Shown piece by piece: positions 1-64,000 of a stretch of DNA of 64,000 nucleotides (positions are counted from its first letter, which is position 1; the number at the start of each line of letters is the position of its first letter). The DNA is from Alphaproteobacteria bacterium (lineage in GTDB: Bacteria; Pseudomonadota; Alphaproteobacteria; SP197), in contig OZ219747.1 in assembly GCA_964291265.2 (NCBI GenBank), positions 3,680,001 through 3,744,000 on the forward strand, read 5' to 3'. The notes under the pieces were generated by a model. The model was not told where the DNA came from, did not search any database, and saw only the letters and a program-made list of their open reading frames with translations. The translations under genes were made by a program, and so were the position numbers.

Positions 1-945
1 TGTTACAGTTTCGTTCAGCACCACAGGTGCGAGGATGGTGTGGAAGGTTGTGGACGTGGGCGCCGTGTAGCGCTTCTTCGACGGGCTGTAGAACGCACCC
101 ACCGCCGCCAGCTGTTCCTGGGTGAGCAGGGCGGCGAACTGAGCGAATGCGCTCACGCCGCGGTAGCCGGCGAGCCGGGCTGCGACGGCGATCGCGAGAA
201 TGGTTCTCAGCGGATAGCGCTTGCCCCGGGGCTTGCGGCACTCGGGCACCTCGCCCAGGCAGGCGAACAGACTGCGCAGCCCGGACGCGGCCATCGGTCC
301 GGCTTGGTCGTGCTGCTCCGCGTTCCAGCTCTCCGGGATCGCGTCCCGGCTCAGCGCCTCGGCGGCATCGTCGGTCAGTTCGTACATGAAGATCTCCTTG
401 GGCTGGCCGTGGTGACGGAAGCGTGCGGCGCCGCCGGGCTTGCGACCGAAGCCGCGCGTCAATCCCAGCGAGCGCCAGTTCGCCGCGCGATAGCAGGTTC
501 CGGCGAAGCGCTTGATGTCGACGAACGTCTCCGCGAGGAACACTGGGTATCCGTGCGCAGCCTCAATGTCGGCGGACAGCCGCCGAAGGCTCAGGCCGAG
601 CACGCGGGACGCCAGGTTCGGCACCCCTCTCGGGCCAAGAATGACGAACCGGGAATTGTTCGCGATCAGATGCAGGCGGCGGAACTGCTGCTCCGCAGTC
701 CAGCCGATCCAGCGGTCGCGTGCAGCAAGCTTGAACGCGCCCGGCTGCCAGCCGACCAGCGCCACCCAGGTCTCGCCGTGCAGGGCGACATGGCGCAGGC
801 CCTTGCCGATGATGCCGTGAAACCGCAGGTAGTGATGCTCCTTGACCAGACGATCCCAGAGCCGGTGCTCACGTGCGCCACGGGTCGGGCGCACCGTCAC
901 CTCGCGAAGGTCGATAGGGGAATCCGGGGTCGCAAGCGTCGTCAT
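1..945 (-). CDS. ISAs1-family transposase with N-terminal DUF4338 (DruA/Mom-like) domain, runs off window start
   Basis: Manual translation from ATG 945: MTTLATPDSP..WDRLVKEHHYL..ARDRWIGW..NNSRFVIL..NLASRVL..ETFVDIKRFAGTCYRAANW, then VPECRKPRGKRYPLRTILAIAVAARLAG (DDE_Tnp_1_assoc-like). Absent from ORF track because no stop in window. Confidence 0.8.
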   Translation of the reverse strand, partial: MTTLATPDSPIDLREVTVRPTRGAREHRLWDRLVKEHHYLRFHGIIGKGLRHVALHGETWVALVGWQPGAFKLAARDRWIGWTAEQQFRRLHLIANNSRFVILGPRGVPNLASRVLGLSLRRLSADIEAAHGYPVFLAETFVDIKRFAGTCYRAANWRSLGLTRGFGRKPGGAARFRHHGQPKEIFMYELTDDAAEALSRDAIPESWNAEQHDQAGPMAASGLRSLFACLGEVPECRKPRGKRYPLRTILAIAVAARLAGYRGVSAFAQFAALLTQEQLAAVGAFYSPSKKRYTAPTSTTFHTILAPVVLNETVT

Positions 946-1032
946 GCCGGCACACTGCCACAGCGAAAACGGGATGTCCACCCCCAGAATCCTGCGTGCG
1001 CCGAGCGCCGGGACGACAAAAGAAAAGCCCTG
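1..1032 (-). mobile_element. ISAs1-family IS, left portion
   Basis: Minus strand reads CAGGGCTTTTCTTTTGTCG from 1032, matching the CAGGG termini typical of ISAs1, 87 bp upstream of the transposase start. Confidence 0.65.
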
Positions 1033-1103
1033 CGCCGGCGGACGAGGCCGGCGACGGATAGGCGACCCGGACCCGTGACCCCGCGCGCGGCGTCCTGGGC
1101 CCG

Positions 1104-1613
1104 CTACAGCCCGAGCCGTTCGAACGTCCGAAGCGGCAGGTACAGGCGCAGCGGCCGCGACGGGAACGGCACGAAGCCGTACCGCTCGTAGAAGGCGCTG
1201 GCGCGGTCGTGCAGCGCATCGACCACGACGGCATAGACGCCGATGGTGTCGCCCGCGCGGACGACCCGATGGATCGCATCGAGCAGCAGGGTCTCGCCGA
1301 GCCCGCTTCCCTGACTGCGAAGATCGACGGCCAGCCGCCCGATGACGGCCGCCGGCACGGGATAGTGCGGCAGCCGCCGGGCGAGGTCCGCCGGCAGGTT
1401 GTCCTTCTCGAAACTCGCCGCGCTCAGCGTGTAGTAGCCGGCGATCCGTTCCGACGGGTCGCCCGGTGCGACGAACACCCGCGCGACACGCCGCCGGGCG
1501 TCCTGGGAAGCTTGCCGGCGGATGTAGCGGTCAAGCGACGACTCCCCGCAGGAGAAGGTCGCGCGGTCGTGATGCGGGCCGAGCGGCTCGAACGACTGCG
1601 GCGCTTCATCCAC
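1104..1613 (-). CDS. GNAT acetyltransferase toxin (TacT/AtaT-like)
   Basis: FSCGESSLDRYI, IAGYYTLSA, PVPAAVIGRLAVD..QGSGLG, FYERYGF; overlaps upstream antitoxin. Confidence 0.9.
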   Translation of the reverse strand: MDEAPQSFEPLGPHHDRATFSCGESSLDRYIRRQASQDARRRVARVFVAPGDPSERIAGYYTLSAASFEKDNLPADLARRLPHYPVPAAVIGRLAVDLRSQGSGLGETLLLDAIHRVVRAGDTIGVYAVVVDALHDRASAFYERYGFVPFPSRPLRLYLPLRTFERLGL

Positions 1614-1890
1614 CGATACGCTCGCGGTAACGGCGCGCGGCGCGGCGCAGCGCCGCGTTCGGCGCGGGCGGATTGAGCAGCGCGTCGTGGAAGGCGTCCC
1701 AGTCCGTCGCCGGGAGGACGATCCGCTCGTGCGCCTCGATCACCCGCTCGGCCTCGGCTACGGCACTGTGCAGCACGAAACGGCTGACCGTGGTTTCCTC
1801 GTAGGCCGCCGCGCGTTCGAGCTTGCGCTTGCTCCTGGCGTCGAGGCGCAGGTGGACCCGCTCGTGCTTCGTCTCGGCTGTTTCGGCCAT
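1606..1890 (-). CDS. DUF1778 ribbon-helix-helix antitoxin
   Basis: HERVHLRL..KLERAAA..VSRFVL..DWDAFHDALLNPPAPNAALRRA; 94 aa, directly upstream of GNAT toxin. Confidence 0.9.
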   Translation of the reverse strand: MAETAETKHERVHLRLDARSKRKLERAAAYEETTVSRFVLHSAVAEAERVIEAHERIVLPATDWDAFHDALLNPPAPNAALRRAARRYRERIGG

Positions 1891-1995
1891 TACGATGTCT
1901 CCCGCGTGAGTTGACGATAGATATATGCACCACATTGGCGTACATTGCAACCGTGTCGGCGGAGGACGACGGCGAGAGACAGGAGAACCGAGACC

Positions 1996-3655
1996 ATGAC
2001 CCTTTGCTGTGCGCTTTACGCCTGCAATTCGTCCGACCAGCAGCGGTCGGCCTCCATCGAGGACCAGTTCCGGGCCTGCCGCGAGCACGCGGAGCGCGAG
2101 GGCTGGAAGATCGTCGGCACGTACCGGGACTCCGCCATCTCGGGAGACAGCGTGATCCTCCGGCCCGGCGTCCAGGCGCTTCTGGAGGACGCGCGGCGAG
2201 GCGCGTTCGAGATCGTCGTCGCCGAGGCCCTCGACCGGATCAGCCGCGACCAGACCGATGTTGCGACCCTCTACAAGCATCTGCGCTTCGCCGGCGTGAC
2301 GATCTTCACGCTCGCGGCGGGCGAAGGCGAGATCAACGAGCTTCACGTCGGCCTCAAGGGGACCATGAACGCGCTCTTCCTGAAGGACCTCGCGGCGAAG
2401 ACGCACCGGAGGCTCCGGGGCCGCGTCGAGGTCGGCAAGTCGGGCGGCGGCATCTGCTGCGGCTATGACGTGGTGAAGCTGCACGACGAGGCCGGCGAGC
2501 GCATCCGGGGCGAGCGGGAGATCAACGAGGCCGAGGCGGAGATCGTCCGGCGCATCTTCCGCGAGTTCGCCGCCGACACCGCCCGCGCGCCATCGCGCGG
2601 CGCCTCGACGACGAGGGCATCCCCGGCGCCAAGGGCAGGCTCTGGAGCGACTCCGTCCTGCGCGGCCACGCCAGGCGCGGTACCGGGCTGCTCAACAACG
2701 AGCTCTATATCGGCCGGCTGGTGTGGAACCGCCAGCGCTTCCTGAAGAACCCGGACACCGGCAAGCGGGTCTGCGCGCGTCAACCCGCCCGAGGAATGGA
2801 TAATCGCCGAGGTTCCGGAGCTCCGCATCGTCGACGACGCGCTGTGGCAGGACGCCAAGGCCCGGCAGGAAGAGCTTGCCGAGAAATACGCCACCGCCAT
2901 CGCGGCGACGCGGAACGCCCACGCCAACCGCATGAAGGCCGCCCACCGGCCGCGTTATCTGCTCTCCGGGCTGCTCGAATGCGGCGTCTGCGGCGGCCCC
3001 TATTCCATGCGCGGACAGGGCCGCTACGGCTGCTCTAACCACGTCGTGACGGGCTCGTGCGCCAACAGCCGGACCATCCGGCGCGTCGAGATCGAGGAGC
3101 GGGTGCTGGCGGGGCTGAAGGACAAGCTGATGGAGCCCGAAGCCGCCGCCGAAGCGATGAAAGCGTATGCCGAAGAGACCAACCGGCTCAACCGCGAGCG
3201 CCGCGCGTCGGGCGCGAGCGACCGCGCGGAGCTGGCCGGGATCGAGAAGAAGATCGCGTCGATGCTCGACGCCATTGAGGAGGGTGGCTACGTGCGGGGT
3301 ATGTCCGACCGGCTCCGCGAGCTGGAGGCCCGCCAGGACGAGATCAACGAACGGCTGTCAGCCGCTCCGGTCGACATCCCGGACGTTCACCCCAACATTG
3401 CCGGCGTCTACCGCCGCAAGGTGGAGCGGCTCGCGGAGGCGCTGGCCGATCCCCGCGACCGCGACCAGGCGACGGAAGCCATAAGGGGGCTGATCGAGCG
3501 GATCGTGCTGACCCCCCGGCGCGAAGCGTGACGAGTTGCACGCCGCGCTCCATGGCGACCTCGGCACCATCCTCGAATGGGCCGGGAGCGGCAGGGCGAA
3601 GGGAGCGACCGACATCCTGCGAGGCGGAATGTCGGTCTCGGTGGTAGCGGGGGAA
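1996..3655 (+). pseudogene. Large serine recombinase (resolvase + recombinase + Zn ribbon), frameshifted
   Basis: ALYACNSSDQQ..SIEDQ, EALDRISRD, YLLSGLLECGVCGG, ERIVLTP, LHGDLGTIL..SVVAG spread over ORFs 1945-2745, 2721-3038, 2932-3531, 3536-3787. Confidence 0.85.
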
Positions 3656-4401
3656 CACTTCCACCGACACTGGACAGCCGTCCCGATCGCACAGAAGGCC
3701 GAACTCGATCTGCAGCTTGCCCTTCTTGCCATCCCGGGAATGACCCCTCCTCGCCAGGGGGCACGCTCTCCCCTCCATCCACACTGAAGTCAGGTCATGG
3801 AGCACCAGGCAGCCCTCTTCGAGGCGCCGCTTCGCCAGGGACCGCTCGATCCTCTCCTGACGCTCCAGGAGCCAGTCCATGGCGCCGTAGAGGGCGTCCT
3901 CGTCCATCTCCGCATCGAGGACCTCGCCCAGGGTGCTGACCGCTGTGGCCAGCTTCGAAGCGGGCTCGAGGATGCGTGCCACGATCATGGCCAGGACCTG
4001 ATCGCGCTCAGGCGAGGGCTTCGGGTCGATCAACCTGTCCAGTCCCAGCTTCTTCAGGGTTCCCAGCACCGCGGCGACATGCCCGTGGGGAAGGGAGCGG
4101 ACGATGTCGAAGGCATCGTCGAGATGTCGGACTGCTGTTCCTCCCTTGAGGAGGATGCGCAATCCCTCGACGAGAGTGGGGGACCACTTGGAGAGGTTGG
4201 CGATGGTGCGCTTCTTGACCTTTCCGTTTTCGTGATAGGACTCGCGGAGCAGGATGGCGGGCGGCGAGGAGCGGTTGGGGACGGCTTCGATGTACGTGGC
4301 CACCGTACATGGGTACGTTGTGAGGCCCGATAAATCCAGCAAACCGCGCAATATCAATGAGTTGACGCGACTGTCAGCTGGAAAGCGTGCGGAACTTCGG
4401 G
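3650..4401 (-). mobile_element. IS1634-family element, 5' remnant (start codon ACG, truncated)
   Basis: YIEAVPNRSSPPAILLRESY..KRTIANLS..LVLHDLTSVWMEG..GHSRDGKKGKLQIEFGLLCD; terminus CCCGAAGTTCC (minus strand) at 4401-4391. Confidence 0.8.
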
Positions 4402-4415
4402 CTCATCGTAACTAC

Positions 4416-5894
4416 TCACCCCTTGTTAGGGTCTGGTTGTCCGTAGTGCTCGTTGAGGATGTCTACGGCCTTTCCGTCGAGGGCGATGTGGATGGCGACG
4501 TGAGGGTTGTAGCCGAGTGCGTCCATGGTGGTGAGGTAGCTTGAGCCTCGGCACCATGCTTTGGCGTGGGGCATGGTGCGGAAACATCCGGACACCTTGA
4601 TCTTGACCTTTGTCATCCTGATCTTCTGCTCTCCGGTATTGTTGGTGAAACTGACGTTGGGGTCCTTCATGAAGCGCAGGACGGACTTCTCGTGTTTCAC
4701 GAGACGTTCATGCAGGTTGTGCGCGTCGGACTTTGCGATGCGTCCCCGTTTTCCCTTCGTCCGTGGCGGGATGTCGGGCAGTTCCTTGGCGCCCTGGGTG
4801 AGGATGGTGCGGTAGCGCTTGCGCACGGCCCGGCGGTCGGCCTCGTTCAAGGTCTTGGATGCGCTCTTGTTGACCCTGCGGGAGACCTCGCGCAGTAGGC
4901 TTTTCATCAGTCGCGCCCAGCGGTAGCCGTTGGACTCGACGACGAAGGTCAGTTCGCGCAGGAGATGGCTGCCGCACAGTTGGTGGCGGCATTGATCGTA
5001 GCCCATGTAGGCAGCCCAGCAGTCGTGGATCAGGACGCCCTTGTAGCGCGGGATGATGCCGATCTCTTCGATCGCCTCCCGGCCGCGCTTGGGGTGCGGG
5101 AACTTGCACGTCAGGGTGCCGTCGGTGACGACATGGAGCCATTGGGTCTTGCCGGCGACCCGGAAGCCGGTCTCGTCGACATGCAGGGCCGGTTGTTGCA
5201 GGAGATGGGCCACGGCGGCCTCCTCCCATGATGCGAGGGCATCGTGAAAGCGCCGGACATAGCCGAGACAGGTCGCCTCGGAGAGCTTGATGCCGGAGAT
5301 CGCGTGCACGAGCGAGACGGCACGACGCAGGGACAGCATCTGGGCGATCAGCAGGTTGATGACGAGGGCCTGGATGCTGACGCCGTACTGCAGGGGCCCC
5401 GGCATGTTGTCTGGGAACCGGCCCTTGGTCCGGGCCCGGCACTTCGGGCATTCCTTGATCTCGGCTTCGACGCGGTGCTCGACGACTTCGAACACGATGT
5501 CGTAGAGGACGCGGCACTCCCGGTCGACGGGGTCGACATCGTGGAGGTCGGCGCCGCAGGCGTCGCAGGCATCGACGGTGATCGTCTCCTCGATGGTGGT
5601 CGTGCGCAGGTTGTCGCCCGTCTGCTGGTTCGGTTTCGGGCCCTTGCCGTTGCTCCCGGTGCGCCTCGCGCTCTCGTCCTTGTCAGTCTGAGATGGCGGC
5701 AGACCGGAGTTCCGGCTCGTCTTACGTGTGATCTTCTCCATGAGCACGGTCAGCAACAGCTTTATCAGCATCAGCATGCCGCGGATGAGCTCCTCGCACT
5801 CCTGGTTGACCTTGCCTTGCTTGCGGAGATCCTGGAACTGCTTCTGGAAGACGTCGGCCTCCTGGCGCACAGACGTGCCGTTCACGCTCGCCAT
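4416..5894 (-). CDS. IS66 transposase (TnpC-like, ISBst12-type without TnpA/B)
   Basis: TSRNSGLPPS, CDACG..CPKC zinc finger, LHVDETG, LIHDCWAAY, HQLCGSHLLREL, FTNNTGEQKIR..KIKVSGCFR. Confidence 0.9.
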   Translation of the reverse strand: MASVNGTSVRQEADVFQKQFQDLRKQGKVNQECEELIRGMLMLIKLLLTVLMEKITRKTSRNSGLPPSQTDKDESARRTGSNGKGPKPNQQTGDNLRTTTIEETITVDACDACGADLHDVDPVDRECRVLYDIVFEVVEHRVEAEIKECPKCRARTKGRFPDNMPGPLQYGVSIQALVINLLIAQMLSLRRAVSLVHAISGIKLSEATCLGYVRRFHDALASWEEAAVAHLLQQPALHVDETGFRVAGKTQWLHVVTDGTLTCKFPHPKRGREAIEEIGIIPRYKGVLIHDCWAAYMGYDQCRHQLCGSHLLRELTFVVESNGYRWARLMKSLLREVSRRVNKSASKTLNEADRRAVRKRYRTILTQGAKELPDIPPRTKGKRGRIAKSDAHNLHERLVKHEKSVLRFMKDPNVSFTNNTGEQKIRMTKVKIKVSGCFRTMPHAKAWCRGSSYLTTMDALGYNPHVAIHIALDGKAVDILNEHYGQPDPNKG

Positions 5895-6556
5895 GACGAC
5901 GCCTCCACCGCCATGACAGCCGCCAGCACGGCGAGCCGCTCGCCTTCGGGCATCGTCCGGTAGCGCCGCGCCCAGCTCTCTGCGAGGCGCTTGATGCGCT
6001 GGCGGTCGATCGAGTTCCTGCCCGTATACGTATGCCAGTGCGGCCGGCCCGGTGCGAAGTTGAACCACAGCTTCTCGGTGACAACGCAGGCCTGGTTGTT
6101 GACCTGGACCTCGGCCGTGCGCCAGCCGGCGAGGTGCGTGTCGTAGAGCCGCGAGGGATAGCCGGAGATCATCACCTGGCAGGGCAGCGACGTCAGGATG
6201 TCGAGGAGCGCAACATGGTCGTCGTCCGTGCAGTCGAAGCGGTAGCGGCGCTGCGACCGGCGCGTCGACTGCACGTAAGGCGGGTCGCAGTAGACCAGCT
6301 CGCGGCCCTGGAAGGCGAAGGTCTCGAGAAAACGCAGGGCGCAGCCTTGGTGAAGCTCCACCGGATAGTCACAGCGGAAGCTGTCGATCGCCCGGCGGTT
6401 GAGGTCAATGCCGATGCTGCGTAGCGCCGGAGGCTTGCGCTTCATGATCGCGCCGCCCCCAAGGAACGCCTCGATGTACACGTCATGCGGCGGCATGGCC
6501 GCGACGATCGCCTGGCTCAGACCCGTCGTCGCCTTCGATCCATACCATGCCGCCAT
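5882..6556 (-). CDS. D12-class (Dam-like) N6-adenine DNA methyltransferase
   Basis: WYGSK, YIEAFLGGGA (motif I), YCDPPY (motif IV), VMISGY; GGAGA RBS; 3' end overlaps transposase start by 13 nt. Confidence 0.85.
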   Translation of the reverse strand: MAAWYGSKATTGLSQAIVAAMPPHDVYIEAFLGGGAIMKRKPPALRSIGIDLNRRAIDSFRCDYPVELHQGCALRFLETFAFQGRELVYCDPPYVQSTRRSQRRYRFDCTDDDHVALLDILTSLPCQVMISGYPSRLYDTHLAGWRTAEVQVNNQACVVTEKLWFNFAPGRPHWHTYTGRNSIDRQRIKRLAESWARRYRTMPEGERLAVLAAVMAVEASSWRA

Positions 6557-7154
6557 CAATATCTCCGACGCAAACCGCCCCGATGGCCTGCATGTAGAGC
6601 GCCCCTCCTACAATGTCAAGCGCATATCTCCAGAGGATTGGAAAGGCAGCCAACGGAACCCGCCCCACCGGACAGAACGGTTGACACGCAACCTCGGCGC
6701 GGGGTGCCGGATCACGTCGCAGCCCCCTCCCCATAAGGCCGGAACGTGGAGCTGAAGCCGAAGATCGATCCGCTTCTTGTCAGTCGGAACACGCACATCC
6801 GATCATCGGCAGCGAGCCAGTGAAGGCGGCAAGAGAAAATGCCGGATCCGAACCCGTCAAGAAAAACCATTCGTCATCAGTAGGGGGGTGAGTAGTTACG
6901 GCTCATCTTCAAAGGCGATTCCCCTAGCCCCGGGAATGGCGGATTTCAGGCACGGCCGCCGCCCGGATCGGTCAGATCGGAGGCTTTTTCCCGCAACAGG
7001 CAAATATGTTACATATAGCGCAATGATCCGTTGGGAGACGGCCATGGCCCCAGCATCCACCAGCGCGCAGCGCGCCGAGAAGCGCAGGGCGGCCCTCAGA
7101 GCACAGGGACTGCGGCCAATATAGATCTGGGTTCCCGATACCCGCGCCCCCGGT

Positions 7155-9573
7155 CTGCCCATCGGACACATTTCGCGCTCGACTCGCTGATTCCTTTGCG
7201 CTATGGTCGGGCGCATGGACGACCCTGTTTCGATTCCGAGCGCGCTTTCCTCGCCACAAGGCATGGCGAAGTTGTCGCGGATTCTGGCGCAGCCGGAGGT
7301 CTCACGTGCCGAGATCGGCCGCAGGGTATGCGACGCTTTCGGCTTTGTTGACTTTCGCGGGCGACCGCAGGTCACGAGTTGCCTTTGTTGCCCTTCGCCG
7401 TCTTGAGCGGGCGGGCAGGATCGTTCTTCCTTCGCCCCGCCGTGGCGGCGGCCGGGGTGCCGTGGCTCGCAGGGAGGTGGCGGTTGCCGAGCCTGTGGGT
7501 CTTCCGGCGAGCGCCGGTGCGGCCTGAGGGCCTTGAGCTTGTCCGGGTCGAGGGATCGGAGCTTCGGCTGATCTTCAACGAGCTGATGGCGTCGGAGCAT
7601 CCGCGCAGCGCCCGTCTTCACGTCGGCCGTCAGCTGCGCTACCTGATCGGATCGTCGCATGGCTGGCTCGGCGGGTTCCTGTTTGCTCCGGCGACGCGGG
7701 TCCTGGCGGCGCGGGATGCCTGGCTTGGCTGGGACGATGCGAGCCGCGAGCGGCATCTCGACGAGGTGATCGGTCTGGCGCGATTCCTGATCCGTCCATC
7801 CGTCTGTGTACGTTATCTTGCGTCGCGGGTCCTGGGCATGGCGGCCCGGCGCTTAGGTGGTGACTTTGCGGCGGCCTATGGCATCCGTCCGGTTCTGGCC
7901 CTTGACCTTTGTCGCGCCGGAGTATCGGGGCAGTTGCTTCCTGGCGGCCGGCTGGCGCTGTGTCGGTGAGACCACCGGGCGCCGGCTTCGTGACGGCGTG
8001 GCGGAACCGGCGAAGCGCATCCTTCTGCTGCCGCTGGCCTCGGACTGGGACACCTGCCTGGAGGCGCGGCGCGTCCTGGCGCCCGGGGACGGCCTTGACA
8101 GCGCGGCCTGGGCAGAGAACGAATTCGGCGCCGCGCCCTCAGGAGACGCCCGCCTGACGCAGCGGCTTGTGCGCAGTGCCGAGGTTCAGGCCCGGTCACC
8201 GACGAAGACATTCTTCGCTGCGGCGGCTGGCTGCGGAGCGACGGTGAAGGGATACGACAGGATGATCGAGCATCCGGACTACGACGCGGTCTGTGCGTCC
8301 ACCATCATCGGGGGGCATCGCGAACGGACCCTGCGGCGGATGCAGGGCCAGGCGCTGTCGCTTCTGGTGCAGGACGGCACGGACCTCAACTTCGCGACCC
8401 GCCAGGGTTGCGAAGGCCTGGGGATGATCGGCTGCAACACGGGGTCTTCGGGGACGTCGGGCCTGCACCTGCACACGACCTTTGCCGTGAGCGGCGACGG
8501 GGTTCCCCTCGGCGTTGTCAACCTTGAGTTCGACGCCCCGGACGGCGGGGACGACCGGGATCGTCCGGTGGAGGAGCGCAAGACCGGACGGTGGCTGCGC
8601 GGCCTTCGCCACAGCATCGCGGCGGCGAAGGAACTGGACGGGGTGAAGGCCGTGGCGGTGATGGACCGCGAAGGGGACGCGTTCGATGTGCTCCACGAAC
8701 ACCGTGCGGCGGGCTGCCGCCGTCTGGCGCTGCTGGTGCGGGCGCGCCATGACCGCAGCTTCGGCCGCGGCCGGCCCAAGCTGTTCGAGCGTGTGCGCAC
8801 GGCGCCGGAAGGCGGACAGTTCTCCCTCACGGTGGAGCGATTGTCGGGGCGACGTTCGACAGGGGCGCAGAAGGCCTCCGTCGGGCGAGCGAGGCGCCAG
8901 GCGCAGGTGAGCCTGCGCTGGCTGACACGCGAGATCCCGCCGCCTGCACACACAAGGGCGCACTTCGGAGCGCAGCCGGTGGTGCTGACCGCGATCCATG
9001 CCGGGGAGGTGGACAGGCCCGACGACGGGTCACAACCGGTGTCGTGGACCCTGCTCACGACCCTGCCTGTCACGAGCCTGCACCAGGCCCGCGAGGTGGT
9101 GCGGCTCTACGGGTTGAGGTGGCGGATCGAGGACTGGCACAGGATCCTCAAGTCGGGCTGCAAGGTGGAGACGATCGCGCATCGTACCGGGGGACGCATC
9201 GAACGGGCCGTGGCCATCAACGCGGTGATGGCCTGGCGCATCGCCGCTCTCACCCACCTGGCGCGAACGGAACCGGAGCTTCCGGCAAGGACCGCATTCA
9301 CCGACATCGAACTGGCGCTGCTGAAAGACTTCGCGCATGTCCGCAAGCTGCCGCCGCCCGAGGATCTCTCAGCGGCATTCCGCCTCGTGGCGACGATGGG
9401 CGGATACCTGAACCGCAGCAAGGACGGCCCGCCCGGCGCGGAGATCACCTGGAACGGCCAGGCTGCGCTGTCGTTCACGGCGTGGATGCTGGGTCACAGT
9501 GTCGATGCCGGGGACGACAGCGCCGTGCGGCAACACATCAGCTAGCCAGACGGCATTTGTGGGCAATGGGCAG
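7155..9573 (+). mobile_element. IS4-family (IS50/Tn5-like) element
   Basis: Ends CTGCCCAT.. / ..ATGGGCAG; 8-bp TSD CCCCCGGT at 7147-7154 and 9574-9581. Confidence 0.9.
7204..9545 (+). pseudogene. DUF4338-fused IS4/Tn5-like transposase, about 3 frameshifts in the N-terminal part
   Basis: DUF4338 motifs GRQLRYLI..ARDAWLGW..RFLIRP..LASRVL..TFV..GSCFLAAGW; Tn5-like WAENEFG..GDARLTQRL, VQDGTDLNF, MDREGD, YGLRWRIEDWHRILKSGCKVE, GGYLNRSKDGPPG. Confidence 0.85.
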
Positions 9574-9718
9574 CCCCCGGTTTTGCCGAAGAGTGCGCTC
9601 GCCAGGCCGCGGTCGTCGATGCGGCCAACCGCGCCGACCCGGAGCTCATGCAATTCATGGACGCAGCCGCCGCCGATCTCGCCGACCATCCGGACGCTCT
9701 TGAAACCGGACACGAGGA

Positions 9719-10047
9719 GTGAAGCGCGGCGACCTCGTCACTGTTGCGCTGCAGGGCGAACATGGCAAACCGCGCCCGGCGCTGGTGGTCCAGTCGGACC
9801 TTTTCGCCGGACTGACGTCGACTGTCACAGTCATATTGCTGACCTCGACCGTGCTCGACGCCCCGCTGATACGCGTACCGGTCCAACCCTCCGGGAGCAA
9901 CGGCCTGCGCACGCGCTCCTATGTCATGATCGATCAGATCTTCTCGGCAGGACGCGCCGCATCGGGCAGGTTTTCGGACATCTTGGCGATGCCGACATGG
10001 TGGCGGTGAATCGCGCGCTCGCCCTGTTCACGGGAATCGCCCGCTGA
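9719..10047 (+). pseudogene. PemK/MazF-family toxin, frameshifted near 9950
   Basis: MKRGDLVTVALQGEHGKPRPALVVQSD..NGLRTRSYVMIDQI, then other frame RIGQVFGHL..VNRALALFTGIA; GTGA overlap with antitoxin stop. Confidence 0.85.
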
Positions 10048-10152
10048 CTGTTTGCTGTGAAACATTTCTGATCCCTGCGACGCCTCTTGTTGAACAGGGC
10101 GCGAGCGACCTGTCGGTCAGGCGCATGCCTGACCGCCGTGTGGTGGTGCTGG

Positions 10153-10234
10153 CTGACGCCTGTTGACGAACCTTGGACCTTTACGGCTGTCCCGCGTCCA
10201 TGGCCATCAAGGGTCTGGTTCGTTCAGGCGTCAG
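10153..10234. repeat. Long imperfect inverted repeat / hairpin
   Basis: CTGACGCCTG/CAGGCGTCAG, ACGAACC/GGTTCGT, GACCTTT/AAGGGTC nested stems. Confidence 0.7.
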
Positions 10235-10805
10235 GACATCGTCGAAATGCAAGCGTCCTCGTCACCCACCTCCACCTGCTCGCATGATCGTGCACCAATG
10301 CACCAATACGCCGGATCAACGCACTTGTCCAACGGCCACAACAGGCTCACGTTTCATGGCGCGGGGTGAGCAGGCACGCCGATGTTCATGACTGTTTGGA
10401 AGGTTCCACCGAGGGAAACCGGCAGCTTCGAGGCCGGACGGGATGTTTCGCACATGACTTCGCATACACGAAACCAGCCAGGCCAACCGGAAAGCGCCTT
10501 TTTCAGCGAGGCACCGGGCGCCCCGTTGAAGAATGAGGCCTGGTCCCGGGGTGCCGTGCATCCTGACACGGGTACTGTCTATCTCCTGGTCTGGGCAGGC
10601 GAGATCCGGATCGTCGACGGCATCCGTCACGTCCGCCTCGGAACCCGTTTGAAGCCAGGACGATCTCCGAAGCGTCCGGGCTGCCGAGAGCGGCTGGGTG
10701 CGGCAGAACGATGACGGACTCCCGCGGACCGAGTAAGCTGGAAAGGGGACCCGACCCGAAAATGAAGTATCGGGCCAGTCGAATCGGTCGGAGCCTATCG
10801 ATGAG

Positions 10806-11110
10806 ATGGCGGTACGTGTCATGGAGGCGTATCGGCGGGGAAGGGAATGTCTGGCCCGCCTTGAGGCCGTGACCGAAGCGGATATGCAGGATCGTCTGAT
10901 CCTGCCGGTTCTCAAGGGCTGGGCTATTCCGACAACAACACGCGGCGGGAGGTTGCCGATGCCGACAACAAGCCGGACCGCGTTGTCTGGCCAGTCGCGC
11001 TGGACGAAATGAACGGGACGGAACGGCCGGCGCGTTTCCTTGTCGAGGAAAAACGTCTCGAACGGACTTCGACAAGCCGGGTTCGAGCCGCGCCGACACG
11101 CCGGCGCGGC
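10806..11110 (+). pseudogene. PD-(D/E)xK restriction endonuclease N-terminal fragment (HsdR_N / type IIG-like)
   Basis: Across frames: TEADMQDRLILPVLK-LGYS..REVADADNKPDRVVW..FLVEEKRL. Confidence 0.45.
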
Positions 11111-11678
11111 CGGGATCCTGCCCTCCATGCCCGAGCGACAGGGCGGCGTTCGGCCGCTGGCCGCCCGCCTCGGCGCTGCAACCTTCGAGACTGTCGAGCC
11201 GCCCGCGCCGCTCTTCCCGAAAGCGCGGCGGTTCTTGGCCGAAGCGGTATCGACCGCCCGCGAATGCCGCCCATTTGCGTTGCTGAATCGGCGCCCTTGA
11301 CGTCGCTATGCCCGAGGCGGGGCTGATTGCCGATGCAAGACGGCACGATTGGGAACCGGACTTCGTTGTGGGCCAGGGGCCGCCATACAAGCCTTCAGAA
11401 CCCGTCCAGGAGTCGCTGCTTGGGGCCCGGCGCATCCGGATGGCAGCCGTTCCGTTCCGCAACGACGGAAGCACAGGCGGACAGTCCCTTCGCAAGGACG
11501 ATATTGCTTTGTGCGCCCGCGCCTTCGCGCACGGCGACGATCCTCTCGTCCTTTGCGTCTGGATGGGGCATGAGGGCGAAGGCGAGGACTGGAAATGCAT
11601 CCTCAACCGGTGACAATCACCACCAGTCACCGCGTGACCGAACGCTTGCGACGACGAGAAAAGGAGGAGGGCGCCGCC

Positions 11679-13397
11679 ATGAACGTGTCCGACGGATTCA
11701 GGGCGTGGAAGGACAAACACGAAACGCCGGCCTATCACACCATTCCGTCCGCCCTGCCCGAACGGGCCGCCGGAGGTCCGGTGATCAGCGACACCATGGT
11801 GCCCATGCGCGACGGCATCGAACTGGCAACGGACATCTATCTTCCTGCCGGTGACGGCCCCTTCCCGGCCATCCTCACGCGCATGCCCTACGGCAAGACG
11901 GAACCTTACTGTTTCATGCCGGCCATCGCCCGACATTGGGTGCGCATGGGCTATGCAGCCGTGGTCCAGGACGTGCGGGGCAAGTGGGGATCAGGGGGTT
12001 GTTTCGAACCCAATCTTGCCGACAACGAGGTCCCTGACGGCTACGACACCATCACCTGGATCGCCGGCGAAGCATGGTCAGACGGCCGGGTCGGCATGTG
12101 GGGCGAGAGCTATTTCGGTTTTACCAGCTATGCCGGAGCCGTGAGCGGCCATCCGGCCCTGCGGTGCGTTGCGCCCGGCGACATCTCCCTTGATCGCTAT
12201 CGCGCCACCATGCGCTACGGCTGCCTGCAACTGAACACGGTAGGAACCTGGGCGATCTCGATGACCGACCAGACCTACCAGGATCTCTCCCGGCTGGACT
12301 ACTGGCACCTTCCGCTGGCCGACATGGCCAACGCGGCCGGCATTCCGTCGTGCTACTTCGACGAACTCATCGCCAATCCCCTGCCCTCCCGGTTCTGGAA
12401 CCGGCACAGCCTCCTTGCCGGATACGAGAGCATCCACATCCCCGTGCTGCACTGGGGCGGCTGGTACGACAATTACCTCGGTCCCACCATTGCCGACTGG
12501 CGCACCATGGAGAAACACAACCGCGCCGCCGGCAACCAGCATCTCTTCATCGGTCCCTGGGACCACGAGGGCACGGCCGACCGCTGCCACAGGGTCGGCC
12601 TGTTGCCTGTCAACTCCAGCACGGCCGAGGTCAAGTGGGACACCTTCATCACCTTCTTCGACCGCTATCTCAAGGGCGACGAAAACGGGTTCGGCGAGAC
12701 CGGCATCATTCGCTACTATGTCATGGGTCGGGACATCTGGCGTGATGCCGGGTCATGGCCGCCCCGGGAGTGCCGGGAACAGCGGTTCTACCTGAGGTCT
12801 ACCGACTCCCTGCGTCTTGCCCACGATCCTCCCGGCAGCGAACCGGCGACGAGCTTTCGCTACGACCCCGCCGATCCGGTCGCCGAGACACTGGCCTACG
12901 ACTGCTGGTCCCTGGCGGGGCAGATGGGAGACCGGCGCGAGATCCACGAACGTCAGGATGTTCTCGTCTACGTGACGGAACCATTCGCCGACGAACTGGA
13001 ACTGACAGGTCCCATCTCGGCTCACATCTTCTTCTCCAGCAGTGCGGTGGATACGGATGTCACTGTGGCACTCGCCGATGTGGCCGAAGACGGCAGCGCC
13101 AATCTCATACAGGACGGCATCCTGCGTTGCCGATTCCGCAACGGGACAGAACGGGAGGAGCTGATGGTGCCGGGAGAAGTCCAGGAGCTCGACATCGACC
13201 TCTGGTCAACCAGTTATGCGCTCGCTCCCGGACACCGTCTCGCCGTCGAGATCTCGTCCAGCAACTTCAACCGCTACGACCGCAATCTCAACACCGGCGA
13301 ACCGTTCGGTCAGGGCGCCACCCCCGTCGTCGCAACGCAGACTGTCTTCCACGATACCTGCCGGGCCTCCTGCATCACCGTGACCGTCCACGCCTGA
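11679..13397 (+). CDS. CocE/NonD family serine hydrolase
   Basis: MVPMRDGIELATDIY, RMPYGK, QDVRGKWGSGG, GMWGESY, GGWYD, GPWDH, ISSSNFNRYDRNLNTG; GGAGG RBS. Confidence 0.9.
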   Translation: MNVSDGFRAWKDKHETPAYHTIPSALPERAAGGPVISDTMVPMRDGIELATDIYLPAGDGPFPAILTRMPYGKTEPYCFMPAIARHWVRMGYAAVVQDVRGKWGSGGCFEPNLADNEVPDGYDTITWIAGEAWSDGRVGMWGESYFGFTSYAGAVSGHPALRCVAPGDISLDRYRATMRYGCLQLNTVGTWAISMTDQTYQDLSRLDYWHLPLADMANAAGIPSCYFDELIANPLPSRFWNRHSLLAGYESIHIPVLHWGGWYDNYLGPTIADWRTMEKHNRAAGNQHLFIGPWDHEGTADRCHRVGLLPVNSSTAEVKWDTFITFFDRYLKGDENGFGETGIIRYYVMGRDIWRDAGSWPPRECREQRFYLRSTDSLRLAHDPPGSEPATSFRYDPADPVAETLAYDCWSLAGQMGDRREIHERQDVLVYVTEPFADELELTGPISAHIFFSSSAVDTDVTVALADVAEDGSANLIQDGILRCRFRNGTEREELMVPGEVQELDIDLWSTSYALAPGHRLAVEISSSNFNRYDRNLNTGEPFGQGATPVVATQTVFHDTCRASCITVTVHA

Positions 13398-13558
13398 GTC
13401 CCTCCAGCTGGAGATGACGGCAGGCAGTTCGTGGTCAGGGGTGGCGATCAACGCGCCGCCCCATCGAAGCGGCCGCAGGGACAAGCATCGTGACAGGCGC
13501 CCTGTTCCGTCGTGATCGTCGGCATTCCGGCACCGGTCAGCCGCTTCGAGGCTGCCGG

Positions 13559-14749
13559 TCAGGATACCGTGTCGCTTGTGAGCCTGCTGGCTACCCACCA
13601 GGCGACATGGCGATTGTGCTGTTCGTGACGGGAAAGCGGCCCAGGCGAGGCCCGACCACTATCAAGGGCCTTCTGGATCGCCGCATTGGCGGGGGTATCT
13701 TCGTCGTTGAAGCGGTGGAAGAACCTCTCGAAACGATCAAGCCGCGCCTCGAAGTCCGTCAGAAGGCGGGCGCTTTCCGGGACCAGAAGATCGACCTCCA
13801 TGTGTGAACGGCCGACATCGAGCGGAAGAAAGCGGATCATGATGCCACAGTCGGGCTGCAGGTAGATGAGGTAGTTCGGCAGGACGTAGAACAGTACGAA
13901 GTGAGTGCGGTGGAATGTGTCGAGGTCATCGAGCGGCTCGAAGTAGCACCCTGGCATGACCCTGATCCCGTCGGCCAGAGTCTCAAGACTTTCCTCGCGC
14001 GCCGGACTCCACTGCAGTATCCAGTCGTCGCCACAGGTCGTACCGGCTCTGTCTCCAGGGAAGACGGTCTGGAAGGTCTCGGGGTGCAACCCTTCGTGGT
14101 GGTAGCATTCGCCGTTGTCCTGCATCACCTTCCAGCCCCAGGGAACCTCTCCGAGGTTCAGGGTGCGTGCGGTGAACCAGCTGTCGAGACCGTAGGGACG
14201 GAGCGTCTCCTCGAGACCCGCCAGGCGAGGTGCGAGAGAACCGGCGCGACCATCGAGATTGACGAAAACGAACCCGTGCCAGACCTCGAAGGAGAGTTCT
14301 TCCAGGCGGGTGGCCGCAGCATCGAATTCGGGATGGGATTCCATGCCCGGCGCCCGGCGCAGACATCCGTCGAGGCCGTAGACCCAGGCGTGATAGGGGC
14401 AGGTGATGATGGCCTTGCGCCCCTTCCCCTCAAGGACCTTCATCCAACGGTGACGGCAGATGTTCGCAAAGATCCTGAGACACCCCTTGTGGTCTCGGAC
14501 CATGGCGACCGGTGTGCCGACGATTTCGCGGGCAACGTAACTGCCCGGTTCGCGGACTTCGTCGGCCCGGCCGACAGCGATCCATCCCGCCCGAAAGATC
14601 CTCTCGACTTCAAGGGCATGGATGTCCGGATTGCAGTACGCATCCGCCGGTAGCGTCATCCATCCGGCGTTGCCGTCTGCCGCCATGGCGGACATAGCCC
14701 CGAGAGTGGCGGCCGTTCTGGCTGCCTGAGTGCCTTGGTAACCCTGCAT
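13559..14749 (-). CDS. Rieske non-heme iron oxygenase alpha subunit (choline/carnitine monooxygenase-like)
   Basis: NICRHR..CPYHAWVYGLDG Rieske motif, WKVMQDNGECYHHEGLHP, FNDED; start uncertain. Confidence 0.85.
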   Translation of the reverse strand: MQGYQGTQAARTAATLGAMSAMAADGNAGWMTLPADAYCNPDIHALEVERIFRAGWIAVGRADEVREPGSYVAREIVGTPVAMVRDHKGCLRIFANICRHRWMKVLEGKGRKAIITCPYHAWVYGLDGCLRRAPGMESHPEFDAAATRLEELSFEVWHGFVFVNLDGRAGSLAPRLAGLEETLRPYGLDSWFTARTLNLGEVPWGWKVMQDNGECYHHEGLHPETFQTVFPGDRAGTTCGDDWILQWSPAREESLETLADGIRVMPGCYFEPLDDLDTFHRTHFVLFYVLPNYLIYLQPDCGIMIRFLPLDVGRSHMEVDLLVPESARLLTDFEARLDRFERFFHRFNDEDTPANAAIQKALDSGRASPGPLSRHEQHNRHVAWWVASRLTSDTVS

Positions 14750-15000
14750 TCCTTCCTCCGCGCCGATTATGGCGGGAACGGACCGTCGCGACAATCCCCG
14801 GAGCGCGTGGCCGCCACCTCCCTGATGTTGCCCCACTCTCGAGAACGAACCGGAATCCTCGCCGACGCGTGAAGCGGATGACGACACGGACTTCGCAAAC
14901 ATGAGAGAACGCCTCCTCGGTGTCGGGCTGGCAGTGACGTGGTAGGGTTCGGCGCCCGAACACGGCGAAACGCACACTGTTTCGACCCATGGAGACCGCG

Positions 15001-15788
15001 ATGGACCTCACCGTACTCGATCGCACAGCCGATGCCGGCGCCGCCGCGAACATCCTGCAACGTGGCGGTACCGTTGCCGTGGAGGACCTTGCCCTTGTTG
15101 GGCCTGGCAGACATCAGCGAACTGCGGTCCCGGCTCGATGCCGTCACGCAGCGCCTTCAACCGGGACCCGACGCACCTCTGCGCTGGCGTGTTGTTCATG
15201 GCGTCGGGTGCGATCGAATTCGCGGACCACGACCCTGTCGACGCCGTCGCCGACCGGATCAGCAGCCTGAGGACGATCGAGACCATGCCGGGTGAGACGA
15301 ACCGGGCGCTGCACCGTGACGACACGGTCCACTCCATGGGCATCGTCGGCATGGAGCCGGTCCTCGGCGTCGTGCGGTCCCTGAGCGACTTCACGAGGGA
15401 GAGCGGCGGGACCCGGGTAACTCCCGGCAGCCACCGCTGCATGCGCGCGTGGCATCTGCCGGACATATTCCGCTGGGCCCTTGCCGGAATGCAGAAGGGC
15501 TTGAGCGCTCTTCTGCCTGGGCTTGACATGGCGCGGCGCGGCTGCGCCGGCTGGCTTCGCCCCGAGGAAAACCCGTACCTGACCACTCCACCCGGGATTG
15601 CCGTCCGTCATGGACCCCGCCTGCGGTCGCCGATGGATCAGGCGACCCACGGCTTCGGTGACGACCGGTGCGGCGGCCACCGAGACGTCTGTCCTGCGTG
15701 GACCAGCACACCACCGGAGCCCTCCCGGCGGGCCATCCGCAGCAGAGTGCGTGCCATGGAGGGCGCCAGGGTCGAGGGCGGAGGATGA
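15001..15788 (+). pseudogene. Phytanoyl-CoA dioxygenase (PhyH) family, fragmented
   Basis: LHRDD, LSDFTRESGGTRVTPGSH, GWLRPEENPYL; N-terminus in a different frame, internal deletions. Confidence 0.65.
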
Positions 15789-15915
15789 CGCCGCCGTTGC
15801 CGATGTCGCGGGAAAGCGCCCGGACAGCGACACCCGTTCCTGCCGGTGTTTCAACAGTGCGGCGCCTGAGGTGGACGCATGGACTGTCACGTTCAGGGAG
15901 CTGATGGAGGAGATC

Positions 15916-16728
15916 GTGGACGAAGAACTCTATGACGACAGCTACATCACCTTTCTCGAGGAGGTGTGGGGGAGCGGATATCTCTCCCCCGGGGGACCTG
16001 GCGAGGTCACGCGCATCCTTGAGGGTCTCGACCTGAACGGTGCCCGTGTTCTCGACATCGGTTGCGGATCAGGCGGCATCACGCTCTCGCTGGCGCTCGA
16101 TCACGGCGCGGCCCGCGTCACCGGCATCGACGTCGAGGAACCGGCCTGCAATGCGGCGCGTGAGCGGGCGCGCGAGGCCGGAGCAGCCGACCGGGTGACG
16201 ATACGTCAGGTGGAACCCGGCCCGTTCGAGTTTGCCGACCGGAGCTTTGATGTCGTCTTTTCGAAGGATGCCATCATTCATGTTGCGGACAAGGACATGC
16301 TTGCCCGCGAGGTCTTCCGTGTCCTGGAACCCGGCGGCTGGTTTGCTGCCTCGGACTGGCTGATATCCCACGACAACGCTGCGAGCCCTGCGATGGCACG
16401 CTACATCGAACTCGAGGGGCTCGACTTCTCCATGGCTTCTCCGGACCGCTACGAGGCCGCCCTCAGGGGCGCAGGACTCGTGAACGTGAGCCTGACCAAC
16501 CGCAATCCGTGGTACAGGGACGTGAGCCGCAACGAACTCGACTTTCTGACAGGGGCGGCACGCGCCGGCCTGGCGAGCAGATATGGCAAGGAGTTCGTCG
16601 ACCACCAGGTCGCGACCTGGAGGGCCATGGTAGCGGTTCTCGGGACAGGAGAACACTGTCCCCACCATCTGCGTGGCCAGCGCCCGCACCAAGCCCCCAT
16701 GAGCACAAGCCGGGAGCACGACCTGTGA
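15916..16728 (+). CDS. SAM-dependent N-methyltransferase (phosphoethanolamine / sarcosine-DMG NMT-like)
   Basis: [48 protein letters not shown]. Confidence 0.85.
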
Positions 16729-18806
16729 CACGCGATCCCCGTTACGACATCCTGTTCGAACCACTCGGCATAGGTCCGGTCACCGCGCCCAACAGGTTCT
16801 ACCAGGTGCCCCACTGCAACGGCATGGGCCGGGTCTATCCCAACGCCATGATCGGCATGCGGGGGGCGAAGGCTGAAGGAGGCTGGGGGATCGTCTGCAC
16901 CGAACAGTGTGACTTTCTGGCAAGCGGGGACGCCTCGCCCTACGCCGAGACGAACATGTGGGACGCCAGCGACGAAGTCTATCTGGGCCGCATGGCCGAG
17001 GAGGTGCACCGCTACGGGAGCCTCGCCGGCATCGAACTCGTCCACAACGGTCACGACACTCCGAATCTATACAGCCGGGAGACCCCGATCGGCCCGATGC
17101 ACCGGCCGGCGAACTGGAGCTTTGCGCCGATCCAGGCGCGCGCCATGGATCTCGCGGATATCCGGGAATATCGCCGCGCCCACAGGCAGGCCGCCATGCG
17201 GGCGCGCGACATCGGGTTCGACATTGTCATCGTCTATGCCGGGCACGACGGAACGGTACCGAGCCACTTTCTGGCACGGCGCCACAACCAGCGGACCGAC
17301 GAATATGGGGGCAGTCTCGAGAACAGGTTGCGCCTGTTCCGCGAACTGCTCGAGGAGGCACGCGAGGCGGTCGGCGACACCACTGGAGTCGTGGTGCGCT
17401 TCGCCGTGGACGAACTGATGGGACCGGACGGCCTCGAGTGGCACGCAGAGGGTCGCGAGGCGGTCGAGATGATGGCCGAGCTTCCGGACCTGTGGGATGT
17501 CAACGTCAGCGACTGGACGAACGATTCGAAGACCTCGCGGTTCGCCCCGGAGGGCTACCAGGAAGACTATGTCGCCTTCGTGAAGCAGACGACCACCAAG
17601 CCGGTTTCCACGGTCGGACGCTACACCTCGCCCGACGCCATGGTCTCGGCGATCCGTCGCGGCATCGTCGATCTGATCGGCGCCGCACGACCGTCGATTG
17701 CCGATCCCTTTCTGCCGAAGAAGGTCGAGGAAGGCCGGCTTGAGGACATCCGCGAGTGCATCGGCTGCAATGTCTGCATCGGCTGGACCCAGATGACGGC
17801 GCCGGCACGCTGCACCCAGAATCCGACGTTCGGAGAGGAATGGCGCAAGGACTGGCATCCGGAAACCCTGCCACCCGCAGAAAAGGATGCTCACCTGCTC
17901 GTCGTCGGCGCCGGACCCGCCGGGCTCGAGGCCGCGCGTGCGGCCGGACTGCGGGGATTCCGTGTCACACTGGCCGAAGCGCAGGAAGAACTCGGCGGAC
18001 GAGTCACCCTTGAGAGCCGGCTCCCCGGTCTCGCGGCCTGGGCACGCGTGCGCGACTATCGGATGAGCCAGATCCAGCGCATGCCCAATGTGGACGTCTA
18101 CCGCTCGAGCCGCCTCGACGCAGACCAGATTCTCGAACTTGGAGCCGATCACGTGGCGATTGCGACCGGCGCCACATGGCGGCGCGACGGTTGCGGCCGC
18201 CGCTTCACCTCGGCTGTTCCCGGGAGTGACGCGGCGCACGTCCTCACGCCCGACGACGTACTGGCGGGGCGCCGGCCCACCGGACGCAGGGTGCTGCTGT
18301 TCGACGACGACCACTACTACATGGCCAGCGTGCTCGCAGAACTGTTGAGCGCGGAAGGCTACGACGTAAGCCTGGTGACGCCGACGGCGACGATCGCGGC
18401 CTGGCTCGTCCACACACTGGAACACGAGGCCAACCAGGAGCGCCTTCATGATGCCTGCGTGAACCTCCATGCCAACACGACCCTTCTCGCCGTGGAGACC
18501 GATCAGGCGTTGTTGCATGACGGCTTGCGGAATCGCGAGATGGCGCTGCCGGTCGATGGCGTCATCATGGTCACCGCGCGACTGCCGGAAGACGGCCTCT
18601 ACCATGATGTGGTGCAGGCGCTCGGCGGCAGATCCGATGCCGGCATCCGCACCCTGCGACGGGTAGGCGATTGTCAGGCGCCGGGCATCATCGCGACCGC
18701 GGTCTACGAGGGCCATCGCTATGCCCGCGAACTCGGCGCCGACATCGATCCCCGCGACGTGCCATTCCGCCGCGAACTGCATGTCATAGAACCGGCCATG
18801 ACCTGA
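16725..18806 (+). CDS. Trimethylamine/histamine dehydrogenase-like FMN/4Fe-4S oxidoreductase
   Basis: [22 protein letters not shown] (cysteinyl-FMN), [31 protein letters not shown]; GTGA overlap with methyltransferase. Confidence 0.88.
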
Positions 18807-19496
18807 AGGAGGTGGGGAACCAGTACTCCGGTGGAGACGCCCTCGCGCCGCGATCGCCTGCCCTCCGCCAGGCGTCAACCTGCACCTCCCGTCAGTTCTG
18901 GCGCGCAGTGCGCACGGGCGCAGGCATCGCGGTGTCCATTGTCATGACACTTCCTTCGCGGCAACGTGCGCCAGGTCCTGCAGCGCATCACCGCACGCCT
19001 GACGCAGATCACAACCGGCGGGGGCTTCGTGTTGATCACTGTCCATGCGCTGTCAACAGCCAAGCACAAGCCCCGGCCCTTCAGCCATGAACCGCGCAGA
19101 GCCTGGACGCATTCTTCCGATGCCGGACCCAGGCCAAGGGTCTCGAGCAGGCGCTCACAGACCAGCGCGGCGGTGGCCAGTCGCCAACAGCCCTGACACA
19201 TCGTCTGGTCGCCCGGCGGCGCGTCATGCCTGCGGTTCAGAGACCCGCCGAGGATCGCCACCGGCTTCATCGCCACGCCAGATGCGCCCACCGCGCGCTT
19301 GTCGCAGGACTCCATGCCGCATTCGGCTGATGTACCGCATCGCCGGCGACAATGGGCCGGGTCGAGGCAACGGGCGCACATTGGGCATCGGGTGGAACGC
19401 TCGATTCCGGGAGAGTGCCATGGCGGACAGGCATACGGTCCGGGACGCTCATGCGGGAAGTCGCAAGGAGAGGGTCACGACCTGCGCCGCACCCAC

Positions 19497-20390
19497 TCAT
19501 GGAGTGGCGGGCATCCGGTCGAGACGCCGCGCCACAGCCCGCCTTGCGGCGCGTTCGGCCCTGAGAATGCCGTCGATGAGCGTATGGGTCAGGGGATCGG
19601 CAATGGCATCGAGCATCGCCAGTCCGGCCCTGAGTTCGGCGATGATGACGTCATGGATATCGCGGGCTGTCCTCTCGGCGGCCGCAGGCCCGCTTCCCAT
19701 GATGATGCGTCCATGACAGCGATGGTCCGGCAGACCGCCAAGATCGAGAAGTCGTTCGAGGAGCGCCTCGGCCCGCGCCATGGCCTCGAGGGCCGCACCC
19801 AGCTCACGTTCCGCGTCCTCTCTTCTGCCGGCGCAGCCGAAGACGAGACTGTGCAGGAAGATCTGGCTGACGGCGGAGACCTGCGGGCGAAGGGCCCTGT
19901 TGAGCGCCTCGACCGCCAGCGGCAGGGCACCCGGCTTGGGCAACAGGTGCTTGGCATGACGCGTGCCTTCAGGTGGCTCCTTGCACCATGCGCGGAGTCG
20001 TGCCGCGTGGGCCTCTTCGCTGGCCACAGTCTCCTTCATCAGCGTCCGCATGGCGCCGTCAGGAAACGTCGCCGCAGCTTTCGAGGCACTCCTGGCACAA
20101 CGTTCCGCCTGGACGGCGTCGGCGACGAGCACCGCCCCGGCATCGCGTCCGACCACAATGTCCGACGCCGGCTTGTCGTCCGGGCGGATGCCCTGCGCCG
20201 CCATGGCCTCGACCAGGGATGACGCCTGGCGCATCTGCCGCATCCAGTGATCGTTGGACTTCATGGCCTTCGAGTGACCCCAGGCCCTCAGCATGCGGGA
20301 ATGGAAGAACGACTGGTTGATGGAGTCGATCAGGACGGAAAGGACGGCGCCTGACGCCTTCGCGGTACCGCAGGTCTGTCTTGCCGTCAC
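19497..20390 (-). CDS. Tandem two-domain bacterioferritin-like protein
   Basis: [19 protein letters not shown] and [22 protein letters not shown] resemble Bfr INQYFLHARMFKNWG / ERILFLEGLP; start overlaps glnS stop. Confidence 0.7.
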
Positions 20391-22075
20391 GGCGTGTTGC
20401 GTCGAACGCGCGCCCAGCTGTCGCGCAGACCGATCGTGCGATTGAACACCGGGCGCATGCCGGTTGAGTCGGCATCGACACAGAAGTAGCCCTGGCGTTC
20501 GAACTGCAGGACGTCTCCGGGCGCAGCATCGAGAACGGCGGGTTCAACACGGCAGTCATCGAGGACAACACGGGATTCCGGATTGAGGTCGGCGACGATG
20601 TCGCCACCACTGCCCGGTGTCTCGGTCGTGAAGAGACGATCATAGAGACGGACTTGGGCGCCGACGGCGTGATCGGCCGAGACCCAGTGAAGGGTGCCCC
20701 TGACCTTGCGCCCGTCGGGAGAGCCGCCACCCCTGGTATCCGGATCGTGGGTGCAGCGGAGTTCCACGATGTCGTCTGCTGCATCCTTCACGACTTCCCG
20801 GCAGGTGATGAAGTAGCCGTGGCGCAGGCGGACCTCCCGGCCCGGGGCCAGGCGGAAGAACTTGCGCGGCGGATCCTCCATGAAATCGTCGCGTTCGATC
20901 CAGAGGGTGCGGGCGAAGAGCAACGGGCGGCGCCCCGCCTCTTCGTCCTCGGGGTTGTTGATCGCCTCGAGTTCGTCGGTCTGATCCTCCGGCCACGTCT
21001 CGATCACCACTTTCAACGGCCGCAGCACCGCCATGCGGCGCAATGCGGTGCGGTTGAGATGGGCACGCACACAGTTGTCCAGCATGGCCGGGGCGACGAG
21101 ATTGTCCGCCCGAGAAATCCCGACCCTCGAAATGAACTCGCGGACCGCCTGCGGCGGAATGCCCCGACGTCTCATGCCGCGCAGCGTCGGCATCCTGGGA
21201 TCGTCCCATCCGTCGACATGACCGTCGCGGACAAGGTCGATGAGCACCCGCTTGGACAACACCGTCGAGGCTAGGTTGAGCCTGGCGAACTCGTACTGGC
21301 GGGGTACCCGGGGTACCGGCAGATGGTCGATCAACCAGTCGTAGAGCGGCCGGTGATCCTCGAACTCGAGGGTGCACAGTGAATGGGTCACGCCCTCGAT
21401 GGCATCCGACTGACCGTGCGCGTAGTCATAGGTCGGATAGATGCACCATGTCGTGCCGGTGCGAGGATGGTGCGCGTGAAGAATGCGGTAGAGCACCGGA
21501 TCGCGCATGTTCATGTTGCCCGAGGCCATGTCGATCTTCGCCCGCAGCACGTGCGCGCCATCGGGAAACTCACCGGCCCGCATGCGTCGGAAGAGATCGA
21601 GACTCTCATCGGGCGGACGGTTTCGCCAGGGACTCTCGCGGCCCGGTGCATTCCATGTGCCGCGGGCCTCGCGCATGTCGTCGACCGTTTGGGAATCGAC
21701 AAAGGCATCATCATTGCGGATCAGATGTTCGGCCCAGGCATAGAGCTGCTCGAAGTGGTCCGAAGCGAAATAGAGATGTTCTCCCCACTCGAAGCCGAGC
21801 CAGCGGACATCCTCCTGGATGGCCTCGATGTACTCCTGCTCCTCCCGTACCGGATTGGTGTCATCGAACCTCAGATGACAGCGTCCGGCAAACTCCCCGC
21901 CTATGCCGAAGTTGAGGCACATCGACTTGGCGTGGCCAATGTGGAGGTACCCATTGGGTTCCGGAGGAAACCGCGTGACGACAGTACCGACACGGCCGGC
22001 TGCGACATCGTCGGCGACGATCGCGCGAATGAAGTCATGAGCCCCACCTGGTGCGGGGCTCTCCTCGGCACTCAT
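20387..22075 (-). CDS. glnS: Glutamine--tRNA ligase
   Basis: [58 protein letters not shown]. Confidence 0.95.
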
Positions 22076-22212
22076 GGCGCGACACTCCTGCGACAACGGT
22101 CTGCTGTGTGCCAAAATCACCCGGGCTTGCCAACCCCGGTCAGTCGACGAAGCACCCGGTCACTGCTCCCTGCTCCCGGAAACGGCGTGTGGTGTCAGGT
22201 TGCCGCCACTCC

Positions 22213-22857
22213 TCACCCGTGGCGCTCGAGGCACACCAGGAGGGTTCGGGCCGTGTCGAGATCGGCCGGTCTGTTGACGTTGAAGAAGGGATCCACCGGC
22301 TGGGCGCTGAACGATGCTTCGGCCACCCGGTAACGACCGGTCCAGGCGTCGATCTTGCGCACGCCATCGATGATCAAGGCCTGGCGCAACTCGTTTCGCA
22401 GGCGAACCGGCCACAGGCCAACCACCGGATGGCGTCTGCCAGCGGAGGCGGCGCAGGCCATGTCGGCACCGGTCTCCTTCACCGCCGCGAACAGTCTCTC
22501 GACCAGGTCGATGGGCAGGAACGGCGTGTCCGTGGGCACGGTGACGACCCAGTTCAGACCAGGAACATTGGCTACGGTCCAGTCGAGTCCTGCCAGCACC
22601 CCGGCAAGGGGTCCGGGACGCCCCGACAGCATGTCGGGCGCACGTGACATCACGGGCGAATCGACAGATGAGGCGTCGTCATTGACATTGAGCGCCATCA
22701 AGCGCACCTGGGGACGCAAGCGGGCGATCACGTGATCGAGAAGGCTGCGGCCACCGAGGTCCAGCGTGCCCTTGTCCCTGCCGCCCATGCGTCGCGCCAG
22801 TCCCCCGGCAAGCACCGTCCCGGCCACGTCATTGCGCACCTCCGACACCTCCGTCAT
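22213..22857 (-). CDS. mobA: Molybdenum cofactor guanylyltransferase
   Basis: LAGGLARRMGGRDKG, GPLAGVLAGL, VPTDTPFLP, DPFFNVNRPADL. Confidence 0.92.
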   Translation of the reverse strand: MTEVSEVRNDVAGTVLAGGLARRMGGRDKGTLDLGGRSLLDHVIARLRPQVRLMALNVNDDASSVDSPVMSRAPDMLSGRPGPLAGVLAGLDWTVANVPGLNWVVTVPTDTPFLPIDLVERLFAAVKETGADMACAASAGRRHPVVGLWPVRLRNELRQALIIDGVRKIDAWTGRYRVAEASFSAQPVDPFFNVNRPADLDTARTLLVCLERHG

Positions 22858-23702
22858 CCCCCTACGGGATCCGGAACGGCCAGGTCATCCCAGCACACGC
22901 GATGCGCGCCTGCAGCCACCATGAACCGCTTGCCACGCAGGCGGCCGATGAGCGTCATGTCGACCTGGCGGGCGAGTTCGACACCCCATGCCGTGAACCC
23001 TGAACGGGAGACCAGGACCGGAATGTTCATCCGTGCCGTCTTGATCACCATTTCGCTGGTCAGCCGGCCGGTCGTGTAAAACAGCTTGCCGGCAGCCGTA
23101 ATGTCCTCGAGGGCCATGTAGCCTGCAATTTTGTCCACGGCGTTGTGCCGGCCGACATCCTCCATGTAGACCAGCGGACGGTCACCCTCGCAGAGTACAC
23201 AGCCGTGGATGGCGCCGGCCTTGAGATAGAGACTGGGCGTCGCCGTGATCGTCTTCGCGAGGACATGAAGCCACGCCGTGTGAACAACCGCATTCCTGTC
23301 CAGGTGGACGGTCTCGATTTCATCCATGAGATCACCGAAGACCGTGCCCTGGGCACATCCCGACGTCAGTGTGCGTTTCCGCAGCTTTTCCTCGTAGTCG
23401 GTCTGCCGGCAGGTGCGCACGACCAGAGTGGCGGTTTCCTCGTCATGGTCGATTCCGGTGACCTCGCCGATTCCTTCCAGCATCCCCTGGTTCAGCAGAT
23501 AACCCACGGCCAGGCAGTCCGGGAAATCCCCGATCGTCATCATGGTGACGATTTCCTGATCGTTGAGAAACAGCGTCAGGGGAGTCTCCACGGTCACGTC
23601 CCGATCGATTCGGTTGCCATCCTGGTCGATGCCGGACACCGAACGCGTCAGACGGGAATCCTCGGGGTTCGGCCTGAGAAGGTAGGGCGTCCCTGCCGTC
23701 AT
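22854..23702 (-). CDS. fdhD: Formate dehydrogenase accessory sulfurtransferase
   Basis: VETPLTLFLN, TSGCAQGT, GAIHGC, EDVGRHNAVDK, TGRLTSEMVIK. Confidence 0.92.
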   Translation of the reverse strand: MTAGTPYLLRPNPEDSRLTRSVSGIDQDGNRIDRDVTVETPLTLFLNDQEIVTMMTIGDFPDCLAVGYLLNQGMLEGIGEVTGIDHDEETATLVVRTCRQTDYEEKLRKRTLTSGCAQGTVFGDLMDEIETVHLDRNAVVHTAWLHVLAKTITATPSLYLKAGAIHGCVLCEGDRPLVYMEDVGRHNAVDKIAGYMALEDITAAGKLFYTTGRLTSEMVIKTARMNIPVLVSRSGFTAWGVELARQVDMTLIGRLRGKRFMVAAGAHRVCWDDLAVPDPVGG

Positions 23703-25354
23703 GAGCCGTACCCGGAGGCGGCCTCGCACCGCGGCAGGGGTGTGTGCCCGCGTATCATGTCAGCTGCCTTCTCGGCGATCATGACTGTCGGCGCATTGGT
23801 GTTTCCCGTCACGATGACCGGCATCACCGAGGCATCGACCACCCTGAGGCCATCGACACCCCGTACTCTCAGCTGATCGTCGACAACCGCCAACGGGTCC
23901 CGCGCCGCCCCCATCCTGCAGGTTCCCGAGACATGATATCCCGACAGGGCGCCGCGGGCGACCGCCCTGAGAATGTCCTCGTCGCTCAGGACGTGTTCCC
24001 CCGGGTCCATCTCGGCTCCGCGAAAGGGAGCCAATGCCGGCTGGTGCGCGATGTCGCGCGCCCACCTGACCGCATCGATGAAGTCCCGCCGGTCCTCCTC
24101 TTCGGCAAGGTAGTTCGGTTCGATGGCGGGATGGGCCCCGGGATCAGCGCTCCTGAGCCTGATGCGTCCGCGCGAACGCGGATGCATCTGGTTGACGTCG
24201 AACTGGAAGCCGTCGATGGCAGTCTTCATGCGGTGACGTCGGCTCTCGGCAATGACCATGGGCGTGAAAAAGACCTGGAATCGCGGGAAGTCCGGCGCTT
24301 CGGCGCCACCCCTGGAAAAGGCGCCTACCGACCAGAAGGGATGGGCTCCAGGGCCCGCCCGCCTGCAGCTGGCAAACCACGAGGCGCCGAGCCAGAGAGC
24401 CATCAGCGGGCGGGTCCAGCGGGCCTGGGTGTCGCGCGGCCGGCGACAGTGGAACCGGACTGGCATGTTGAGATGATCCTGCAGGTCCTGCCCCACTCCC
24501 GGACTCGCCACTCTCACCTCGATTCCGTGCCGGCGCAGGTGTTCCTCCGGACCGATGCCCGACAGCATGAGGAGTTGCGGCGAACCGATGGCGCCCTGAC
24601 AGACGATCACTTCGCCGGACGCATGGACCTCCTCCATGGCGGAACGCCGTCGGTAGCGCACGCCTCTGGCGCGATGCCCCTCGATCATCAGGGACGTGGC
24701 AAGACTTCCGGTGCGGATCTCGAGGTTGGGCCGTGAACCGGCAGGCGAGAGATAGCATCTCGAGATGCTGGAGCGTCGGCCGCCGCGAACGGTGACATCG
24801 AGCAGACCGGCGCCAACCTGACCCGCGCCGTTGAAATCCGGATTCGCCGGCAATCCCGACTGGAGGCAAGCCTCGATGAACGCATGATCGATCGGCAGCG
24901 GCCGCCCTGCCGGTCCGGTCAGCAACGGGCCTGAATCACCGCGCCAGTGATCGCCGCCACCTTCCCTGCTCTCCGCCTTGCGGAAGTAGGGCAGCACATC
25001 GGCCCAGGCCCATCCCTCAAGACCGAGCTGTCTCCAGCGATCGTAATCGGCAGCGTTGCCGCGCATGTAGATCATGCCGTTGATCGCGCTCGACCCCCCG
25101 AGCCCGCGTCCCCGGGGCCAGTGGATCCGGCGGCCGGCGAGATGCGGCTGGGGTTCGGTGAGGTAGCACCAGTCAAAGCGCGGATTGCCGACGGCAAACA
25201 CGTTGGCTGCCGGCATGACGACCCGGAAATCCCTGTTCGTGCCGCCGGCTTCGAGGAGAAGGACGCGGCACGATCTCTCCTCGCTCAAGCGAGAGGCCAG
25301 GACAGATCCGGCCGATCCTCCACCAACGATGATGAAATCGAAGACGTCGACCAC
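23699..25354 (-). CDS. GMC oxidoreductase (choline dehydrogenase-like)
   Basis: FDFIIVGGGSAG, GLGGSSAINGM, SPQLLMLSGIG, YHVSGTCRMG, GNTNAPTVMIAEKAAD. Confidence 0.9.
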   Translation of the reverse strand: MVDVFDFIIVGGGSAGSVLASRLSEERSCRVLLLEAGGTNRDFRVVMPAANVFAVGNPRFDWCYLTEPQPHLAGRRIHWPRGRGLGGSSAINGMIYMRGNAADYDRWRQLGLEGWAWADVLPYFRKAESREGGGDHWRGDSGPLLTGPAGRPLPIDHAFIEACLQSGLPANPDFNGAGQVGAGLLDVTVRGGRRSSISRCYLSPAGSRPNLEIRTGSLATSLMIEGHRARGVRYRRRSAMEEVHASGEVIVCQGAIGSPQLLMLSGIGPEEHLRRHGIEVRVASPGVGQDLQDHLNMPVRFHCRRPRDTQARWTRPLMALWLGASWFASCRRAGPGAHPFWSVGAFSRGGAEAPDFPRFQVFFTPMVIAESRRHRMKTAIDGFQFDVNQMHPRSRGRIRLRSADPGAHPAIEPNYLAEEEDRRDFIDAVRWARDIAHQPALAPFRGAEMDPGEHVLSDEDILRAVARGALSGYHVSGTCRMGAARDPLAVVDDQLRVRGVDGLRVVDASVMPVIVTGNTNAPTVMIAEKAADMIRGHTPLPRCEAASGYGS

Positions 25355-25377
25355 CGATGTCTGCCGCTTGCCACGAC

Positions 25378-26238
25378 CTAGTGGAACGGCCGATCGCCGA
25401 TGACCGTGACACGATGCATCTTGCGATGTCCCGTGAAGCTGGAGGAAGCCAGATGCATGGTGCACCGGTTGTCCCATATCGCCAGATCACCGGGCTTCCA
25501 GGACCGGCGCACCTGGTAGTTGGGGTGTTCCGCGAACTCGCACAGCATTCTCAGGATATGGTCGCTCTCGATTCCCCCGAGGCCCTTGATCTCCTTGGTG
25601 AAGGTTCGATTGACGAACAGTCCCTTCCTTCCGGTTTCCGGGTGAGTGCGCACCACCGGATGTTCCACGGGCGGCAATTCTATGATGTCCTGGGCAAGTT
25701 TGCGGATCCCGCCCTCACCGGCCAGAACCGAGGATCCGAACGACATGTAGTAGTCGTGCACCGCCGTCAGTTCCTCGATCATGTCGCGAACCACCGGCGA
25801 CAGCGCCTCGTAGGCGGCGTGGAGACTCGACCACAGCGTGTCACCTCCTCCTTCCGGTGGCGTCACCTGGCAATGCAGGATCGAGGCCTTGGCAGGGCAT
25901 TCTCGAAAGGTCACGTCAGTGTGCCAGACATCGTTGTAGAGGCTGCCATCGCCGTGCTGCTCGATGACCGTCACTTCAGGCAGGCCCGCAACATTGCCGA
26001 ACACGGGATGGGGCGGTTCAATGTCACCGAAATGTCGCGCAAGGGCGAGATGTTCGGCCGGGCCGATACGCTGGTCCGGGAGAAACACGACAAGGTGGTC
26101 GAGCAGGGTCCGGTGAATCAGGTCGCCCGTGGATGAATCGATTCTTTCGGCCAGGTCGAGGCCATGAATCTCCGCACCGATCACGGGTCCGAGCGGCCGC
26201 ACCTCAACGGAATTCCGGGTCAAGGTCCTTCCCTCCAT
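25378..26238 (-). CDS. TauD/TfdA family Fe(II)/2OG dioxygenase
   Basis: WHTDVTF, GGDTLW, HPVVRTHPETGRK, WDNRCTMH. Confidence 0.9.
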   Translation of the reverse strand: MEGRTLTRNSVEVRPLGPVIGAEIHGLDLAERIDSSTGDLIHRTLLDHLVVFLPDQRIGPAEHLALARHFGDIEPPHPVFGNVAGLPEVTVIEQHGDGSLYNDVWHTDVTFRECPAKASILHCQVTPPEGGGDTLWSSLHAAYEALSPVVRDMIEELTAVHDYYMSFGSSVLAGEGGIRKLAQDIIELPPVEHPVVRTHPETGRKGLFVNRTFTKEIKGLGGIESDHILRMLCEFAEHPNYQVRRSWKPGDLAIWDNRCTMHLASSSFTGHRKMHRVTVIGDRPFH

Positions 26239-26426
26239 CGTCCGCCATCAGTGGATACCCTGCACACGGTCATCGTCAAGACGCGATGCTGGTCAGGCCA
26301 ACCGGCGGTGTGGACCGGCCTCGGGTCAACATCGTTGACGTCGGACCGTCCACGGTACCCGAGTGAGACCTTGTCACGGTTGCAGCAAGAGGTGAAGATG
26401 GAGGTGAACGGCGTGACGGGAGGCTC

Positions 26427-28433
26427 ATGACCGAACGCGAGATCATCCGGACAAGTTGTCCCCGCGACTGCTATGACGGGTGTGGCATCGCCGTGGTCAG
26501 GCGTCACGGCAGGATCACGCGGGTTCTGGGCGATCCCGAACATCCGGTGAGCCGGGGGAGCCTGTGTGGCAAGTGCGCCATTGCCTACAACGGTGTGTGG
26601 CTCGATCCCGAAGCCCGTCTCCTCCATCCCCTGCGTCGGACGGGACCGAAGGGCTCGGGTCTCTTCGAGCGTGTGAGCTGGGAGGAGGCGCTTGACGTCA
26701 TCGCAACACGCCTCGACACCATCATTGCCGAAAGCGACGCCGCCTCCATCCTCCACACGCACTACACCGGCACCTGTTCGGCCCTTGCCAACGCCTTTCC
26801 GGAACGATTCTTCAACCGCATCGGCGCCACCGAGGCCATGCCCGATTCCATCTGCAACAACGCCGGACACCAGGCTCTTCGCTATGTCCTGGGTTCAAGC
26901 GTCAACGGTTTCGATCCCGCAACGGCCAGGGACAGCGCCTGTATCGTCGTCTGGGGCGCCAATCCGGCCCACAGCGCGCCCCATGCCCACAAGCACTGGC
27001 TGAAGGAAGGCCCGGCCAGGATTGTCGTCATCGATCCGGTGCGCCACCTCACGGCCTCCCAGGCCGATATCCATCTGCAGGTCAATCCCGGCAGCGATGC
27101 CGTACTGGCCTTCGGCCTGTGCCACGTTGCCCGCCGCGACGGTCTGCTCGATGACGCCTGGATCACGCACCACGTCAAGGGTTACGAGGAGGTCGAGGAG
27201 GCGATCGCAGCGGCAGATCCGGAATCGACATCCCGCGTGACCGGTGTTCCCGTCAGCCTCATCGAAGAGACCGCGCATCTCTACGCGAAGGGACCGTCCC
27301 TCCTGTGGCTCGGCCAGGGACTGCAGCGCCAGTTCCGCGGCGGCAACATCTTCCGTGCCTGCGCCATGCTTCCCGCGCTGACCGGCAACATGTCAAAACC
27401 CGGCGCTGGGATTCTCTATCTCAACAGCACGCTCGACATCATGGCCCGCAAGGGAGCCACGCCTCCCTTGCCGGAAGCCGGGGAGGCCGGCCCCTCCATC
27501 AGCCAGATGGATGTCCCCGCCGCACTCGAAACGTCGGATCGTTTCCGCGCCTACGTGGTCTGGAACTGCAATCCCCTCGCCTCCAATCCGGCACAGCAGG
27601 TGCTCACCCGGGCGCTGATGCGCGAGGACCTGTTCACGGTGGTCGTCGACTGCTTCGAGACGGATACATCCCGCTACGCCGACATCGTGCTTCCGGCCGC
27701 CTCCTTCCTCGAATTCGACGACGTGAATGCAAGCTACTTCCATCTCCTTCTCGGCGCCCAGGTCCGGTGTGCCGAACCGATGGGCGAGAGTCTGCCCAAC
27801 CAGGAGATCTTCCGCCGCCTCGCCCGGGCCATGGGTCTGCCGGACGCCGAACTCCACCACACCGACCGGGAACTGATCGACGAGGTGCTGGAGGGAAGTG
27901 GAGTGTCCTGGGACGAGTTGACGTCACGCGGCTGGGTTGCAGCCAGCGATGAACCGATGGTGCTGTGGCCCGAGGGCAGGTTTGCGACTCCGTCAGGCAG
28001 GATGGAGATTGCGAGCTCCAGGGCCGAAGCCGACGGTCATCCGCGCGTGCCCGAGGCCGCGGCAGATCCGCCGCCGGCAGAGGGCCGGTTCCGCCTGTTG
28101 AGTCCCGCCGGCCGCTGGCTGATGAATTCCTCGTACGGCAACGATCCGCGCATCGGTGAACTTCTCGGCTCACCGACGGTCACTATCCACCCCGATGATG
28201 CCCGGTCGTGTGATGTCAGCACCGGTGACAAGGTCTCTCTCTCCAATGATGCCGGCTCGCTCACCCTGGTCGCGGTCGTTTCGGACAGCGTGCCGTCGGG
28301 AGTGCTGCTCGCCGACAAGAGCAGGTGGCCCGGACCCGGCGGAGCCAACATCAATCACCTCCACATTCCGCGCAAATCGGACATGGGCGAAAGCACCTGC
28401 GTCCACGGCGTGGAAGTCACCCTGACACGCTGA
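26427..28433 (+). CDS. Mo-bisPGD oxidoreductase (DMSO-reductase superfamily, uncharacterised clade)
   Basis: CPRDCYDGC..C 4Fe-4S, RVSWEEAL, SICNNAG, WGANP, DIVLPAA, IHPDDA. Confidence 0.88.
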   Translation: MTEREIIRTSCPRDCYDGCGIAVVRRHGRITRVLGDPEHPVSRGSLCGKCAIAYNGVWLDPEARLLHPLRRTGPKGSGLFERVSWEEALDVIATRLDTIIAESDAASILHTHYTGTCSALANAFPERFFNRIGATEAMPDSICNNAGHQALRYVLGSSVNGFDPATARDSACIVVWGANPAHSAPHAHKHWLKEGPARIVVIDPVRHLTASQADIHLQVNPGSDAVLAFGLCHVARRDGLLDDAWITHHVKGYEEVEEAIAAADPESTSRVTGVPVSLIEETAHLYAKGPSLLWLGQGLQRQFRGGNIFRACAMLPALTGNMSKPGAGILYLNSTLDIMARKGATPPLPEAGEAGPSISQMDVPAALETSDRFRAYVVWNCNPLASNPAQQVLTRALMREDLFTVVVDCFETDTSRYADIVLPAASFLEFDDVNASYFHLLLGAQVRCAEPMGESLPNQEIFRRLARAMGLPDAELHHTDRELIDEVLEGSGVSWDELTSRGWVAASDEPMVLWPEGRFATPSGRMEIASSRAEADGHPRVPEAAADPPPAEGRFRLLSPAGRWLMNSSYGNDPRIGELLGSPTVTIHPDDARSCDVSTGDKVSLSNDAGSLTLVAVVSDSVPSGVLLADKSRWPGPGGANINHLHIPRKSDMGESTCVHGVEVTLTR

Positions 28434-28493
28434 TTCCGATGATCACGGAAGCGTCTTCACGCTGGCGCATTGCCATGCGGGTCCGGAGTCAGC

Positions 28494-29399
28494 ATGATCG
28501 CCCCGTTCAACCCTGCAAACAGGCGGCTCGGCATGTGGATAGGAATACTCGTACTCATTACCTTCGGAATTTGCTCAATCGCCTGTCTCGTGCTGTCAAT
28601 CCGCGGTGCCCTGCAGGGCAGGTGGCACATCTTCGGCGCTCTCCTGATCCCGGCAGTGGGGATCGGGGGCACCGTCGTCATGCTGGTGGCACGGCCGATT
28701 TCCCTGGAGCTCTTCGGTGACAGCAATCTCGAGGATCTTCCTGAACGCGCCGTGGCCATCACAGGCGACGACCTGCTGACGGTCCACAACGGAACCTGGC
28801 GCTTCGGCTATGCCTACGACAAGGATACCCAACTGTTCCACTGGTACGACGAGGCCTTTGCCGAAGACGGCGGATTCTCCGGACGCAACGACACCGGCCA
28901 GACCTGGTCCGGCGGATGGGACATCGTCGAGGACGGCATTTGTCTCACCCGGGGGCAGGACACCGACTGTTTCGGTGTCTGGCAGGACGGCGACCTCTGG
29001 TACCAGACCAACCACCGCGACGAGATCGTCAATCGCTACATCGTGATCGAGGCATTCCAGGTTCCCAAGGGACACCCGACGCTTTCACCGGCGGTCGTGC
29101 AGGCCATCATTCCGGGGCGTACGCTCTCCGGTGAACTGCGGCTTCATTTCGGTGAACCATTCTACAGCGCCTCGTTCGACGCCGCCGGCAATGCCGTCAC
29201 GGTACGCCGGGGTGACTCGGCGGAGTCCCTCGCCACGGAGGAGGCCGGCACATACAGGTTTGACGAGGATGGCATGCTGTGTCTCGCGGGTGTGCTCCAC
29301 ATCGCCGATGCCTGCTACGCCGTCGTTCCGCGCCCGGGCGGCGCCGACATCGTTCGTGACGACCGGCGCATCGTCGCCACCGTCACGGCACTGCAGTAG
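28494..29399 (+). CDS. Membrane-anchored hypothetical protein with two internal repeats (DUF995-like)
   Basis: Two N-terminal TM helices, then GGWDIVEDGICL..DCF and GTYRFDEDGMLCL..ACY repeats. Confidence 0.65.
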   Translation: MIAPFNPANRRLGMWIGILVLITFGICSIACLVLSIRGALQGRWHIFGALLIPAVGIGGTVVMLVARPISLELFGDSNLEDLPERAVAITGDDLLTVHNGTWRFGYAYDKDTQLFHWYDEAFAEDGGFSGRNDTGQTWSGGWDIVEDGICLTRGQDTDCFGVWQDGDLWYQTNHRDEIVNRYIVIEAFQVPKGHPTLSPAVVQAIIPGRTLSGELRLHFGEPFYSASFDAAGNAVTVRRGDSAESLATEEAGTYRFDEDGMLCLAGVLHIADACYAVVPRPGGADIVRDDRRIVATVTALQ

Positions 29400-29490
29400 G
29401 CGCACCGCCGGAGGTTCCCTCCTGGACATCCTGGCAGTCCTGGCAGCCTTGACAGCCCTTTCGGCCGCGCCGTATCACCGTTCATCGGAA

Positions 29491-29565
29491 GGGCGCGTAG
29501 CTCAGCGGAAGAGCACTGTCTTCACACGGCAGGGGTCGCTGGTTCGAACCCAGCCGCGCCCACCA
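29491..29565 (+). tRNA. tRNA-Val (CAC)
   Basis: GGGCGCG/CGCGCCC acceptor stem, anticodon arm CTGTC-TTCACAC-GGCAG, GGTTCGAACC T-loop, encoded CCA. Confidence 0.95.
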
Positions 29566-29600
29566 TGCTTCAGGCATGCCACCCTGACCCATGGGGATCC

Positions 29601-30167
29601 ATGACGGTCACGGATCGCTACCGCATGTGCGTCTTTCCCCAGGCGCATGTGATGCCCTGGCAGGGCGTCTGGCCAACCATCGACGACAGGAGCCTCGTCC
29701 TTCCAGGCGCGGCGGTCATCGGCGACGTGGTGATGGAGGCAGACGCCAGCGCCTGGTTCAACACCGTGATCCGCGGTGACGACGGGCCCGTGCGCATCGG
29801 CGCCGGCACCAACGTCCAGGACGGATGCGTGATCCACGTATCGGTTGAACGCCCGACCCTCATCGGCCGCGGCGTGACACTCGGACACATGGTCCATCTC
29901 CACGCCTGCACGCTCGAGGACGACACCCTGGTGGGTTCGGGCGCCATCGTGCTCGACGGAGCCCGGCTCGAACGCGGGAGCCAGGTGGCTGCCGGTGCCC
30001 TGGTGGCGCCGGGCAAGGTGGTGCCGAGCGGCGAGCTGTGGGGAGGGGTTCCGGCCAGAAAACTGCGTGAGCTCGACCCGCGCGAGATCGACGCCATCCG
30101 GGACAACGCCGCGTGGTACGTTCGCGAACTTGACGCCTGGCGGCAGCAACTGGAAGCATGGCCATGA
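29601..30167 (+). CDS. Gamma carbonic anhydrase family (YrdA/CaiE-like)
   Basis: VIGDV..WFNTVIRGD..GTNVQDGCVIH..GHMVHLHAC..WGGVPARKLR. Confidence 0.88.
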   Translation: MTVTDRYRMCVFPQAHVMPWQGVWPTIDDRSLVLPGAAVIGDVVMEADASAWFNTVIRGDDGPVRIGAGTNVQDGCVIHVSVERPTLIGRGVTLGHMVHLHACTLEDDTLVGSGAIVLDGARLERGSQVAAGALVAPGKVVPSGELWGGVPARKLRELDPREIDAIRDNAAWYVRELDAWRQQLEAWP

Positions 30168-30639
30168 CTTTGGAGGGAAAACGCGTTCTCGTCACCGGTT
30201 CGACGAGGAACATCGGCCGCGCCACGGTGCGGGCCTTCCTGGAAGGGGGCGCCAGCATCGCCGTCACCGGTCCAGGCGGCAGGAATCTGGTTCCTGCGCC
30301 TCGTGGTCCTGGAAGTGCTGCAGCCTGCCGCCGGGTCGTCCATGCCGCGATCGACGACCTGGACGGTCTTGACGTGCTCGTCAACATCGCCGGCATCCAT
30401 GTCCGGGGGCCCTGAGTGACGCGACCAGCGCGTGGCTCATGGACATCAACGTCAAGGGCTGCTTCATCTGCAGTCAGGCAGCGATCCCGGACCTGCGGCG
30501 CGACAACGGCGCCATCGTCATGACCGCATCGGAGTCCGGGCTCGCCGACCCCGCCCGGAAGTTCATGACCGGAGCCCCGCTCTCCGTCGACGGCGTCGCG
30601 ACGGCGTGCCGCTGGCCTACCGGGCCGCCACGCACATGA
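30164..30639 (+). pseudogene. Short-chain dehydrogenase remnant
   Basis: LEGKRVLVTGSTRNIG, GLDVLVNIAG, INVKGCFICSQAAIP, FMTGAPLSVDG with deletions and stops. Confidence 0.7.
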
Positions 30640-30967
30640 TCTCCACCAGCAGGTCGGGACGCGCCAGGGCTGCTTCGACGGTGGCGCGGCACGGCTTGTT
30701 GTCGGGATCGATCCACGCCGTATAGACCTCGTTCATGGCCGGCCAGTCAGCGATATCGGCAAGCCAGATCTGCACCGAGAGAAGCCGTGATCTCGAGGTA
30801 CCGCAAGCATCGAGTGTGGTGTCGATCTGTTCCAGGATATCCCGGGTCTGCTCCTGGACATCACCGGTGGCATCCGAGGTCACCTTGCCGGAAAGCCAGA
30901 CAGTATCGCCATGAATGACGGCTCCGCTGTAGAGTTCACCTGGTTGCAGACGCTGGATATCGGTCAT
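30617..30967 (-). CDS. RidA/YoaB family protein
   Basis: AVIHGDTVWLSG, EQTRDILEQID, MNEVYTAW, PCRATVEA..LVEI. Confidence 0.88.
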   Translation of the reverse strand: MTDIQRLQPGELYSGAVIHGDTVWLSGKVTSDATGDVQEQTRDILEQIDTTLDACGTSRSRLLSVQIWLADIADWPAMNEVYTAWIDPDNKPCRATVEAALARPDLLVEIMCVAAR

Positions 30968-31026
30968 GATTCCCTCCCCGGGGCGATGTGCACCTTCCGC
31001 AGAGCGTAACACGAACTGGAAACGCC

Positions 31027-32409
31027 ATGTCGAGTGAAATTCCCGAAGACGGTCTCGTCCTGGTTGTCCGGGAGGACTGTCCGACCTGCCGGCTGGTCGC
31101 GCCGGTGGCAGCGGATCTCGAGGCACGCGGGGCCCTGGCCGCCGTCTATTCGCAGGACAATCCGGACTTTCCCGGCGGACTGCGGGTTAGCGACGACCGT
31201 CACCTCGAGGTCTCGTTTCGCCTCGCCATCACCATCGTGCCGACGCTGATCCGCTTCGCGGGTGGCGTGGAGACGTCAAGGGCGATCGGGTGGTCCAGGC
31301 GGGAGTGGTGCGCCATTGCCGCCCTTGACGATCTCGGCCCCAATCTGCCGGACGAGCGGCCAGGATGCGGGTCCCTGAGCGAGGAGGCGGGCTGGGCGGA
31401 GGAACTCCGGGCGCGCCATGGCGAAACGGGGCTCGATGCCGCGACCATCACCCTGCGGTTCCCGGAGGATCCCTTCGAGATCATGGACATCCGGGGATGG
31501 TCCGACGGTCTTCCCGTGGTCCCGCCGACACCGGCGCGCGTACTGGCGATGCTGAACGAATGCACTCTGGCGCACGATCACGTCCTGGGGCCGATTCCGC
31601 CGTCGGGGGCGGAACTGACGGTGGAGAAGGCCGCCATCAACGCGGTCATGGCGGGCTGCCGTCCGGTGTACTTCCCTGCAGTGCTGGCCGCCCTCGATGC
31701 GGCGCTTGATCGCGACTTCGCCTGGCAGGGCCTGCTTTCGACCACCATGGGGGCAGGTGTCGCGGTCATCGTCAACGGACCCGTCATTCGCCGAATCGGC
31801 CTCAACAGCGGGTTCAACGCCCTCGGCCACGGTACCCGCGCCAATGCCACCATGGCCCGCGCACTCGTCCTCATCGCCATGAATGTCGGCGGCGCCCGGC
31901 CAGGCGGTGTCGACCGCTCGACCCTGGGCCACCCGGGCAAGCACGGCCTGTGTTTTGCCGAGGACGAGAGCGATCCGGCCTGGCAGACCCTGGCTGCCTC
32001 CAGGGGAATCGAAGCGGGACGTTCAGCCGTCACGGTCTTCGGGTTCTGCGGAACCTCGATCATGAATGACGAGACGGCACGCACGGCCGAGGATCTCGTG
32101 GCCAGCCTTGCACGGTCGCTCGAGGCCATGTGCCAGATTCGCTCGTCCAGGCACGGCAGCGGGGTGCTGCTGGTGATCGCCGGCGAGTTCTGGCGCATGT
32201 TCAGGGAATCGGGCTGGGACCGGGCACGGATCGAGGCGGCTCTCCACGACGCAACGACAGGTCCTGACGGAGGGACGCCGATGTTCGAACCCGGCGATCT
32301 TCTCCTTGCACGCGCCGGTAGCCATGCCGGACTCTTTTCCACTATCATCCAGGGATGGGGGAGTGGCCCCATGGGGAGCCAGCCCGTCACAAGGGAGGTA
32401 GAGCCTTGA
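31027..32409 (+). CDS. Thioredoxin-like (CPTC) protein fused to the domain usually encoded beside UGSC selenoproteins
   Basis: REDCPTC, RPGCGS, GWSDGLPVVPPT, EKAAINAVMAGC, RANATMARAL, GHPGK. Confidence 0.8.
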   Translation: MSSEIPEDGLVLVVREDCPTCRLVAPVAADLEARGALAAVYSQDNPDFPGGLRVSDDRHLEVSFRLAITIVPTLIRFAGGVETSRAIGWSRREWCAIAALDDLGPNLPDERPGCGSLSEEAGWAEELRARHGETGLDAATITLRFPEDPFEIMDIRGWSDGLPVVPPTPARVLAMLNECTLAHDHVLGPIPPSGAELTVEKAAINAVMAGCRPVYFPAVLAALDAALDRDFAWQGLLSTTMGAGVAVIVNGPVIRRIGLNSGFNALGHGTRANATMARALVLIAMNVGGARPGGVDRSTLGHPGKHGLCFAEDESDPAWQTLAASRGIEAGRSAVTVFGFCGTSIMNDETARTAEDLVASLARSLEAMCQIRSSRHGSGVLLVIAGEFWRMFRESGWDRARIEAALHDATTGPDGGTPMFEPGDLLLARAGSHAGLFSTIIQGWGSGPMGSQPVTREVEP

Positions 32410-32924
32410 CAACGATCCTTCTCGACCCCACGGCGGCCCGTGAGTCATCGGTGCGCCAGCGCGTGGCCGGGCACCGGTCCCTGGCCGGTCTCACCGTCGG
32501 CCTGCTCGACATTCGCAAGCGCCAAGGCGACATCGTTCTCGATCACCTCGAGAAGCTTCTCGGCGAACGCGGGATCCGCACCGGCCGATACGCCAAGCCG
32601 ACCTTCACCAAGCCGGCGCCGGGTGTCGTGATCGACCGGATCGCCGCCGAGTGCGATGCCGTGGTTGAAGGCCTTGCCGATTGAGGTTCCTGTACGTCGT
32701 GCAGTCTGCAGGACATGCTGGATATCGATCGCTTGGGCACACCTGCGGTGGCGCTGATTTCCGAGGAATTCGCGACCGGCGTTGCGTCCTGGAGCGACCT
32801 CCATGGCTTCGACCCCGCCGTGGTGTATGTCCGCCATCCGATCCAGCCCCTGAACGAGGCTGAACTGCGTGGCCGCGCCGAAGACATCGTCGACTCAGTC
32901 ATTGGCGCACTCACCCGAACATGA
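32406..32924 (+). CDS. UGSC-family selenoprotein (TGA 32682-32684 = Sec)
   Basis: ORFs 32355-32684 and 32715-32924 share one frame: ..EGLAD-U-GSCTSCSLQD..; TTG start overlaps upstream stop. Confidence 0.85.
32685..32715 (+). promoter_or_regulatory. Putative bacterial SECIS hairpin
   Basis: GTC-G-TGCA-GTC-TGCA-G-GAC stem-loop with G-containing apical loop about 20 nt after the TGA. Confidence 0.6.
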
Positions 32925-32943
32925 CCGGTCAGACGGACCGCTG

Positions 32944-33687
32944 GTGACCTTCCACGGGGTGCGGTCCGCTCCCCAGGACGGACCGGCGAGATGTGTTTTC
33001 GGCGGTCACTCGGCGTGTATCGCCATCGCGGCCGGCGACACGTGGCTGATTCTCGATGCCGGCTCCGGCATGCGGACATGCGGACTGTCACTGCTTGGCA
33101 GGGATCCCCTGGAGGGACACGTCTTCTTCAGCCGGCCTACCGTGGTACGCACCATCGGCATTCCCTTCTTCGCTCCGGCCTTTTCTGCCAACAACCGCTT
33201 CACCCTCTACAGCACCGGCGGAGTCATCAGGTCGGAACTCCGGCGGCTGATGTCCGATCCCGTGTTCCCCGTCTCTCCCGATGTCTTCAACGCCACCGTC
33301 ACCTTTCATGACCTCGAACCAGGCGCCCCCGTTGCGCTCGCGTCGGGCATTGCGGTCACCACCCTGGTCCTCGGCGGTTTGATGCCGGGAACGGCCTACC
33401 GTTTCGACGGCGACGACTGGTCCCTCGCTTGGGCAGCCGGCATCACGCACCATGACGACGGACACGCGCTCCGCGACTTCGCGTCCGGCGTCGGTGTGCT
33501 GATCGTGGGCGGTGCGCCGGAAGCCATCTCTCCCCTCGTGCAGGAAGCGCCTGCCACCAGACTGATGATCACGGATCATCCACCGGGTCTGGGAGATGAC
33601 GACCTCGCCCGCCGCGAAGCGGCGCTTCAACGCCGGGTTCCCAAAGCCCGATTCGCCCGACAGGGCGAGACTCTGCGCCTCGGTTAG
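32944..33687 (+). CDS. Metallo-beta-lactamase-fold protein lacking metal ligands
   Basis: VTFHGVR..FGGHSAC..LILDAGSG, GIPFFAP, PVFPV, ARQGE; the HxHxDH motif reads SRPTVVR. Confidence 0.65.
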   Translation: MTFHGVRSAPQDGPARCVFGGHSACIAIAAGDTWLILDAGSGMRTCGLSLLGRDPLEGHVFFSRPTVVRTIGIPFFAPAFSANNRFTLYSTGGVIRSELRRLMSDPVFPVSPDVFNATVTFHDLEPGAPVALASGIAVTTLVLGGLMPGTAYRFDGDDWSLAWAAGITHHDDGHALRDFASGVGVLIVGGAPEAISPLVQEAPATRLMITDHPPGLGDDDLARREAALQRRVPKARFARQGETLRLG

Positions 33688-33929
33688 CCCTTGTTCGACA
33701 TGTCTCCCCGCTTGCCGGGGTGATGTCGCGAATCTGATGCCGCGAGCCTGCCGGGGCCGTCACTGGCTTGTCGACGGCTGCATGGAGCGGCGGGATACTC
33801 CGGGATGACGCGGATCTCGACACTCGTGTCAGGGCCTTGTTGTCGGTCTCCCCATGCGTTCAATCGGGCCCTTCAAGCCCTTTCACGATCGAATGCGATG
33901 AATCGCCCGTGGCGCCGATCAGCGTCGAA

Positions 33930-34977
33930 GCGACGCGCCGGACAACGGACGACTTCCCGGACCTCCAAGGATGCCCGATGACCGGACTAGCGATGGAGCC
34001 GGCCATGGGGGAGGCTGGCCCGGATATCCGGGATGCCGGTCAAAAAGACCGCCTCATGCCGATAGCCCGTGTACGCGCAGAAGATGTACTCGTTCCAGTG
34101 GTTGGGGTCAGGGCCGTACTTCATCAGATAACCGTGCAAATCGTCCGTCCGGGGCGTCTTCCTCGCCGTCATCCGCGCAAGCTCGCGCTCCAGATAGTCG
34201 ATGAAGGCGCTTTCGGGCCAGCCCTGGATGACATAGGGCGAGGTGAACACGATATGCCGTGGGCACAACTCGTGGGGCGGTGGGAGCACGCGCACGAACC
34301 AGATCTCGCCCTCGCGGCCGACATGGCCAGAGGCCACCATGCAGGAGACGGTCTCCCGCGTGCCGACCTCGCGCAACAGGACTCCGTCGCCATCGCTGCC
34401 GCAATGGACGTAGAAACCCATCCTCGACTGCTGCATCCGCTCGACGACATCGATCAGCCAGGAAGGGAAACCGATCTCGGGAGTGACCCGCAGGAAGCAG
34501 GTCCCTATGGTCTCCCGGCTGCTTCCGAACTGCACGTCGAACATCGTCCACATCGTGAAATAGCTGCCCGACAACGGGCTCATCGGCGGCCCGGACGGTA
34601 TGTATTCCTCCTCGGCGGCGGCGACGATCCTGACGAAGCCCCTCGCCTCTCTCATCTCGCAAATGAACTCCGTGATGCGCGAGGCGATGTTCTGCGCCCA
34701 CACGTAGATGGCGTGGCACGGGTCAAGGTCCGCGAACCTGGCCGGCATCGGCCCCCCCCTGCCGAAAATCTCGAAAACCATGTCCCTGTCCTCCCGCCAG
34801 GCCGCCAGATCGACGACCTTCGATTCGCGGGCGGAGAGAAGCTTCCTTGCAATCTTGTCGGCAACGGAACCCATGATGTGCTTTCGGCGTCACTGCTCAC
34901 CATTTATTAAGGTCTGCTTGGTAGTCGTGCAACTGTGTCGGCGGCCTTTCCGGCGAGGGCCATGGGGATGGCGACGA
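33930..34977. repeat. Diverged direct repeat copy A (~1.05 kb)
   Basis: Shares GCGACGCGCCGGACAACGGACGACTTCCCGG ... GGCGAGGGCCATGGGGATGGC with 35883-36937. Confidence 0.9.
33987..34874 (-). CDS. Hypothetical protein, paralog A
   Basis: 295-aa ORF with frame conserved in paralog B (PSGPPMSPL..SYF, KYGPDPNHWNEY, TGIPDIRASLPH). Confidence 0.8.
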   Translation of the reverse strand: MGSVADKIARKLLSARESKVVDLAAWREDRDMVFEIFGRGGPMPARFADLDPCHAIYVWAQNIASRITEFICEMREARGFVRIVAAAEEEYIPSGPPMSPLSGSYFTMWTMFDVQFGSSRETIGTCFLRVTPEIGFPSWLIDVVERMQQSRMGFYVHCGSDGDGVLLREVGTRETVSCMVASGHVGREGEIWFVRVLPPPHELCPRHIVFTSPYVIQGWPESAFIDYLERELARMTARKTPRTDDLHGYLMKYGPDPNHWNEYIFCAYTGYRHEAVFLTGIPDIRASLPHGRLHR

Positions 34978-34981
34978 GAGG

Positions 34982-35163
34982 GCCGAAGTTCCAGCGTCGA
35001 TCAAGCGCAAGTGCCTGACATGAATGACATGCGATGGAGCTCGGAGGCGTCTGACTGGGCACACTACGGCTTCACGCCCAGGAGCTTGAGTGCTCTTCTC
35101 TGAAGCGGCTGAGGGCCGCGTGGTGACCTGGAAGGGTTTGGCGCCCGCAAGGCGGGACGCCAC
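34982..35163 (-). mobile_element. IS1634-family 3' end remnant
   Basis: C-terminus FQVTTRPS-LQRRALKLLGVKP*, then terminus CCGAAGTTCC at 34983-34992 matching the IS1634 end at 4391-4400. Confidence 0.65.
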
Positions 35164-35880
35164 GGGTGTGAGTTCAGTATGTCTGTATGAAAGTCAGTTT
35201 CATTGTTTCATCTCATGCGGCCAGCGCCGGGGTGTGATGTGGGTTGATGTTGTCGCTGGCTGGTGCGTCGTCTGCCCCGATCATGGCTGTTCACGCGCTC
35301 ACGAAGCGGCCGGATTTGATGAGGGCGCGGAAGGTGAGAACAGCTTGTCCGCCGACGATGCGCCAGCGCATGCCGGAGCGCTTCATACGCTGTGTGACGA
35401 GGGTCTTGTTGGCTGCCTCGACCAGTCCCGAGCCGATGGCGATCCCCTGTTGCTTCAGTGCGTGGTAGCGCATGCGGTGGCGATGCTTGCGGAAGAAGGC
35501 CAGTTCCCTGTCGATGTCGGCTCGGCCCGCCGGCTTGGCGGTGTCGCGAAGGTGGCGCAGCGCCCGGATCACCCTGTCAATGCCGCAGGGGTCGTGACGC
35601 AGGATCTCGCGGTACTTCTCGAACCAGTGGGGCGCCGCTGCATGGTCGGCCGCCACGCGCAGATGTTCGCAGGCATGCCAGAAGTCGATCACCTCGGTTT
35701 CGGGTTCAAGACCAGAGAGGAAGGTCCGGTTGTCGGCGGCGGCGATGGCGCTGATCCTGATCTCTCAGACGCCTGCGCCTGATATGCGCAACCTCGCTTG
35801 CCAGCTGCGCCTTCAGCGTGCACTTGCCGTGCTCGGGCACGCGGCCGAGACAGACGGTCTTCAGGCGCTCACCCTCGGCG
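35164..35880 (-). mobile_element. ISKra4/ISLre2-like transposase remnant (3' part)
   Basis: IDFWHACEHL, IGSGLVEAANKTLVTQRMKRSGMRW..GGQAVLTFRA; GGGTGTGAG terminus at 35164. Confidence 0.7.
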
Positions 35881-35882
35881 TC

Positions 35883-36937
35883 GCGACGCGCCGGACAACG
35901 GACGACTTCCCGGGACTCCAAAGATGCCCGATGACCGGGCTAGCGATGGCGCGAGGCATGGGGGAGGCTGGCCCGGATATCCGGGATGCCGGTCAGAAAG
36001 ATCACCTCACTGCGATGACCCGTGTATGCGCAGAAGACGTACTCGTTCCAGTGGTTGGGGTCCGGGCCGTACTTCATCAGATGACCGCGCAAATCGTCGG
36101 TCTGGGGCGTCTTCCCCGCCGTCATCCGCGCAAGCTCGCGCTCCAGATAGTCGATGAAGGCGCTTTCGGGCCAGCCCTGGATGACATAGGGCGTGTTGAA
36201 CACGACATGCCGTGGGCACAACTCGTGGGGCGGTGGGAGCACCCGCACGAACCAGATCTCCCCCTCGCGCCCGGCATAGCCGAACGGCACCATGCAGGAG
36301 ATGGTCTCACGCGTACCGACCTCGCGCAACAGGGCTCCGTCACCCTCGTTGCCGCAATGGACGTAGAAGCCCATCCTCGATCGCTGCATCCGCCCAAAGG
36401 CTTCGATCAGCCAGGGCGCATAATCGAACTCGGGAGCGATCCTCAGGATGCAGCTCCCCATGGTCTCCCGGCTGCTTCCGAACCGCAGGTCGAAGGTCGA
36501 CCACATCGAGAAATAGCTGACCGTCAACGGGCTCATCGGCGGCCCGGACGGCATGTATTCCTCAGTGGCGGCGGTGACGACCTTGGCGAACCCCCTCACC
36601 TCGCTCATCTCGAAAATGACATCCGTCATGAGCGAGGCGAGGTTCTGCGGCCACGCGTACAGGGCGAAGCACGGGTCAACGTGGGCGAACCTGTCGGGGA
36701 CCAGAACCCCGTCGCCGACTGCTTCTTCGAGCGCCAGTTCCCTGCCCTCCCGCCAGGCCGCCAGATCGACGACCTTCGACCCGCGGAAGTGGAGCAGCTT
36801 TCTTGCGATCTTGTCGGCAACGGAACCCATGATGTACTCCGGCATCACTGCTCACCACCTATTAGGGTCTGATTGGTTGTCGTGCAACTTGATCATGTCG
36901 GCGGCCTTTCCGGCGAGGGCCATGGGGATGGCAACGA
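35883..36937. repeat. Diverged direct repeat copy B
   Basis: See copy A. Confidence 0.9.
35940..36830 (-). CDS. Hypothetical protein, paralog B
   Basis: Starts MGSVADKIARKLL like paralog A; substitutions keep the frame open. Confidence 0.8.
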   Translation of the reverse strand: MGSVADKIARKLLHFRGSKVVDLAAWREGRELALEEAVGDGVLVPDRFAHVDPCFALYAWPQNLASLMTDVIFEMSEVRGFAKVVTAATEEYMPSGPPMSPLTVSYFSMWSTFDLRFGSSRETMGSCILRIAPEFDYAPWLIEAFGRMQRSRMGFYVHCGNEGDGALLREVGTRETISCMVPFGYAGREGEIWFVRVLPPPHELCPRHVVFNTPYVIQGWPESAFIDYLERELARMTAGKTPQTDDLRGHLMKYGPDPNHWNEYVFCAYTGHRSEVIFLTGIPDIRASLPHASRHR

Positions 36938-37050
36938 CAGGGTTGTCGCAGAGCCGGCCATGGCGATCAGGCAGCTTGAGGATGTCAACAGTTGATCAAA
37001 TAGACAATTATTCGATATCCAATAGGGAAAATCGGATTGGAACAGGGGTC

Positions 37051-37611
37051 ATGCGTGCCGTCGAAGCTGTCAAGACGCTGGCCGAATGGGATCGGCGCGG
37101 ACGGATCGTGTTTACGCTCGCTGACCTGCGGAAGCTGTTCCCACACCGGTCGGACAAGACGCTCTCCGAGAGCCTGCGTCGGCTCGTGCAGGGCGGCCTG
37201 CTGGAACGGGCGGCGAACGGGGTTTTCGTCAACGCTCTGTCGAGCCGCAGTCGCGCCGACCTTCTTGAGGAGGTGGCGCGTGCGATCCGCAGCGGCGAGT
37301 ACAACTATCTCAGCCTCGAATGCGCACTGTCCGAATGGGGCGTCATCTCACAGGTTCCCCAAGCCTACCTGACGGTCATGACCACTGGACGCAAGGGAGT
37401 ATTCGAGACGCCGTACGGGATGATCGAGTTCACGCACACGCAGCGCCGCGCCGCGGACATCGTGAACAACACGCTCCGCAGGGACCGGCCGTTGCGGCTT
37501 GCCACGGCGCCCGCGGCCCTGCGCGATCTTCGGCGTGTAGGACGCAATCTTCATCTCGTCGATCTCGAGGAGATGCAGGAGTATCTCGCCCGGCGCGAAG
37601 AGACGGCATGA
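37051..37611 (+). CDS. Type IV TA antitoxin (AbiEi-like)
   Basis: wHTH FTLADLRKLFP..LERAANGVF, YLSLECALSEWGVISQVP..TVMTTGR, FETPYGMIEFTH; AT-rich upstream region. Confidence 0.85.
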   Translation: MRAVEAVKTLAEWDRRGRIVFTLADLRKLFPHRSDKTLSESLRRLVQGGLLERAANGVFVNALSSRSRADLLEEVARAIRSGEYNYLSLECALSEWGVISQVPQAYLTVMTTGRKGVFETPYGMIEFTHTQRRAADIVNNTLRRDRPLRLATAPAALRDLRRVGRNLHLVDLEEMQEYLARREETA

Positions 37612-38574
37612 GCGTCAGACACGCTTTCCAGGAACTGGCCGAGATTGCGCTTCGCGATCCGGCGCTCGCCGGGATGCGCGTCATCGTCGAGAAGGAACTT
37701 CTGCACTACGAGTTGCTGAGCGTCCTCGACCGCGGCGGCTGGCTCAACGGACTCGCGTTTCAGGGCGGAACAGCCCTCCGGCTCTGCCATGGCGCACCCC
37801 GGCTGAGCGAGGACCTGGACTTCTCAGGCGGCCGGGAGTTCACCACCGAGCGGATGGATGGCTCACCTGGCTGCATTCCTGAAGGAGCTTGCCGGCGTCG
37901 GCTTCGGGGTCGAAGTGAAGCTGCCAAGAAACGTTATCGCCGGCCGTGCTTGCGGAGGTGTCGGTGTGTCCACATGGCGCATCGATGTTGAGACGGAGCC
38001 CGGCCGGCGCGGCCATCCGAAGCAGAAGATCAAGCTCGATGTCGACAACGCACCGACCTACACGGGCGCGTGGCGGGAGATAGCCCAGAACTATGGCGTG
38101 TTGCGCGATTTTCAGATGCTCGTCTACGTCCAGAGCCGGGAAGAGATCCTCGCAAACACGCTTGTAGCGTTCCCGGCATCGGTGGCAACGCGGAACCGGC
38201 CACGCTATCGGGACGTCTGGGACATGCGCTGGATGGTGGGCAATGGAACGGCGATTCGCGCCGATCTCGTGCACGCCAAGATGGTGGATCGTCGTGCCGA
38301 CCGAGCCTGGATGGGGCTTGCGGCGGCCAAGGCCGGCGGCATCGCCCGATCCGCCGACTTCACTGCGGAGATGCGGCGTTTCCTTCTGCCGGACACGGCG
38401 AAGTCCACGCTCGATGACGCGCGCTACATGGACTTCCTGGCCCGTGAGACCCGCCGCCTGATCGAGGATGCCGACATGTGCCTGACAGCGGCGGAGCCGT
38501 CCGTGAACGAAGGGAACATCAGCCAAGCGGACCCTCTCGAGTTCGCCAGGGAGGATGATGATCCAGGTCCGTGA
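37608..38574 (+). pseudogene. AbiEii/AbiGii nucleotidyltransferase toxin, frameshift near 37860
   Basis: EKELLHY..FQGGTALRLCHGAPRLSEDLDF, then other frame KIKLDVDN..EEILAN..RYRDVWD; ATGA overlap with antitoxin. Confidence 0.85.
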
Positions 38575-39085
38575 TTCGGATACGAACGGCGCATCTTCCG
38601 CGAGAGTTACGAGTTGTTCGCCGCCGGTCAGACCGGAAGCGGGTTCGCATCGATGGCGGGTGGCTGAGACCATGTTCCGCTGATCCTCCCATGATGACGA
38701 CACGCCCGTCCGCCGCTCAGGCCCCGGGTCGGCCGCCGAGCCAGCGCAACGCAGTGTTCCCGCCCGTTGGCGGTTGTGGCAAGGCCGAGTACGGGACCTC
38801 TGAAGCGTACGGAACCGGGGTGCGCAGGCTCTCCACGCCATGGCCGGCAGCGCCCCTGAACTTGGTGTGTCGTCTGTTCCTCATGGGAGTGACGGGAACG
38901 GCCGAGGCGCTGAAATGGGCACACAGGACAATGCCGTGCTTCTTGCGTGGTTTTGTCGAGAACGCCTGCTCGTGTCCTCCGCAGGCATGCGAAGGGCACG
39001 GCAGCCGACGACAGTCGGCTCGACACCGTCACGTGCCGCGAGATGATCGGGCAACCCCGTAAGGGTCGACGTGATGAGGGCGGTG

Positions 39086-40129
39086 TCAGCGACCCGCCAC
39101 GGCGGCGTGGAGAGCTTCGAGCTCGCAGGCCGCATCGTCCCAGGACCTGTCCCGCTGCAGGCCGGCCGCGTCCTTCGAACGGCCGCGGTAGACGAGTTCC
39201 TCCTTGAGGCAGAGGATGGCGCAGTTGGCAAAGGCGGCGTCATCGGGCACCAGGAAACCCGACCTGCTGTCCTTGATGCGCTCCACGGCGGCTCCCTGCT
39301 TGAAGGCCACGCCCGGACAACCGGCCGACTGGGATTCGGCGAGCGTCGCCACGTAGGCCTCGCGCAACGAGCCGGGATGAAGGTGGACCCGGGCATGACG
39401 AAACTCCCGTGCCATGTCGGCATCCGGGAGTGGCCGCCGGACCAGCACTCGGGCGTCGCCAAGACCCTCGATACGTCGCCACAGCGATGCCAGGTCACCC
39501 TCCACCACCCTGCCAGAGGCTGCCCTGGCGAGCAGCCCGGAAAAGACATGCAGCTCCGCTTCATCCACCATGGGATGGATCTTGTCGACCCAGAGATCCA
39601 GGAGCCAGGCAAGGCCGCCGCGCGGATGCATCGTCGTGACAGCCCTTGGCGGCCAGTATCCCTGAGGGGGCTCGGGCGCAAGGTAGGCCGGAGCAATGCC
39701 CGGTCGCACGACCGCGACCATTTCTTCACCACCACTCCATGACGACACGTGGTGATCCCCCATGAAGACGAGGCGATCGATCCGGCAGGAATGGACCCTG
39801 GAAACCAGCGCCGCGACTCCGCTGTCGTCCAGCTGGTCGGCCACCCAGAGCATCCGGCACCGTCCGGACGGGACCCTTTCCAGCAGCCGCGCGTACCTCA
39901 GCGCCACGACGAGATCGGCGTCGGGTGCCTCCCCGTCATCGATGTTCTGCCAGAACACGCCCCGAACGGTACGGGCGCCATGGCAACGGTTCATCACCGT
40001 CACCTCGTGATCGCGGCTGGCCAGGGCCTCGGCGAGAAAGACCAGGCCCTTCTGCACACCACCCATGGGGTCGTTGCGCGGCGTGTAACCGTCAAAGGCG
40101 AAGGAATCGTCGAGAAGGAGGATCTTCAT
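39086..40129 (-). CDS. GT-B (family 4-like) glycosyltransferase
   Basis: MKILLLD..GGVQKGLVFLAEALA, HPGSLREAYVATLAESQSAGCPGV, RSWDDAA. Confidence 0.8.
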   Translation of the reverse strand: MKILLLDDSFAFDGYTPRNDPMGGVQKGLVFLAEALASRDHEVTVMNRCHGARTVRGVFWQNIDDGEAPDADLVVALRYARLLERVPSGRCRMLWVADQLDDSGVAALVSRVHSCRIDRLVFMGDHHVSSWSGGEEMVAVVRPGIAPAYLAPEPPQGYWPPRAVTTMHPRGGLAWLLDLWVDKIHPMVDEAELHVFSGLLARAASGRVVEGDLASLWRRIEGLGDARVLVRRPLPDADMAREFRHARVHLHPGSLREAYVATLAESQSAGCPGVAFKQGAAVERIKDSRSGFLVPDDAAFANCAILCLKEELVYRGRSKDAAGLQRDRSWDDAACELEALHAAVAGR

Positions 40130-40278
40130 CGGCCACCAGGGGAGAACGGGCAGGACATGGAACCGCCCGCAACCGGTTGGGATCCTCCCCGGGAATCCAC
40201 CCACGGCCCCTGGGGGACTTGCCGCGAGGCTGCGTCATCGCCATCCTTGTCCCGTTTCAGGATGGGGAGGTTGCCGGG

Positions 40279-41187
40279 ATGATGGAGACATCGCGTGTCG
40301 CGCTCGAGGGGCGTGGCGTTCTCGCCATCGACGGCCCGGACGCGCGCACCTTCCTCCAGGGGATCATCACCAACGATATCGGCCAGGTGGACCGGGCGCG
40401 GGCGATCTATGCCGCCCTGCTGACACCCCAGGGCAAGTTTCTCTTCGACTTCTTCGTTGCCGAGGATGACGACGGCGGCCTCCTCCTCGACACGAGACGG
40501 GACCGCATTGACGCGCTTCTCGAGCGCCTCGACTTCTACCGGCTGCGGGCCAAGGTGCACGTCCGCGATGTTTCGGAAGACTGGGATGTGAGCGCCCTCA
40601 TCGGTGACAAGGCGGCCAGCATCGCCCGCCTCGTTCCCTGCCCGGGCAATGCACGTCTGGCAGACGGCTCCATCATCATGATCGATCCCAGGCTGGCGGC
40701 GCTTGGCGTACGCGTCATTCATCCCGTCGACAGGCCGGTGTTCGCGGAAGTCGTCGGCAGATCGCAGGACGCCTACGAATCGCAACGCCTTGACCTTTCG
40801 GTCGGTGAGGCCACCCTGGACATACTCATCGGAAAGTCCTTTGCCCTCGAGAGCAACTTCGATCATCTCAATGCCATTGATTTCACCAAGGGCTGCTATG
40901 TCGGGCAGGAACTGACGGCGCGCACCCGGTACCGCGGGACCGTGAGAAAGCGCCTCTACCGGGTCAGCGCGACCAACGGTGGAAACCTGCCGGAACCGGG
41001 AACCCTGATCACCGCGGGCAAGACCGAGATCGGCGAGATGCGAAGCAGTCGGGGCGCCACCGGCATCGCCCTTGTCCGCATGGACCGGCTCGAGGATGTC
41101 GGTGACGGGGAGATTCGCGCCGGCACGACAGTCCTCAACGCCGAACAACCTGGGTGGTTTCCGCAAGAATCGGTTTCCGCCGACTGA
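40279..41187 (+). CDS. ygfZ: Folate-binding Fe-S repair protein YgfZ
   Basis: GPDARTFLQGIITND, LTPQGKFLFD, KGCYVGQE signature. Confidence 0.9.
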   Translation: MMETSRVALEGRGVLAIDGPDARTFLQGIITNDIGQVDRARAIYAALLTPQGKFLFDFFVAEDDDGGLLLDTRRDRIDALLERLDFYRLRAKVHVRDVSEDWDVSALIGDKAASIARLVPCPGNARLADGSIIMIDPRLAALGVRVIHPVDRPVFAEVVGRSQDAYESQRLDLSVGEATLDILIGKSFALESNFDHLNAIDFTKGCYVGQELTARTRYRGTVRKRLYRVSATNGGNLPEPGTLITAGKTEIGEMRSSRGATGIALVRMDRLEDVGDGEIRAGTTVLNAEQPGWFPQESVSAD

Positions 41188-41258
41188 TCCGCAACCCCGG
41201 ATCGCGTGCTCTGGTCGGGCCATCGCGCCAGGTCCACGAAGTCCGTGTTGGCGGTCTG

Positions 41259-41963
41259 TCACGCCGGATCGATGCGTTCCAGAAGGTCAACGACATCCTT
41301 CATGTGCTGAACCGAGTACGTTCCCTCGATGCCGTTGACCCCCTGAGGCGCCCACTTGTCGCCATGGCGTGCCACCCGGCAACTCGTCCAGCCACGAACG
41401 TTGGCCGGTTGAATGTCATGGAATCGGCTGTGAGCGACGTGAAGCAGGTCATCCTCACCGAGCCCTCGCCGCGCGAGGTCGGCAAGAAGGGTATCGAAGT
41501 GACGCGGACCGGGCTTGTAGCCCTTGACGTCATCAGCGGTGATGAGAATGTCGAACTCCCGCTCGAGCCGTGCCGCGCTGCCGGCAAAGAGATCACGGTC
41601 GACGTTGGAGACCACGCACAGGATCCGCCCCTCGCGCGCCAGAGCCTCGAGAGAGCGCGCTGAGTCTTCGAAGGCCGGCCAGGCACCCACGCTCTCCGCA
41701 AATCGGGCGCAGGACCCTTCGTCGGTTGGAATGCCGCAGGATTCGGAGAGACGCGCGAGGGAGCGGGAGAGAACGCTGCGATAGGAAAGGAACGTCTCGT
41801 GTCCTTGTTCGACGATCTGCGCATCGAACAACCGACTGACGAGCTCCTCTTCCGGAACATCAAGACCATTCAGCCGGGCCCAGGCGCCCAGCCATTCCGC
41901 GATTCCGCGCTCCCAGTCGATCAGCGTGCCGTAGCAATCGAAGGACAGTGCCTGGTACTTCAT
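41259..41963 (-). CDS. HAD-superfamily hydrolase (haloacid dehalogenase-like)
   Basis: SFDCYGTLIDWE, VSNVD, YKP, LHVAHSRFHDI. Confidence 0.85.
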   Translation of the reverse strand: MKYQALSFDCYGTLIDWERGIAEWLGAWARLNGLDVPEEELVSRLFDAQIVEQGHETFLSYRSVLSRSLARLSESCGIPTDEGSCARFAESVGAWPAFEDSARSLEALAREGRILCVVSNVDRDLFAGSAARLEREFDILITADDVKGYKPGPRHFDTLLADLARRGLGEDDLLHVAHSRFHDIQPANVRGWTSCRVARHGDKWAPQGVNGIEGTYSVQHMKDVVDLLERIDPA

Positions 41964-44620
41964 GGTGAGTCCTGCTCCAGTATGGCCGCCTGGGCCGCTG
42001 CCAGGCGGGCGATGGGAATCCGGTAGGGAGAACACGACACGTAGTCGAGACCCGTCCGATGAAAGAAGGCGATCGAGGCGGGGTCACCACCGTGCTCGCC
42101 ACAGATGCCCAGTCCGAGGTCACTGCGTGTGCGCCTTCCCCTGGCGCTGGCCAGTGCCACGAATTCCCCGACACCCTCGGTATCGAGAGTGACGAAAGGA
42201 TCCTCGGCGAGGATGTCTTCCTCAAGGTAGCGTTCGATGAAGCGGCTCGAGTCATCGCGACTGATGCCGAACACGGTCTGCGTCAGGTCATTGGTGCCGA
42301 AACTGAAGAAGTCGGCCGAGCGAGCAATGTCGCCGGCCTGCAGGGCGGCGCGAGGCAACTCGATCATGGTTCCCACCTGGTAGTGCGGACGCTTCCCGGT
42401 CTCTGCCGCGACAGCGGCCGCCACGACGTCGATCGACTGGCGGATGACGGCAAGTTCTTGGCCTGTCGCGACCAGCGGCACCATGACTTCGAGATGCACC
42501 GGCTGACCTTCGGCGTGTTCGGCCATGAGAGCCGCCTCGAGAATGGCGCGGGTCTGCATCTCGTAGATTTCCGGATGGGAGATCCCGAGCCGGCACCCGC
42601 GATGTCCGAGCATGGGGTTGAGTTCCCGCAGCGAAGCGACGCGCAGTCGCACATGCTCGACATCGGTCCCGGTATGGCGTGCCAGTTCCTCCAGTTCCCG
42701 CAGACCGGTCGGCAGGAACTCGTGCAATGGCGGATCGAGAAGGCGCACCGTCACGGGAAGGCCTGCCATCGTGCGGAACAATTCGACAAGGTCCGCCCGC
42801 TGCATGGGAAGGATCCTCTCGAGGGGGCGGCGCCGGCCCTCGACGTCCTCCGCCATGATCATCTCGCGCATGGCGATGATGCGCCCGTCCTCGAAGAACA
42901 TGTGCTCCGTCCGGCAGAGACCGATACCGTCGGCGCCGAACTCCCGCGCCCTTGCGGCGTCGGCCGGTGTCTCGGCATTGGCCCTCACACCCAGGGTCCT
43001 TGCCTCGTCGGCCCACTCCATGAAGATCTCGAACTCCCCTGACTGCTCCGGCTGCCGGGTCGGTATCTCGCCGGCAATCACCTCACCGGTGGACCCGTCG
43101 ATGGTGATGATGTCGCCCCTCCTGATCGTCACGCTGCCGGCCACCAGAAGATCATTCGCGGGGTCGACCCGGATTTCCCCGGCTCCGGTCACGCAGGGAC
43201 GTCCCATGCCCCGAGCCACCAGTGCGGCGTGGGAAGTCTGGCCACCATGGCGGGTCAGGATGCCGCGGGCAGCGTGCATGCCGTGGATATCCTCCGGACT
43301 GGTTTCGGGACGAATCAGGATGACGGCCCTGCCCTCGGCTCCGAGCCCCTGGGCGTCATCGGCGTGGAAGACCGCCATGCCCGAGGCGGCTCCGGGCGAA
43401 CCGGGCAGACCACGGGCGATCACCCGACGCGGAGCGCGAGGATCAGGAACCGGGTGAAGCAGACGATCGAGGTCACGGGGATCGATCCTCATCAGCGCTT
43501 CCCGGCGTGTGATGAGCCCTTCCGTGGCCATGTCGACAGCGATCTTCAGCCCCGCCTGGACACTGCGCTTGGCGTTGCGTGTCTGGAGCATGAAGAGACG
43601 GTGGCGCTCGATGGTGAACTCGACATCCTGCATCTCGCGAAAGTGCTGCTCCAGGCGATCCATCACGGCTACCAGTTCGCCCCAGGCGTCCGGCATCCTC
43701 TCCTCAAGCGACGTGCCGTCGCCTGCAGATGCGATCGGCCAGGGTGTACGCAAGCCGGCCACGACATCCTCGCCCTGGGCATTGACGAGATACTCTCCGA
43801 ACAGTGATCGCACACCGGTGTCGGGATGGCGCGTGAACGCGACACCGGTGGCACAATCCTCGCCCATGTTGCCGAAGACCATCGCCTGAACGTTGACAGC
43901 CGTTCCGGGGGTGTCGGGAATACCGTGAATTCTCCGGTAATCGATTGCCCGCCGGTTGTTCCACGACCGGAACACGGCACGCACGGCGCCCCACAGCTGC
44001 TCGAAGGGATCCTCGGGGAACGGCTCATCAAGACGTGACTGCGCATGATGGCGGAACCGCGCGACGACCTCCCTCAGGGAAGCGGCAGTGAGGCCCGAGT
44101 CCTCGCTGATTCCCTCCTCACCCTTGACCTCATCCAGAATGTCCTCGAAATCTCCGTGATCGAGACCCAGAACGACTCCGCAGTACATCTGGATGAACCG
44201 GCGGTAGCTGTCCCAGGCGAAGCGGTCACTGCCGCTGGCCCTTGCGAGGCCCTCCACGGTGGTGTCGTTGAGCCCGAGATTGAGAACCGTGTCCATCATG
44301 CCGGGCATCGAGGCCGGTGCACCCGAGCGCACGGACACCAGCAGGGGATCGCATGCACTGCCAAAGCCCCGCCCCATCTGCTCCTCGATATCCTGAAGCG
44401 CCTCCCTCGCCTGCCGGGCGACATTCCCGGAAAGATCGAGGGCGCCATCGGCGAGAAATGCCGCACAGGCCTCGGTGGTGATCGTGAAACCGGGCGGCAC
44501 GGGGAGCCCGAGAGCCGCCATTTCCGCGAGACTGGCACCCTTGCCGCCGAGCAGGGTGCGCATCGAGGCCGCGCCTTCGGCTCCTCGAGGACCGAAGGAG
44601 TAGACCCAGGACACGGTCAT
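41960..44620 (-). CDS. ppdK: Pyruvate, phosphate dikinase
   Basis: LLGGKG, SVRSGAPASMPGMMDT, GGQTSHAA, GLCRTEHMFF, SFGTNDLTQ, ICGEHGGDP. Confidence 0.97.
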   Translation of the reverse strand: MTVSWVYSFGPRGAEGAASMRTLLGGKGASLAEMAALGLPVPPGFTITTEACAAFLADGALDLSGNVARQAREALQDIEEQMGRGFGSACDPLLVSVRSGAPASMPGMMDTVLNLGLNDTTVEGLARASGSDRFAWDSYRRFIQMYCGVVLGLDHGDFEDILDEVKGEEGISEDSGLTAASLREVVARFRHHAQSRLDEPFPEDPFEQLWGAVRAVFRSWNNRRAIDYRRIHGIPDTPGTAVNVQAMVFGNMGEDCATGVAFTRHPDTGVRSLFGEYLVNAQGEDVVAGLRTPWPIASAGDGTSLEERMPDAWGELVAVMDRLEQHFREMQDVEFTIERHRLFMLQTRNAKRSVQAGLKIAVDMATEGLITRREALMRIDPRDLDRLLHPVPDPRAPRRVIARGLPGSPGAASGMAVFHADDAQGLGAEGRAVILIRPETSPEDIHGMHAARGILTRHGGQTSHAALVARGMGRPCVTGAGEIRVDPANDLLVAGSVTIRRGDIITIDGSTGEVIAGEIPTRQPEQSGEFEIFMEWADEARTLGVRANAETPADAARAREFGADGIGLCRTEHMFFEDGRIIAMREMIMAEDVEGRRRPLERILPMQRADLVELFRTMAGLPVTVRLLDPPLHEFLPTGLRELEELARHTGTDVEHVRLRVASLRELNPMLGHRGCRLGISHPEIYEMQTRAILEAALMAEHAEGQPVHLEVMVPLVATGQELAVIRQSIDVVAAAVAAETGKRPHYQVGTMIELPRAALQAGDIARSADFFSFGTNDLTQTVFGISRDDSSRFIERYLEEDILAEDPFVTLDTEGVGEFVALASARGRRTRSDLGLGICGEHGGDPASIAFFHRTGLDYVSCSPYRIPIARLAAAQAAILEQDSP

Positions 44621-46669
44621 TCAGCTCCCGATCCTTGAAAAATCTGCAACACGATCCATGGATGCACGGATGTGCCCAAGCAGATTGAGACGGTTCTCCC
44701 GCAGGGAGGAGTCATCGGTGTTGACGGTGACCGAATCGAAAAAGTCACCCAGGGGTGGCCTCAGTGATGCGAGTGCCGCCATCGCACCGGCAAAGTCCTC
44801 GGCAGCGAGGGTATCGGCCATGGCCGCATCCGCCGTCTCAAGAGCCGCCGCGACCGCCCGCTCGGCCTCCTCCGCCAGCAGTTTCCTGCTGATGTCTCCG
44901 GTGAAGATGCACCCGTCCTTCGCCTCCTCGATACGCAGGATGTTAGCAGTGCGCCGATAGGCCTCGAGAAGGTCGCCGCCGTCGGGCGATGCAAGGAATG
45001 AGTCGAGGGCCTCGATTCGCCGCACGAGGCGCACGAGGTCGCTGTCCCGGGTGCCGGAGAACACCGCATCGATCAGGTGATGTCCCAGCTGGCGTTCACG
45101 CAGGTGAACCTTCAGGCGATCGGCCACAAACTCAAGGACTTCGCCGGAGACATCGCGCCCGTAGCCTTTCCCCGCTGCCTGCAGGGCCTGCAGAAGATCG
45201 ATGCGCAGCCCGTTTTCGAGGATGAGGCGCACGACACCGAGCGCAGCACGGCGCAGGGCAAGGGGATCGCGCGAGCCGGACGGTCTCTCGCCGATGCCGA
45301 AGAAACCGGCAAGCGTGTCGAGTCTCTCGGCCATGGCCACGGCCACGCTGACCGGTGCCGAAGGACAGGGATCGGAGGGTCCGGCTGGCCGATAGTGTTC
45401 CGAGATGGCAAGCGCGATTTCGCTGGGCTCCCCGGCTGCACGGGCGAGATGACCTCCCATGATCCCCTGCAGTTCGGGAAACTCTCCCACGGTATCGCTG
45501 ACCAGGTCCGCCTTGGCGAGCCATGCTGCCCGGCCTGCCTGTTCAGGGTCGCACCCGGGAATCGCCGGGGCCAGCCATCTGGCCAGGGACCTGAGGCGGT
45601 GGGCCCGTTCCTCGAGAGTGCCCAGCCGAGCGTGAAACACCACGGTGGCAAGGCTGCTGATCCGGCTCTCGAGACTCACCCGAAGGTCGCGGTCCCAGAA
45701 ATGCCGGCCGTCGGCCAGGCGGGCCGCCAGAACCCTCTCGTTTCCGGTCCTGATCGACCGGCCGCCGTCGCGGCCCTGCAGGTTGGCGACAAACAGGAAT
45801 CCCGGCGCCAGGTCGCCGGAAGGCGTACGCAGGGGCATGTACCGCTGGTGGCGAACCATCTCCGTGGTCAGCAGATCCTCCGGGACCTCCATGTATTCTT
45901 CATCGAAGACGCCGGCCATGACCACCGGCCACTCGACCAGACCGGCGAGTTCGTCCATGAGACCCGCCGGTGCGTCGGTCACGAGGCCGAGATGGTCGGC
46001 GACGGCCCGGGCCCCTTCCTCGACGAGCCGCCGCCGCTCGTCGTGATCCGGAACGACACAGGCATCACGCAGCTTGGCACAGTAGTCGACGTAGTTGCAG
46101 ACCTCGAAGGGTGCGGGATGAAGGAATCGATGTCCCCGGGTCATGGCACCCGACTCGCAACCAGCGAAGCGGAAGGGCACGACGTCCCCGTCAAGGAGGG
46201 CGAGAATTGAGACCACGGGGCGGACCCAGCGTGTCTCGCCGTCAGCCCAGCGCATGGATTTCGGCCACCCAAGGGCGGTCATCGCCTCGGGGACGACCCG
46301 CGTCAGCACCCCTGCCGTCGTCTGCCCTCCCTTGCGTGAGACCGCAAACCAGAACTCGCCCTTCGAGGTTGTCCGGCGAACAAGGTCCTTGGTCCCGACC
46401 CCAGCCGACCGGGCGAAGCCCTCGACCGCCCGGGTCGGGGCGCCGATCCGCGGACCCTTGCGTTCCGTCTCGAATGACGGCTGACACTCCGGCAACCCTT
46501 CGAGATGGACGACCATGCGCCGCGGCGATACATGGACGCGCCTCGACGAGGCCTTGATGTCCTCCTCGGCAAGACGCTGCTCCAGGAGGTTGCCGAAGCG
46601 CTCCACCGCGCCCCGCTGCATCGACGCGGGAATTTCCTCGGAGAGGATTTCGAGAAGAAAGTCTGCCAC
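44621..46669 (-). CDS. glyS: Glycine--tRNA ligase beta subunit
   Basis: FLLEILSEEIPA, WPKSMRW, GNERVLAARLADG, EFPELQGIMG, DPLALRRAALG. Confidence 0.95.
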   Translation of the reverse strand: MADFLLEILSEEIPASMQRGAVERFGNLLEQRLAEEDIKASSRRVHVSPRRMVVHLEGLPECQPSFETERKGPRIGAPTRAVEGFARSAGVGTKDLVRRTTSKGEFWFAVSRKGGQTTAGVLTRVVPEAMTALGWPKSMRWADGETRWVRPVVSILALLDGDVVPFRFAGCESGAMTRGHRFLHPAPFEVCNYVDYCAKLRDACVVPDHDERRRLVEEGARAVADHLGLVTDAPAGLMDELAGLVEWPVVMAGVFDEEYMEVPEDLLTTEMVRHQRYMPLRTPSGDLAPGFLFVANLQGRDGGRSIRTGNERVLAARLADGRHFWDRDLRVSLESRISSLATVVFHARLGTLEERAHRLRSLARWLAPAIPGCDPEQAGRAAWLAKADLVSDTVGEFPELQGIMGGHLARAAGEPSEIALAISEHYRPAGPSDPCPSAPVSVAVAMAERLDTLAGFFGIGERPSGSRDPLALRRAALGVVRLILENGLRIDLLQALQAAGKGYGRDVSGEVLEFVADRLKVHLRERQLGHHLIDAVFSGTRDSDLVRLVRRIEALDSFLASPDGGDLLEAYRRTANILRIEEAKDGCIFTGDISRKLLAEEAERAVAAALETADAAMADTLAAEDFAGAMAALASLRPPLGDFFDSVTVNTDDSSLRENRLNLLGHIRASMDRVADFSRIGS

Positions 46670-46672
46670 GGT

Positions 46673-47545
46673 TCAGGAAGGCTCCGGATTCCCGAGCCAT
46701 GCCGCCGCACAGGCTCTCGCAAGACCGCGTACACGGCCGATGAAGGCGGCGCGTTCGGTGACGCTGATGACGCCCCGGGCATCGAGCATGTTGAAGGTGT
46801 GGCTGGCGTGGATGCACTGATCGTAGGCCGGAAGGGCCACTCCCGCCTCGACAAGACGCATGCAGGAGGACTCGGCATCGTCGAAGTGCCGGCGCAGCAT
46901 GGCCGCGTCCGCCATCTCGAAATTGTAACGGGACTGTTCCCTCTCGGATCTCAGGTGAACGTCACCATAGGTGACGCCATCGCCGTTCCAGTCGATGTCA
47001 CGGAAGTGATCGACTCCCTGGAGATACATCGCCAGGCGCTCGAGGCCGTAGGTGAGTTCTCCAGGAACTGGTCGGCAATCAAGGCCACCGACCTGCTGGA
47101 AGTAGGTGAACTGGGTGATTTCCATGCCATCGCACCAGACCTCCCAGCCAAGGCCCCAGGCGCCGAGGGTCGGGCTCTCCCAGTCGTCCTCCACGAAGCG
47201 GATGTCGTGGTCGAGAAAGTCAATGCCGATCGCCTCAAGGCTGCCCAGGTAGAGATCCTGGAAATCCGCCGGAGAAGGTTTCATCAGCACCTGGAACTGA
47301 TAGTGCTGCTGCAGGCGATTGGGATTGTCACCGAACCGCCCGTCGGCAGGACGCCTCGACGGCTGGACATAGGCCGCCTTCCAGGGTTGCGGTCCGAGAC
47401 TCCTCAGCGTCGTAGCCCAGTGAAAGGTCCCGGCACCCATCTCCATGTCATAGGGCTGCAGGATGACGCAGCCCTTGCCTGCCCAGTAGTTCTGGAGTTC
47501 GAGAATCAGGTTCTGAAACGGCAGACCACGGCCTGTCGTGCCCAT
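46673..47545 (-). CDS. glyQ: Glycine--tRNA ligase alpha subunit
   Basis: [44 protein letters not shown]. Confidence 0.97.
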
Positions 47546-47583
47546 TGCTGGTCAAACTCCCCGGAGAATGAGATGGAGGAAAC

Positions 47584-47853
47584 CTATGAAGCGGATGTGC
47601 GGCGGTCAAGCGGCCAGGGGCAGTCACTGCGGCCGCAGTGGCCGCCCACCGCCACCCAGTTGCGGCACGCCGGACAGGACTGCATCTCAACCTCACCGGC
47701 CGACCGCGGACCGAACCCGAACCATTTTCTTCTCCTGCGCCCCGTGCGCTCGCGTTCCTTCTGCTGGCGTTCGAGGTTGCGGACGAAACGGAAGCCGAGC
47801 CAGAGGACCGCGAGAATGACGGCAAAGACCGCAAGTTTCTGGAACGAGAACAT
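47584..47853 (-). CDS. Small membrane protein with C-terminal Cys cluster
   Basis: MFSFQKLAVFAVILAVLWLGFRF..CPAC..CGRSDCP; co-oriented upstream of glyQ. Confidence 0.7.
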   Translation of the reverse strand: MFSFQKLAVFAVILAVLWLGFRFVRNLERQQKERERTGRRRRKWFGFGPRSAGEVEMQSCPACRNWVAVGGHCGRSDCPWPLDRRTSAS

Positions 47854-47963
47854 GGACGTGATTGTAGGGCGTCAGGTCAGCCCGGCAAGGTCGATCTCCA
47901 GGTGGACTCGATCGGGCCCGGGGGTATAGGGTCCGCCTTCGGATACCAGCGCCGGAGACGATC

Positions 47964-49136
47964 ATGAACGATGGTGCCAGCATCTATGCCATGTCGCATG
48001 ACACGGTGAGGATCAGCACGAAGCGGTTTGCCTTGTCTCCGTGGAGTCCTGCCTATCTCACTGACGACATCCTCATGGGAGTCTACAGCCGTCGGTTCTA
48101 CGCTCTCGGCGCGACCAATGATCCGGTCGACGACTATTGGCACCTGAGAAGAGGAGTGGCCCTGTTTGATGTACCGGAACACCCCATCGAGATAGCCGGT
48201 CCGGACGCACGGGCCCTCTTCTCGAAGGTGTTCTGCCGTGACGTCTCGAAGCTGCGTGAGGGTCGCGCCACCTACGCCATCGCCTGCAACCATGAGGGCG
48301 GCATCCTGATGGATGGCATTCTCATGAAACTGGGCGAGGATCGTTTCTGGTACGTTCTCGCCGATGGCGAGTTCCTTCCCTGGCTCGAGGCCCACGCCGG
48401 TGGTCTTGATGTTGCCATCACCGATCCCGACTCCTGGGTGTTGCAGATACAGGGACCGAAAGCGCTCGATGTCATGCCGGCCATTCTGGACACCATGCCG
48501 GAGGCCCCCTTCACGTACTTCTCCGTGCACCGGACGACAATAGACCGTCATCCCTTCCTCGTTTCCCGCACCGGCTGGACAGGAGAACTGGGATTTGAAC
48601 TCTATCCCCTGTCCCGGGACTTCGACGGAGCGAAGCTCTTCAACCTGATTCTCGAAAGGGGTACTCCCTGCGGCCTGGTGTTCGCCAGCCTGGAGAGCAT
48701 GGGCGTGAGGCGCATGGAGGCAGCCATCATGGATAACGGAACCGACATAGACTCATCGATGACGCCCTTCGATGCCGGATTGGGCCGCTTCGTGGACCTT
48801 GACAGCGAGGCCGATTTCATCGGCAGGGCCGCGCTGCAAGCGGCGCCCCGCGAGCCACGCTTCTTCGGCATGGTGGCATCCGGCATCACGCCCATCGCCG
48901 GATCACGTGTCCGCCACGAAGACAGGCAGGTCGGCACGGTGACGGCGGGCGCCTGGTCTCCCTACCTGGAATCAGGCATCGCCTTCGTGCGCTTCAGGAA
49001 GGCCGAAGACTGGGTGGGGCGCACTGTCACGGTCGATACGCCTGATGGGGCCCGTGCCGGAGCGACGATCGTGGCATTGCCCTTCTACGACCAGGAGAAG
49101 AGGATTCCCCGCGGGCTCGCCGACGATATCCCCTGA
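47964..49136 (+). CDS. GcvT-family aminomethyltransferase/demethylase (DmdA-like)
   Basis: DDYWHLRRGVALFDV, GGILMDG, SRTGWTGELGFE, RRMEA, DFIGRAAL, LPFYD. Confidence 0.85.
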   Translation: MNDGASIYAMSHDTVRISTKRFALSPWSPAYLTDDILMGVYSRRFYALGATNDPVDDYWHLRRGVALFDVPEHPIEIAGPDARALFSKVFCRDVSKLREGRATYAIACNHEGGILMDGILMKLGEDRFWYVLADGEFLPWLEAHAGGLDVAITDPDSWVLQIQGPKALDVMPAILDTMPEAPFTYFSVHRTTIDRHPFLVSRTGWTGELGFELYPLSRDFDGAKLFNLILERGTPCGLVFASLESMGVRRMEAAIMDNGTDIDSSMTPFDAGLGRFVDLDSEADFIGRAALQAAPREPRFFGMVASGITPIAGSRVRHEDRQVGTVTAGAWSPYLESGIAFVRFRKAEDWVGRTVTVDTPDGARAGATIVALPFYDQEKRIPRGLADDIP

Positions 49137-49185
49137 CCTCACAGCACCTCAAGGCCGGTGCCCGACGATCGCAGGCAGCCGCACC

Positions 49186-51819
49186 TCAGCCAGCGATGAC
49201 CTCTTCGATACTCCGCAGAGCCTCCGCCGCCCTGGAGGCGTCGGGACCTCCGCCCTGCGCCATGTCCGGCCGGCCGCCGCCACCCTTTCCGCCCAGCACC
49301 TCGACCCCGGCCCTGACCAGATCGATGGCATTGAAACGTTCAGTCAGATCATCGGTGACGCCCGCGACGATGGCGGCCTTGCCGTTGTCGGTCGCCACCA
49401 GGATGACGATACCGGTGCCGACCTGCTGCTTGATCCCGTCTGCCATGCTCCTGAGTTCTCTGCCCGGCACACCCTCAAGGGTGCGTCCGACCACGGTCAC
49501 ACCGGCAATCTCGCGCACTTCCGGAAGCGCCGGTCGTGTCTCTCCGGCGGCGGCCGCCTTCCGGCGCAGGGCAGCAACGTCCCTTTCCAGGGTCCGACGG
49601 TCGGCCACGAGCTGGCGGACACGTTCCTCGACGTCCGCCGGGGTTGTCTTCAACTGTTGCGCCAGGCGGCGCAGGCGCCGGTCCTGCTCACCGAGGTAGT
49701 CAAGCGCCGACCTGCCCGTGAGCGCCTCGATGCGGCGCACTCCGGATGCCACGGCACTCTCGGAGACGATCCTGAAGACGCCGATATCACCGGTGCGCAC
49801 GACATGGGTGCCGCCGCACAGTTCCGTCGACCAGCCCCCCTCGCCCATGGAAACGACCCTCACCTCGTCACCGTAGCGTTCGCCAAAGAGTGCCAGGGCG
49901 CCGGCGCGCGTGGCTTCGTCGGGAGTCATCAGCCGGGTGGTGACCTCGCCATTCGCCCGGACCATGCGATTCACCTCGCCCTCGACCGCCCTCAGCGAGT
50001 CCTCGCCAAGCGCCGACGGATGGCTGATGTCGAAGCGCAGCCTGTCGGGGGCAACGAGCGAACCCTTCTGGGTGACATGATCGCCGAGGTGGCGTCTCAG
50101 GGCCTCGTGCAGCAGGTGGGTTGCCGAGTGGGAGGCACGCAACCGGCCGCGCCGGTCACCGTCAATGGTGAGAGTCACATGATCGCCTGGCGACAGGCGT
50201 CCTTCATCGATGTGCGCCAGGTGGAGATGCATGTCGCCAATGCGCTTTTGGGTGTCCGTGATGGTGGCGCTGACCCCAGGCCCCGCAAGGCAACCCTGAT
50301 CGCCGATCTGTCCTCCCGATTCGGCGTAGAAGGGCGACTGATTCAGCACGATGCCGACGTCATCGCCGGGACCGGCGCTGCCGACCTCGGTACTGCCGGC
50401 AACGAGAGCGACGACCTCCGCCTCGGCGGACTCGGTGGTGTAGCCGAGAAACTCCGTGGCGCCGCACCGTTCGAAGAGGGCGTACCAGAAGGGCCCGTCC
50501 GCCGTATCGCCGGTCCCTTCCCAGGCCTCTCGGGCCTTCGCCCGCTGCTCCGCCATCGCGTCATCGAAACCCTGGCGATCGACCGTACGGCCCTCGCGGC
50601 GCAGGGCGTCCTCGGTGAGATCAAGGGGGAAACCAAAGGTGTCATGGAGTCGGAAGGCGATTTCTCCCGGGAGCGGCACGCCGCCTGGAAGCTTCGCGGT
50701 CTCGTCAGCGAGCAGCCGCGTTCCCCTCTCCAGCATGGTCCGGAAGCGCTCTTCCTCGTGGCGCAGCGTCTCGGCAACCAGCGCCTGAGCGCGGACGAGT
50801 TCCGGAAACGCCTGACCCATTTCCGCCACCAGAACGGGCACCAGACGATGCATGACGGGATCCCGCGCGCCCAGGATGTGCACGTGGCGCATGGCGCGGC
50901 GCATGATCCGGCGCAGGACGTAGCCACGTCCCTCGTTGGAAGGAAGCACACCATCGGCCATGAGGAACGACGAGGCCCGCAGGTGATCGGCGATGACATT
51001 GAACGAGGGTCGCGTTTCCCTTGCGGCAGACACGCCGACACAGTCCTCGCAGGCAGTGATCAGGGCAGTGAAGAGATCAGTGTCGAAATTGCTCTTCACA
51101 CCCTGCAGGATGGCCGCCATGCGCTCGAGACCCATGCCGGTGTCGACCGAGGGCTTCGGCAGATCGATTCGCTCGTCGGCGCTCACCTGCTCGTACTGCA
51201 TGAACACCAGGTTCCAGAATTCGAGAAAGCGGTCACCATCCCCGTCCGCACTGCCGGGCGGCCCACCCTCGAGCTCGGGGCCCTGATCAATGAAGATCTC
51301 CGAACAGGGACCGCAGGGTCCGATATCGCCCATCGACCAGAAGTTGTCCGATGTCGAAATGCGAATGATCCTGTCGTCACCAAGCCCCGCGACACGCCGC
51401 CACAGGGAGGCGGCCTCCTCGTCTGAGGAATGCACCGTGATGAGAAGGCGGTCGGGGGGAAGTCCGAAGACCCCGGTCACGAGGTTCCAGGCGAGTTCGA
51501 TCGCGTGTTCCTTGAAGTAGTCCCCGAACGAGAAGTTGCCCAGCATCTCGAAGAACGTGTGATGACGGGCCGTGAAACCGACAACGTCAAGGTCGTTGTG
51601 CTTGCCACCGGCGCGCAGGCACTTCTGCGCCGTGGTGGCGCGGCTGTAGGGTCGCTTCTCGACTCCGGTGAAGAGGTTCTTGAACTGCACCATGCCGGCA
51701 GTGGTGAAGAGCAGCGTCGGGTCGTTGTGCGGCACGAGCGGGCTCGACCGCACGGCGACATGATCGTGTTCCGTGAAGAATTCGAGGAACGTGGAACGGA
51801 CCTCGCTGACGCTGGTCAT
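49186..51819 (-). CDS. alaS: Alanine--tRNA ligase
   Basis: [61 protein letters not shown]. Confidence 0.97.
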
Positions 51820-51851
51820 CACCTGCCTGCCGTCGTCTTCGGCGCCGGTTC

Positions 51852-52931
51852 TTAGGACGCGCCGCCCGACACGTCACGCCCTGTGGCAGGCGAGTCCTCG
51901 TCGACAAGTCCCGCCTTCGCCCGCACCCCGTGCTCGATGGCGCCGGCAATGTCGGGATTGTCGCGCAGGAACATCTTGGCGTTCTCGCGTCCCTGTCCGA
52001 TACGCTGGTCGTTGTAGGAATACCACGATCCGGACTTTTCGATGATCCCCGCGCCGACGCCGAGATCGATGATTTCGCCGGACCGGGACACGCCTTCACC
52101 ATACATGATGTCGAACTCGACGGTCCTGAAGGGGGGCGCCATCTTGTTCTTGACCACCTTGACCCGCGTCTGGTTGCCGACCACCTGGTCGCGGTCCTTG
52201 ATCTGGCCGATGCGGCGGATGTCGAGACGCACGGTGGCATAGAACTTGAGGGCGTTGCCGCCGGTGGTTGTTTCGGGGCTGCCGAACATGACGCCGATCT
52301 TCATGCGGATCTGGTTGATGAAGATCACAAGGCAGCGGGACCGGGAGATCGTGGACGTCAGCTTGCGCAGGGCCTGGCTCATCAGGCGCGCCTGGAGCCC
52401 GACATGGGTATCGCCCATTTCCCCTTCGAGTTCGGCCCTTGGAACAAGGGCGGCCACCGAGTCGATAACCAGCACGTCGACTGCGCCCGAGCGCACGAGT
52501 GTGTCGGCGATCTCGAGGGCCTGTTCTCCTGCGTCGGGCTGCGAAATCAGGAGGTCGTCGGTGTTGACCCCGAGCTTGCGCGCATAGGCCGGATCAAGGG
52601 CGTGTTCGGCATCGATGAAGGTCGCGATTCCGCCGGCCTTCTGGGCCTCGGCGGCGGCGTGCAGGGCAAGCGTCGTCTTCCCGGAACTCTCCGGTCCGTA
52701 GATCTCGACAATCCGTCCCCGCGGCAGCCCGCCGATACCCAGGGCAATGTCAAGGCCGACGGACCCTGTCGAAATCACCTCCGTCTCGACGGACTGGCCG
52801 TCCTGCCCGAGACGCATGATCGAACCCTTGCCAAAGGCCTTGTCGATCTGGCTGACCGCTGCCTCGAGCGCCCTGTTCCTCTCCATACCGGTTCCTTCCA
52901 CCACCTGAAGTTGTGGGCCATTTCTCATCAT
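51852..52931 (-). CDS. recA: Recombinase A
   Basis: [37 protein letters not shown]. Confidence 0.98.
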
Positions 52932-52988
52932 CGTTCACTCCCGGTTTGCCGTTGTCCACGGCACCATCATGGCACCTTGATCGGGAAT

Positions 52989-53029
52989 GTACGCCATTTG
53001 TTCGCTCAAAGCAAGAACATTATGCGAAC
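52989..53029. promoter_or_regulatory. Two alphaproteobacterial LexA (SOS) boxes upstream of recA
   Basis: GAAC-ATTATGC-GAAC (53015-53029) and GTAC-GCCATTT-GTTC (52989-53003, i.e. GAAC-N7-GTAC on minus strand). Confidence 0.8.
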
Positions 53030-53045
53030 AACCGGTGATCCTCTC

Positions 53046-53489
53046 TCAATCGTCCCGGTGAACACGCTCACGCCGTTCATGGCGCTCCTGTGCCTCAAGA
53101 CTGAAGGTGGCGATGGGACGGGCCTCGAGGCGCCTGAGACCGATTGGCTCACCCGTCTCTTCACAATACCCGTAGGTACCCTGTTCGATGCGCCTCAAGG
53201 CTTCGTCAATCTTGGAAATCAGCTTGCGTTCCCTGTCGCGCGTACGCAGTTCGAACGCCCGGTCGACCTCCGCCGTGGCGCGGTCGGCAACGTCCGACTG
53301 GGCTACCGTGTCTTCCTGGAGATGGCGTATCGTTTCCGAGGAGTCGTGGAGGAGCTTGGCTCGCCACGACACCAGCTTGCGACGGAAGTACTCGCGCTGT
53401 CTCGCATTCATGAACTGTTCGGTGTCCCCGGGTTTGTAGCCCTTGGGCAGCTTGATGGCTTTCGCCGGAGATCCGTTCTTGCGTTTCAC
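53046..53489 (-). CDS. dksA: RNA polymerase-binding protein DksA (one-Cys type)
   Basis: FMNARQREYFR, DRATAE, RTRDRERKLISKID, YGYCEETGEPIGLRRLEARP. Confidence 0.93.
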   Translation of the reverse strand: MKRKNGSPAKAIKLPKGYKPGDTEQFMNARQREYFRRKLVSWRAKLLHDSSETIRHLQEDTVAQSDVADRATAEVDRAFELRTRDRERKLISKIDEALRRIEQGTYGYCEETGEPIGLRRLEARPIATFSLEAQERHERRERVHRDD

Positions 53490-53653
53490 AGAATTCAGCC
53501 CCAACGAGCGTGTTCAGATTGGCGGCGCCTGTATAGTTTGACACCTCACTCCAGTGCAAGCGTGAACGCCGCCGGAACCAGGGCCTGCCACCGGCGGCCG
53601 GTCCGCGAAAGAGGTGCATGTTGCACCATGCGCGCGGGCGACCAGGGGGCGTA

Positions 53654-54460
53654 TCAGGCGACCTCGGGATAGCCGCAGTCCCGTGCCATGGCGACAAAGG
53701 CATCGATCCGTTCGTAGGCCTCGCGCGGCAGGACAGCGAACCCCTTCAAGCGGAGGCGTCGCCGCACGTCGTCGTGGCGCGGGTCCGATGCGGCCGCCAA
53801 CAGGCCTTCGCGCAAAGCTCTCACCTCATCGTCACCACGGTGCAGAGAGGTGACGTAGGGAAGGGCCGGCGCGCTGCGGGTGGTGGCGAGAACCCGGATG
53901 CCATCCGTGGCATGGGGCATGGTGTCCTGCATGAGGGCAAGGGAAACGCAGTCGACGGAGCACACGTCGGCGGCGCCTTGCATGACCATCGCCACGGAGT
54001 CGCGATGACTCCCCGAAACACGGACATCGCCAAAAAAGGTCCCCGCGGAGGCAAGAGGAGCCATGGTGGCTCGCAGGGCATTGTAGCCCGAATGGGAATC
54101 GGCCCCGTTGACCGCCACCCGCAGACCCCGCAGATCCTCCAGTTCGGCCACGGGAGATTCGTGACGCACCAGGATCAGGCTGCAGTAGTCGCTTCCCCGG
54201 CAACAGGGCGCGTCATGCCGGGGGGTTGCCAGGAGCCGCAAGTGACCGGCAAACGCGTTCACCAGGGGCCAGCCGCAGGTCTGGGAGAGGAGGAGATCGC
54301 GGGACGCCCAGTGGTCATGGCGATCAGTCCTGTCAAGACGATCCGGTACATCGTCAAGACCCCGTTCCCGAAACGCCTGGGCCAGCGCTTGCCACCACGC
54401 ATCGTTGGCGTCCCGCAGCGGTTCAAGGTCGTACATGGGAAGGCTGGCAAGCCCCATCAT
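53654..54460 (-). CDS. PhnD/SsuA-like substrate-binding protein
   Basis: ASLPMYD, LLSQTCGWP, NGADSHSGYNAL, SGSHRDS, ADVCSVDCVS. Confidence 0.8.
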   Translation of the reverse strand: MMGLASLPMYDLEPLRDANDAWWQALAQAFRERGLDDVPDRLDRTDRHDHWASRDLLLSQTCGWPLVNAFAGHLRLLATPRHDAPCCRGSDYCSLILVRHESPVAELEDLRGLRVAVNGADSHSGYNALRATMAPLASAGTFFGDVRVSGSHRDSVAMVMQGAADVCSVDCVSLALMQDTMPHATDGIRVLATTRSAPALPYVTSLHRGDDEVRALREGLLAAASDPRHDDVRRRLRLKGFAVLPREAYERIDAFVAMARDCGYPEVA

Positions 54461-54882
54461 CCTGCTCCGGATGCCATCTGGCTCATGGATCCGGGACACT
54501 CTTCGAGACCATCGGTGATGGCGTACCACGAAGGGCGGTCGGCCGTGAAGATGTGCCGTTCAAGCTTCAGGTCCTGCGGATCATCCAGTGCTCCGGCAGC
54601 CACGGCAACGTACCCTGCTGCGGCCGGCTTCCAGAAGAGACTCGACCCGCACCTCATGCAGAAACCCCGTCTTGCCATGGGTGACGAGTCGTACCAGGAA
54701 AGCAGCCCGGTATCGCTGATGGCGAGACTCTCCCGGGAACATGCGCTGTAGGCGGCGACGTTGCCGTGAAATCTCCGACACTGACCACAGTGACAGGCAA
54801 TGATCTGCCGCATGCTTGCGTTGACCACGAAGCGCACGCCACCACACAGACACCCACCGGCAAACCGCTGTTCCTCGGCCAT
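54457..54882 (-). CDS. GFA (glutathione-dependent formaldehyde-activating) family protein
   Basis: GGCLCGGVRF..CHCGQCRR..RGFCMRCGSSLFW. Confidence 0.88.
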   Translation of the reverse strand: MAEEQRFAGGCLCGGVRFVVNASMRQIIACHCGQCRRFHGNVAAYSACSRESLAISDTGLLSWYDSSPMARRGFCMRCGSSLFWKPAAAGYVAVAAGALDDPQDLKLERHIFTADRPSWYAITDGLEECPGSMSQMASGAG

Positions 54883-55047
54883 TGACCGCATTCCCCACGT
54901 GATCGTCCGGACCGACCGTAACCCCTCCTTGCCGCGGAACAAGGGGGCAGGGTCGCCGCCAGGTGCCCGATGTGCTATGCGAAGGTTGCCACTCCTGCCC
55001 TGCTCCTCCTCGATGACCTCCCTTCCCGCGGTCGATGACACTGACCC

Positions 55048-55932
55048 TTGACGCAGCGCATCGATCTTTCCGTAATCGGACCGGTACTTTTCGTTTTCCT
55101 GTGGAGCACCGGGTTCATTGCCGCCAGGGCGGGGCTCGAGGAAGCGGGACCGGCCACCTTCCTGTTCCTGAGATTCTTCCTGGTCTCGGTTCTGATGCTC
55201 TGCCTCCTCCCGGTGCTGCGACCGGCCTGGCCGGCAAGCCCCGGGGCGTGGGTCCATCTGGCTACCCTGGGCATCATGATGCAGGTCGTCTACTTCGGTG
55301 GCGCCTGGATGGCGATGTCGACCGGTGTCGGTGCCGGCACCGCTGCCCTCGTCCTCTCCCTGCAGCCCGTTCTCACCGCACTGCTTGCCGGACCCGTGCT
55401 TGGCGAACGCCTTCAGCACCGTCAGTGGCTCGGCCTTGGTCTCGGGGTTGCCGGCGTCCTCATGGTCGTCGACCACAAGCTCGCTCTGGGACTGGGCAGT
55501 GTCGCCGGAATGATCTATTGTCTGGGATCGCTGCTGGGCATCACGACGGGTACTCTCTACCAGAAACGGTTCTGTCCGGCGCTGGATGTCTCTTCGGGCC
55601 TTCTTGTCCAGTTCATCACCGCGACCGTCATCTTCCTGCCACTGGCATCCCTGGAGGGCTGGCGAGTGACATGGAGCCAGCAGTTCGTCGCCGCACTGAT
55701 GTGGGTCGCCGTTCTGCTGTCCCTCGTGTCGGTCATGCTTCTCACTCTCATGATCAGGCGTCACGAGGCCTCGCGCATCACGAGTCTCTTTTTCCTCGTG
55801 CCACCCGTCACCGCTCTCATCGCGTGGCTGGTACTCGGCGAAACCATGAACATGGTGGCCCTCGCTGGCATGTCGCTCGCCGTTGCCGGCGTCGCTCTGG
55901 TGGTCAGCGGCGGCCCCAGGACTCGGGCATGA
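55048..55932 (+). CDS. DMT/EamA family transporter
   Basis: FVFLWSTGFI, LQPVLTA, GTLYQKRF, SLFFLVPPVTALIAWLVLGE. Confidence 0.88.
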   Translation: MTQRIDLSVIGPVLFVFLWSTGFIAARAGLEEAGPATFLFLRFFLVSVLMLCLLPVLRPAWPASPGAWVHLATLGIMMQVVYFGGAWMAMSTGVGAGTAALVLSLQPVLTALLAGPVLGERLQHRQWLGLGLGVAGVLMVVDHKLALGLGSVAGMIYCLGSLLGITTGTLYQKRFCPALDVSSGLLVQFITATVIFLPLASLEGWRVTWSQQFVAALMWVAVLLSLVSVMLLTLMIRRHEASRITSLFFLVPPVTALIAWLVLGETMNMVALAGMSLAVAGVALVVSGGPRTRA

Positions 55933-56954
55933 CGACAACCCGGCTCCGCGAATGCGCCCTGACCTTGACGATCGCCGCATGTGGCGGCGTTCTCTGCGGC
56001 GCCTCAGGCGTCCCGGCTGGATGGCTGGCCGGGCCCATGATCGCCGTTGCCGCGGCTGCTGTCCTTCGCGTTCCCGTGACCATGCCGGCGCCGCTGCGCG
56101 ACGGTGCCTTTGCCGTTCTCGGCACCATGATCGGCACCACGGTGGATCGGCGCACACTCGAAGCAATGCCGGAATGGCCGGTGTCTGTCGTCGGGCTCGT
56201 CATCGGTATCGCGATCATGCTCGCCGTCATACCCGCCTGGCTTCATCGCCTGCACGGCATCGACCACAAGACCGCAAGGATGTGCGCCATGCCCGGCGCC
56301 ATGAGTTTCGTCATCCTTCATGCCATCGAGACCGGCGCCGACAGCCGGCGTGTCGCCATTCTTCAGATCCTGCGTCTGTCCACCATGCTTCTGGTGGTGC
56401 CGGGACTCTTTGCGATCATCCATGACAGCGGACCGCTGCGGGCATCAGGCGATGCTCCTTTCCTTTCGTGGCCGCTGGCCCTTGGCCTTGTCGCCGCCGG
56501 GTACGCCGTGTTTCCGCTGGCGCGCAGACTGCGGTTCCCGGCACCGGCATTCTTCGCCCCGATGTGCCTGTCGGCCGGCCTGTCGCTGACCGGCTGGTTC
56601 GATCACGGATCCCTGCCCCTCGAACTCATGCTCCCGGCACTGGTTGTCAGCGGTGCGGCGATCGGCTCACGTTTCCGTGACACATCGCCACGCTACCTGC
56701 TCGAAAGCGTCAGAGCCGGGCTGGGGAGCGTGATTCTCGCCCTGGCCATCACGGGAACGCTGGCCTGGGCGGTTGCTCGCATCACGTCGTTTCCCTTCCT
56801 GCAGGTGCTGCTCGCCTACGCTCCGGGCGGTGTCGAGATGATGACGGTCCTCGCCCTTTCCCTGGGCCTCGACCCGGCCTTCGTCGCCGGCCACCAACTC
56901 ATGCGATTCCTCGCCGTCTGCCTCATCCTCCCCTTCCTCGTGACACGGTCCTGA
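55929..56954 (+). CDS. AbrB-family membrane protein
   Basis: VPAGWLAGPM, AMPGAMS, LAYAPGGVEMM..DPAFVAGHQLMR. Confidence 0.82.
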   Translation: MTTTRLRECALTLTIAACGGVLCGASGVPAGWLAGPMIAVAAAAVLRVPVTMPAPLRDGAFAVLGTMIGTTVDRRTLEAMPEWPVSVVGLVIGIAIMLAVIPAWLHRLHGIDHKTARMCAMPGAMSFVILHAIETGADSRRVAILQILRLSTMLLVVPGLFAIIHDSGPLRASGDAPFLSWPLALGLVAAGYAVFPLARRLRFPAPAFFAPMCLSAGLSLTGWFDHGSLPLELMLPALVVSGAAIGSRFRDTSPRYLLESVRAGLGSVILALAITGTLAWAVARITSFPFLQVLLAYAPGGVEMMTVLALSLGLDPAFVAGHQLMRFLAVCLILPFLVTRS

Positions 56955-57271
56955 CAGCGCCGATGGCGCAGCGACCGGTCAAGGACAATCCCATGCACAA
57001 GGCTTCAGCCTGCCGCGTCAGGGGGCGGTGCGGTTTCCGGAAGCTCCCGTGAGCAACACCCGGATGCGACCGGTTCCCGGACGGACATGCAGGGAAACCG
57101 GTCTGCCCGGTCCGCCTGCCCGAATCGGGGCGAGCGCACCTGGCATCCGCCTCCATGATGCCGTTGCCTCGGATCGTGCCGGCAAACCCGATGTTGAATT
57201 TGCCCTCCATGGTCGACACACTGAACGAAGGGAATGCACATGGGAAATCCCGGTTGAAGGGGGGAGATATC

Positions 57272-58312
57272 ATGCCGAAGTTGACAAGCCTGAAGACAGC
57301 GGCCGCAGTCGCGGCACTGGCGGTGGTCACCGGCTTGGCCGGGGAGGCCGCGGCCGAGGGCGAACTCGTGATCGCCACCTTCGGCGGCTCGTTCGCCGAG
57401 GACACCAAGGCCTGCCATGTCGAGGCCTTCGAGAAGGCGACCGGCGCCAAGGGCATCATCACGCTTGGCAGTTCCGTCGACACTGCGGCCAAGATCCGTG
57501 CCACGGCGGGCAGTCCGGATATCGACGTCGCCTACATGGACATTTCGATCGCCAAGCAGATCAAGAACGAGGGGCTGCTGGAGACGGTCGATTTCGCGAA
57601 CCTCACCAACTACGGTGCCGTCGCCAACCAGGCCTTCGATACCGACGGGCAGTACGTCAACTTCATGACGGCGGCGACCGTGATCGCCTACAATCCGAAC
57701 GAAATCGCGACCCCGCCCGATTCCTGGAAGGATCTCTTCGATCCTGAGTATGCCGGCCGGGTGGCGCTTGGCGACATCACCGGCACCTCGGGCATGCACT
57801 TCCTGATCGCCGTCAACAGGCTGAAGGGCGGCGACTTCGAGAGTCAGGATGCAGGCTTCGCCGCAATCGCGGAGATGATGCCGGGTGTCGTGATGCTCTA
57901 CACCCAGGCCGACCAGCTCGTACAGCTCTTCGAGCGCGGCGAGATCGTGATCGCGCCCTGGTACCCGGACCGGATCGGTTCGGCTGCCGACAAGGGCGTG
58001 CCCGTCGCGGTCGCCTATCCCAGGGAAGGCGCCGTCGGGATCCAGCCGACCGTCTCGGTGCCGAAGGGCTCGCAGAACACGGATCTCGCGATGGCCTACA
58101 TCGACATTCTGCTCTCGGCCGAGGGCCAGAAGTGCTTTGCCGAGAAGAAGTACGCCGGACCGGTGAACACCAGAGTCGAGCTCAGCGACAAGGTCAAGGC
58201 GATCGTTCCCTTCGGCGCCAGCTACGACAGTCTCTGGTATCCGGACAGCGACGAGATCGCACGGCTGCGTCCCGGCTGGACCGAGCGCTGGCAAAGAGAG
58301 ATTGCCAACTGA
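57272..58312 (+). CDS. ABC transporter substrate-binding protein (PotD/PotF-like)
   Basis: Signal peptide, ATFGGSF, IAYN, PDSWKDLFDP, YPREGA. Confidence 0.88.
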   Translation: MPKLTSLKTAAAVAALAVVTGLAGEAAAEGELVIATFGGSFAEDTKACHVEAFEKATGAKGIITLGSSVDTAAKIRATAGSPDIDVAYMDISIAKQIKNEGLLETVDFANLTNYGAVANQAFDTDGQYVNFMTAATVIAYNPNEIATPPDSWKDLFDPEYAGRVALGDITGTSGMHFLIAVNRLKGGDFESQDAGFAAIAEMMPGVVMLYTQADQLVQLFERGEIVIAPWYPDRIGSAADKGVPVAVAYPREGAVGIQPTVSVPKGSQNTDLAMAYIDILLSAEGQKCFAEKKYAGPVNTRVELSDKVKAIVPFGASYDSLWYPDSDEIARLRPGWTERWQREIAN

Positions 58313-58363
58313 GAATCGGTCCTGCAGGTGGCGGCCCGACCGCCGCCTGCTGCCGGTGCCGCC

Positions 58364-59425
58364 ATGGCGACGCTGGAGATCAGTGGCCTGACCAAGCGCT
58401 TCGGCTCCGTCGTTGCGGTTGATGCCTTCGCGCTCGAGATCGAGCCGGGCATGCTGGTCTCGCTGCTTGGCCCCTCGGGTTGCGGCAAGAGCACGATCCT
58501 GAGGGTGATTGCGGGTTTGCTGGAACCCGATGCCGGCACCATCCGCATCGGCGGAGAGGACATCACCTGGCGCCCGCCGCACAGGCGCAACATCGGGCTC
58601 GTGTTCCAGTCCTACGCGCTTTTCCCGCATATGAGCGTTTTCGAGAACGTGGCCTTCGGTCTGCGTCGGCGGCGGGTCGGCGAAGCGGCAATCCGCCGCC
58701 GCGTCGGCGAGGCGCTGGCGCTGGTGCGGCTCTCCGGACTCGAGCGGCGGTTGCCGAACGAGCTTTCGGGTGGTCAGCAGCAGCGCGTGGCGTTGGCTCG
58801 GGCGATTGCGCCGCAACCTGCACTCCTGCTCCTCGACGAGCCGCTCTCGAACCTCGACGCCAAGCTCCGCCACACCATGCGCCTGGAGCTGCGCCGGCTG
58901 CAGCAGGAGCTCGGCGTCACCACCGTCTTCGTCACCCATGATCAGGAGGAGGCGCTGACGATGTCGGACCGGATCTGCGTCCTCGCCGAAGGCGTGCTCC
59001 AGCAGGTCGGCACACCGCGCCAGATCTACGATGCGCCCGGCAACGCGTTTGTTGCCGAGTTCTTCGGCCGGTCGAACGGCTTCGACGGCCGGGTCACTGC
59101 GACGGGCGTGCCGACCACCGTCGCGCTCTCGGAAAACGTCGAGCTGGCCACCAGCCACCTCCCGGCGGATCTTGCCCCCGGCGACCCGGTGCGCGTGACG
59201 ATCCGCCAGGAGAACGTCGCCATCTCCGCGGCCGGAGGACTGACGGGCACCATGGAGCTTGTCTCCTTCGCCGGTTCGACGGCCCAGTTCCTGGTGCGGC
59301 TGCCAGACGGGATCGAGTTGAATGCCGAGATCCGGATCGGCCGCGGCGAGACGCTGCCTGAGGCCGGTCGTCCTGTCCGGCTGACGATCGCTCCGGAAGA
59401 TGTCATCGTGATGCCGAATTCATGA
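58364..59425 (+). CDS. ABC transporter ATP-binding protein (PotA-like)
   Basis: GPSGCGKS, LSGGQQQRVALARA, LLLDEP, TOBE tail. Confidence 0.92.
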   Translation: MATLEISGLTKRFGSVVAVDAFALEIEPGMLVSLLGPSGCGKSTILRVIAGLLEPDAGTIRIGGEDITWRPPHRRNIGLVFQSYALFPHMSVFENVAFGLRRRRVGEAAIRRRVGEALALVRLSGLERRLPNELSGGQQQRVALARAIAPQPALLLLDEPLSNLDAKLRHTMRLELRRLQQELGVTTVFVTHDQEEALTMSDRICVLAEGVLQQVGTPRQIYDAPGNAFVAEFFGRSNGFDGRVTATGVPTTVALSENVELATSHLPADLAPGDPVRVTIRQENVAISAAGGLTGTMELVSFAGSTAQFLVRLPDGIELNAEIRIGRGETLPEAGRPVRLTIAPEDVIVMPNS

Positions 59426-60288
59426 AACGCGGCGCCACGGCCTGGCTCGACCGCTCGGGCACCGGGCTCCTGTCCCCGGCACTTGTGGTGCTCCTGGCGA
59501 TCTTCGCGGCGCCACTCCTGTTTCTCGTGCCGACGAGCCTGCATCCCTACGTTCCCGGCAGGGGGATCGGCGCAGAATGGACGCTCGCCAACTACGCTGA
59601 CATCCTCGGCGATAGCTTCTATCTCGCGATCATCGGCCGAACGCTTGCGCTCGGCCTGATTGTGGTCCTGACGACGCTCCTGATTGGCTATCCGCTGGCC
59701 TACTATCTTGCCCGGACGAGAACATGGGCGCGGCCCTGGCTGATCATTCTGGTGGTCTTCCCGCTCCTTCTGAACCTCGTCGTGCGTTCCTTCGGCTGGA
59801 TCGTGCTCCTGGCCAATCGCGGACTGATCAACGACTGGCTGCGCGCAGCCGAGATCATCGACAAGCCGATCAAGCTCATGTTCGGCTTTTCGGGGCTGCT
59901 GATCGGGCTCAGCCACATCTTTCTGCCCTTCATGGTGCTGGTGCTGATCGGCGCCATCCAGAACATTCCACGTGATACCGAGGACGCCGCCCGCACTCTC
60001 GGCGCATCCAGCCACGAGGTGTTCCTGAAGGTCACGCTGCCGCTCAGCTTGCCCGGCATCCTCTCCGGCGCGATCCTCGTCTTCGTCCTGACGATCAGCG
60101 CCCTTGTGACGCCACGACTCCTCGGCGGGCCGACCTACAAGGTGATGTCGACACTGATCTTCGACGAGTTCCTGCAGGTCCTGAACTGGCCCCGAGGAGC
60201 GGCGATGGCCTTCATCCTGACGGCGATCGTGCTGGCGCTGGTCTGGCTTTCGGCCCTTCTGGCCCGGAAGCTGGCGATAGTGAGATGA
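59422..60288 (+). CDS. ABC permease (PotB-like)
   Basis: GYPLAY, VRSFGW, EDAARTLGA, LPLSLPG. Confidence 0.9.
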   Translation: MKRGATAWLDRSGTGLLSPALVVLLAIFAAPLLFLVPTSLHPYVPGRGIGAEWTLANYADILGDSFYLAIIGRTLALGLIVVLTTLLIGYPLAYYLARTRTWARPWLIILVVFPLLLNLVVRSFGWIVLLANRGLINDWLRAAEIIDKPIKLMFGFSGLLIGLSHIFLPFMVLVLIGAIQNIPRDTEDAARTLGASSHEVFLKVTLPLSLPGILSGAILVFVLTISALVTPRLLGGPTYKVMSTLIFDEFLQVLNWPRGAAMAFILTAIVLALVWLSALLARKLAIVR

Positions 60289-61103
60289 ACGCGCGCCCTC
60301 CCCTCGGCCACCGGCTCTCAGGGGCCGTCTCCGGCGCGGCGCTGCCGCTCTATGCGGCGCTGGCGCTCATCTTCCTGCAACTGCCCGTGATCATCGTCGT
60401 CCTTGCCTCGTTCACCACCAAGTCCTACCTGACTGTGCCGCCGGTCGGCTTCACGCTCGACTGGTACTGGCGCGTCCTCGGCGACGAATCCTACATCGAC
60501 GCGATCCTCTACAGCCTGGCGCTGGCGCTGGCAGCGACGGCGTTCTCGCTCGTCTTCGGCACTGCGGCAGCCTATGCGCTCATTCGGCGCAAGGTGCCCG
60601 GGAGCGACGCGGTCGCCGCCGTTCTGATGGCGCCGCTGGTCTTCCCGGCCGTTGTCGTCGCCGTGGCGCTCCTGCAGTACTACACGCTGACGGGCGTACG
60701 CGGATCGTTTGCAGCGATCGCTGCGGCCCATGTGCTGATCACGCTGCCCTATGTGGTTCGAAGCGTGCTGGCGAGCCTCGCCGGCACCGACCCGGCGCTG
60801 GAGGAGGCGGCTCGCACCCTCGGCGCCGATGCCTGGACCGCCTTCGCCAAGGCGACGCTGCCCTTGATCAAGCCGGGGCTGGTGGCCGGCGGCATCTTCT
60901 CCTTCATTGTCTCCTTCGACAACGTGCCCGTCTCGATCTTCCTCGTCAGCGTGCGCAAGACAACGCTTCCGGTGAAGATCTTCACCGCCGTCGAGCATGG
61001 CATCGATCCCGGCATCGCGGCAGTCTCGACATTGCTGATCATCGTCACCGGCCTCTGCCTCGTTGTCGCCGAGCGCTGGGTCGGATTCCACCGCTTCGCC
61101 TGA
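60285..61103 (+). CDS. ABC permease (PotC-like)
   Basis: GFTLDWY, LEEAARTLGA, SFIVSFD, TLPV. Confidence 0.9.
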   Translation: MNARPPLGHRLSGAVSGAALPLYAALALIFLQLPVIIVVLASFTTKSYLTVPPVGFTLDWYWRVLGDESYIDAILYSLALALAATAFSLVFGTAAAYALIRRKVPGSDAVAAVLMAPLVFPAVVVAVALLQYYTLTGVRGSFAAIAAAHVLITLPYVVRSVLASLAGTDPALEEAARTLGADAWTAFAKATLPLIKPGLVAGGIFSFIVSFDNVPVSIFLVSVRKTTLPVKIFTAVEHGIDPGIAAVSTLLIIVTGLCLVVAERWVGFHRFA

Positions 61104-61122
61104 CCAGAGAAGGAGAGCACCC

Positions 61123-61950
61123 ATGCCCCTCGCCCCGAACGGCTTTCCCGTCATGCTGACCTTCGATCTGGACGCCGAGACCATGTGGACCGCTCGCGAC
61201 CCCGACAACGCTCAGCGACCCATCGTGATGTCCCAGGGAGCCTATGGCTGGAAGGTTGGCACCAGGCGCATTCTCGACCTCCTTGACCGCCATGCCATCA
61301 GGTCGACCTTCTTCGTGCCGGGCCTCGTGATCGAGCAGCGCTGGGCGCTCTGCGAGGAGATCCTGGAGCGGGGCCACGAAATCGCTCACCACAGCTGGTC
61401 GCACGCCTGGATCATCAATCTCACGGCCGAGGAGGAACGCGAGGAGATGGAGCGCGGCATCGAGATCATCGAGCGGCTGACCGGCCGAGCCCCCGCTGGC
61501 TGGCGCTCGCCTGCCGCCGAGTTCAGCCCGATCACCATGGATCTGCTCCTGGAGAAGGGCTTTCGCTACTCCTCGAACTTCTTCGACGATGATTCGCCCT
61601 ACCTGCACGTTGTCGGTGGCCGGCGAACCGATCTGGTCGAATTCCCGTTCGCCTGGGTGCTCGACGACGCGCCGTTCTTCCAGTACTCGATCACGCTTCC
61701 GGGGCGGACAATGCAGACACCCTCTGCGGTGGCGGAGGCCTGGTGCGCCGAATACGACACGCTCCATCACGAGGATCGAGCCTTCACACTGGCGATGCAC
61801 CCCCAGATCATCGGCCGCGGCTCTCGGCTCGTGGCGCTCGAACGGCTGATCGAGCATGCGTTGGGCAAGGGCGGGGCCTGGTTCGCCCGCTGCGACGAAG
61901 CGGCCGAGGCGATCCGGCCGGCGCTTGAGGCGACCGGGGGCGGGACATGA
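61123..61950 (+). CDS. Polysaccharide deacetylase family (PuuE/HP0310-like)
   Basis: TFDLDAE, SQGAYG, TFFVPG, HEIAHHSWSH, GWRSP, MHPQIIGR. Confidence 0.85.
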   Translation: MPLAPNGFPVMLTFDLDAETMWTARDPDNAQRPIVMSQGAYGWKVGTRRILDLLDRHAIRSTFFVPGLVIEQRWALCEEILERGHEIAHHSWSHAWIINLTAEEEREEMERGIEIIERLTGRAPAGWRSPAAEFSPITMDLLLEKGFRYSSNFFDDDSPYLHVVGGRRTDLVEFPFAWVLDDAPFFQYSITLPGRTMQTPSAVAEAWCAEYDTLHHEDRAFTLAMHPQIIGRGSRLVALERLIEHALGKGGAWFARCDEAAEAIRPALEATGGGT

Positions 61951-62711
61951 GGCTCGCGGACCGACGCATCCTTGTGACGGGGGCCGCCTCCGGAATCGGC
62001 CGGGCAACGGCCGCGCTCTTCCGGGCCGAGGGCGCGGCGGTAGCGATGCTCGATCAGAACGGCACGATGCTGGAGCAGGCCGCACGGGAGGTCGCCGCCA
62101 GCGCGGGGCCGGCCGTGCACGCGCTTGTCGCGAATGTCGCGGACGAGAATCAGGTGGCAGAGGCCGTCGGCAGGGGCGCCGCGGCGCTCGGCGGGCTCGA
62201 TGGCCTTGTGGGCGCTGCCGGAATCGACCTGCTCCGGCCGTTCTCGGAGATGAAGGCGGAGGACTGGCGCGCGGTACTCGACGTCAATCTGACCGGCGCG
62301 TTCCTTGTCACCCACGCTGCTCTGGCGCACCTGTACGAAGCCGGACGGGGAACGGTCGTGCAAATCGCGTCCGGCGCGGCGCTGCGGCCGCTTGAGGCAC
62401 GCACGGCTTACTGCGCGTCAAAGGCCGGGCTCGTGATGTTCGCCAAGGCGCTTGCCGTCGATCTCGCGGCGACCAACATCCGCGTCAACGCAATCTGCCC
62501 CGGCATCATCGACACACCGCTCTTGCGCCAGTCTTTCGAGGCCGCCGCGGATCCGGATGCCGAGCTCGAGCGCATTCTCGACCGCTATCTGATCCGCCGG
62601 GCCGGCAAGGCCCAGGACATTGCCCATGCCGCGCTCTTCCTCAGCTCTGTCGAATCGGCTCATGTCACTGGTACGGCACTCGCCGTTGACGGCGGCCGGA
62701 CATTTCACTGA
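61947..62711 (+). CDS. SDR oxidoreductase
   Basis: TGAASGIG, YCASK, RVNAICPG, VDGG. Confidence 0.9.
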   Translation: MRLADRRILVTGAASGIGRATAALFRAEGAAVAMLDQNGTMLEQAAREVAASAGPAVHALVANVADENQVAEAVGRGAAALGGLDGLVGAAGIDLLRPFSEMKAEDWRAVLDVNLTGAFLVTHAALAHLYEAGRGTVVQIASGAALRPLEARTAYCASKAGLVMFAKALAVDLAATNIRVNAICPGIIDTPLLRQSFEAAADPDAELERILDRYLIRRAGKAQDIAHAALFLSSVESAHVTGTALAVDGGRTFH

Positions 62712-62723
62712 GAAGATCCCGCG

Positions 62724-63479
62724 ATGTCCCCCTTCACGATCGACGGCGTGGCGCTTGTTACCGGTGCCGCCAACGGTATCGGCCGAGCGAGTGCGCTGGC
62801 ACTGGCCGAGGCCGGCGCGGACCTTGTTGTCCTCGACATTGATGCCGGCCTGCTTGGCGAGTTGGCCGACGAGATCCGCTCCATGGGCCGGCGGGTTCTC
62901 GATCTGGCGCTCGACTGCACCGATGCTGCCGCCATGGCCCGCGCCGTCGAGACGACCGGGACCTTCGGTCCGGTCGAGGTGCTCTTCAACAATGTCGGCC
63001 AGAGCGCCCGGGAGCGGGCCGGCCCGTTCATCGACTCCAGCGAGGAAACCTGGCGCTTCGTCGTCGAGATCTCGCTGATGACAACCCTGCGAACCAGCCG
63101 CCTTGTCGCACCCGCCATGGTCGCGCGCGGCCGCGGCAGCATCATCAACATGTCGACGGAGTCGGCCTTCTTCGGGGACACCGGGCTCGCCGACTATGCC
63201 GCAGCGAAGATGGGCGTCATCGGCTTCACCCGCTCGATTGCCCGCGAACTCGCACCGAACGGCATCAGGGTCAACGCCGTCGCCCCCGGAGCGATCCGGA
63301 CCCGTGCACACGACCGCTTGCCCCGCGAGGTGATCGACCGGATCCGGGGCAGTGTGCCCCTTGGCTTCGTTGGCGTGCCCGAGGATGTCGCGAGCGTCGT
63401 CGTCTTTCTCGCCAGCGGCGCCAGCCGATACGTCACCGGCCAGACCCTGCTGATCGATGGCGGGCGCTGGATGATCTGA
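62724..63479 (+). CDS. SDR oxidoreductase
   Basis: TGAANGIG, NNVG, YAAAK, RVNAVAPG, TGQTLLIDGG. Confidence 0.9.
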   Translation: MSPFTIDGVALVTGAANGIGRASALALAEAGADLVVLDIDAGLLGELADEIRSMGRRVLDLALDCTDAAAMARAVETTGTFGPVEVLFNNVGQSARERAGPFIDSSEETWRFVVEISLMTTLRTSRLVAPAMVARGRGSIINMSTESAFFGDTGLADYAAAKMGVIGFTRSIARELAPNGIRVNAVAPGAIRTRAHDRLPREVIDRIRGSVPLGFVGVPEDVASVVVFLASGASRYVTGQTLLIDGGRWMI

Positions 63480-63583
63480 CAGTCGCGCCATCAGCTCCCC
63501 ATGTTGCGCACTCCTGCAGTCTCCGCTCCCCTTCGTTCAAGACAACCCGCAGGCCCATTCTCACAGAGACACCGAGGAGCTCG

Positions 63584-64000
63584 ATGACCGACCTGAACGA
63601 CCTTTCCGCTGCCGAGATTGTTCGGCGCGTCCGCGTCCGCGAGGTCAAGGCCGCCGAGGTGGTCGAGGCCGCGCTCGCCCGGATCGCGGCGACCGAGCCG
63701 ACGGCGAACGCCTTCATCCATGTCGATTCAGCCGGAGCGCGGGCGGCCGCCGCAGAGATCGACAGGCGGGTTGCGGCCGGCGAGGACCCGGGATCGCTCG
63801 CCGGCGTGCCGGTCTCGGTCAAGGATCTCGTTCATGTCGAGGGCATGCCGACGACGTTCGGCTCGCGCGCCTTCCAAGGCACGGCAGCGCCCGGCGACGC
63901 GATCCCGGTCGCGCGGCTGCGCGACGCCGGCGCCGTGCTGGTCGGCAAGACGACGACACCCGAATTCGGCCACAAGGCGATCACGGCAAGTCCGCTCTTT
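63584..64000 (+). CDS. Amidase signature family protein, truncated by window end
   Basis: MTDLNDLSAAE..LAGVPVSVKDL..TTFGS..GAVLVGKTTTPEFG; GAGGAG RBS. Confidence 0.88.
   Translation, partial: MTDLNDLSAAEIVRRVRVREVKAAEVVEAALARIAATEPTANAFIHVDSAGARAAAAEIDRRVAAGEDPGSLAGVPVSVKDLVHVEGMPTTFGSRAFQGTAAPGDAIPVARLRDAGAVLVGKTTTPEFGHKAITASPLF

Follow-up and report, generated by a model that had tools for sequence, protein, structure and literature searches.

Phage Mu Mom (8BV8; PF25680; PHROG 1384) is a tRNA-dependent, adenine-modifying enzyme of the GNAT fold. To our knowledge, experimental evidence of DNA hypermodification by Mom comes from phages only, and Mom-like proteins were reportedly linked to bacterial transposases in predictions by Iyer et al. 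in 2009. Type I Druantia is a druABCDE operon with a DruE helicase, and its DruA component falls in the same Pfam family, DUF4338 (PF14236), as the domains described below. DUF4338 has already been termed a GNAT in print, so that an earlier note on this DNA went too far in seeing here a candidate for an undescribed system, and a DUF4338-DndF fusion occurs in defence systems (PMC10853773). In the literature, we found no study of the modules carried by the insertion sequences (IS) considered here. Protection by Mom extends to more than 20 restriction enzymes, and overexpressed Mom is lethal (PMC7261163). A precedent for a Dam-related methylase replacing Mom on a transposable element is provided by Mu-like prophages, whose non-specific adenine methylases Hia5, Hin1523 and Nma1821 have proven activity (PMC3299994). 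Upf31 of IncP-1beta plasmids, when tested, repressed its own promoter, and its methylation was negative by DpnI/MboI and by SMRT sequencing (PMC11997246).

The stretch of alphaproteobacterial DNA analysed here (the window, 64,000 nucleotides) contains elements that share with the known IS50/Tn5 (IS4), ISAs1 and single-gene IS66 groups transposase models passing the cut-offs, inverted repeats and target duplications. Compared to these groups, they add an N-terminal module of 190–300 residues or an accessory gene, and RefSeq-style labels describe such proteins as transposase alone or as 'DUF4338 domain-containing protein'. We propose, with a probability of about 0.4 for the explanation as a whole, that independent insertion sequences have piled up in the region and carry accessory modules of two unrelated kinds: one is a Mom-type GNAT, likely adenine-acylating, that would shield elements entering new hosts, and the other, a separate cassette in IS66, is a likely autorepressor of the Upf31 type.

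Elements of the region and their clustering

Features of the region, with positions in the window
Feature	Position	Strand	Remarks
ISAs1-family element, 5' half	24–1032	−	left end at 1032; breaks off at ~24–29
DDE_Tnp_1_assoc domain	28–264	−	E 2e-10; same frame as GNAT domain
Predicted Mom-like GNAT (DruA/DUF4338) domain, N-terminus of ISAs1 transposase	346–909	−	
IS1634 fragment without modifier module	3644–4400	−	overlooked by the earlier reader
IS66-family element, complete, without tnpA/tnpB	4408–6899	−	inverted repeats and target duplication
IS66 transposase TnpC	4416–5894	−	NF033517, E 2.9e-75
Upf31-family compact Dam-fold protein	5882–6559	−	FxGxG and DPPY ~60 residues apart
Predicted promoter of Upf31-like gene	6594–6619	−	TTGACA -35 box 6614–6619; GTAG-N10-CTAC repeat 6594–6611
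IS4-family (Tn5-like) element, complete	7155–9573	+	short inverted repeats, 8-bp target duplication
Pseudogenised N-terminal helical domain and predicted Mom-like GNAT of IS4	7215–7985	+	frameshifted
ORF with entire Tn5-type transposase core	7857–9545	+	NF033590, E 3.2e-78

The co-occurrence of three IS with putative modifying modules within 10 kb had been read as a candidate system. The elements themselves are real, but counting across the 4.8-Mb genome yielded about 101 DruA-like and 36 methyltransferase (MTase) loci, and when these were placed at random, 83% of 1000 trials contained at least one such 10-kb cluster (P=0.83; mean 1.6 and maximum 6 clusters per trial, compared to 4 observed). 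At these numbers, three elements inside 10 kb are unremarkable, and the idea of a local system was rejected on this basis.

N-terminal DUF4338 domains had also been assigned to both the ISAs1 and the IS4 element, and the domains were confirmed, although in the window the ISAs1 copy is truncated and the DruA part of the IS4 copy is frameshifted. ORF 1–981(−) combines a DruA match (PF14236, E 2.5e-22, exceeding the curated cut-off) with DDE_Tnp_1_assoc. It belongs to the 5' half of an ISAs1 element whose similarity to intact copies ends at ~24–29; at this break, an integrase-bearing element starts, to the left of the window. No NCBIfam model matched the truncated window copy, while the genome has intact fusions of 609 residues at three further sites, and the ISAs1 model NF033564 recognised an intact copy at E 1.6e-60. 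Moreover, a copy of the window's IS4 family has an ISAs1 fusion element inserted within its left end, so target immunity looks unlikely.

The IS4 element has the Tn5-type transposase, inverted repeats and target duplication of the IS50/Tn5 group, and its insertion site is an antitoxin-like gene, for which contigs with the empty site were present in two of three sequencing runs. Its DruA match (7379–7969(+), E 5.5e-19) is out of frame with the transposase and carries single-base frameshifts near 7388, 7525 and 7901–7903. Assembly error was rejected as their origin, because independent short-read contigs carry both frameshifted and unshifted alleles.

Relation of the domain to phage Mom

The motif TFVD..GTCYRAANW, which had suggested a resemblance to Mom, is present in the ISAs1 protein, and profile and structure comparisons both bore out this resemblance. 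A DruA profile aligned to a profile of 13 phage Mom proteins with a probability of 96% (E 4.6e-9, score 62.8), compared to a maximum score of 23.5 across 60 column shuffles. When the Mom profile was run against 31,933 ORFs of the genome, all 24 matches at E<10 were DruA ORFs. With the predicted structure of the ISAs1 GNAT domain (pLDDT 95.7), a VIA-align search placed Mom 8BV8 first (Z 16.1, rmsd 3.5, 167 aligned), ahead of a runner-up GNAT at Z 13.3, and Foldseek returned Mom 8BV8 first for two lineages. Using the whole model as query, the matches were filled by the GNAT part and not by the N-terminal three-helix domain. According to these models, the predicted GNAT fold of the DUF4338 domains is closest to Mom among solved structures, at an identity of about 16–18%.

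The link to Mom is significant only in the two-profile and structure comparisons. Against a single Mom sequence, the profile reached E 0.059 in hhalign, with HMM scores inside the shuffled range. The Pfam Mom model (PF25680) had no match in the window domain and matched 5 of 103 homologues at E≤0.001; a PHROG search with the window domain gave Mom (PHROG 1384) as its sole match, at E 0.2; and searching PDB sequences with the domain, as single sequence or alignment profile, returned nothing meaningful. A Mom scan of viral contigs recovered close relatives only (85–100% identical), which were left out of the comparisons.

At the residue level, the ISAs1 domain contains all six Mom-invariant residues, namely H26, Y27, R87, S101, D131 and Y140, equivalent to H58, Y59, R111, S124, D149 and Y159 of Mom; the R111 equivalence is inferred, as its register differs between two profile alignments (R78 or R87), and R151, which falls in insert columns, was left out of the comparison. 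The complete set is kept in 88 of 103 ISAs1-side homologues and in 2 of 10 lineages of the genome, the ISAs1 lineage and one IS4_1 lineage (cluster 9, a frameshifted version of cluster 3, was excluded from the residue table and the tree). The likeness to Mom is less complete for the Tn5-type domains, in which H, R and S are invariant but one to three of the six residues are lost: Y59 is replaced by P or F, D149 in most cases by G or A, and Y159 in most cases by L, C or F. The window's IS4 copy reads H, P, R, S, A, F. Judged by these substitutions, the Tn5-type GNATs would be weakened, re-specified or binding-only. In addition, ~23 residues of the HTH-like insertion of Mom (Mom 175–209), whose deletion abolishes Mom activity (PMC13219725), are missing from the domain in the global alignment.

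Unlike Mom, the domain comes either as a fusion with a transposase or as the product of a gene next to one, and the IS-borne versions form one group in the tree, apart from phage Mom and sorted by transposase class. This arrangement fits a single old family common to several IS types better than repeated recruitment and weakens the convergence proposed previously. The domain also differs from Druantia DruA, being carried by insertion sequences outside a DruB–E context and matching the PADLOC DruA model at E 0.016–0.034 only. All 55 full DruA domains of the genome belong to IS lineages, and none of the three PF09369 helicase matches shares an operon with the DruA genes examined.

The IS66 element and its Upf31-like protein

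The IS66 element is characterized by its TnpC, by 15-bp perfect inverted repeats that start with GTAA and by an 8-bp target duplication; a strict probe for target duplications caught two copies, and both genes are full length in 10 genome copies. Directly upstream of tnpC, whose start overlaps the 3' end of this gene, 5882–6559(−) encodes a homologue of D12-class adenine MTases, in which motifs I (FxGxG) and IV (DPPY) of Dam-type methyltransferases are present. The motifs had led to its description as a DPPY adenine methyltransferase, and this holds for the homology; DPPY and an open frame of at least 200 residues are present in 79 of 80 related MTase loci. By full-length similarity, including the C-terminal domain, the protein is a member of the Upf31 family. 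Both proteins have 225 residues, and the IS66 protein is 44–51% identical to plasmid relatives, 48% to a copy annotated as Upf31.0 and 39% to Upf31 in the C-terminal half. An inverted repeat follows TTGACA at the identical place and spacing in both, with a different operator sequence in IS66, and TTGAC-N4-TAG-N10-CTA was found in 21 of 28 upstream regions. Unlike Upf31, the IS66 protein heads IS66 elements and is coupled to tnpC. The Mu-like prophage methylases appear more distant: they have a divergent target-recognition region of ~90 residues, and in the IS66 protein the stretch from motif I to motif IV is shorter. A PDB sequence search with the IS66 protein returned nothing meaningful.

Since the tested Upf31 relative is an autorepressor that gave no methylation signal, the IS66 'MTase' may not mark DNA. 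By analogy, we predict an autorepressor, likely acting on its own operon and so limiting the IS66 transposase.

Copy numbers, selection and candidate roles of the modules

The modules are not single degenerate passengers but parts of multi-copy elements that move as units together with them. Within the genus, some genomes carry many of these loci and others none. Between genomes, the GNAT module is under purifying selection, with dN/dS values of 0.22 (GNAT) vs 0.50 (transposase) in one pair and 0.14 vs 0.29–0.41 in another; three more distant ISAs1 pairs gave 0.49–0.60 from short or near-saturated alignments. Across five Tn5-type lineages, identity is 35–50% for the GNAT and 29–54% for the transposase, and in one Tn5-type cluster 8 of 11 genes are full length. 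In an IS66 family other than that of the window, linked to the GNAT, 18 and 7 copies carry two different GNAT deletions, compared to 2 unbroken genes. Of the deleted copies with known bounds, 12 of 13 in the first group and 3 of 4 in the second are flanked by perfect 8-bp target duplications, and copies without the module thus still multiplied in this genome. As so many module-less copies went on multiplying, the module probably shields or restrains its element rather than forming part of the jumping machinery. Of these two roles, a brake fits the excess of deleted copies equally well, and other elements could serve deleted copies in trans, a caveat to the shield.

In our preferred explanation, the GNAT likely acylates adenines in DNA, and the element would thereby be protected from restriction in a new host. 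We infer that the fused transposase, or the module's own N-terminal three-helix domain, brings the GNAT to DNA. Given this mode of delivery and the loss of most of the Mom insertion, the GNAT would mark DNA locally and with less toxicity than Mom. The module would pay off at horizontal transfer, and this would account for long-term conservation alongside short-term loss. The domain matches 6,273 clusters at 50% identity, and it was found on 2 of 72,556 plasmids and in none of 50,697 phage records, so that vehicles of the supposed transfer were not seen.

Dam methylation lowers transposition of IS50 and IS10, and both modules could likewise be brakes, the Mom-like domain marking or binding the element's own ends or promoter and the Upf31-like protein acting correspondingly for IS66. 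The ratio of 25 deleted to 2 unbroken IS66 genes, the physical coupling of the domain to the transposase, the autorepression by Upf31 and a second MTase-IS66 lineage, in which 4 of 8 copies have one frameshift in common, all agree with such a function. We nevertheless regard it as somewhat unlikely, because lineages with intact fusions are multi-copy too, as are the full-length MTase-IS66 elements, and a brief look at the 5' ends revealed no operator motif common to the GNAT elements.

Alternatively, the domain may not modify DNA at all, serving as a nucleic-acid-binding accessory or acylating another substrate such as tRNA or protein, perhaps with a role in addiction or host manipulation. The reduced residue set of the Tn5-type versions and the largely absent DNA-binding insertion would be compatible with this, Upf31 itself illustrates how a modifier fold is reused as a regulator, and GNAT structure does not predict substrate (PMC13219725). 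The complete residue set on the ISAs1 side, the clear separation of Mom from all other GNATs in structure searches and the lack of an antitoxin partner in the elements examined make this explanation unlikely. More improbable still is that the elements are tolerated for spreading a Druantia-like anti-phage function useful to the host. Its basis would be the common Pfam family, the DndF fusion and the strong expansion seen in certain genomes of the genus; the poor PADLOC scores, the confinement of all full domains to IS lineages, the helicase matches outside any operon with the DruA genes examined and the repeated loss of the module run against it.

The Mom-type shield could be part of a broader scheme, doubtful when taken as a whole, in which IS with transposases of at least four types each bring along a DNA-hypermodifying enzyme, tethered to the transposase, that writes a bulky adenine mark on and around the element. 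If so, the mark would be a private anti-restriction shield or an epigenetic switch, genomes with ~100 loci would carry an IS-written modified base together with cheater copies lacking the enzyme, and the IS66 Upf31-like protein would methylate its own operator only. The published SMRT test would have missed such methylation if the test strain lacked the operator.

For annotation, a DruA match carried by an IS should not be taken for a defence system, and Upf31-like genes may be mislabelled as 'DNA adenine methylase'. The genome offers a ready comparison, with intact versions next to deleted and catalytically degenerate ones, and the Mom-like domain is a testable biochemical lead for Druantia DruA. 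If the elements carry working Mom-type enzymes, they would be a large, so far untapped reservoir of base-modifying enzymes that act in cis, and simple transposons would run their own anti-restriction or epigenetic control.

Layout of the region and census of the modules

Mobile elements are piled up in this region of a 4.83-Mb genome (65% GC, two contigs). Three insertion sequences had been proposed to carry DNA-modifying modules here, namely a DruA/DUF4338 (PF14236) GNAT domain in an ISAs1 and a Tn5-type IS4 element, and a DPPY methyltransferase-like (MTase) gene in an IS66. The domains are present, but the ISAs1 copy is only a 5' half and the DruA part of the IS4 is interrupted by three frameshifts, two of them common to every genome copy covering them and one found in 3/4 copies. 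Contigs assembled from the short reads of one study (three runs) contain frameshifted and unshifted IS4 alleles as well as the empty insertion site, and three intact ISAs1 copies encoding 609 aa lie elsewhere in the genome.

Features of the region, left to right, followed by side observations elsewhere in the source genome (G000:C2, source-genome coordinates)
Feature	Position	Strand	Remarks
ISAs1 element, 5' half	left end 1032; cut at ~24-29	-	DruA and DDE_Tnp_1_assoc domains
GNAT toxin-like gene and small upstream partner	1104-1891 (toxin-like gene 1104-1613)	-	Pfam Acetyltransf_1; partner without Pfam or NCBIfam match; presumably akin to a GNAT-RHH toxin-antitoxin pair
Large serine recombinase	1945-3531	+	split by a frameshift near 2590-2720; resolvase domain out of frame with the zinc ribbon
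IS1634 fragment			between serine recombinase and IS66
IS66, complete	4408-6899		MTase-like gene coupled to tnpC
Antitoxin-like gene, then MazF/PemK-like gene	7023-7154 and 9574-10047	+	first gene interrupted by IS4, second apparently frameshifted near 9950; both halves seem decayed
Tn5-type IS4, complete	7155-9573		sits in the antitoxin-like gene ahead of the MazF-like gene
CocE/NonD-type hydrolase (Peptidase_S15, PepX_C) and Rieske oxygenase-like ORF	11595-14977	+	ordinary metabolism, outside the finding
L014, 2.47-kb element	G000:C2:3677570-3680040		two tyrosine-integrase genes in tandem; borders the ISAs1 copy and cuts it short; relatives at three further genome sites (79-89% identity)
ISAs1 cluster-1, six or more copies	e.g. 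G000:C2:2873625-2874806		most with a 394-396 aa frame ending inside the transposase, one with 701 aa; possibly a programmed frameshift
Second IS66 family, several copies	e.g. G000:C2:2670785-2671330		4142-4182 bp vs 2883-2920 bp; longer copies carry ~1.26 kb extra, inserted near the left end at a single position
Two near-identical loci	G000:C2:1715745-1721086 and 2118928-2123153		PF09369 protein of ~645 aa behind a large gene; IS inserted 2-5 kb away; we take them to resemble DISARM drmA-drmB

An iterated profile recovered 121 DruA-like matches in the genome, with 55 full domains in 10 clusters. Carriers, assigned from part of these clusters, are the Tn5-type IS4 (NF033590), another IS4 type (NF033592) and ISAs1 (NF033564); in addition, a standalone gene of 306 aa follows an IS66 transposase gene, a neighbour judged by its sequence and ends. 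After merging, 101 DruA-like and 36 MTase loci were counted, far from single copies. The proximity of three modules within 10 kb, pointed out in the earlier note, is expected at this density: the genome has 4 stretches of 9.6 kb with two DruA-like and one MTase locus, where random placement yields 1.6 on average and at least one with a probability of 0.83. PF14236 was found in 10/18 other genomes of the same genus (up to 35 matches), 2/12 more distant genomes and 0/14 controls. The ISAs1 domain matched 6,273 cluster representatives (E<=0.001), with DDE_Tnp_1_assoc on 70/103 aligned members, and was absent from the 50,697 phage records searched; the IS66-linked domain occurred on 2/72,556 plasmids.

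Relationship of the DruA/DUF4338 domain to Mom

By profile comparison and structural modelling, the domain is Mom-like, in line with the resemblance originally proposed. A PHROG search returned Mom as its sole match at a weak E of 0.2; profile-profile comparison with 13 phage Mom proteins gave a probability of 96% (E 4.6e-9, score 62.8; 60 shuffles scored at most 23.5). Conversely, all 24 matches (E<10) of the Mom profile among 31,933 genome ORFs were DruA ORFs, and Mom clusters ranked first in a protein atlas with DruA excluded (lead-level scores 0.86-0.89). When the domain model (pLDDT 95.7) was compared with 48,161 chains, Mom (8BV8) came out on top, with Z 16.1 over 167 aligned residues at rmsd 3.5, ahead of a runner-up at 13.3; Foldseek, the check suggested beforehand, likewise placed 8BV8 first (E 6e-7, TM 0.64). 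For the IS66-linked DruA protein, the structure search also ranked Mom first, by a small margin. Mom contains an HTH-like insertion, described as essential in PMC13219725, whereas this region is ~23 residues shorter in the DruA domain. In the IS4 and IS66 versions, three helices at the N-terminus instead form a domain of their own, joined by a flexible linker, that would bind DNA.

Residues important in Mom include H58, Y59, R111, S/T124, D149, Y159 and R151, according to PMC13219725 and PMC7261163. The first six are invariant among the 13 aligned phage proteins (Y59 is F in one), whereas R151 is kept in only 5/13. Their equivalents in the ISAs1 domain are H26, Y27, R87, S101, D131 and Y140, with all six in 88/103 homologues; R87 would correspond to R111, judging from one of two differing alignments and from its place in the model's central strand. 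Across 10 DruA lineages of the genome, H, R and S are constant, and all six residues occur only in the ISAs1 lineage of the window and the IS4_1-type lineage; the window's IS4 domain has H, P, R, S, A, F at these positions.

In a 36-row tree, a fully supported branch splits the IS-borne domains from phage Mom, and the Tn5-type domains group together, as do the ISAs1 domains; we claim no direction, because the tree is midpoint-rooted and has no true Druantia DruA among its rows. Between Tn5-type lineages, the GNAT is conserved as well as the transposase (35-50% vs 29-54% identity). For ISAs1, pairwise GNAT dN/dS against the two closest foreign copies was 0.22 and 0.14, with higher values in the transposase part (0.50 and 0.29-0.41); the GNAT value was 0.49-0.60 in three comparisons that were short or involved more distant copies.

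The IS66 methylase-like gene

The IS66 MTase-like protein has FxGxG and DPPY motifs spaced by only ~60 residues, and its nearest plasmid relatives (44-51% identity) include one annotated Upf31.0. Relatives were found at 449 loci in GTDB genomes. Of the 80 best, 79 retain an open frame with DPPY, and 72 are immediately followed by an IS66 transposase gene; these transposases are of types that match each other's probes at identities down to 25%. The gene shows a dN/dS of 0.17-0.41 (25 distinct sequences). Upstream, TTGAC is followed by a TAG-N10-CTA inverted repeat in 21/28 regions, positioned like Upf31's own repeat, and 20/21 genome matches to this pattern lie in this IS66 element or before other MTase matches. 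The lone match without an assigned MTase, at G000:C2:14833 (-), could be the start of a cassette that has decayed or is of another kind.

PMC11997246 describes Upf31 as a repressor of its own promoter for which neither GATC nor other methylation was detected. The SMRT test of that study expressed the protein from a vector in a strain lacking methylases; with that design, operator-limited methylation would perhaps have been invisible. Given the kinship to Upf31, the operator layout and Upf31 autorepression, the IS66 gene is likely, by analogy, an autorepressor cassette, with catalytic motifs that remain conserved. The proposal that it marks DNA is weakened accordingly. A Dam-like enzyme in place of Mom in Mu-like prophages provides a precedent (PMC3299994).

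Module loss and possible function

Two different internal deletions removed the GNAT in the IS66 family that carries the standalone gene. Probes for their junctions matched 18 and 7 copies; the intact junction had 3 matches, 2 of them unbroken genes. Perfect 8-bp target duplications with differing flanks bound 12/13 and 3/4 of the deleted copies with script-bounded ends, and these copies therefore moved after the loss. Accordingly, elements in this host can transpose without the module in cis, and deleted copies may be complemented in trans. In a second MTase-IS66 lineage, one frameshift is common to 4/8 copies examined.

Our tentative reading, at a probability of roughly 40%, is that the GNAT would be a Mom-type adenine acylase, tethered by the transposase or by a helical domain of its own and beneficial when the element enters a new host that has restriction. 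After entry it would be dispensable or costly, because Mom is toxic (PMC7261163). The same deletion pattern is predicted if the module were to restrain transposition of its own element, a somewhat unlikely explanation. That it serves a non-DNA or non-catalytic role is more doubtful still, and host defence appears very improbable. We favour the acylase reading at the strength given.

The abstract of Iyer et al. 2009 reportedly links Mom-like proteins to diverse bacterial transposases. DUF4338 has been named a GNAT (PMC10853773), and both phages and bacteria are stated to have momylation systems in their genomes (PMC7824862); the passages of PMC4738411 that were covered offer nothing relevant to these modules. 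Our literature search, with subscription papers and ISfinder outside its scope, returned no study of these IS modules. IS-borne Mom-like modules were predicted before. The earlier note was right only in part, with the elements and the Mom likeness being real. What this genome newly contributes is a side-by-side census of the modules, the juxtaposition of complete and degenerate active sites, and repeated module loss with continued spread.

Follow-up and report, generated by a model that had tools for sequence, protein, structure and literature searches.

The window analysed here is the whole 64,000-nt stretch of DNA, and at positions 4408-6899 it carries an intact 2,492-bp insertion sequence (IS) of the IS66 family. 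The features of the locus are listed below with their positions in the window, the strand where one applies, and the basis of each assignment (TSD, target-site duplication; IR, terminal inverted repeat).

4400..4407, no strand: left copy of the TSD, GGCTCATC, with the identical 8-mer at 6900-6907
4408..4422, no strand: IR at the transposase-distal end, GTAACTACTCACCCC, 15/15 complementary to 6885-6899
4416..5894, minus: IS66-family DDE transposase, 492 aa, ATG start, single-ORF type (PF03050, NF033517)
5882..5894, minus: 13 nt shared by the end of the methylase-like ORF and the transposase start (ATG), predicted to couple their translation
5882..6556, minus: Upf31-family, Dam-like protein of the SAM-methyltransferase fold lacking a TRD, 224 aa, predicted autorepressor (homology to pBP136 Upf31)
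6563..6566, minus: Shine-Dalgarno-like GGAG, preceding the ATG at 6556 by 6 nt (read from the sequence)
6596-6591, minus: candidate -10, TACATG (sequence pattern)
6594..6619, minus: predicted promoter and operator (conserved columns upstream of related genes)
6611-6608 and 6597-6594, minus: half-sites GTAG and CTAC, 10 nt apart (predicted operator palindrome)
6619-6614, minus: predicted -35, TTGACA (sequence pattern)
6620..6884, minus: non-coding leader from the upstream IR to the promoter, the most variable part among copies
6885..6899, no strand: IR at the promoter-proximal end, reverse complement of GTAACTACTCACCCC
6900..6907, no strand: right copy of the TSD, GGCTCATC, matching 4400-4407 (empty site in public runs)

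IS66 is among the largest IS families and is recognized by 8-bp TSDs and by terminal IRs starting with GTAA, while its canonical members carry upstream of tnpC the accessory genes tnpA and tnpB, the role of which is still unclear. The IRs of the present element likewise begin with GTAA, and a repeat search extends them to 16 nt (100%), one flanking base being complementary too. The transposase-distal IR includes the stop codon of the transposase (TGA, 4416-4418), and the leader at the other end contains a 36-bp indel (~6655-6733) as well as a CGGATCCG palindrome at 6843-6850. A Pfam scan of the ORFs of the element detected neither tnpA/tnpB nor an endonuclease; none of the 20 further ORFs of at least 51 aa matched any Pfam family (E≤0.01). 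Since the canonical tnpA/tnpB genes are missing, the element is a non-canonical IS66 member. A preliminary description of this DNA had already recognized the perfect 15-bp IRs, the 8-bp TSD, the two uninterrupted ORFs sharing 13 nt, the lack of TnpA/TnpB and of a cognate endonuclease, and a methylase-like gene that takes the position of the accessory genes and overlaps the transposase start, all of which were confirmed.

From its ends, TSD, copy number, and empty site, it is evident that the element is a recently active IS. Its own genome encodes 10 full-length copies (two of 2,492 bp and eight of 2,456 bp) that are 96-100% identical, each with its own 8-bp TSD (nine perfect, one matching at 7/8 positions). 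Both frames are open in 10/10 of these copies and the terminal ends are the same in nine, the tenth having one mismatch. Because 10 full-length copies are present with their own TSDs and open frames, this set of features is far beyond chance. Among the copies, the 328 non-coding nt upstream, of which the leader is part, account for 77 of the 141 variable alignment columns, and many fragments of the element are present in the genome besides the full copies. The empty site was found in contigs from two of three public runs, which join position 4399 straight to 6900 with a single GGCTCATC, skipping 2,500 bases and leaving eight letters that fit either side. Within the genome itself no empty site was found, because the left flank is another multi-copy IS, whereas the right flank is unique. 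The searches for further copies and for an empty site, two of the checks that the preliminary description had proposed, agree with its claim of a recent insertion. Outside this genome, the transposase (E≤1e-20) turned up in 10 of 300 further genomes sampled from the class but in neither of the two from the same genus, and no near-identical DNA was found in the plasmid collection.

The transposase matches PF03050 over positions 3-282 of the 284-position profile (E 3.2e-42) and NF033517 (transpos_IS66) at 253.7 bits, the cut-off being 180, while neither an LZ nor an IS66_C domain was detected in it; its copies differ by 28 synonymous and 15 non-synonymous changes. The element thus shares with the IS66 family, including ISBst12, a single-ORF group of that family, an IS66-type DDE transposase, 8-bp TSDs, and GTAA IRs. 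It differs from the family in its lack of tnpA/tnpB and from the single-ORF members in having a second, conserved gene upstream. Among 80 related loci (80 of at least 486), 59 have a 4-nt overlap between the two genes and 7 a 13-nt overlap, and at the other 14 no downstream ORF of at least 400 aa was found. A programmed -1 frameshift fusion such as those of IS1 and IS3 was also considered and rejected for want of support; although no stop codon interrupts the transposase frame in the 175 nt preceding its ATG, the methylase-like frame contains neither an X_XXY_YYZ heptamer nor a homopolymer run.

The upstream gene starts with the ATG at 6556, with an in-frame TTG one codon further upstream at 6559, and its product had been described as a Dam-type methyltransferase, an assignment that closer comparison did not support. 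A BLASTP alignment with Upf31 of plasmid pBP136 spans 220 of 224 aa at 43% identity (E 4e-63), and tblastn matched 189 plasmid records, including IncP-1beta entries annotated as upf31.0 (~44% identity). Judged by this homology, the protein is a full-length member of the Upf31 family, whereas its matches to Dam models are partial. Only residues 85-126 match PF02086, corresponding to positions 175-218 of the 253-position profile (motif IV and the residues that follow), with a score of 33.9 that lies above the gathering score of 22, while the match to TIGR00571 reaches 38.4 bits against a cut-off of 114.85. Furthermore, the Dam target-recognition region (TRD) is missing, because motif I (LGGGA, 32-36) and DPPY (91-94) lie just 54 residues apart. 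Both motifs are invariant in alignments A1 and A3, and among 41 distinct IS-borne proteins LGGGA is present in 41 and DPPY in 38; E29 and D51 are conserved too. The basic C-terminal string DRQRIKRLAESWARRY that had been noted as an extension of the catalytic core is real, and this tail is conserved in the family alignment. The predicted structure (pLDDT 72.2, pTM 0.69) shares the domain layout of Upf31, a globular N-terminal part and a C-terminal part made of helices (182-198 and 204-221). Its best Foldseek match is E. coli Dam (4rtj_A, E 1.4e-7, TM 0.55, 14% identity), which occupies the top 5 ranks and 11 of the 13 top listed, with Mcbe1 at rank 6, DpnM at 12, and T4 Dam at 33; a sequence-profile search of solved structures returned spurious TPR matches only. 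The likeness to the D12-class alpha-type enzymes E. coli Dam, T4 Dam, and DpnM accordingly consists of a Rossmann-type methyltransferase fold, motif I, and DPPY, but identity is just 13-15%. A two-copy (homodimer) prediction made from A1 scored 0.21, the mark being 0.42, and has no bearing either way. With 12 synonymous and 5 non-synonymous differences among the copies, the gene is under purifying selection.

The closest known system is Upf31 (upf31.0), found on IncP-1beta plasmids including pBP136 and R751 (Elg et al., Mol Biol Evol 2025, PMC11997246), the likeness comprising 224 aa that align end to end at 43%, LGGGA, DPPY, and C-terminal helices with the tryptophan equivalent to W198. In the experiments reported for Upf31, DpnI/MboI digestion revealed no GATC methylation in a dam- host, and no SMRT kinetic signal was obtained in methylase-free E. 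coli (PMC11997246). These results bear upon a reading that is in essence that of the preliminary description, a catalytically active orphan N6-adenine DNA methyltransferase that travels as cargo and would modify a short motif throughout host or vector DNA, for anti-restriction or a change of the methylome. Several features would be in accord with such an enzyme, namely the conserved motif I and DPPY, the PF02086 score above gathering, and, in the predicted model, best fold matches to E. coli Dam, DpnM, and T4 Dam. Relatives of the protein are also named 'DNA adenine methylase' in the source databases. Nevertheless, given the absent target-recognition region, the TIGR00571 score far under its cut-off, and the outcome of the assays reported for Upf31, we consider cargo of this kind very unlikely, and the suggestion that the element could alter the host methylome finds no support.

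What has been reported for Upf31 is repression: a 68-bp fragment upstream of upf31 is a promoter, full-length Upf31 lowers the activity of this promoter from 4.76 to 0.09 XylE units, and the substitutions Y180A, F185A, and W198A each abolish repression (PMC11997246). In the protein described here, W198 corresponds to W195, which is invariant in A1 and A3, and Y180 corresponds to a tyrosine as well, whereas the equivalent of F185 is a serine; phenylalanine is found at this position in 30 of the 41 distinct IS-borne proteins. As far as the same source describes it, Upf31 is a stand-alone plasmid backbone gene tied to KorB regulation (PMC11997246), unlike the present gene, which heads a two-gene operon with a transposase in an insertion sequence, and the IS-borne proteins form a separate clade (support 98/97). 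The word 'transposase' is absent from the main text of PMC11997246.

Wherever the methylase-like gene is found in insertion sequences, a conserved promoter-plus-palindrome can be recognized upstream of it, TTGACA-N2-RTAG-N10-CTAY. Across 14 diverse upstream regions the only invariant columns are TTG.C, TAG, and CTA, and of 51 distinct upstream regions, 38 contain the strict pattern, always equally far from the ATG. The two half-sites are invariably 10 nt apart, and in 19 of 21 distinct operators the dyad symmetry extends to the bases flanking the arms (A..T or G..C). When the whole genome is searched, the pattern is encountered 28 times, and 27 of these sites precede a methylase-like gene or what is left of one. 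The upf31 promoter of pBP136 has the same TTGACA followed by a 4-N10-4 dyad, with symmetric changes that yield ATCG-N10-CGAG (TCG/CGA half-sites compared to TAG/CTA here), and in an Acinetobacter plasmid homologue ATAG-N10-CTAT continues directly into TATAAT. This pattern of conservation suggests that the palindrome functions as an operator. A generic sigma-70 scan did not call the proposed promoter, because its -10 lacks the final T. Neither GATC nor GANTC is present in the IRs or in the -35/-10 region.

At least three types of transposase are found behind this module of gene and motif. A DDE transposase is encoded immediately downstream of the methylase-like gene at 81 of 84 related loci, comprising 47 canonical IS66 TnpC-like transposases, likewise without tnpA/tnpB, 33 single-ORF IS66-like transposases as in this element, and one DDE_5, and the protein tree requires at least three changes of transposase type on well-supported branches. 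The fixed position, the coupling, and the operator shared by three transposase types all argue for a regulatory module. Cargo would be unlikely to keep the promoter-palindrome and the 4- or 13-nt overlap across three transposase types, and the label of a transporter IS, implying a passenger gene, consequently fits poorly.

Deleted derivatives can still spread. In one other genome (G275), at least 38 places span a transposase gene 88% identical to the present one, within elements of 2,272-2,288 bp or variants thereof that have 8-bp TSDs; their methylase-like gene is gone except for the last ~30 codons, and their right half-site is CTCC instead of CTAC. Since this transposase relative has spread without it, the methylase-like gene is not needed in cis, although this is a single-case comparison in a genome that retains two full methylase-like genes that could act in trans. 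These derivatives represent a natural experiment on loss of the cassette. Similarly, in the element's own genome a second IS lineage, whose predicted operator reads CTAG-N10-CTAT, has four copies with one common frameshift in the methylase-like gene. Close relatives of the transposase that lack the methylase, which the preliminary description had named as evidence against its reading, therefore do exist in the form of the 88%-identical multi-copy elements, though they answer that point only in part. On the basis of these sequence comparisons, the methylase-like gene appears to behave as expected of a negative regulator. The opposite role, that of a positive transposition cofactor replacing the IS66 TnpA/TnpB and perhaps aiding end or target finding, would suit the tnpA/tnpB position of the gene, its coupling to the transposase, and the near-constant transposase linkage in the IS-borne clade (81/84 loci). 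It is also conceivable that trans supply from a few intact genes may serve the deleted elements. Weighed against the spread of elements without the gene, the multiplication of the frameshifted copies, the plasmid homologues that work without any transposase as reported for upf31 (PMC11997246), and IRs that show no operator-like palindrome, a cofactor role strikes us as highly improbable.

We regard it as moderately probable that the Upf31-family Dam-like protein represses the single promoter of the element and thereby limits transposase synthesis. In such a scheme, the protein would bind the palindrome between -35 and -10, probably as a dimer via its C-terminal helices, which would shut off transcription of the bicistronic operon. 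Owing to the overlap of its start with the repressor stop, the transposase would presumably depend on translation of the repressor gene, both for being made at all and for the amount produced. A copy entering a naive cell would be expected to express transposase briefly and strongly before shutting itself down, and since the repressor would act in trans, all copies within a cell should be damped together, yielding copy-number control. The preliminary suggestion that the protein gates its own transposition is thus plausible, while the likely route would be promoter repression; the IRs and promoter contain no GATC. Several observations count against this autorepressor interpretation: 1) repression is known only from a plasmid protein of 43% identity in E. 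coli, with differing half-sites, 2) the F185 equivalent, essential for Upf31 repression, is a serine here, 3) the candidate -10 TACATG is weak, and 4) 10 full copies and many fragments have accumulated despite the presumed repressor. In addition, LGGGA, DPPY, E29, and D51 are conserved and yet a pure DNA-binding repressor would not need them, so that repression would account for part of the function only.

One way to accommodate these residues is a protein that is both repressor and enzyme, methylating adenines solely in the half-sites of its own operator, such that the post-replication state sets binding and transposase bursts are tied to passage of the replication fork. The invariant catalytic and SAM-binding motifs and the symmetric adenine in each conserved half-site (TAG and CTA, with adenines at 6609 and 6595) would agree with this. 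A single-site enzyme could also have escaped the SMRT test, because the reported test used an expression vector in E. coli (PMC11997246), where an 18-bp site would hardly be expected to occur. However, methylation has been seen for no family member, a target-recognition region of known type is absent, and the proposal requires an additional step that no direct observation supports, so that we consider it unlikely. An extended form, equally doubtful in our estimation, would have the TRD-less methyltransferase serve as a portable promoter-operator-repressor cassette that was swapped for accessory genes in several transposase lineages and still writes 6mA, by means of SAM and base flipping, on the two operator adenines, constituting a private epigenetic switch that would confine the release of transposase to the time just after replication or to arrival in a new cell.

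IS1 InsA and the Tn5 inhibitor are IS-encoded transposition repressors, and M.SsoII is a restriction-modification methyltransferase that represses its own promoter. They share with the autorepressor proposed here the logic of an element-encoded, trans-acting protein that keeps expression low at its own promoter, whereas the fold of InsA is unrelated to that of the methylase-like protein. Unlike for M.SsoII, we know of no N-terminal HTH extension or demonstrated methylation in the Upf31 family. In IS10 and IS50, host Dam acts on GATC sites within the element; the present element differs in that it brings its own protein along with a different site lacking GATC. A search of the open-access literature found no description of this gene in insertion sequences.

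If the repressor cassette proves true, insertion sequences would own a simple and transferable form of copy-number control, many methylase annotations in genomes and plasmids would be misleading, and Upf31, so far an oddity of IncP-1beta plasmids, would become one member of a widespread family of mobile-element regulators. Within the phylum, the methylase-like protein (E≤1e-15) is encoded in 2 of 400 other genomes, in neither of which it adjoins a transposase. In this branch of IS66, the accessory genes are replaced by one small protein that belongs to a family of thousands, comprising 3,573 clusters at 90% identity, with 556 representatives at E≤1e-30.

The element is bounded and encoded as follows.

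Features of the insertion sequence and its flanks (window coordinates)
4408-6899, termini: perfect 15-bp terminal inverted repeats, GTAACTACTCACCCC and its complement
4400-4407 and 6900-6907, flanks: 8-bp direct repeat, GGCTCATC
5882-6556, minus strand: methylase-like ORF, 224 aa, ATG with GGAG ahead
4416-5894, minus strand: transposase ORF, 492 aa, IS66-family DDE transposase

The perfect repeats, target duplication and two overlapping ORFs (by 13 nt) of the preliminary description are all present. The 492-aa protein matches PF03050 (E 3.2e-42) and scores 253.7 bits with the NCBIfam model transpos_IS66 (cut-off 180). Since none of the 20 other ORFs of the element has a Pfam family match, tnpA, tnpB and an endonuclease are absent, as had been claimed, and the element itself is an ordinary, though non-canonical, IS66-family member. 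Just inside the upstream inverted repeat (6843-6850, minus strand) lies a perfect palindrome, CGGATCCG, followed by a T-rich run and conserved in G275, another genome of the class. A scan called it terminator-like, although at a rate no higher than chance (1 found versus 1.4 expected); it could be a block to read-through from outside or a protein-binding site.

This is a live insertion sequence. The search for further copies and an empty site suggested in the preliminary description yielded both. The host genome (4.83 Mb, two contigs, 64.7% G+C) carries 10 full-length copies that are 96-100% identical, two of 2,492 bp and eight of 2,456 bp. Numerous fragments and interrupted copies are also present, and at C1:104609-109528 one copy has inserted into another, duplicating 8 bp (GATCAAGG) at element position 1046-1053. 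All full copies are flanked by individual 8-bp duplications, nine perfect and one matching at 7/8 positions, and both reading frames are open in all 10. Differences among copies are 12 synonymous versus 5 non-synonymous in the methylase-like gene and 28 versus 15 in the transposase gene. In contigs from two of three public runs, position 4399 is joined directly to 6900 with eight shared letters, which is the unoccupied site.

The designation "Dam-type methyltransferase", in its usual sense, is not supported for the upstream protein. Its motif I (LGGGA, 32-36) and DPPY (91-94) are separated by just 54 residues, the Pfam D12 match is limited to residues 85-126 (profile 175-218 of 253), and the Dam NCBIfam model gives 38.4 bits, short of its 114.85 cut-off. 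The AlphaFold model (pLDDT 72, pTM 0.69) most closely resembles the folds of E. coli Dam, DpnM and T4 Dam (TM ~0.5, 13-15% identity). Based upon this partial match, low score and Dam-like fold, the protein consists of a methyltransferase core that lacks the Dam target-recognition region, and of two C-terminal helices after it. The C-terminal tail noted previously lies in these helices and is a conserved feature of the family. A tblastn search of plasmids returned 189 records, including IncP-1beta entries annotated upf31.0, and pBP136 Upf31 aligns end to end (43% identity over 220 aa, E 4e-63). LGGGA, DPPY, E29, D51 and W195 are invariant in the family alignment. Judged by sequence, the protein is a member of the Upf31 family.

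This family has many members: clustering at 90% identity leaves 3,573 clusters, and among representatives at 50% identity 6,871 reach E<=1e-3, 556 of them E<=1e-30. In species genomes, 486 loci were identified; the best 80, from 21 assemblies labeled Alphaproteobacteria, Gammaproteobacteria or Bryobacterales and often holding many copies per genome, were analyzed. After addition of the window, a second lineage from the same genome and loci from G006 and G223, 81 of 84 loci are followed immediately, in the same orientation, by a DDE transposase gene. In 47 of them it encodes a canonical IS66 TnpC-like protein (PF03050 plus IS66_C) and is not preceded by tnpA/tnpB; 33 have a single-ORF IS66-like transposase, as in the present element, and one has a DDE_5 protein. 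The two reading frames overlap by 4 nt at 59 of the best 80 loci and by 13 nt at seven. A maximum-likelihood tree separates the IS-borne proteins, as a single clade (support 98/97), from their plasmid counterparts. Within this clade, transposase types are interleaved, with at least three changes on well-supported branches; therefore, the cassette, i.e. the gene and its promoter-operator, moved between IS backbones. The second lineage (for example C2:1378592-1379245, 161894-162544 and 2255685-2256338; inverted repeats starting GTAACTGCCCAGG) encodes a 62-64% identical protein and has its own operator, CTAG-N10-CTAT. A different two-gene pairing exists at L132 (G412) and L133 (G614), where distant homologues (39-40% identical, N-terminally extended) share 4 nt with a 257-aa Ogg-HhH glycosylase-like ORF (PF22175, E 4.4e-13) rather than a transposase.

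Ahead of the methylase-like gene, TTGACA-TT-GTAG-N10-CTAC (6619-6594, 63 nt upstream of the ATG) runs into TACATG. The strict pattern occurs in 38 of 51 distinct upstream regions from the best 80 of 486 loci, 60-66 or 83 nt from the ATG, and most of the other 13 are near variants; only TTG.C, TAG and CTA are invariant columns across 14 diverse regions. Half-site spacing is 10 in all 21 distinct operators, and the arms are flanked on the outside by A..T in 16, G..C in 3 and C..T in 2, which preserves dyad symmetry in 19. Across the host genome, 27 of 28 occurrences of the pattern precede a methylase-like gene or what remains of one. Outside IS copies, the bare dyad GTAG-N10-CTAC is present at just five sites in 4.8 Mb versus a rough composition-based expectation of ~50, a scarcity that may reflect general avoidance of TAG-containing words. 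The pBP136 gene has TTGACA-GC-ATCG-N10-CGAG, and an Acinetobacter plasmid homologue has ATAG-N10-CTAT running into TATAAT.

The mechanism best supported, which we rate slightly above an even chance, is an autorepressor cassette limiting the transposase of its own element. A single promoter would drive both genes, the repressor would bind the dyad between -35 and -10, translational coupling would tie transposase synthesis to repressor synthesis, and repression in trans would damp every copy. The Upf31 study (PMC11997246) describes ~50-fold repression by Upf31 of its own 68-bp promoter, abolished by Y180A, F185A or W198A. Several points weigh against autorepression here: the analogy comes from a homologue with different half-sites (those of pBP136), the residue corresponding to F185 is S, and the -10 is weak. 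Autorepression also leaves the invariant SAM-binding and DPPY residues unexplained, and because of these an operator-specific methylation switch is retained, albeit as an improbable reading. In that study, Upf31 neither restored GATC methylation in a dam- host nor gave a SMRT signal in methylase-free E. coli; the SMRT test, performed with an expression vector, might have missed an operator-specific switch. That the protein is a broad-specificity cargo methylase is less likely still.

Loss of the gene also bears upon its role. A transposase search of 300 other genomes of the class matched 10, the closest being G275 (88% identity). Its elements (2,272-2,288 bp, with 8-bp duplications and CTCC as right half-site) carry a short ORF in place of the methylase-like ORF, keeping only its last ~30 codons. 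In G275, the complete transposase gene is present in such forms at no fewer than 38 places, whereas the full methylase-like protein is encoded at just two, both attached to broken transposases. A close relative of the transposase without the methylase, which the preliminary description named as a refuting finding, thus exists and counts in part against an essential partner. Furthermore, one frameshift is common to four second-lineage copies in the host genome. The methylase-like gene is dispensable in cis, and a positive cofactor is a correspondingly doubtful role, about on a par with the cargo methylase. The spread fits a trans-acting negative regulator, G275 being a single case in which supply in trans is possible. 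The short ORF (~78 aa from the first ATG, element coordinates ~560-800, at L092, L108, L112 and L115) ends with the last ~30 methylase-like residues, a region treated as the Upf31 dimerization domain in PMC11997246, and keeps the transposase-start overlap; it could preserve translational coupling or act as an anti-repressor.

That paper regards upf31 as mostly limited to IncP-1beta plasmids; its main text leaves transposases unmentioned. No link between an Upf31-type protein and an insertion sequence was found in the open-access literature searched. The current analysis adds two IS lineages carrying the cassette side by side in one genome, as well as the empty site, the tree showing cassette exchange and the MTase-less expansion in G275.

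Two same-genus genomes, G033 and G210, had no transposase match. Both are ~2.8 Mb versus 4.8 Mb here. IS expansion on a massive scale may account for part of this gap; alternatively, the genus assignment may be loose. An IS-rich patch (2932-4357 and 7857-9545) surrounds the element.

Neighboring features (window coordinates)
2932-3531, left of the element: serine-recombinase C-terminal fragment, Zn_ribbon_recom
4108-4317, left of the element: terminal part of a further multi-copy IS, present in at least 11 copies (~97% identity)
7857-9545, right of the element: Tn5/IS4-like transposase

Past this patch, housekeeping genes begin ~11.6 kb into the window.

Follow-up and report, generated by a model that had tools for sequence, protein, structure and literature searches.

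The question raised by the tandem gene in the window (the whole stretch of alphaproteobacterial DNA analysed here, 64,000 nucleotides in length) is what a bacterioferritin (Bfr) might do when two of its bundles are joined in one chain, both heme methionines are kept, and the ferroxidase ligands are largely gone. Most probably the product is a heme-binding protein that is catalytically dead and forms no cage, and to a fuller reading, built from sequence, structural models and analogy, we give a probability of about one half. According to that reading, a chain of two Bfr bundles, which has lost the diiron ligands and helix E and kept both Met52 residues, would fold as a bacterioferritin-type two-fold pair, with one heme held between the putative ligands M53 and M204; chains would pair through their C-terminal halves into a homodimer without forming a cage, and this homodimer would serve as a soluble heme buffer separate from the iron store formed by Bfr and Bfd. 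The family has lost its diiron ligands, keeps both methionines invariant, is under purifying selection and is retained in genomes without Bfr or Bfd; a role in heme buffering is what we infer.

The reading frame opens with a GTG codon, and the stop of the upstream glnS and the start of the tandem gene overlap in a four-nucleotide GTGA (20387-20390; Table 1). Its translation contains two stretches matching Ferritin PF00210 (E = 1.9e-10) and two matching the bacterioferritin model TIGR00754, the latter under the family cut-off (75 versus 125.55 bits), and the top PDB sequence matches were bacterioferritins. Two plus-strand reading frames that overlap the gene, 19045-19716 and 19299-20222, gave no Pfam match; the former matched related loci only where it overlaps the tandem gene, and was treated as a shadow frame. 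No sigma-70-like promoter was found in 18700-22400.

Table 1. Features of the tandem gene and its surroundings, in window coordinates.
Feature	Coordinates	Strand	Remarks
Tandem bacterioferritin-like protein gene	19497..20390	-	297 aa; dN/dS 0.21-0.36 against 7 orthologues
N-terminal four-helix bundle, residues 1-136	19983..20390	-	Without helix E; ferroxidase ligands left are E127 and H130; R30/R33 equivalents present
Inter-half linker, residues 137-155	19926..19982	-	K147, L149 and P151 conserved
C-terminal four-helix bundle, residues 156-297	19497..19925	-	Without helix E; only E127 left; E128 replaced by R; E56/E60 equivalents present
M53 codon, putative axial heme ligand (counterpart of Met52 in the N-half)	20232..20234	-	Invariant in 44/44 core sequences
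M204 codon, putative axial heme ligand (counterpart of Met52 in the C-half)	19779..19781	-	Invariant in 44/44 core sequences
Predicted homodimer interface, segment 1, residues 201-216	19743..19790	-	Complex model
Predicted homodimer interface, segment 2, residues 262-281	19548..19607	-	Complex model
glnS (glutamine-tRNA ligase), upstream	20387..22120	-	Stop shares 4 nt with the start codon of the tandem gene; context only, not family-wide

A sequence-only reading of this gene had proposed two Bfr-like repeats and called for a ferritin fold, and both were borne out. An AlphaFold2 model built on a 46-row alignment (pLDDT 93.6, pTM 0.90) showed eight long helices arranged in two four-helix bundles, with a linker of some 19 residues between them and helix E absent. 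Fold searches matched the bundles to Bfr singly, with an rmsd of about 1.6 Å over about 133 columns in one search and Z 19.9, rmsd 2.2 and 145 aligned residues in another. PDB entry 9VIW was absent among the fold matches listed, and the ESM Atlas returned generic ferritin clusters only. The modelled chain thus shows a tandem fold of two bacterioferritin bundles, and a fixed mutual arrangement of the two halves is predicted; an antiparallel, Bfr-like packing would be compatible with the pTM of 0.90 and with a crosswise R30/R33-E56/E60 pattern. The halves themselves share 17% identity (23/139). Residues are numbered here after the canonical Bfr of the window's own genome (C2:2500561, with intact ligands and adjoining a bfd-like gene), and the register of the C-half was also set by hhalign (99.6%).

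A homologue search (E up to 0.001) yielded 35 proteins, namely the query and 34 others, all full-length and 41-85% identical, which argues that the reading frame did not arise by chance; deeper members were added from a representative library. Residue counts refer to 44 core rows, obtained from the alignment of 46 by removal of P0044 and P0046, which belong to a subfamily apart that has threonine for methionine in the C-half, and about half of these rows are 78-85% identical, so that they are not independent. When 61 related genomes were surveyed, the gene was present in 24 of the 33 from the window's family and in none of the 28 from other families; across 401 genomes of the phylum, an uninterrupted tandem match occurred only in the window's genome. 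Full-length matches in G119, G244, G099, G353 and G443 were discarded as tandem proteins, as they are adjacent two-gene bfr pairs. Named records were mostly from uncultured Alphaproteobacteria. Against seven of the closest loci, dN/dS for the tandem gene was 0.21-0.36, compared with 0.09-0.14 for glnS and 0.17-0.26 for mobA; this small alphaproteobacterial family is under purifying selection, which answers the concern about neutral decay raised with the first reading.

Further degenerate tandem proteins were encountered. A second Bfr-like family of 320-360 residues occurs in the same lineage (L035:928-2007, L044:967-1995, L052:1390-2463, L053:1444-2403), with threonine at the N-half Met52 position and methionine in the C-half; its neighbours vary (luciferase-like monooxygenase, class II aldolase, HalD-like protein, homocysteine methyltransferase), and it was not found in the window's genome. 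Another tandem subfamily (P0044, P0186-P0190, P0046 and P0047, with one record named Acidobacteriota) has the opposite combination, an N-half methionine and a C-half threonine, and the P0044 group possesses a C-terminal tail resembling helix E. P0074, a very divergent tandem Bfr-like protein of 323 residues, gave no Pfam match.

In the N-half of the query, E18 of Bfr is replaced by L20, E51 by Q52, H54 by Q55 and E94 by A95, and M52 (M53), E127 (E125) and H130 (H128) are kept; in the C-half, E18 is replaced by Q170, E51 by A203, H54 by R206, E94 by H246 and H130 by A282, and M52 (M204) and E127 (E279) are kept. The residues originally read from the sequence (Q-M-R-Q in domain 1, A-M-A-R in domain 2, E18 as L and Q, H130 only in domain 1) were all correct for the query on this numbering, and the loss of ferroxidase ligands extends to the family; throughout the 44 rows, N-halves retain one or two of the six diiron ligands and C-halves none or one, mostly E127, which the query has in both halves. 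H130 was present in 19 of the 44 N-halves. Ferroxidase inactivity has been described for A. baumannii Bfr (PMC11303784) and M. gryphiswaldense Bfr2 (PMC6529640), both of which have suffered fewer ligand losses; by this analogy and from its own residues, the tandem protein would be without ferroxidase activity.

M53 and M204 are each invariant in all 44 rows, which upholds the proposal of a fused pseudo-dimer, two bundles in one chain, with both heme methionines. Only at Q24, F26, S29 and M52 do both halves carry one and the same residue in 42 or more of the 44 rows, and of these only M52 and F26 are fully invariant; F26 is a position which we take to line the heme pocket. Other positions are invariant too, within one half. 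The two-fold network of Bfr involves R30, K33, D56 and E60 (PMC12867745); the N-halves keep the basic pair (R30 in 41/44, R33 in 44/44) and the C-halves the acidic pair (E56 in 41/44, E60 in 44/44), the reciprocal set having been lost. Such a division is what pairing between the two halves would be expected to leave, and the sequences fit that arrangement. [quoted passage not shown]

Whether such a chain could enter a cage was considered next to its other features. The sequence after position 137 has a median length of 7 residues, versus 20 in canonical Bfr; the four-fold core of 24-mers is built from helix E (PMC13168243). Bfr dimers depend on E128, E135 and R61 to stay in the cage, and E128A, R61A and E128R/E135R variants are dimers (PMC3179174); in the tandem family, E128 is arginine in 37/44 C-halves, E135 is arginine in 22/44 N-halves, and the R61 position of the N-half is mostly alanine or valine; the query itself has E128 in its N-half and R61 in its C-half. 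A complex prediction with two chains and two hemes, the hemes being unscored, produced a symmetric homodimer through the C-terminal halves with a score of 0.68, compared with 0.01 for the best of three controls; in a rough calibration, 20 of 30 solved pairs attained the mark applied to this score, as did 1 of 23 single chains. At least 98% of contacts were shared by runs, with pLDDT of at least 85, and the pass may be owed to likeness to a solved complex.

The predicted interface comprises two segments of the C-half (Table 1). Of 27 interface positions, 19 were conserved in 40 or more of the 44 rows, versus 60 of 252 elsewhere, a comparison drawn from the same alignment as the model and thus not independent of it; within the C-half, 16 of 24 interface positions were conserved, versus 2 of the 24 corresponding N-half positions. 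The predicted interface would explain the most conserved surface. In the geometry of Bfr, the helices concerned look towards the lumen of the cage and its three-fold axis, so that dimerization would exclude a cage. We infer that the tandem protein forms no cage, and the model predicts a homodimer in which the conserved C-terminal halves meet.

Among 19 genome loci, the tandem gene follows glnS in 12, with the four-nucleotide overlap in 10 of those; in the other seven it precedes an enoyl-CoA hydratase gene, after which genes for a CoA-binding protein and a Cys/Met PLP enzyme usually come, and in six of the seven it is divergent from rplM. The rplM arrangement was mostly repeated in metagenome loci and further genome loci. 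The coupling to glnS suggested at the outset therefore stands as a GTGA overlap in the window, and was set aside as a functional feature of the family because only part of the family has it. No link to heme or iron was found among neighbouring genes in the loci examined. Gene order is kept in close relatives across 11595-18806 (CocE-like hydrolase, Rieske oxygenase, methyltransferase, flavin oxidoreductase) and 22213-28433 (mobA, fdhD, GMC oxidoreductase, TauD-like dioxygenase, molybdopterin oxidoreductase); some of these labels are Pfam-based, and the remainder are tentative ones taken from motifs. The stretch between the 3' end of the tandem gene and the convergent flavin oxidoreductase gene (18807-19496) ranges from about 280 to 5500 bp among relatives, which suggests an insertion site.

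The window's genome contains an intact bfr-bfd pair. Canonical Bfr was found in 18 of 24 carriers and was absent from six, whose completeness is 90-100% (including 97, 99 and 100%). In a direct search of ten carriers, Bfr came with a neighbouring bfd in five and neither was found in the other five, all of which had ferrochelatase. In two of five carriers checked, the tandem gene was the sole PF00210 match. Within family f1, whose genomes are kin and not independent, the gene is present in 18 of 19 Bfr-bearing and 6 of 14 Bfr-less genomes; as 18 of 19 carry it where Bfr is present and 8 of 14 lack it where Bfr is absent, both tend to be lost together, a pattern that would equally suit a gene tied to Bfr. 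The encapsulin domain PF04454 was found in none of five genomes searched (control 3/14).

These observations bear on what else the protein might be. With the same structure, a bis-methionine heme could be a fixed redox cofactor, and the protein a soluble b-type electron carrier or a redox or heme sensor acting with some partner. The heme of Bfr does serve electron transfer (PMC11303784), and conserved patches at the linker and at the A-B loop of the N-half could dock a partner; even so, we regard this role as unlikely, since the Bfd site is poorly conserved (E81 is gone from most N-halves and most C-halves, and N70 and Q72 have been replaced), Bfd was found in 0/5 Bfr-less carriers (control 5/5), and no redox or regulatory neighbour is conserved in the loci examined. 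Slightly less probable again is a protein that binds no heme and keeps its methionines for packing of the pseudo-dimer, as a scaffold or for another ligand. Such a reading is favoured by the sister lineages, in which threonine replaces one methionine (in the C-half of P0044, P0046, P0187 and P0188 and in the N-half of L035-type proteins), so that the tandem fold is able to persist without a bis-methionine site; it is favoured as well by Hend-dFTN, which has both methionines and was reported without heme in E. coli (10.64898/2026.08.25.747088), and by the positions invariant within a single half. It is opposed by the invariance of M52 in two halves that otherwise share almost nothing, and by the loss of M52 in 7 of 8 heme-less Bfr1-type subunits sampled.

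Ferroxidase-less heme subunits are known (PMC6529640, PMC11303784, PMC12867745), and as Bfr accompanies the tandem gene in the window's genome and in most carriers, the chain might be a pre-assembled heme-only subunit pair that co-assembles with canonical Bfr cages in the style of Bfr2 or A. baumannii Bfr. We consider this improbable, and the regulatory cage subunit first envisaged is not supported, because helix E is missing, the cage bridges are substituted, and the three-fold region of the C-half is occupied in the predicted dimer, which buries the cage face; moreover, six of 24 carriers are without canonical Bfr, which makes an obligate cage role unlikely, the resident Bfr already has both functions, and the tandem gene never adjoined bfr in the loci examined. 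A decaying, functionless duplicate is largely refuted by the dN/dS values and has very little left to recommend it: values lie above those of glnS, and three of the 24 copies seem to be cut short or to have lost their frame (L018, L019, L092), whereas the values are near those of mobA, and frames are intact with invariant motifs down to 39-41% identity. The break in L019 may be an assembly error, and protein record P0033 holds the intact sequence; in L018, the tandem, GMC and CocE-like genes all look broken (4233-4672, 8001-8321 and 13533-14180), which suggests local genome decay.

In quick trees, all tandem halves lay on one side of a branch from single-domain Bfr, Bfr1 and Bfr2 (support 98-99). 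Fusion of an adjacent bfr1-bfr2 pair was rejected, as a tree joining N-halves with Bfr1 gave p-AU 0.017 (40 rows, quick LG+G4; long branches limit this test). The trees fit internal duplication of an already degenerate bfr, and long-branch attraction may contribute to that result. P0060 and P0070 are Bfr-like proteins of one domain that lack a ferroxidase centre and have E128Q and E135R; in the quick trees, no other single-domain branch lies as close to the tandem proteins. The P0044-type subfamily is possibly near the ancestor of the family studied here. Bfr1-bfr2 neighbours that share a reading frame, with 9-12 nt between them and bfd alongside, occur in L023, L024 and L025, and P0195, on one short contig, is a 322-residue fusion of Bfr1 and Bfr2 types, either natural or an artefact. 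When longer Bfr-containing proteins were sought, no DFLP was seen among the 11 of 30 hits examined, which consisted of one Bfr1-Bfr2 fusion and otherwise of single Bfr domains with unrelated extensions.

Returning to the heme-binding homodimer, we tentatively extend it to an independently evolved pseudoenzyme class, in which a fused Bfr dimer without catalysis or cage would be a dedicated cytoplasmic heme store or chaperone, with the homodimer capping the heme pocket, and in some genomes the sole ferritin-family protein. If that is true, tandem bacterioferritins arose more than once, as encapsulin ferroxidase, as cage and as pseudoenzyme. If heme is bound, a natural protein has separated the Bfr heme site from iron oxidation and the cage, so that its own role in heme handling becomes testable, and a cage-free bis-methionine protein with two separately mutable halves offers a convenient model; if no heme is bound, the family is a lineage-restricted pseudo-ferritin of modest interest.

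The tandem architecture itself has already been described, in DFLPs and in Asgard double ferritins (dFTNs), whose characterised members have at least one diiron site left. As reported for DFLPs (TmDFLP, PDB 9VIW), both Met52 equivalents are fully conserved, heme content is only about 3-8%, and the proteins oxidise iron and are dimers, not cages; the full diiron motif is found in 79.6% of N-domains, with about 20% deviating, and an encapsulin targeting peptide in 56 of 157 (10.1101/2025.09.13.676036). So low a heme content in proteins with both methionines counts against the heme-binding reading. The family described here resembles them in having two Bfr-derived bundles per chain, both Met52 equivalents, and a cage-free homodimer, measured for DFLP and predicted here. 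Unlike TmDFLP, an active ferroxidase, neither half has more than two of six ligands, and unlike many DFLPs, a C-terminal targeting peptide was found in 0 of 46 sequences. The family profile matched classic Bfr much better than 9VIW (E = 1.2e-14 versus 7.1e-5; 1.3e-23 versus 2.8e-10 in a second search); because of this, and as ferroxidase and encapsulin features are absent, the tandem family probably stems from a duplication separate from that of the DFLPs. The literature outside subscription papers yielded no account of a tandem Bfr in which both centres are gone, and the list of 157 DFLPs, which includes deviant motifs, could hold members. The Asgard/TACK dFTNs have both diiron sites intact, a relocated short helix and a 12-chain cage in the account consulted (10.64898/2026.08.25.747088); tandem ferritin domains, pseudo-two-fold symmetry and paired methionines are shared with them, whereas the diiron sites, the short helix after helix 1 and the 12-chain cage were not seen here.

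Measured against the bacterioferritins of TIGR00754, the bundle and, at the sequence level, Met52 are present, and the diiron ligands, helix E and cage bridges are not. A. baumannii Bfr (9bts_A) was the top PDB match of the core profile, and it and M. gryphiswaldense Bfr2 likewise keep Met52 and have lost the ferroxidase centre; those proteins are single-domain, retain helix E as well as the Bfd site, and co-assemble with a subunit that has ferroxidase activity, whereas here the chain is a single tandem whose cage determinants are lost. Engineered Bfr dimers (E128R/E135R, PDB 3E2C; R61A) differ in being two separate chains altered at interface positions only, and the same positions are naturally substituted in the tandem protein, split over its two halves.
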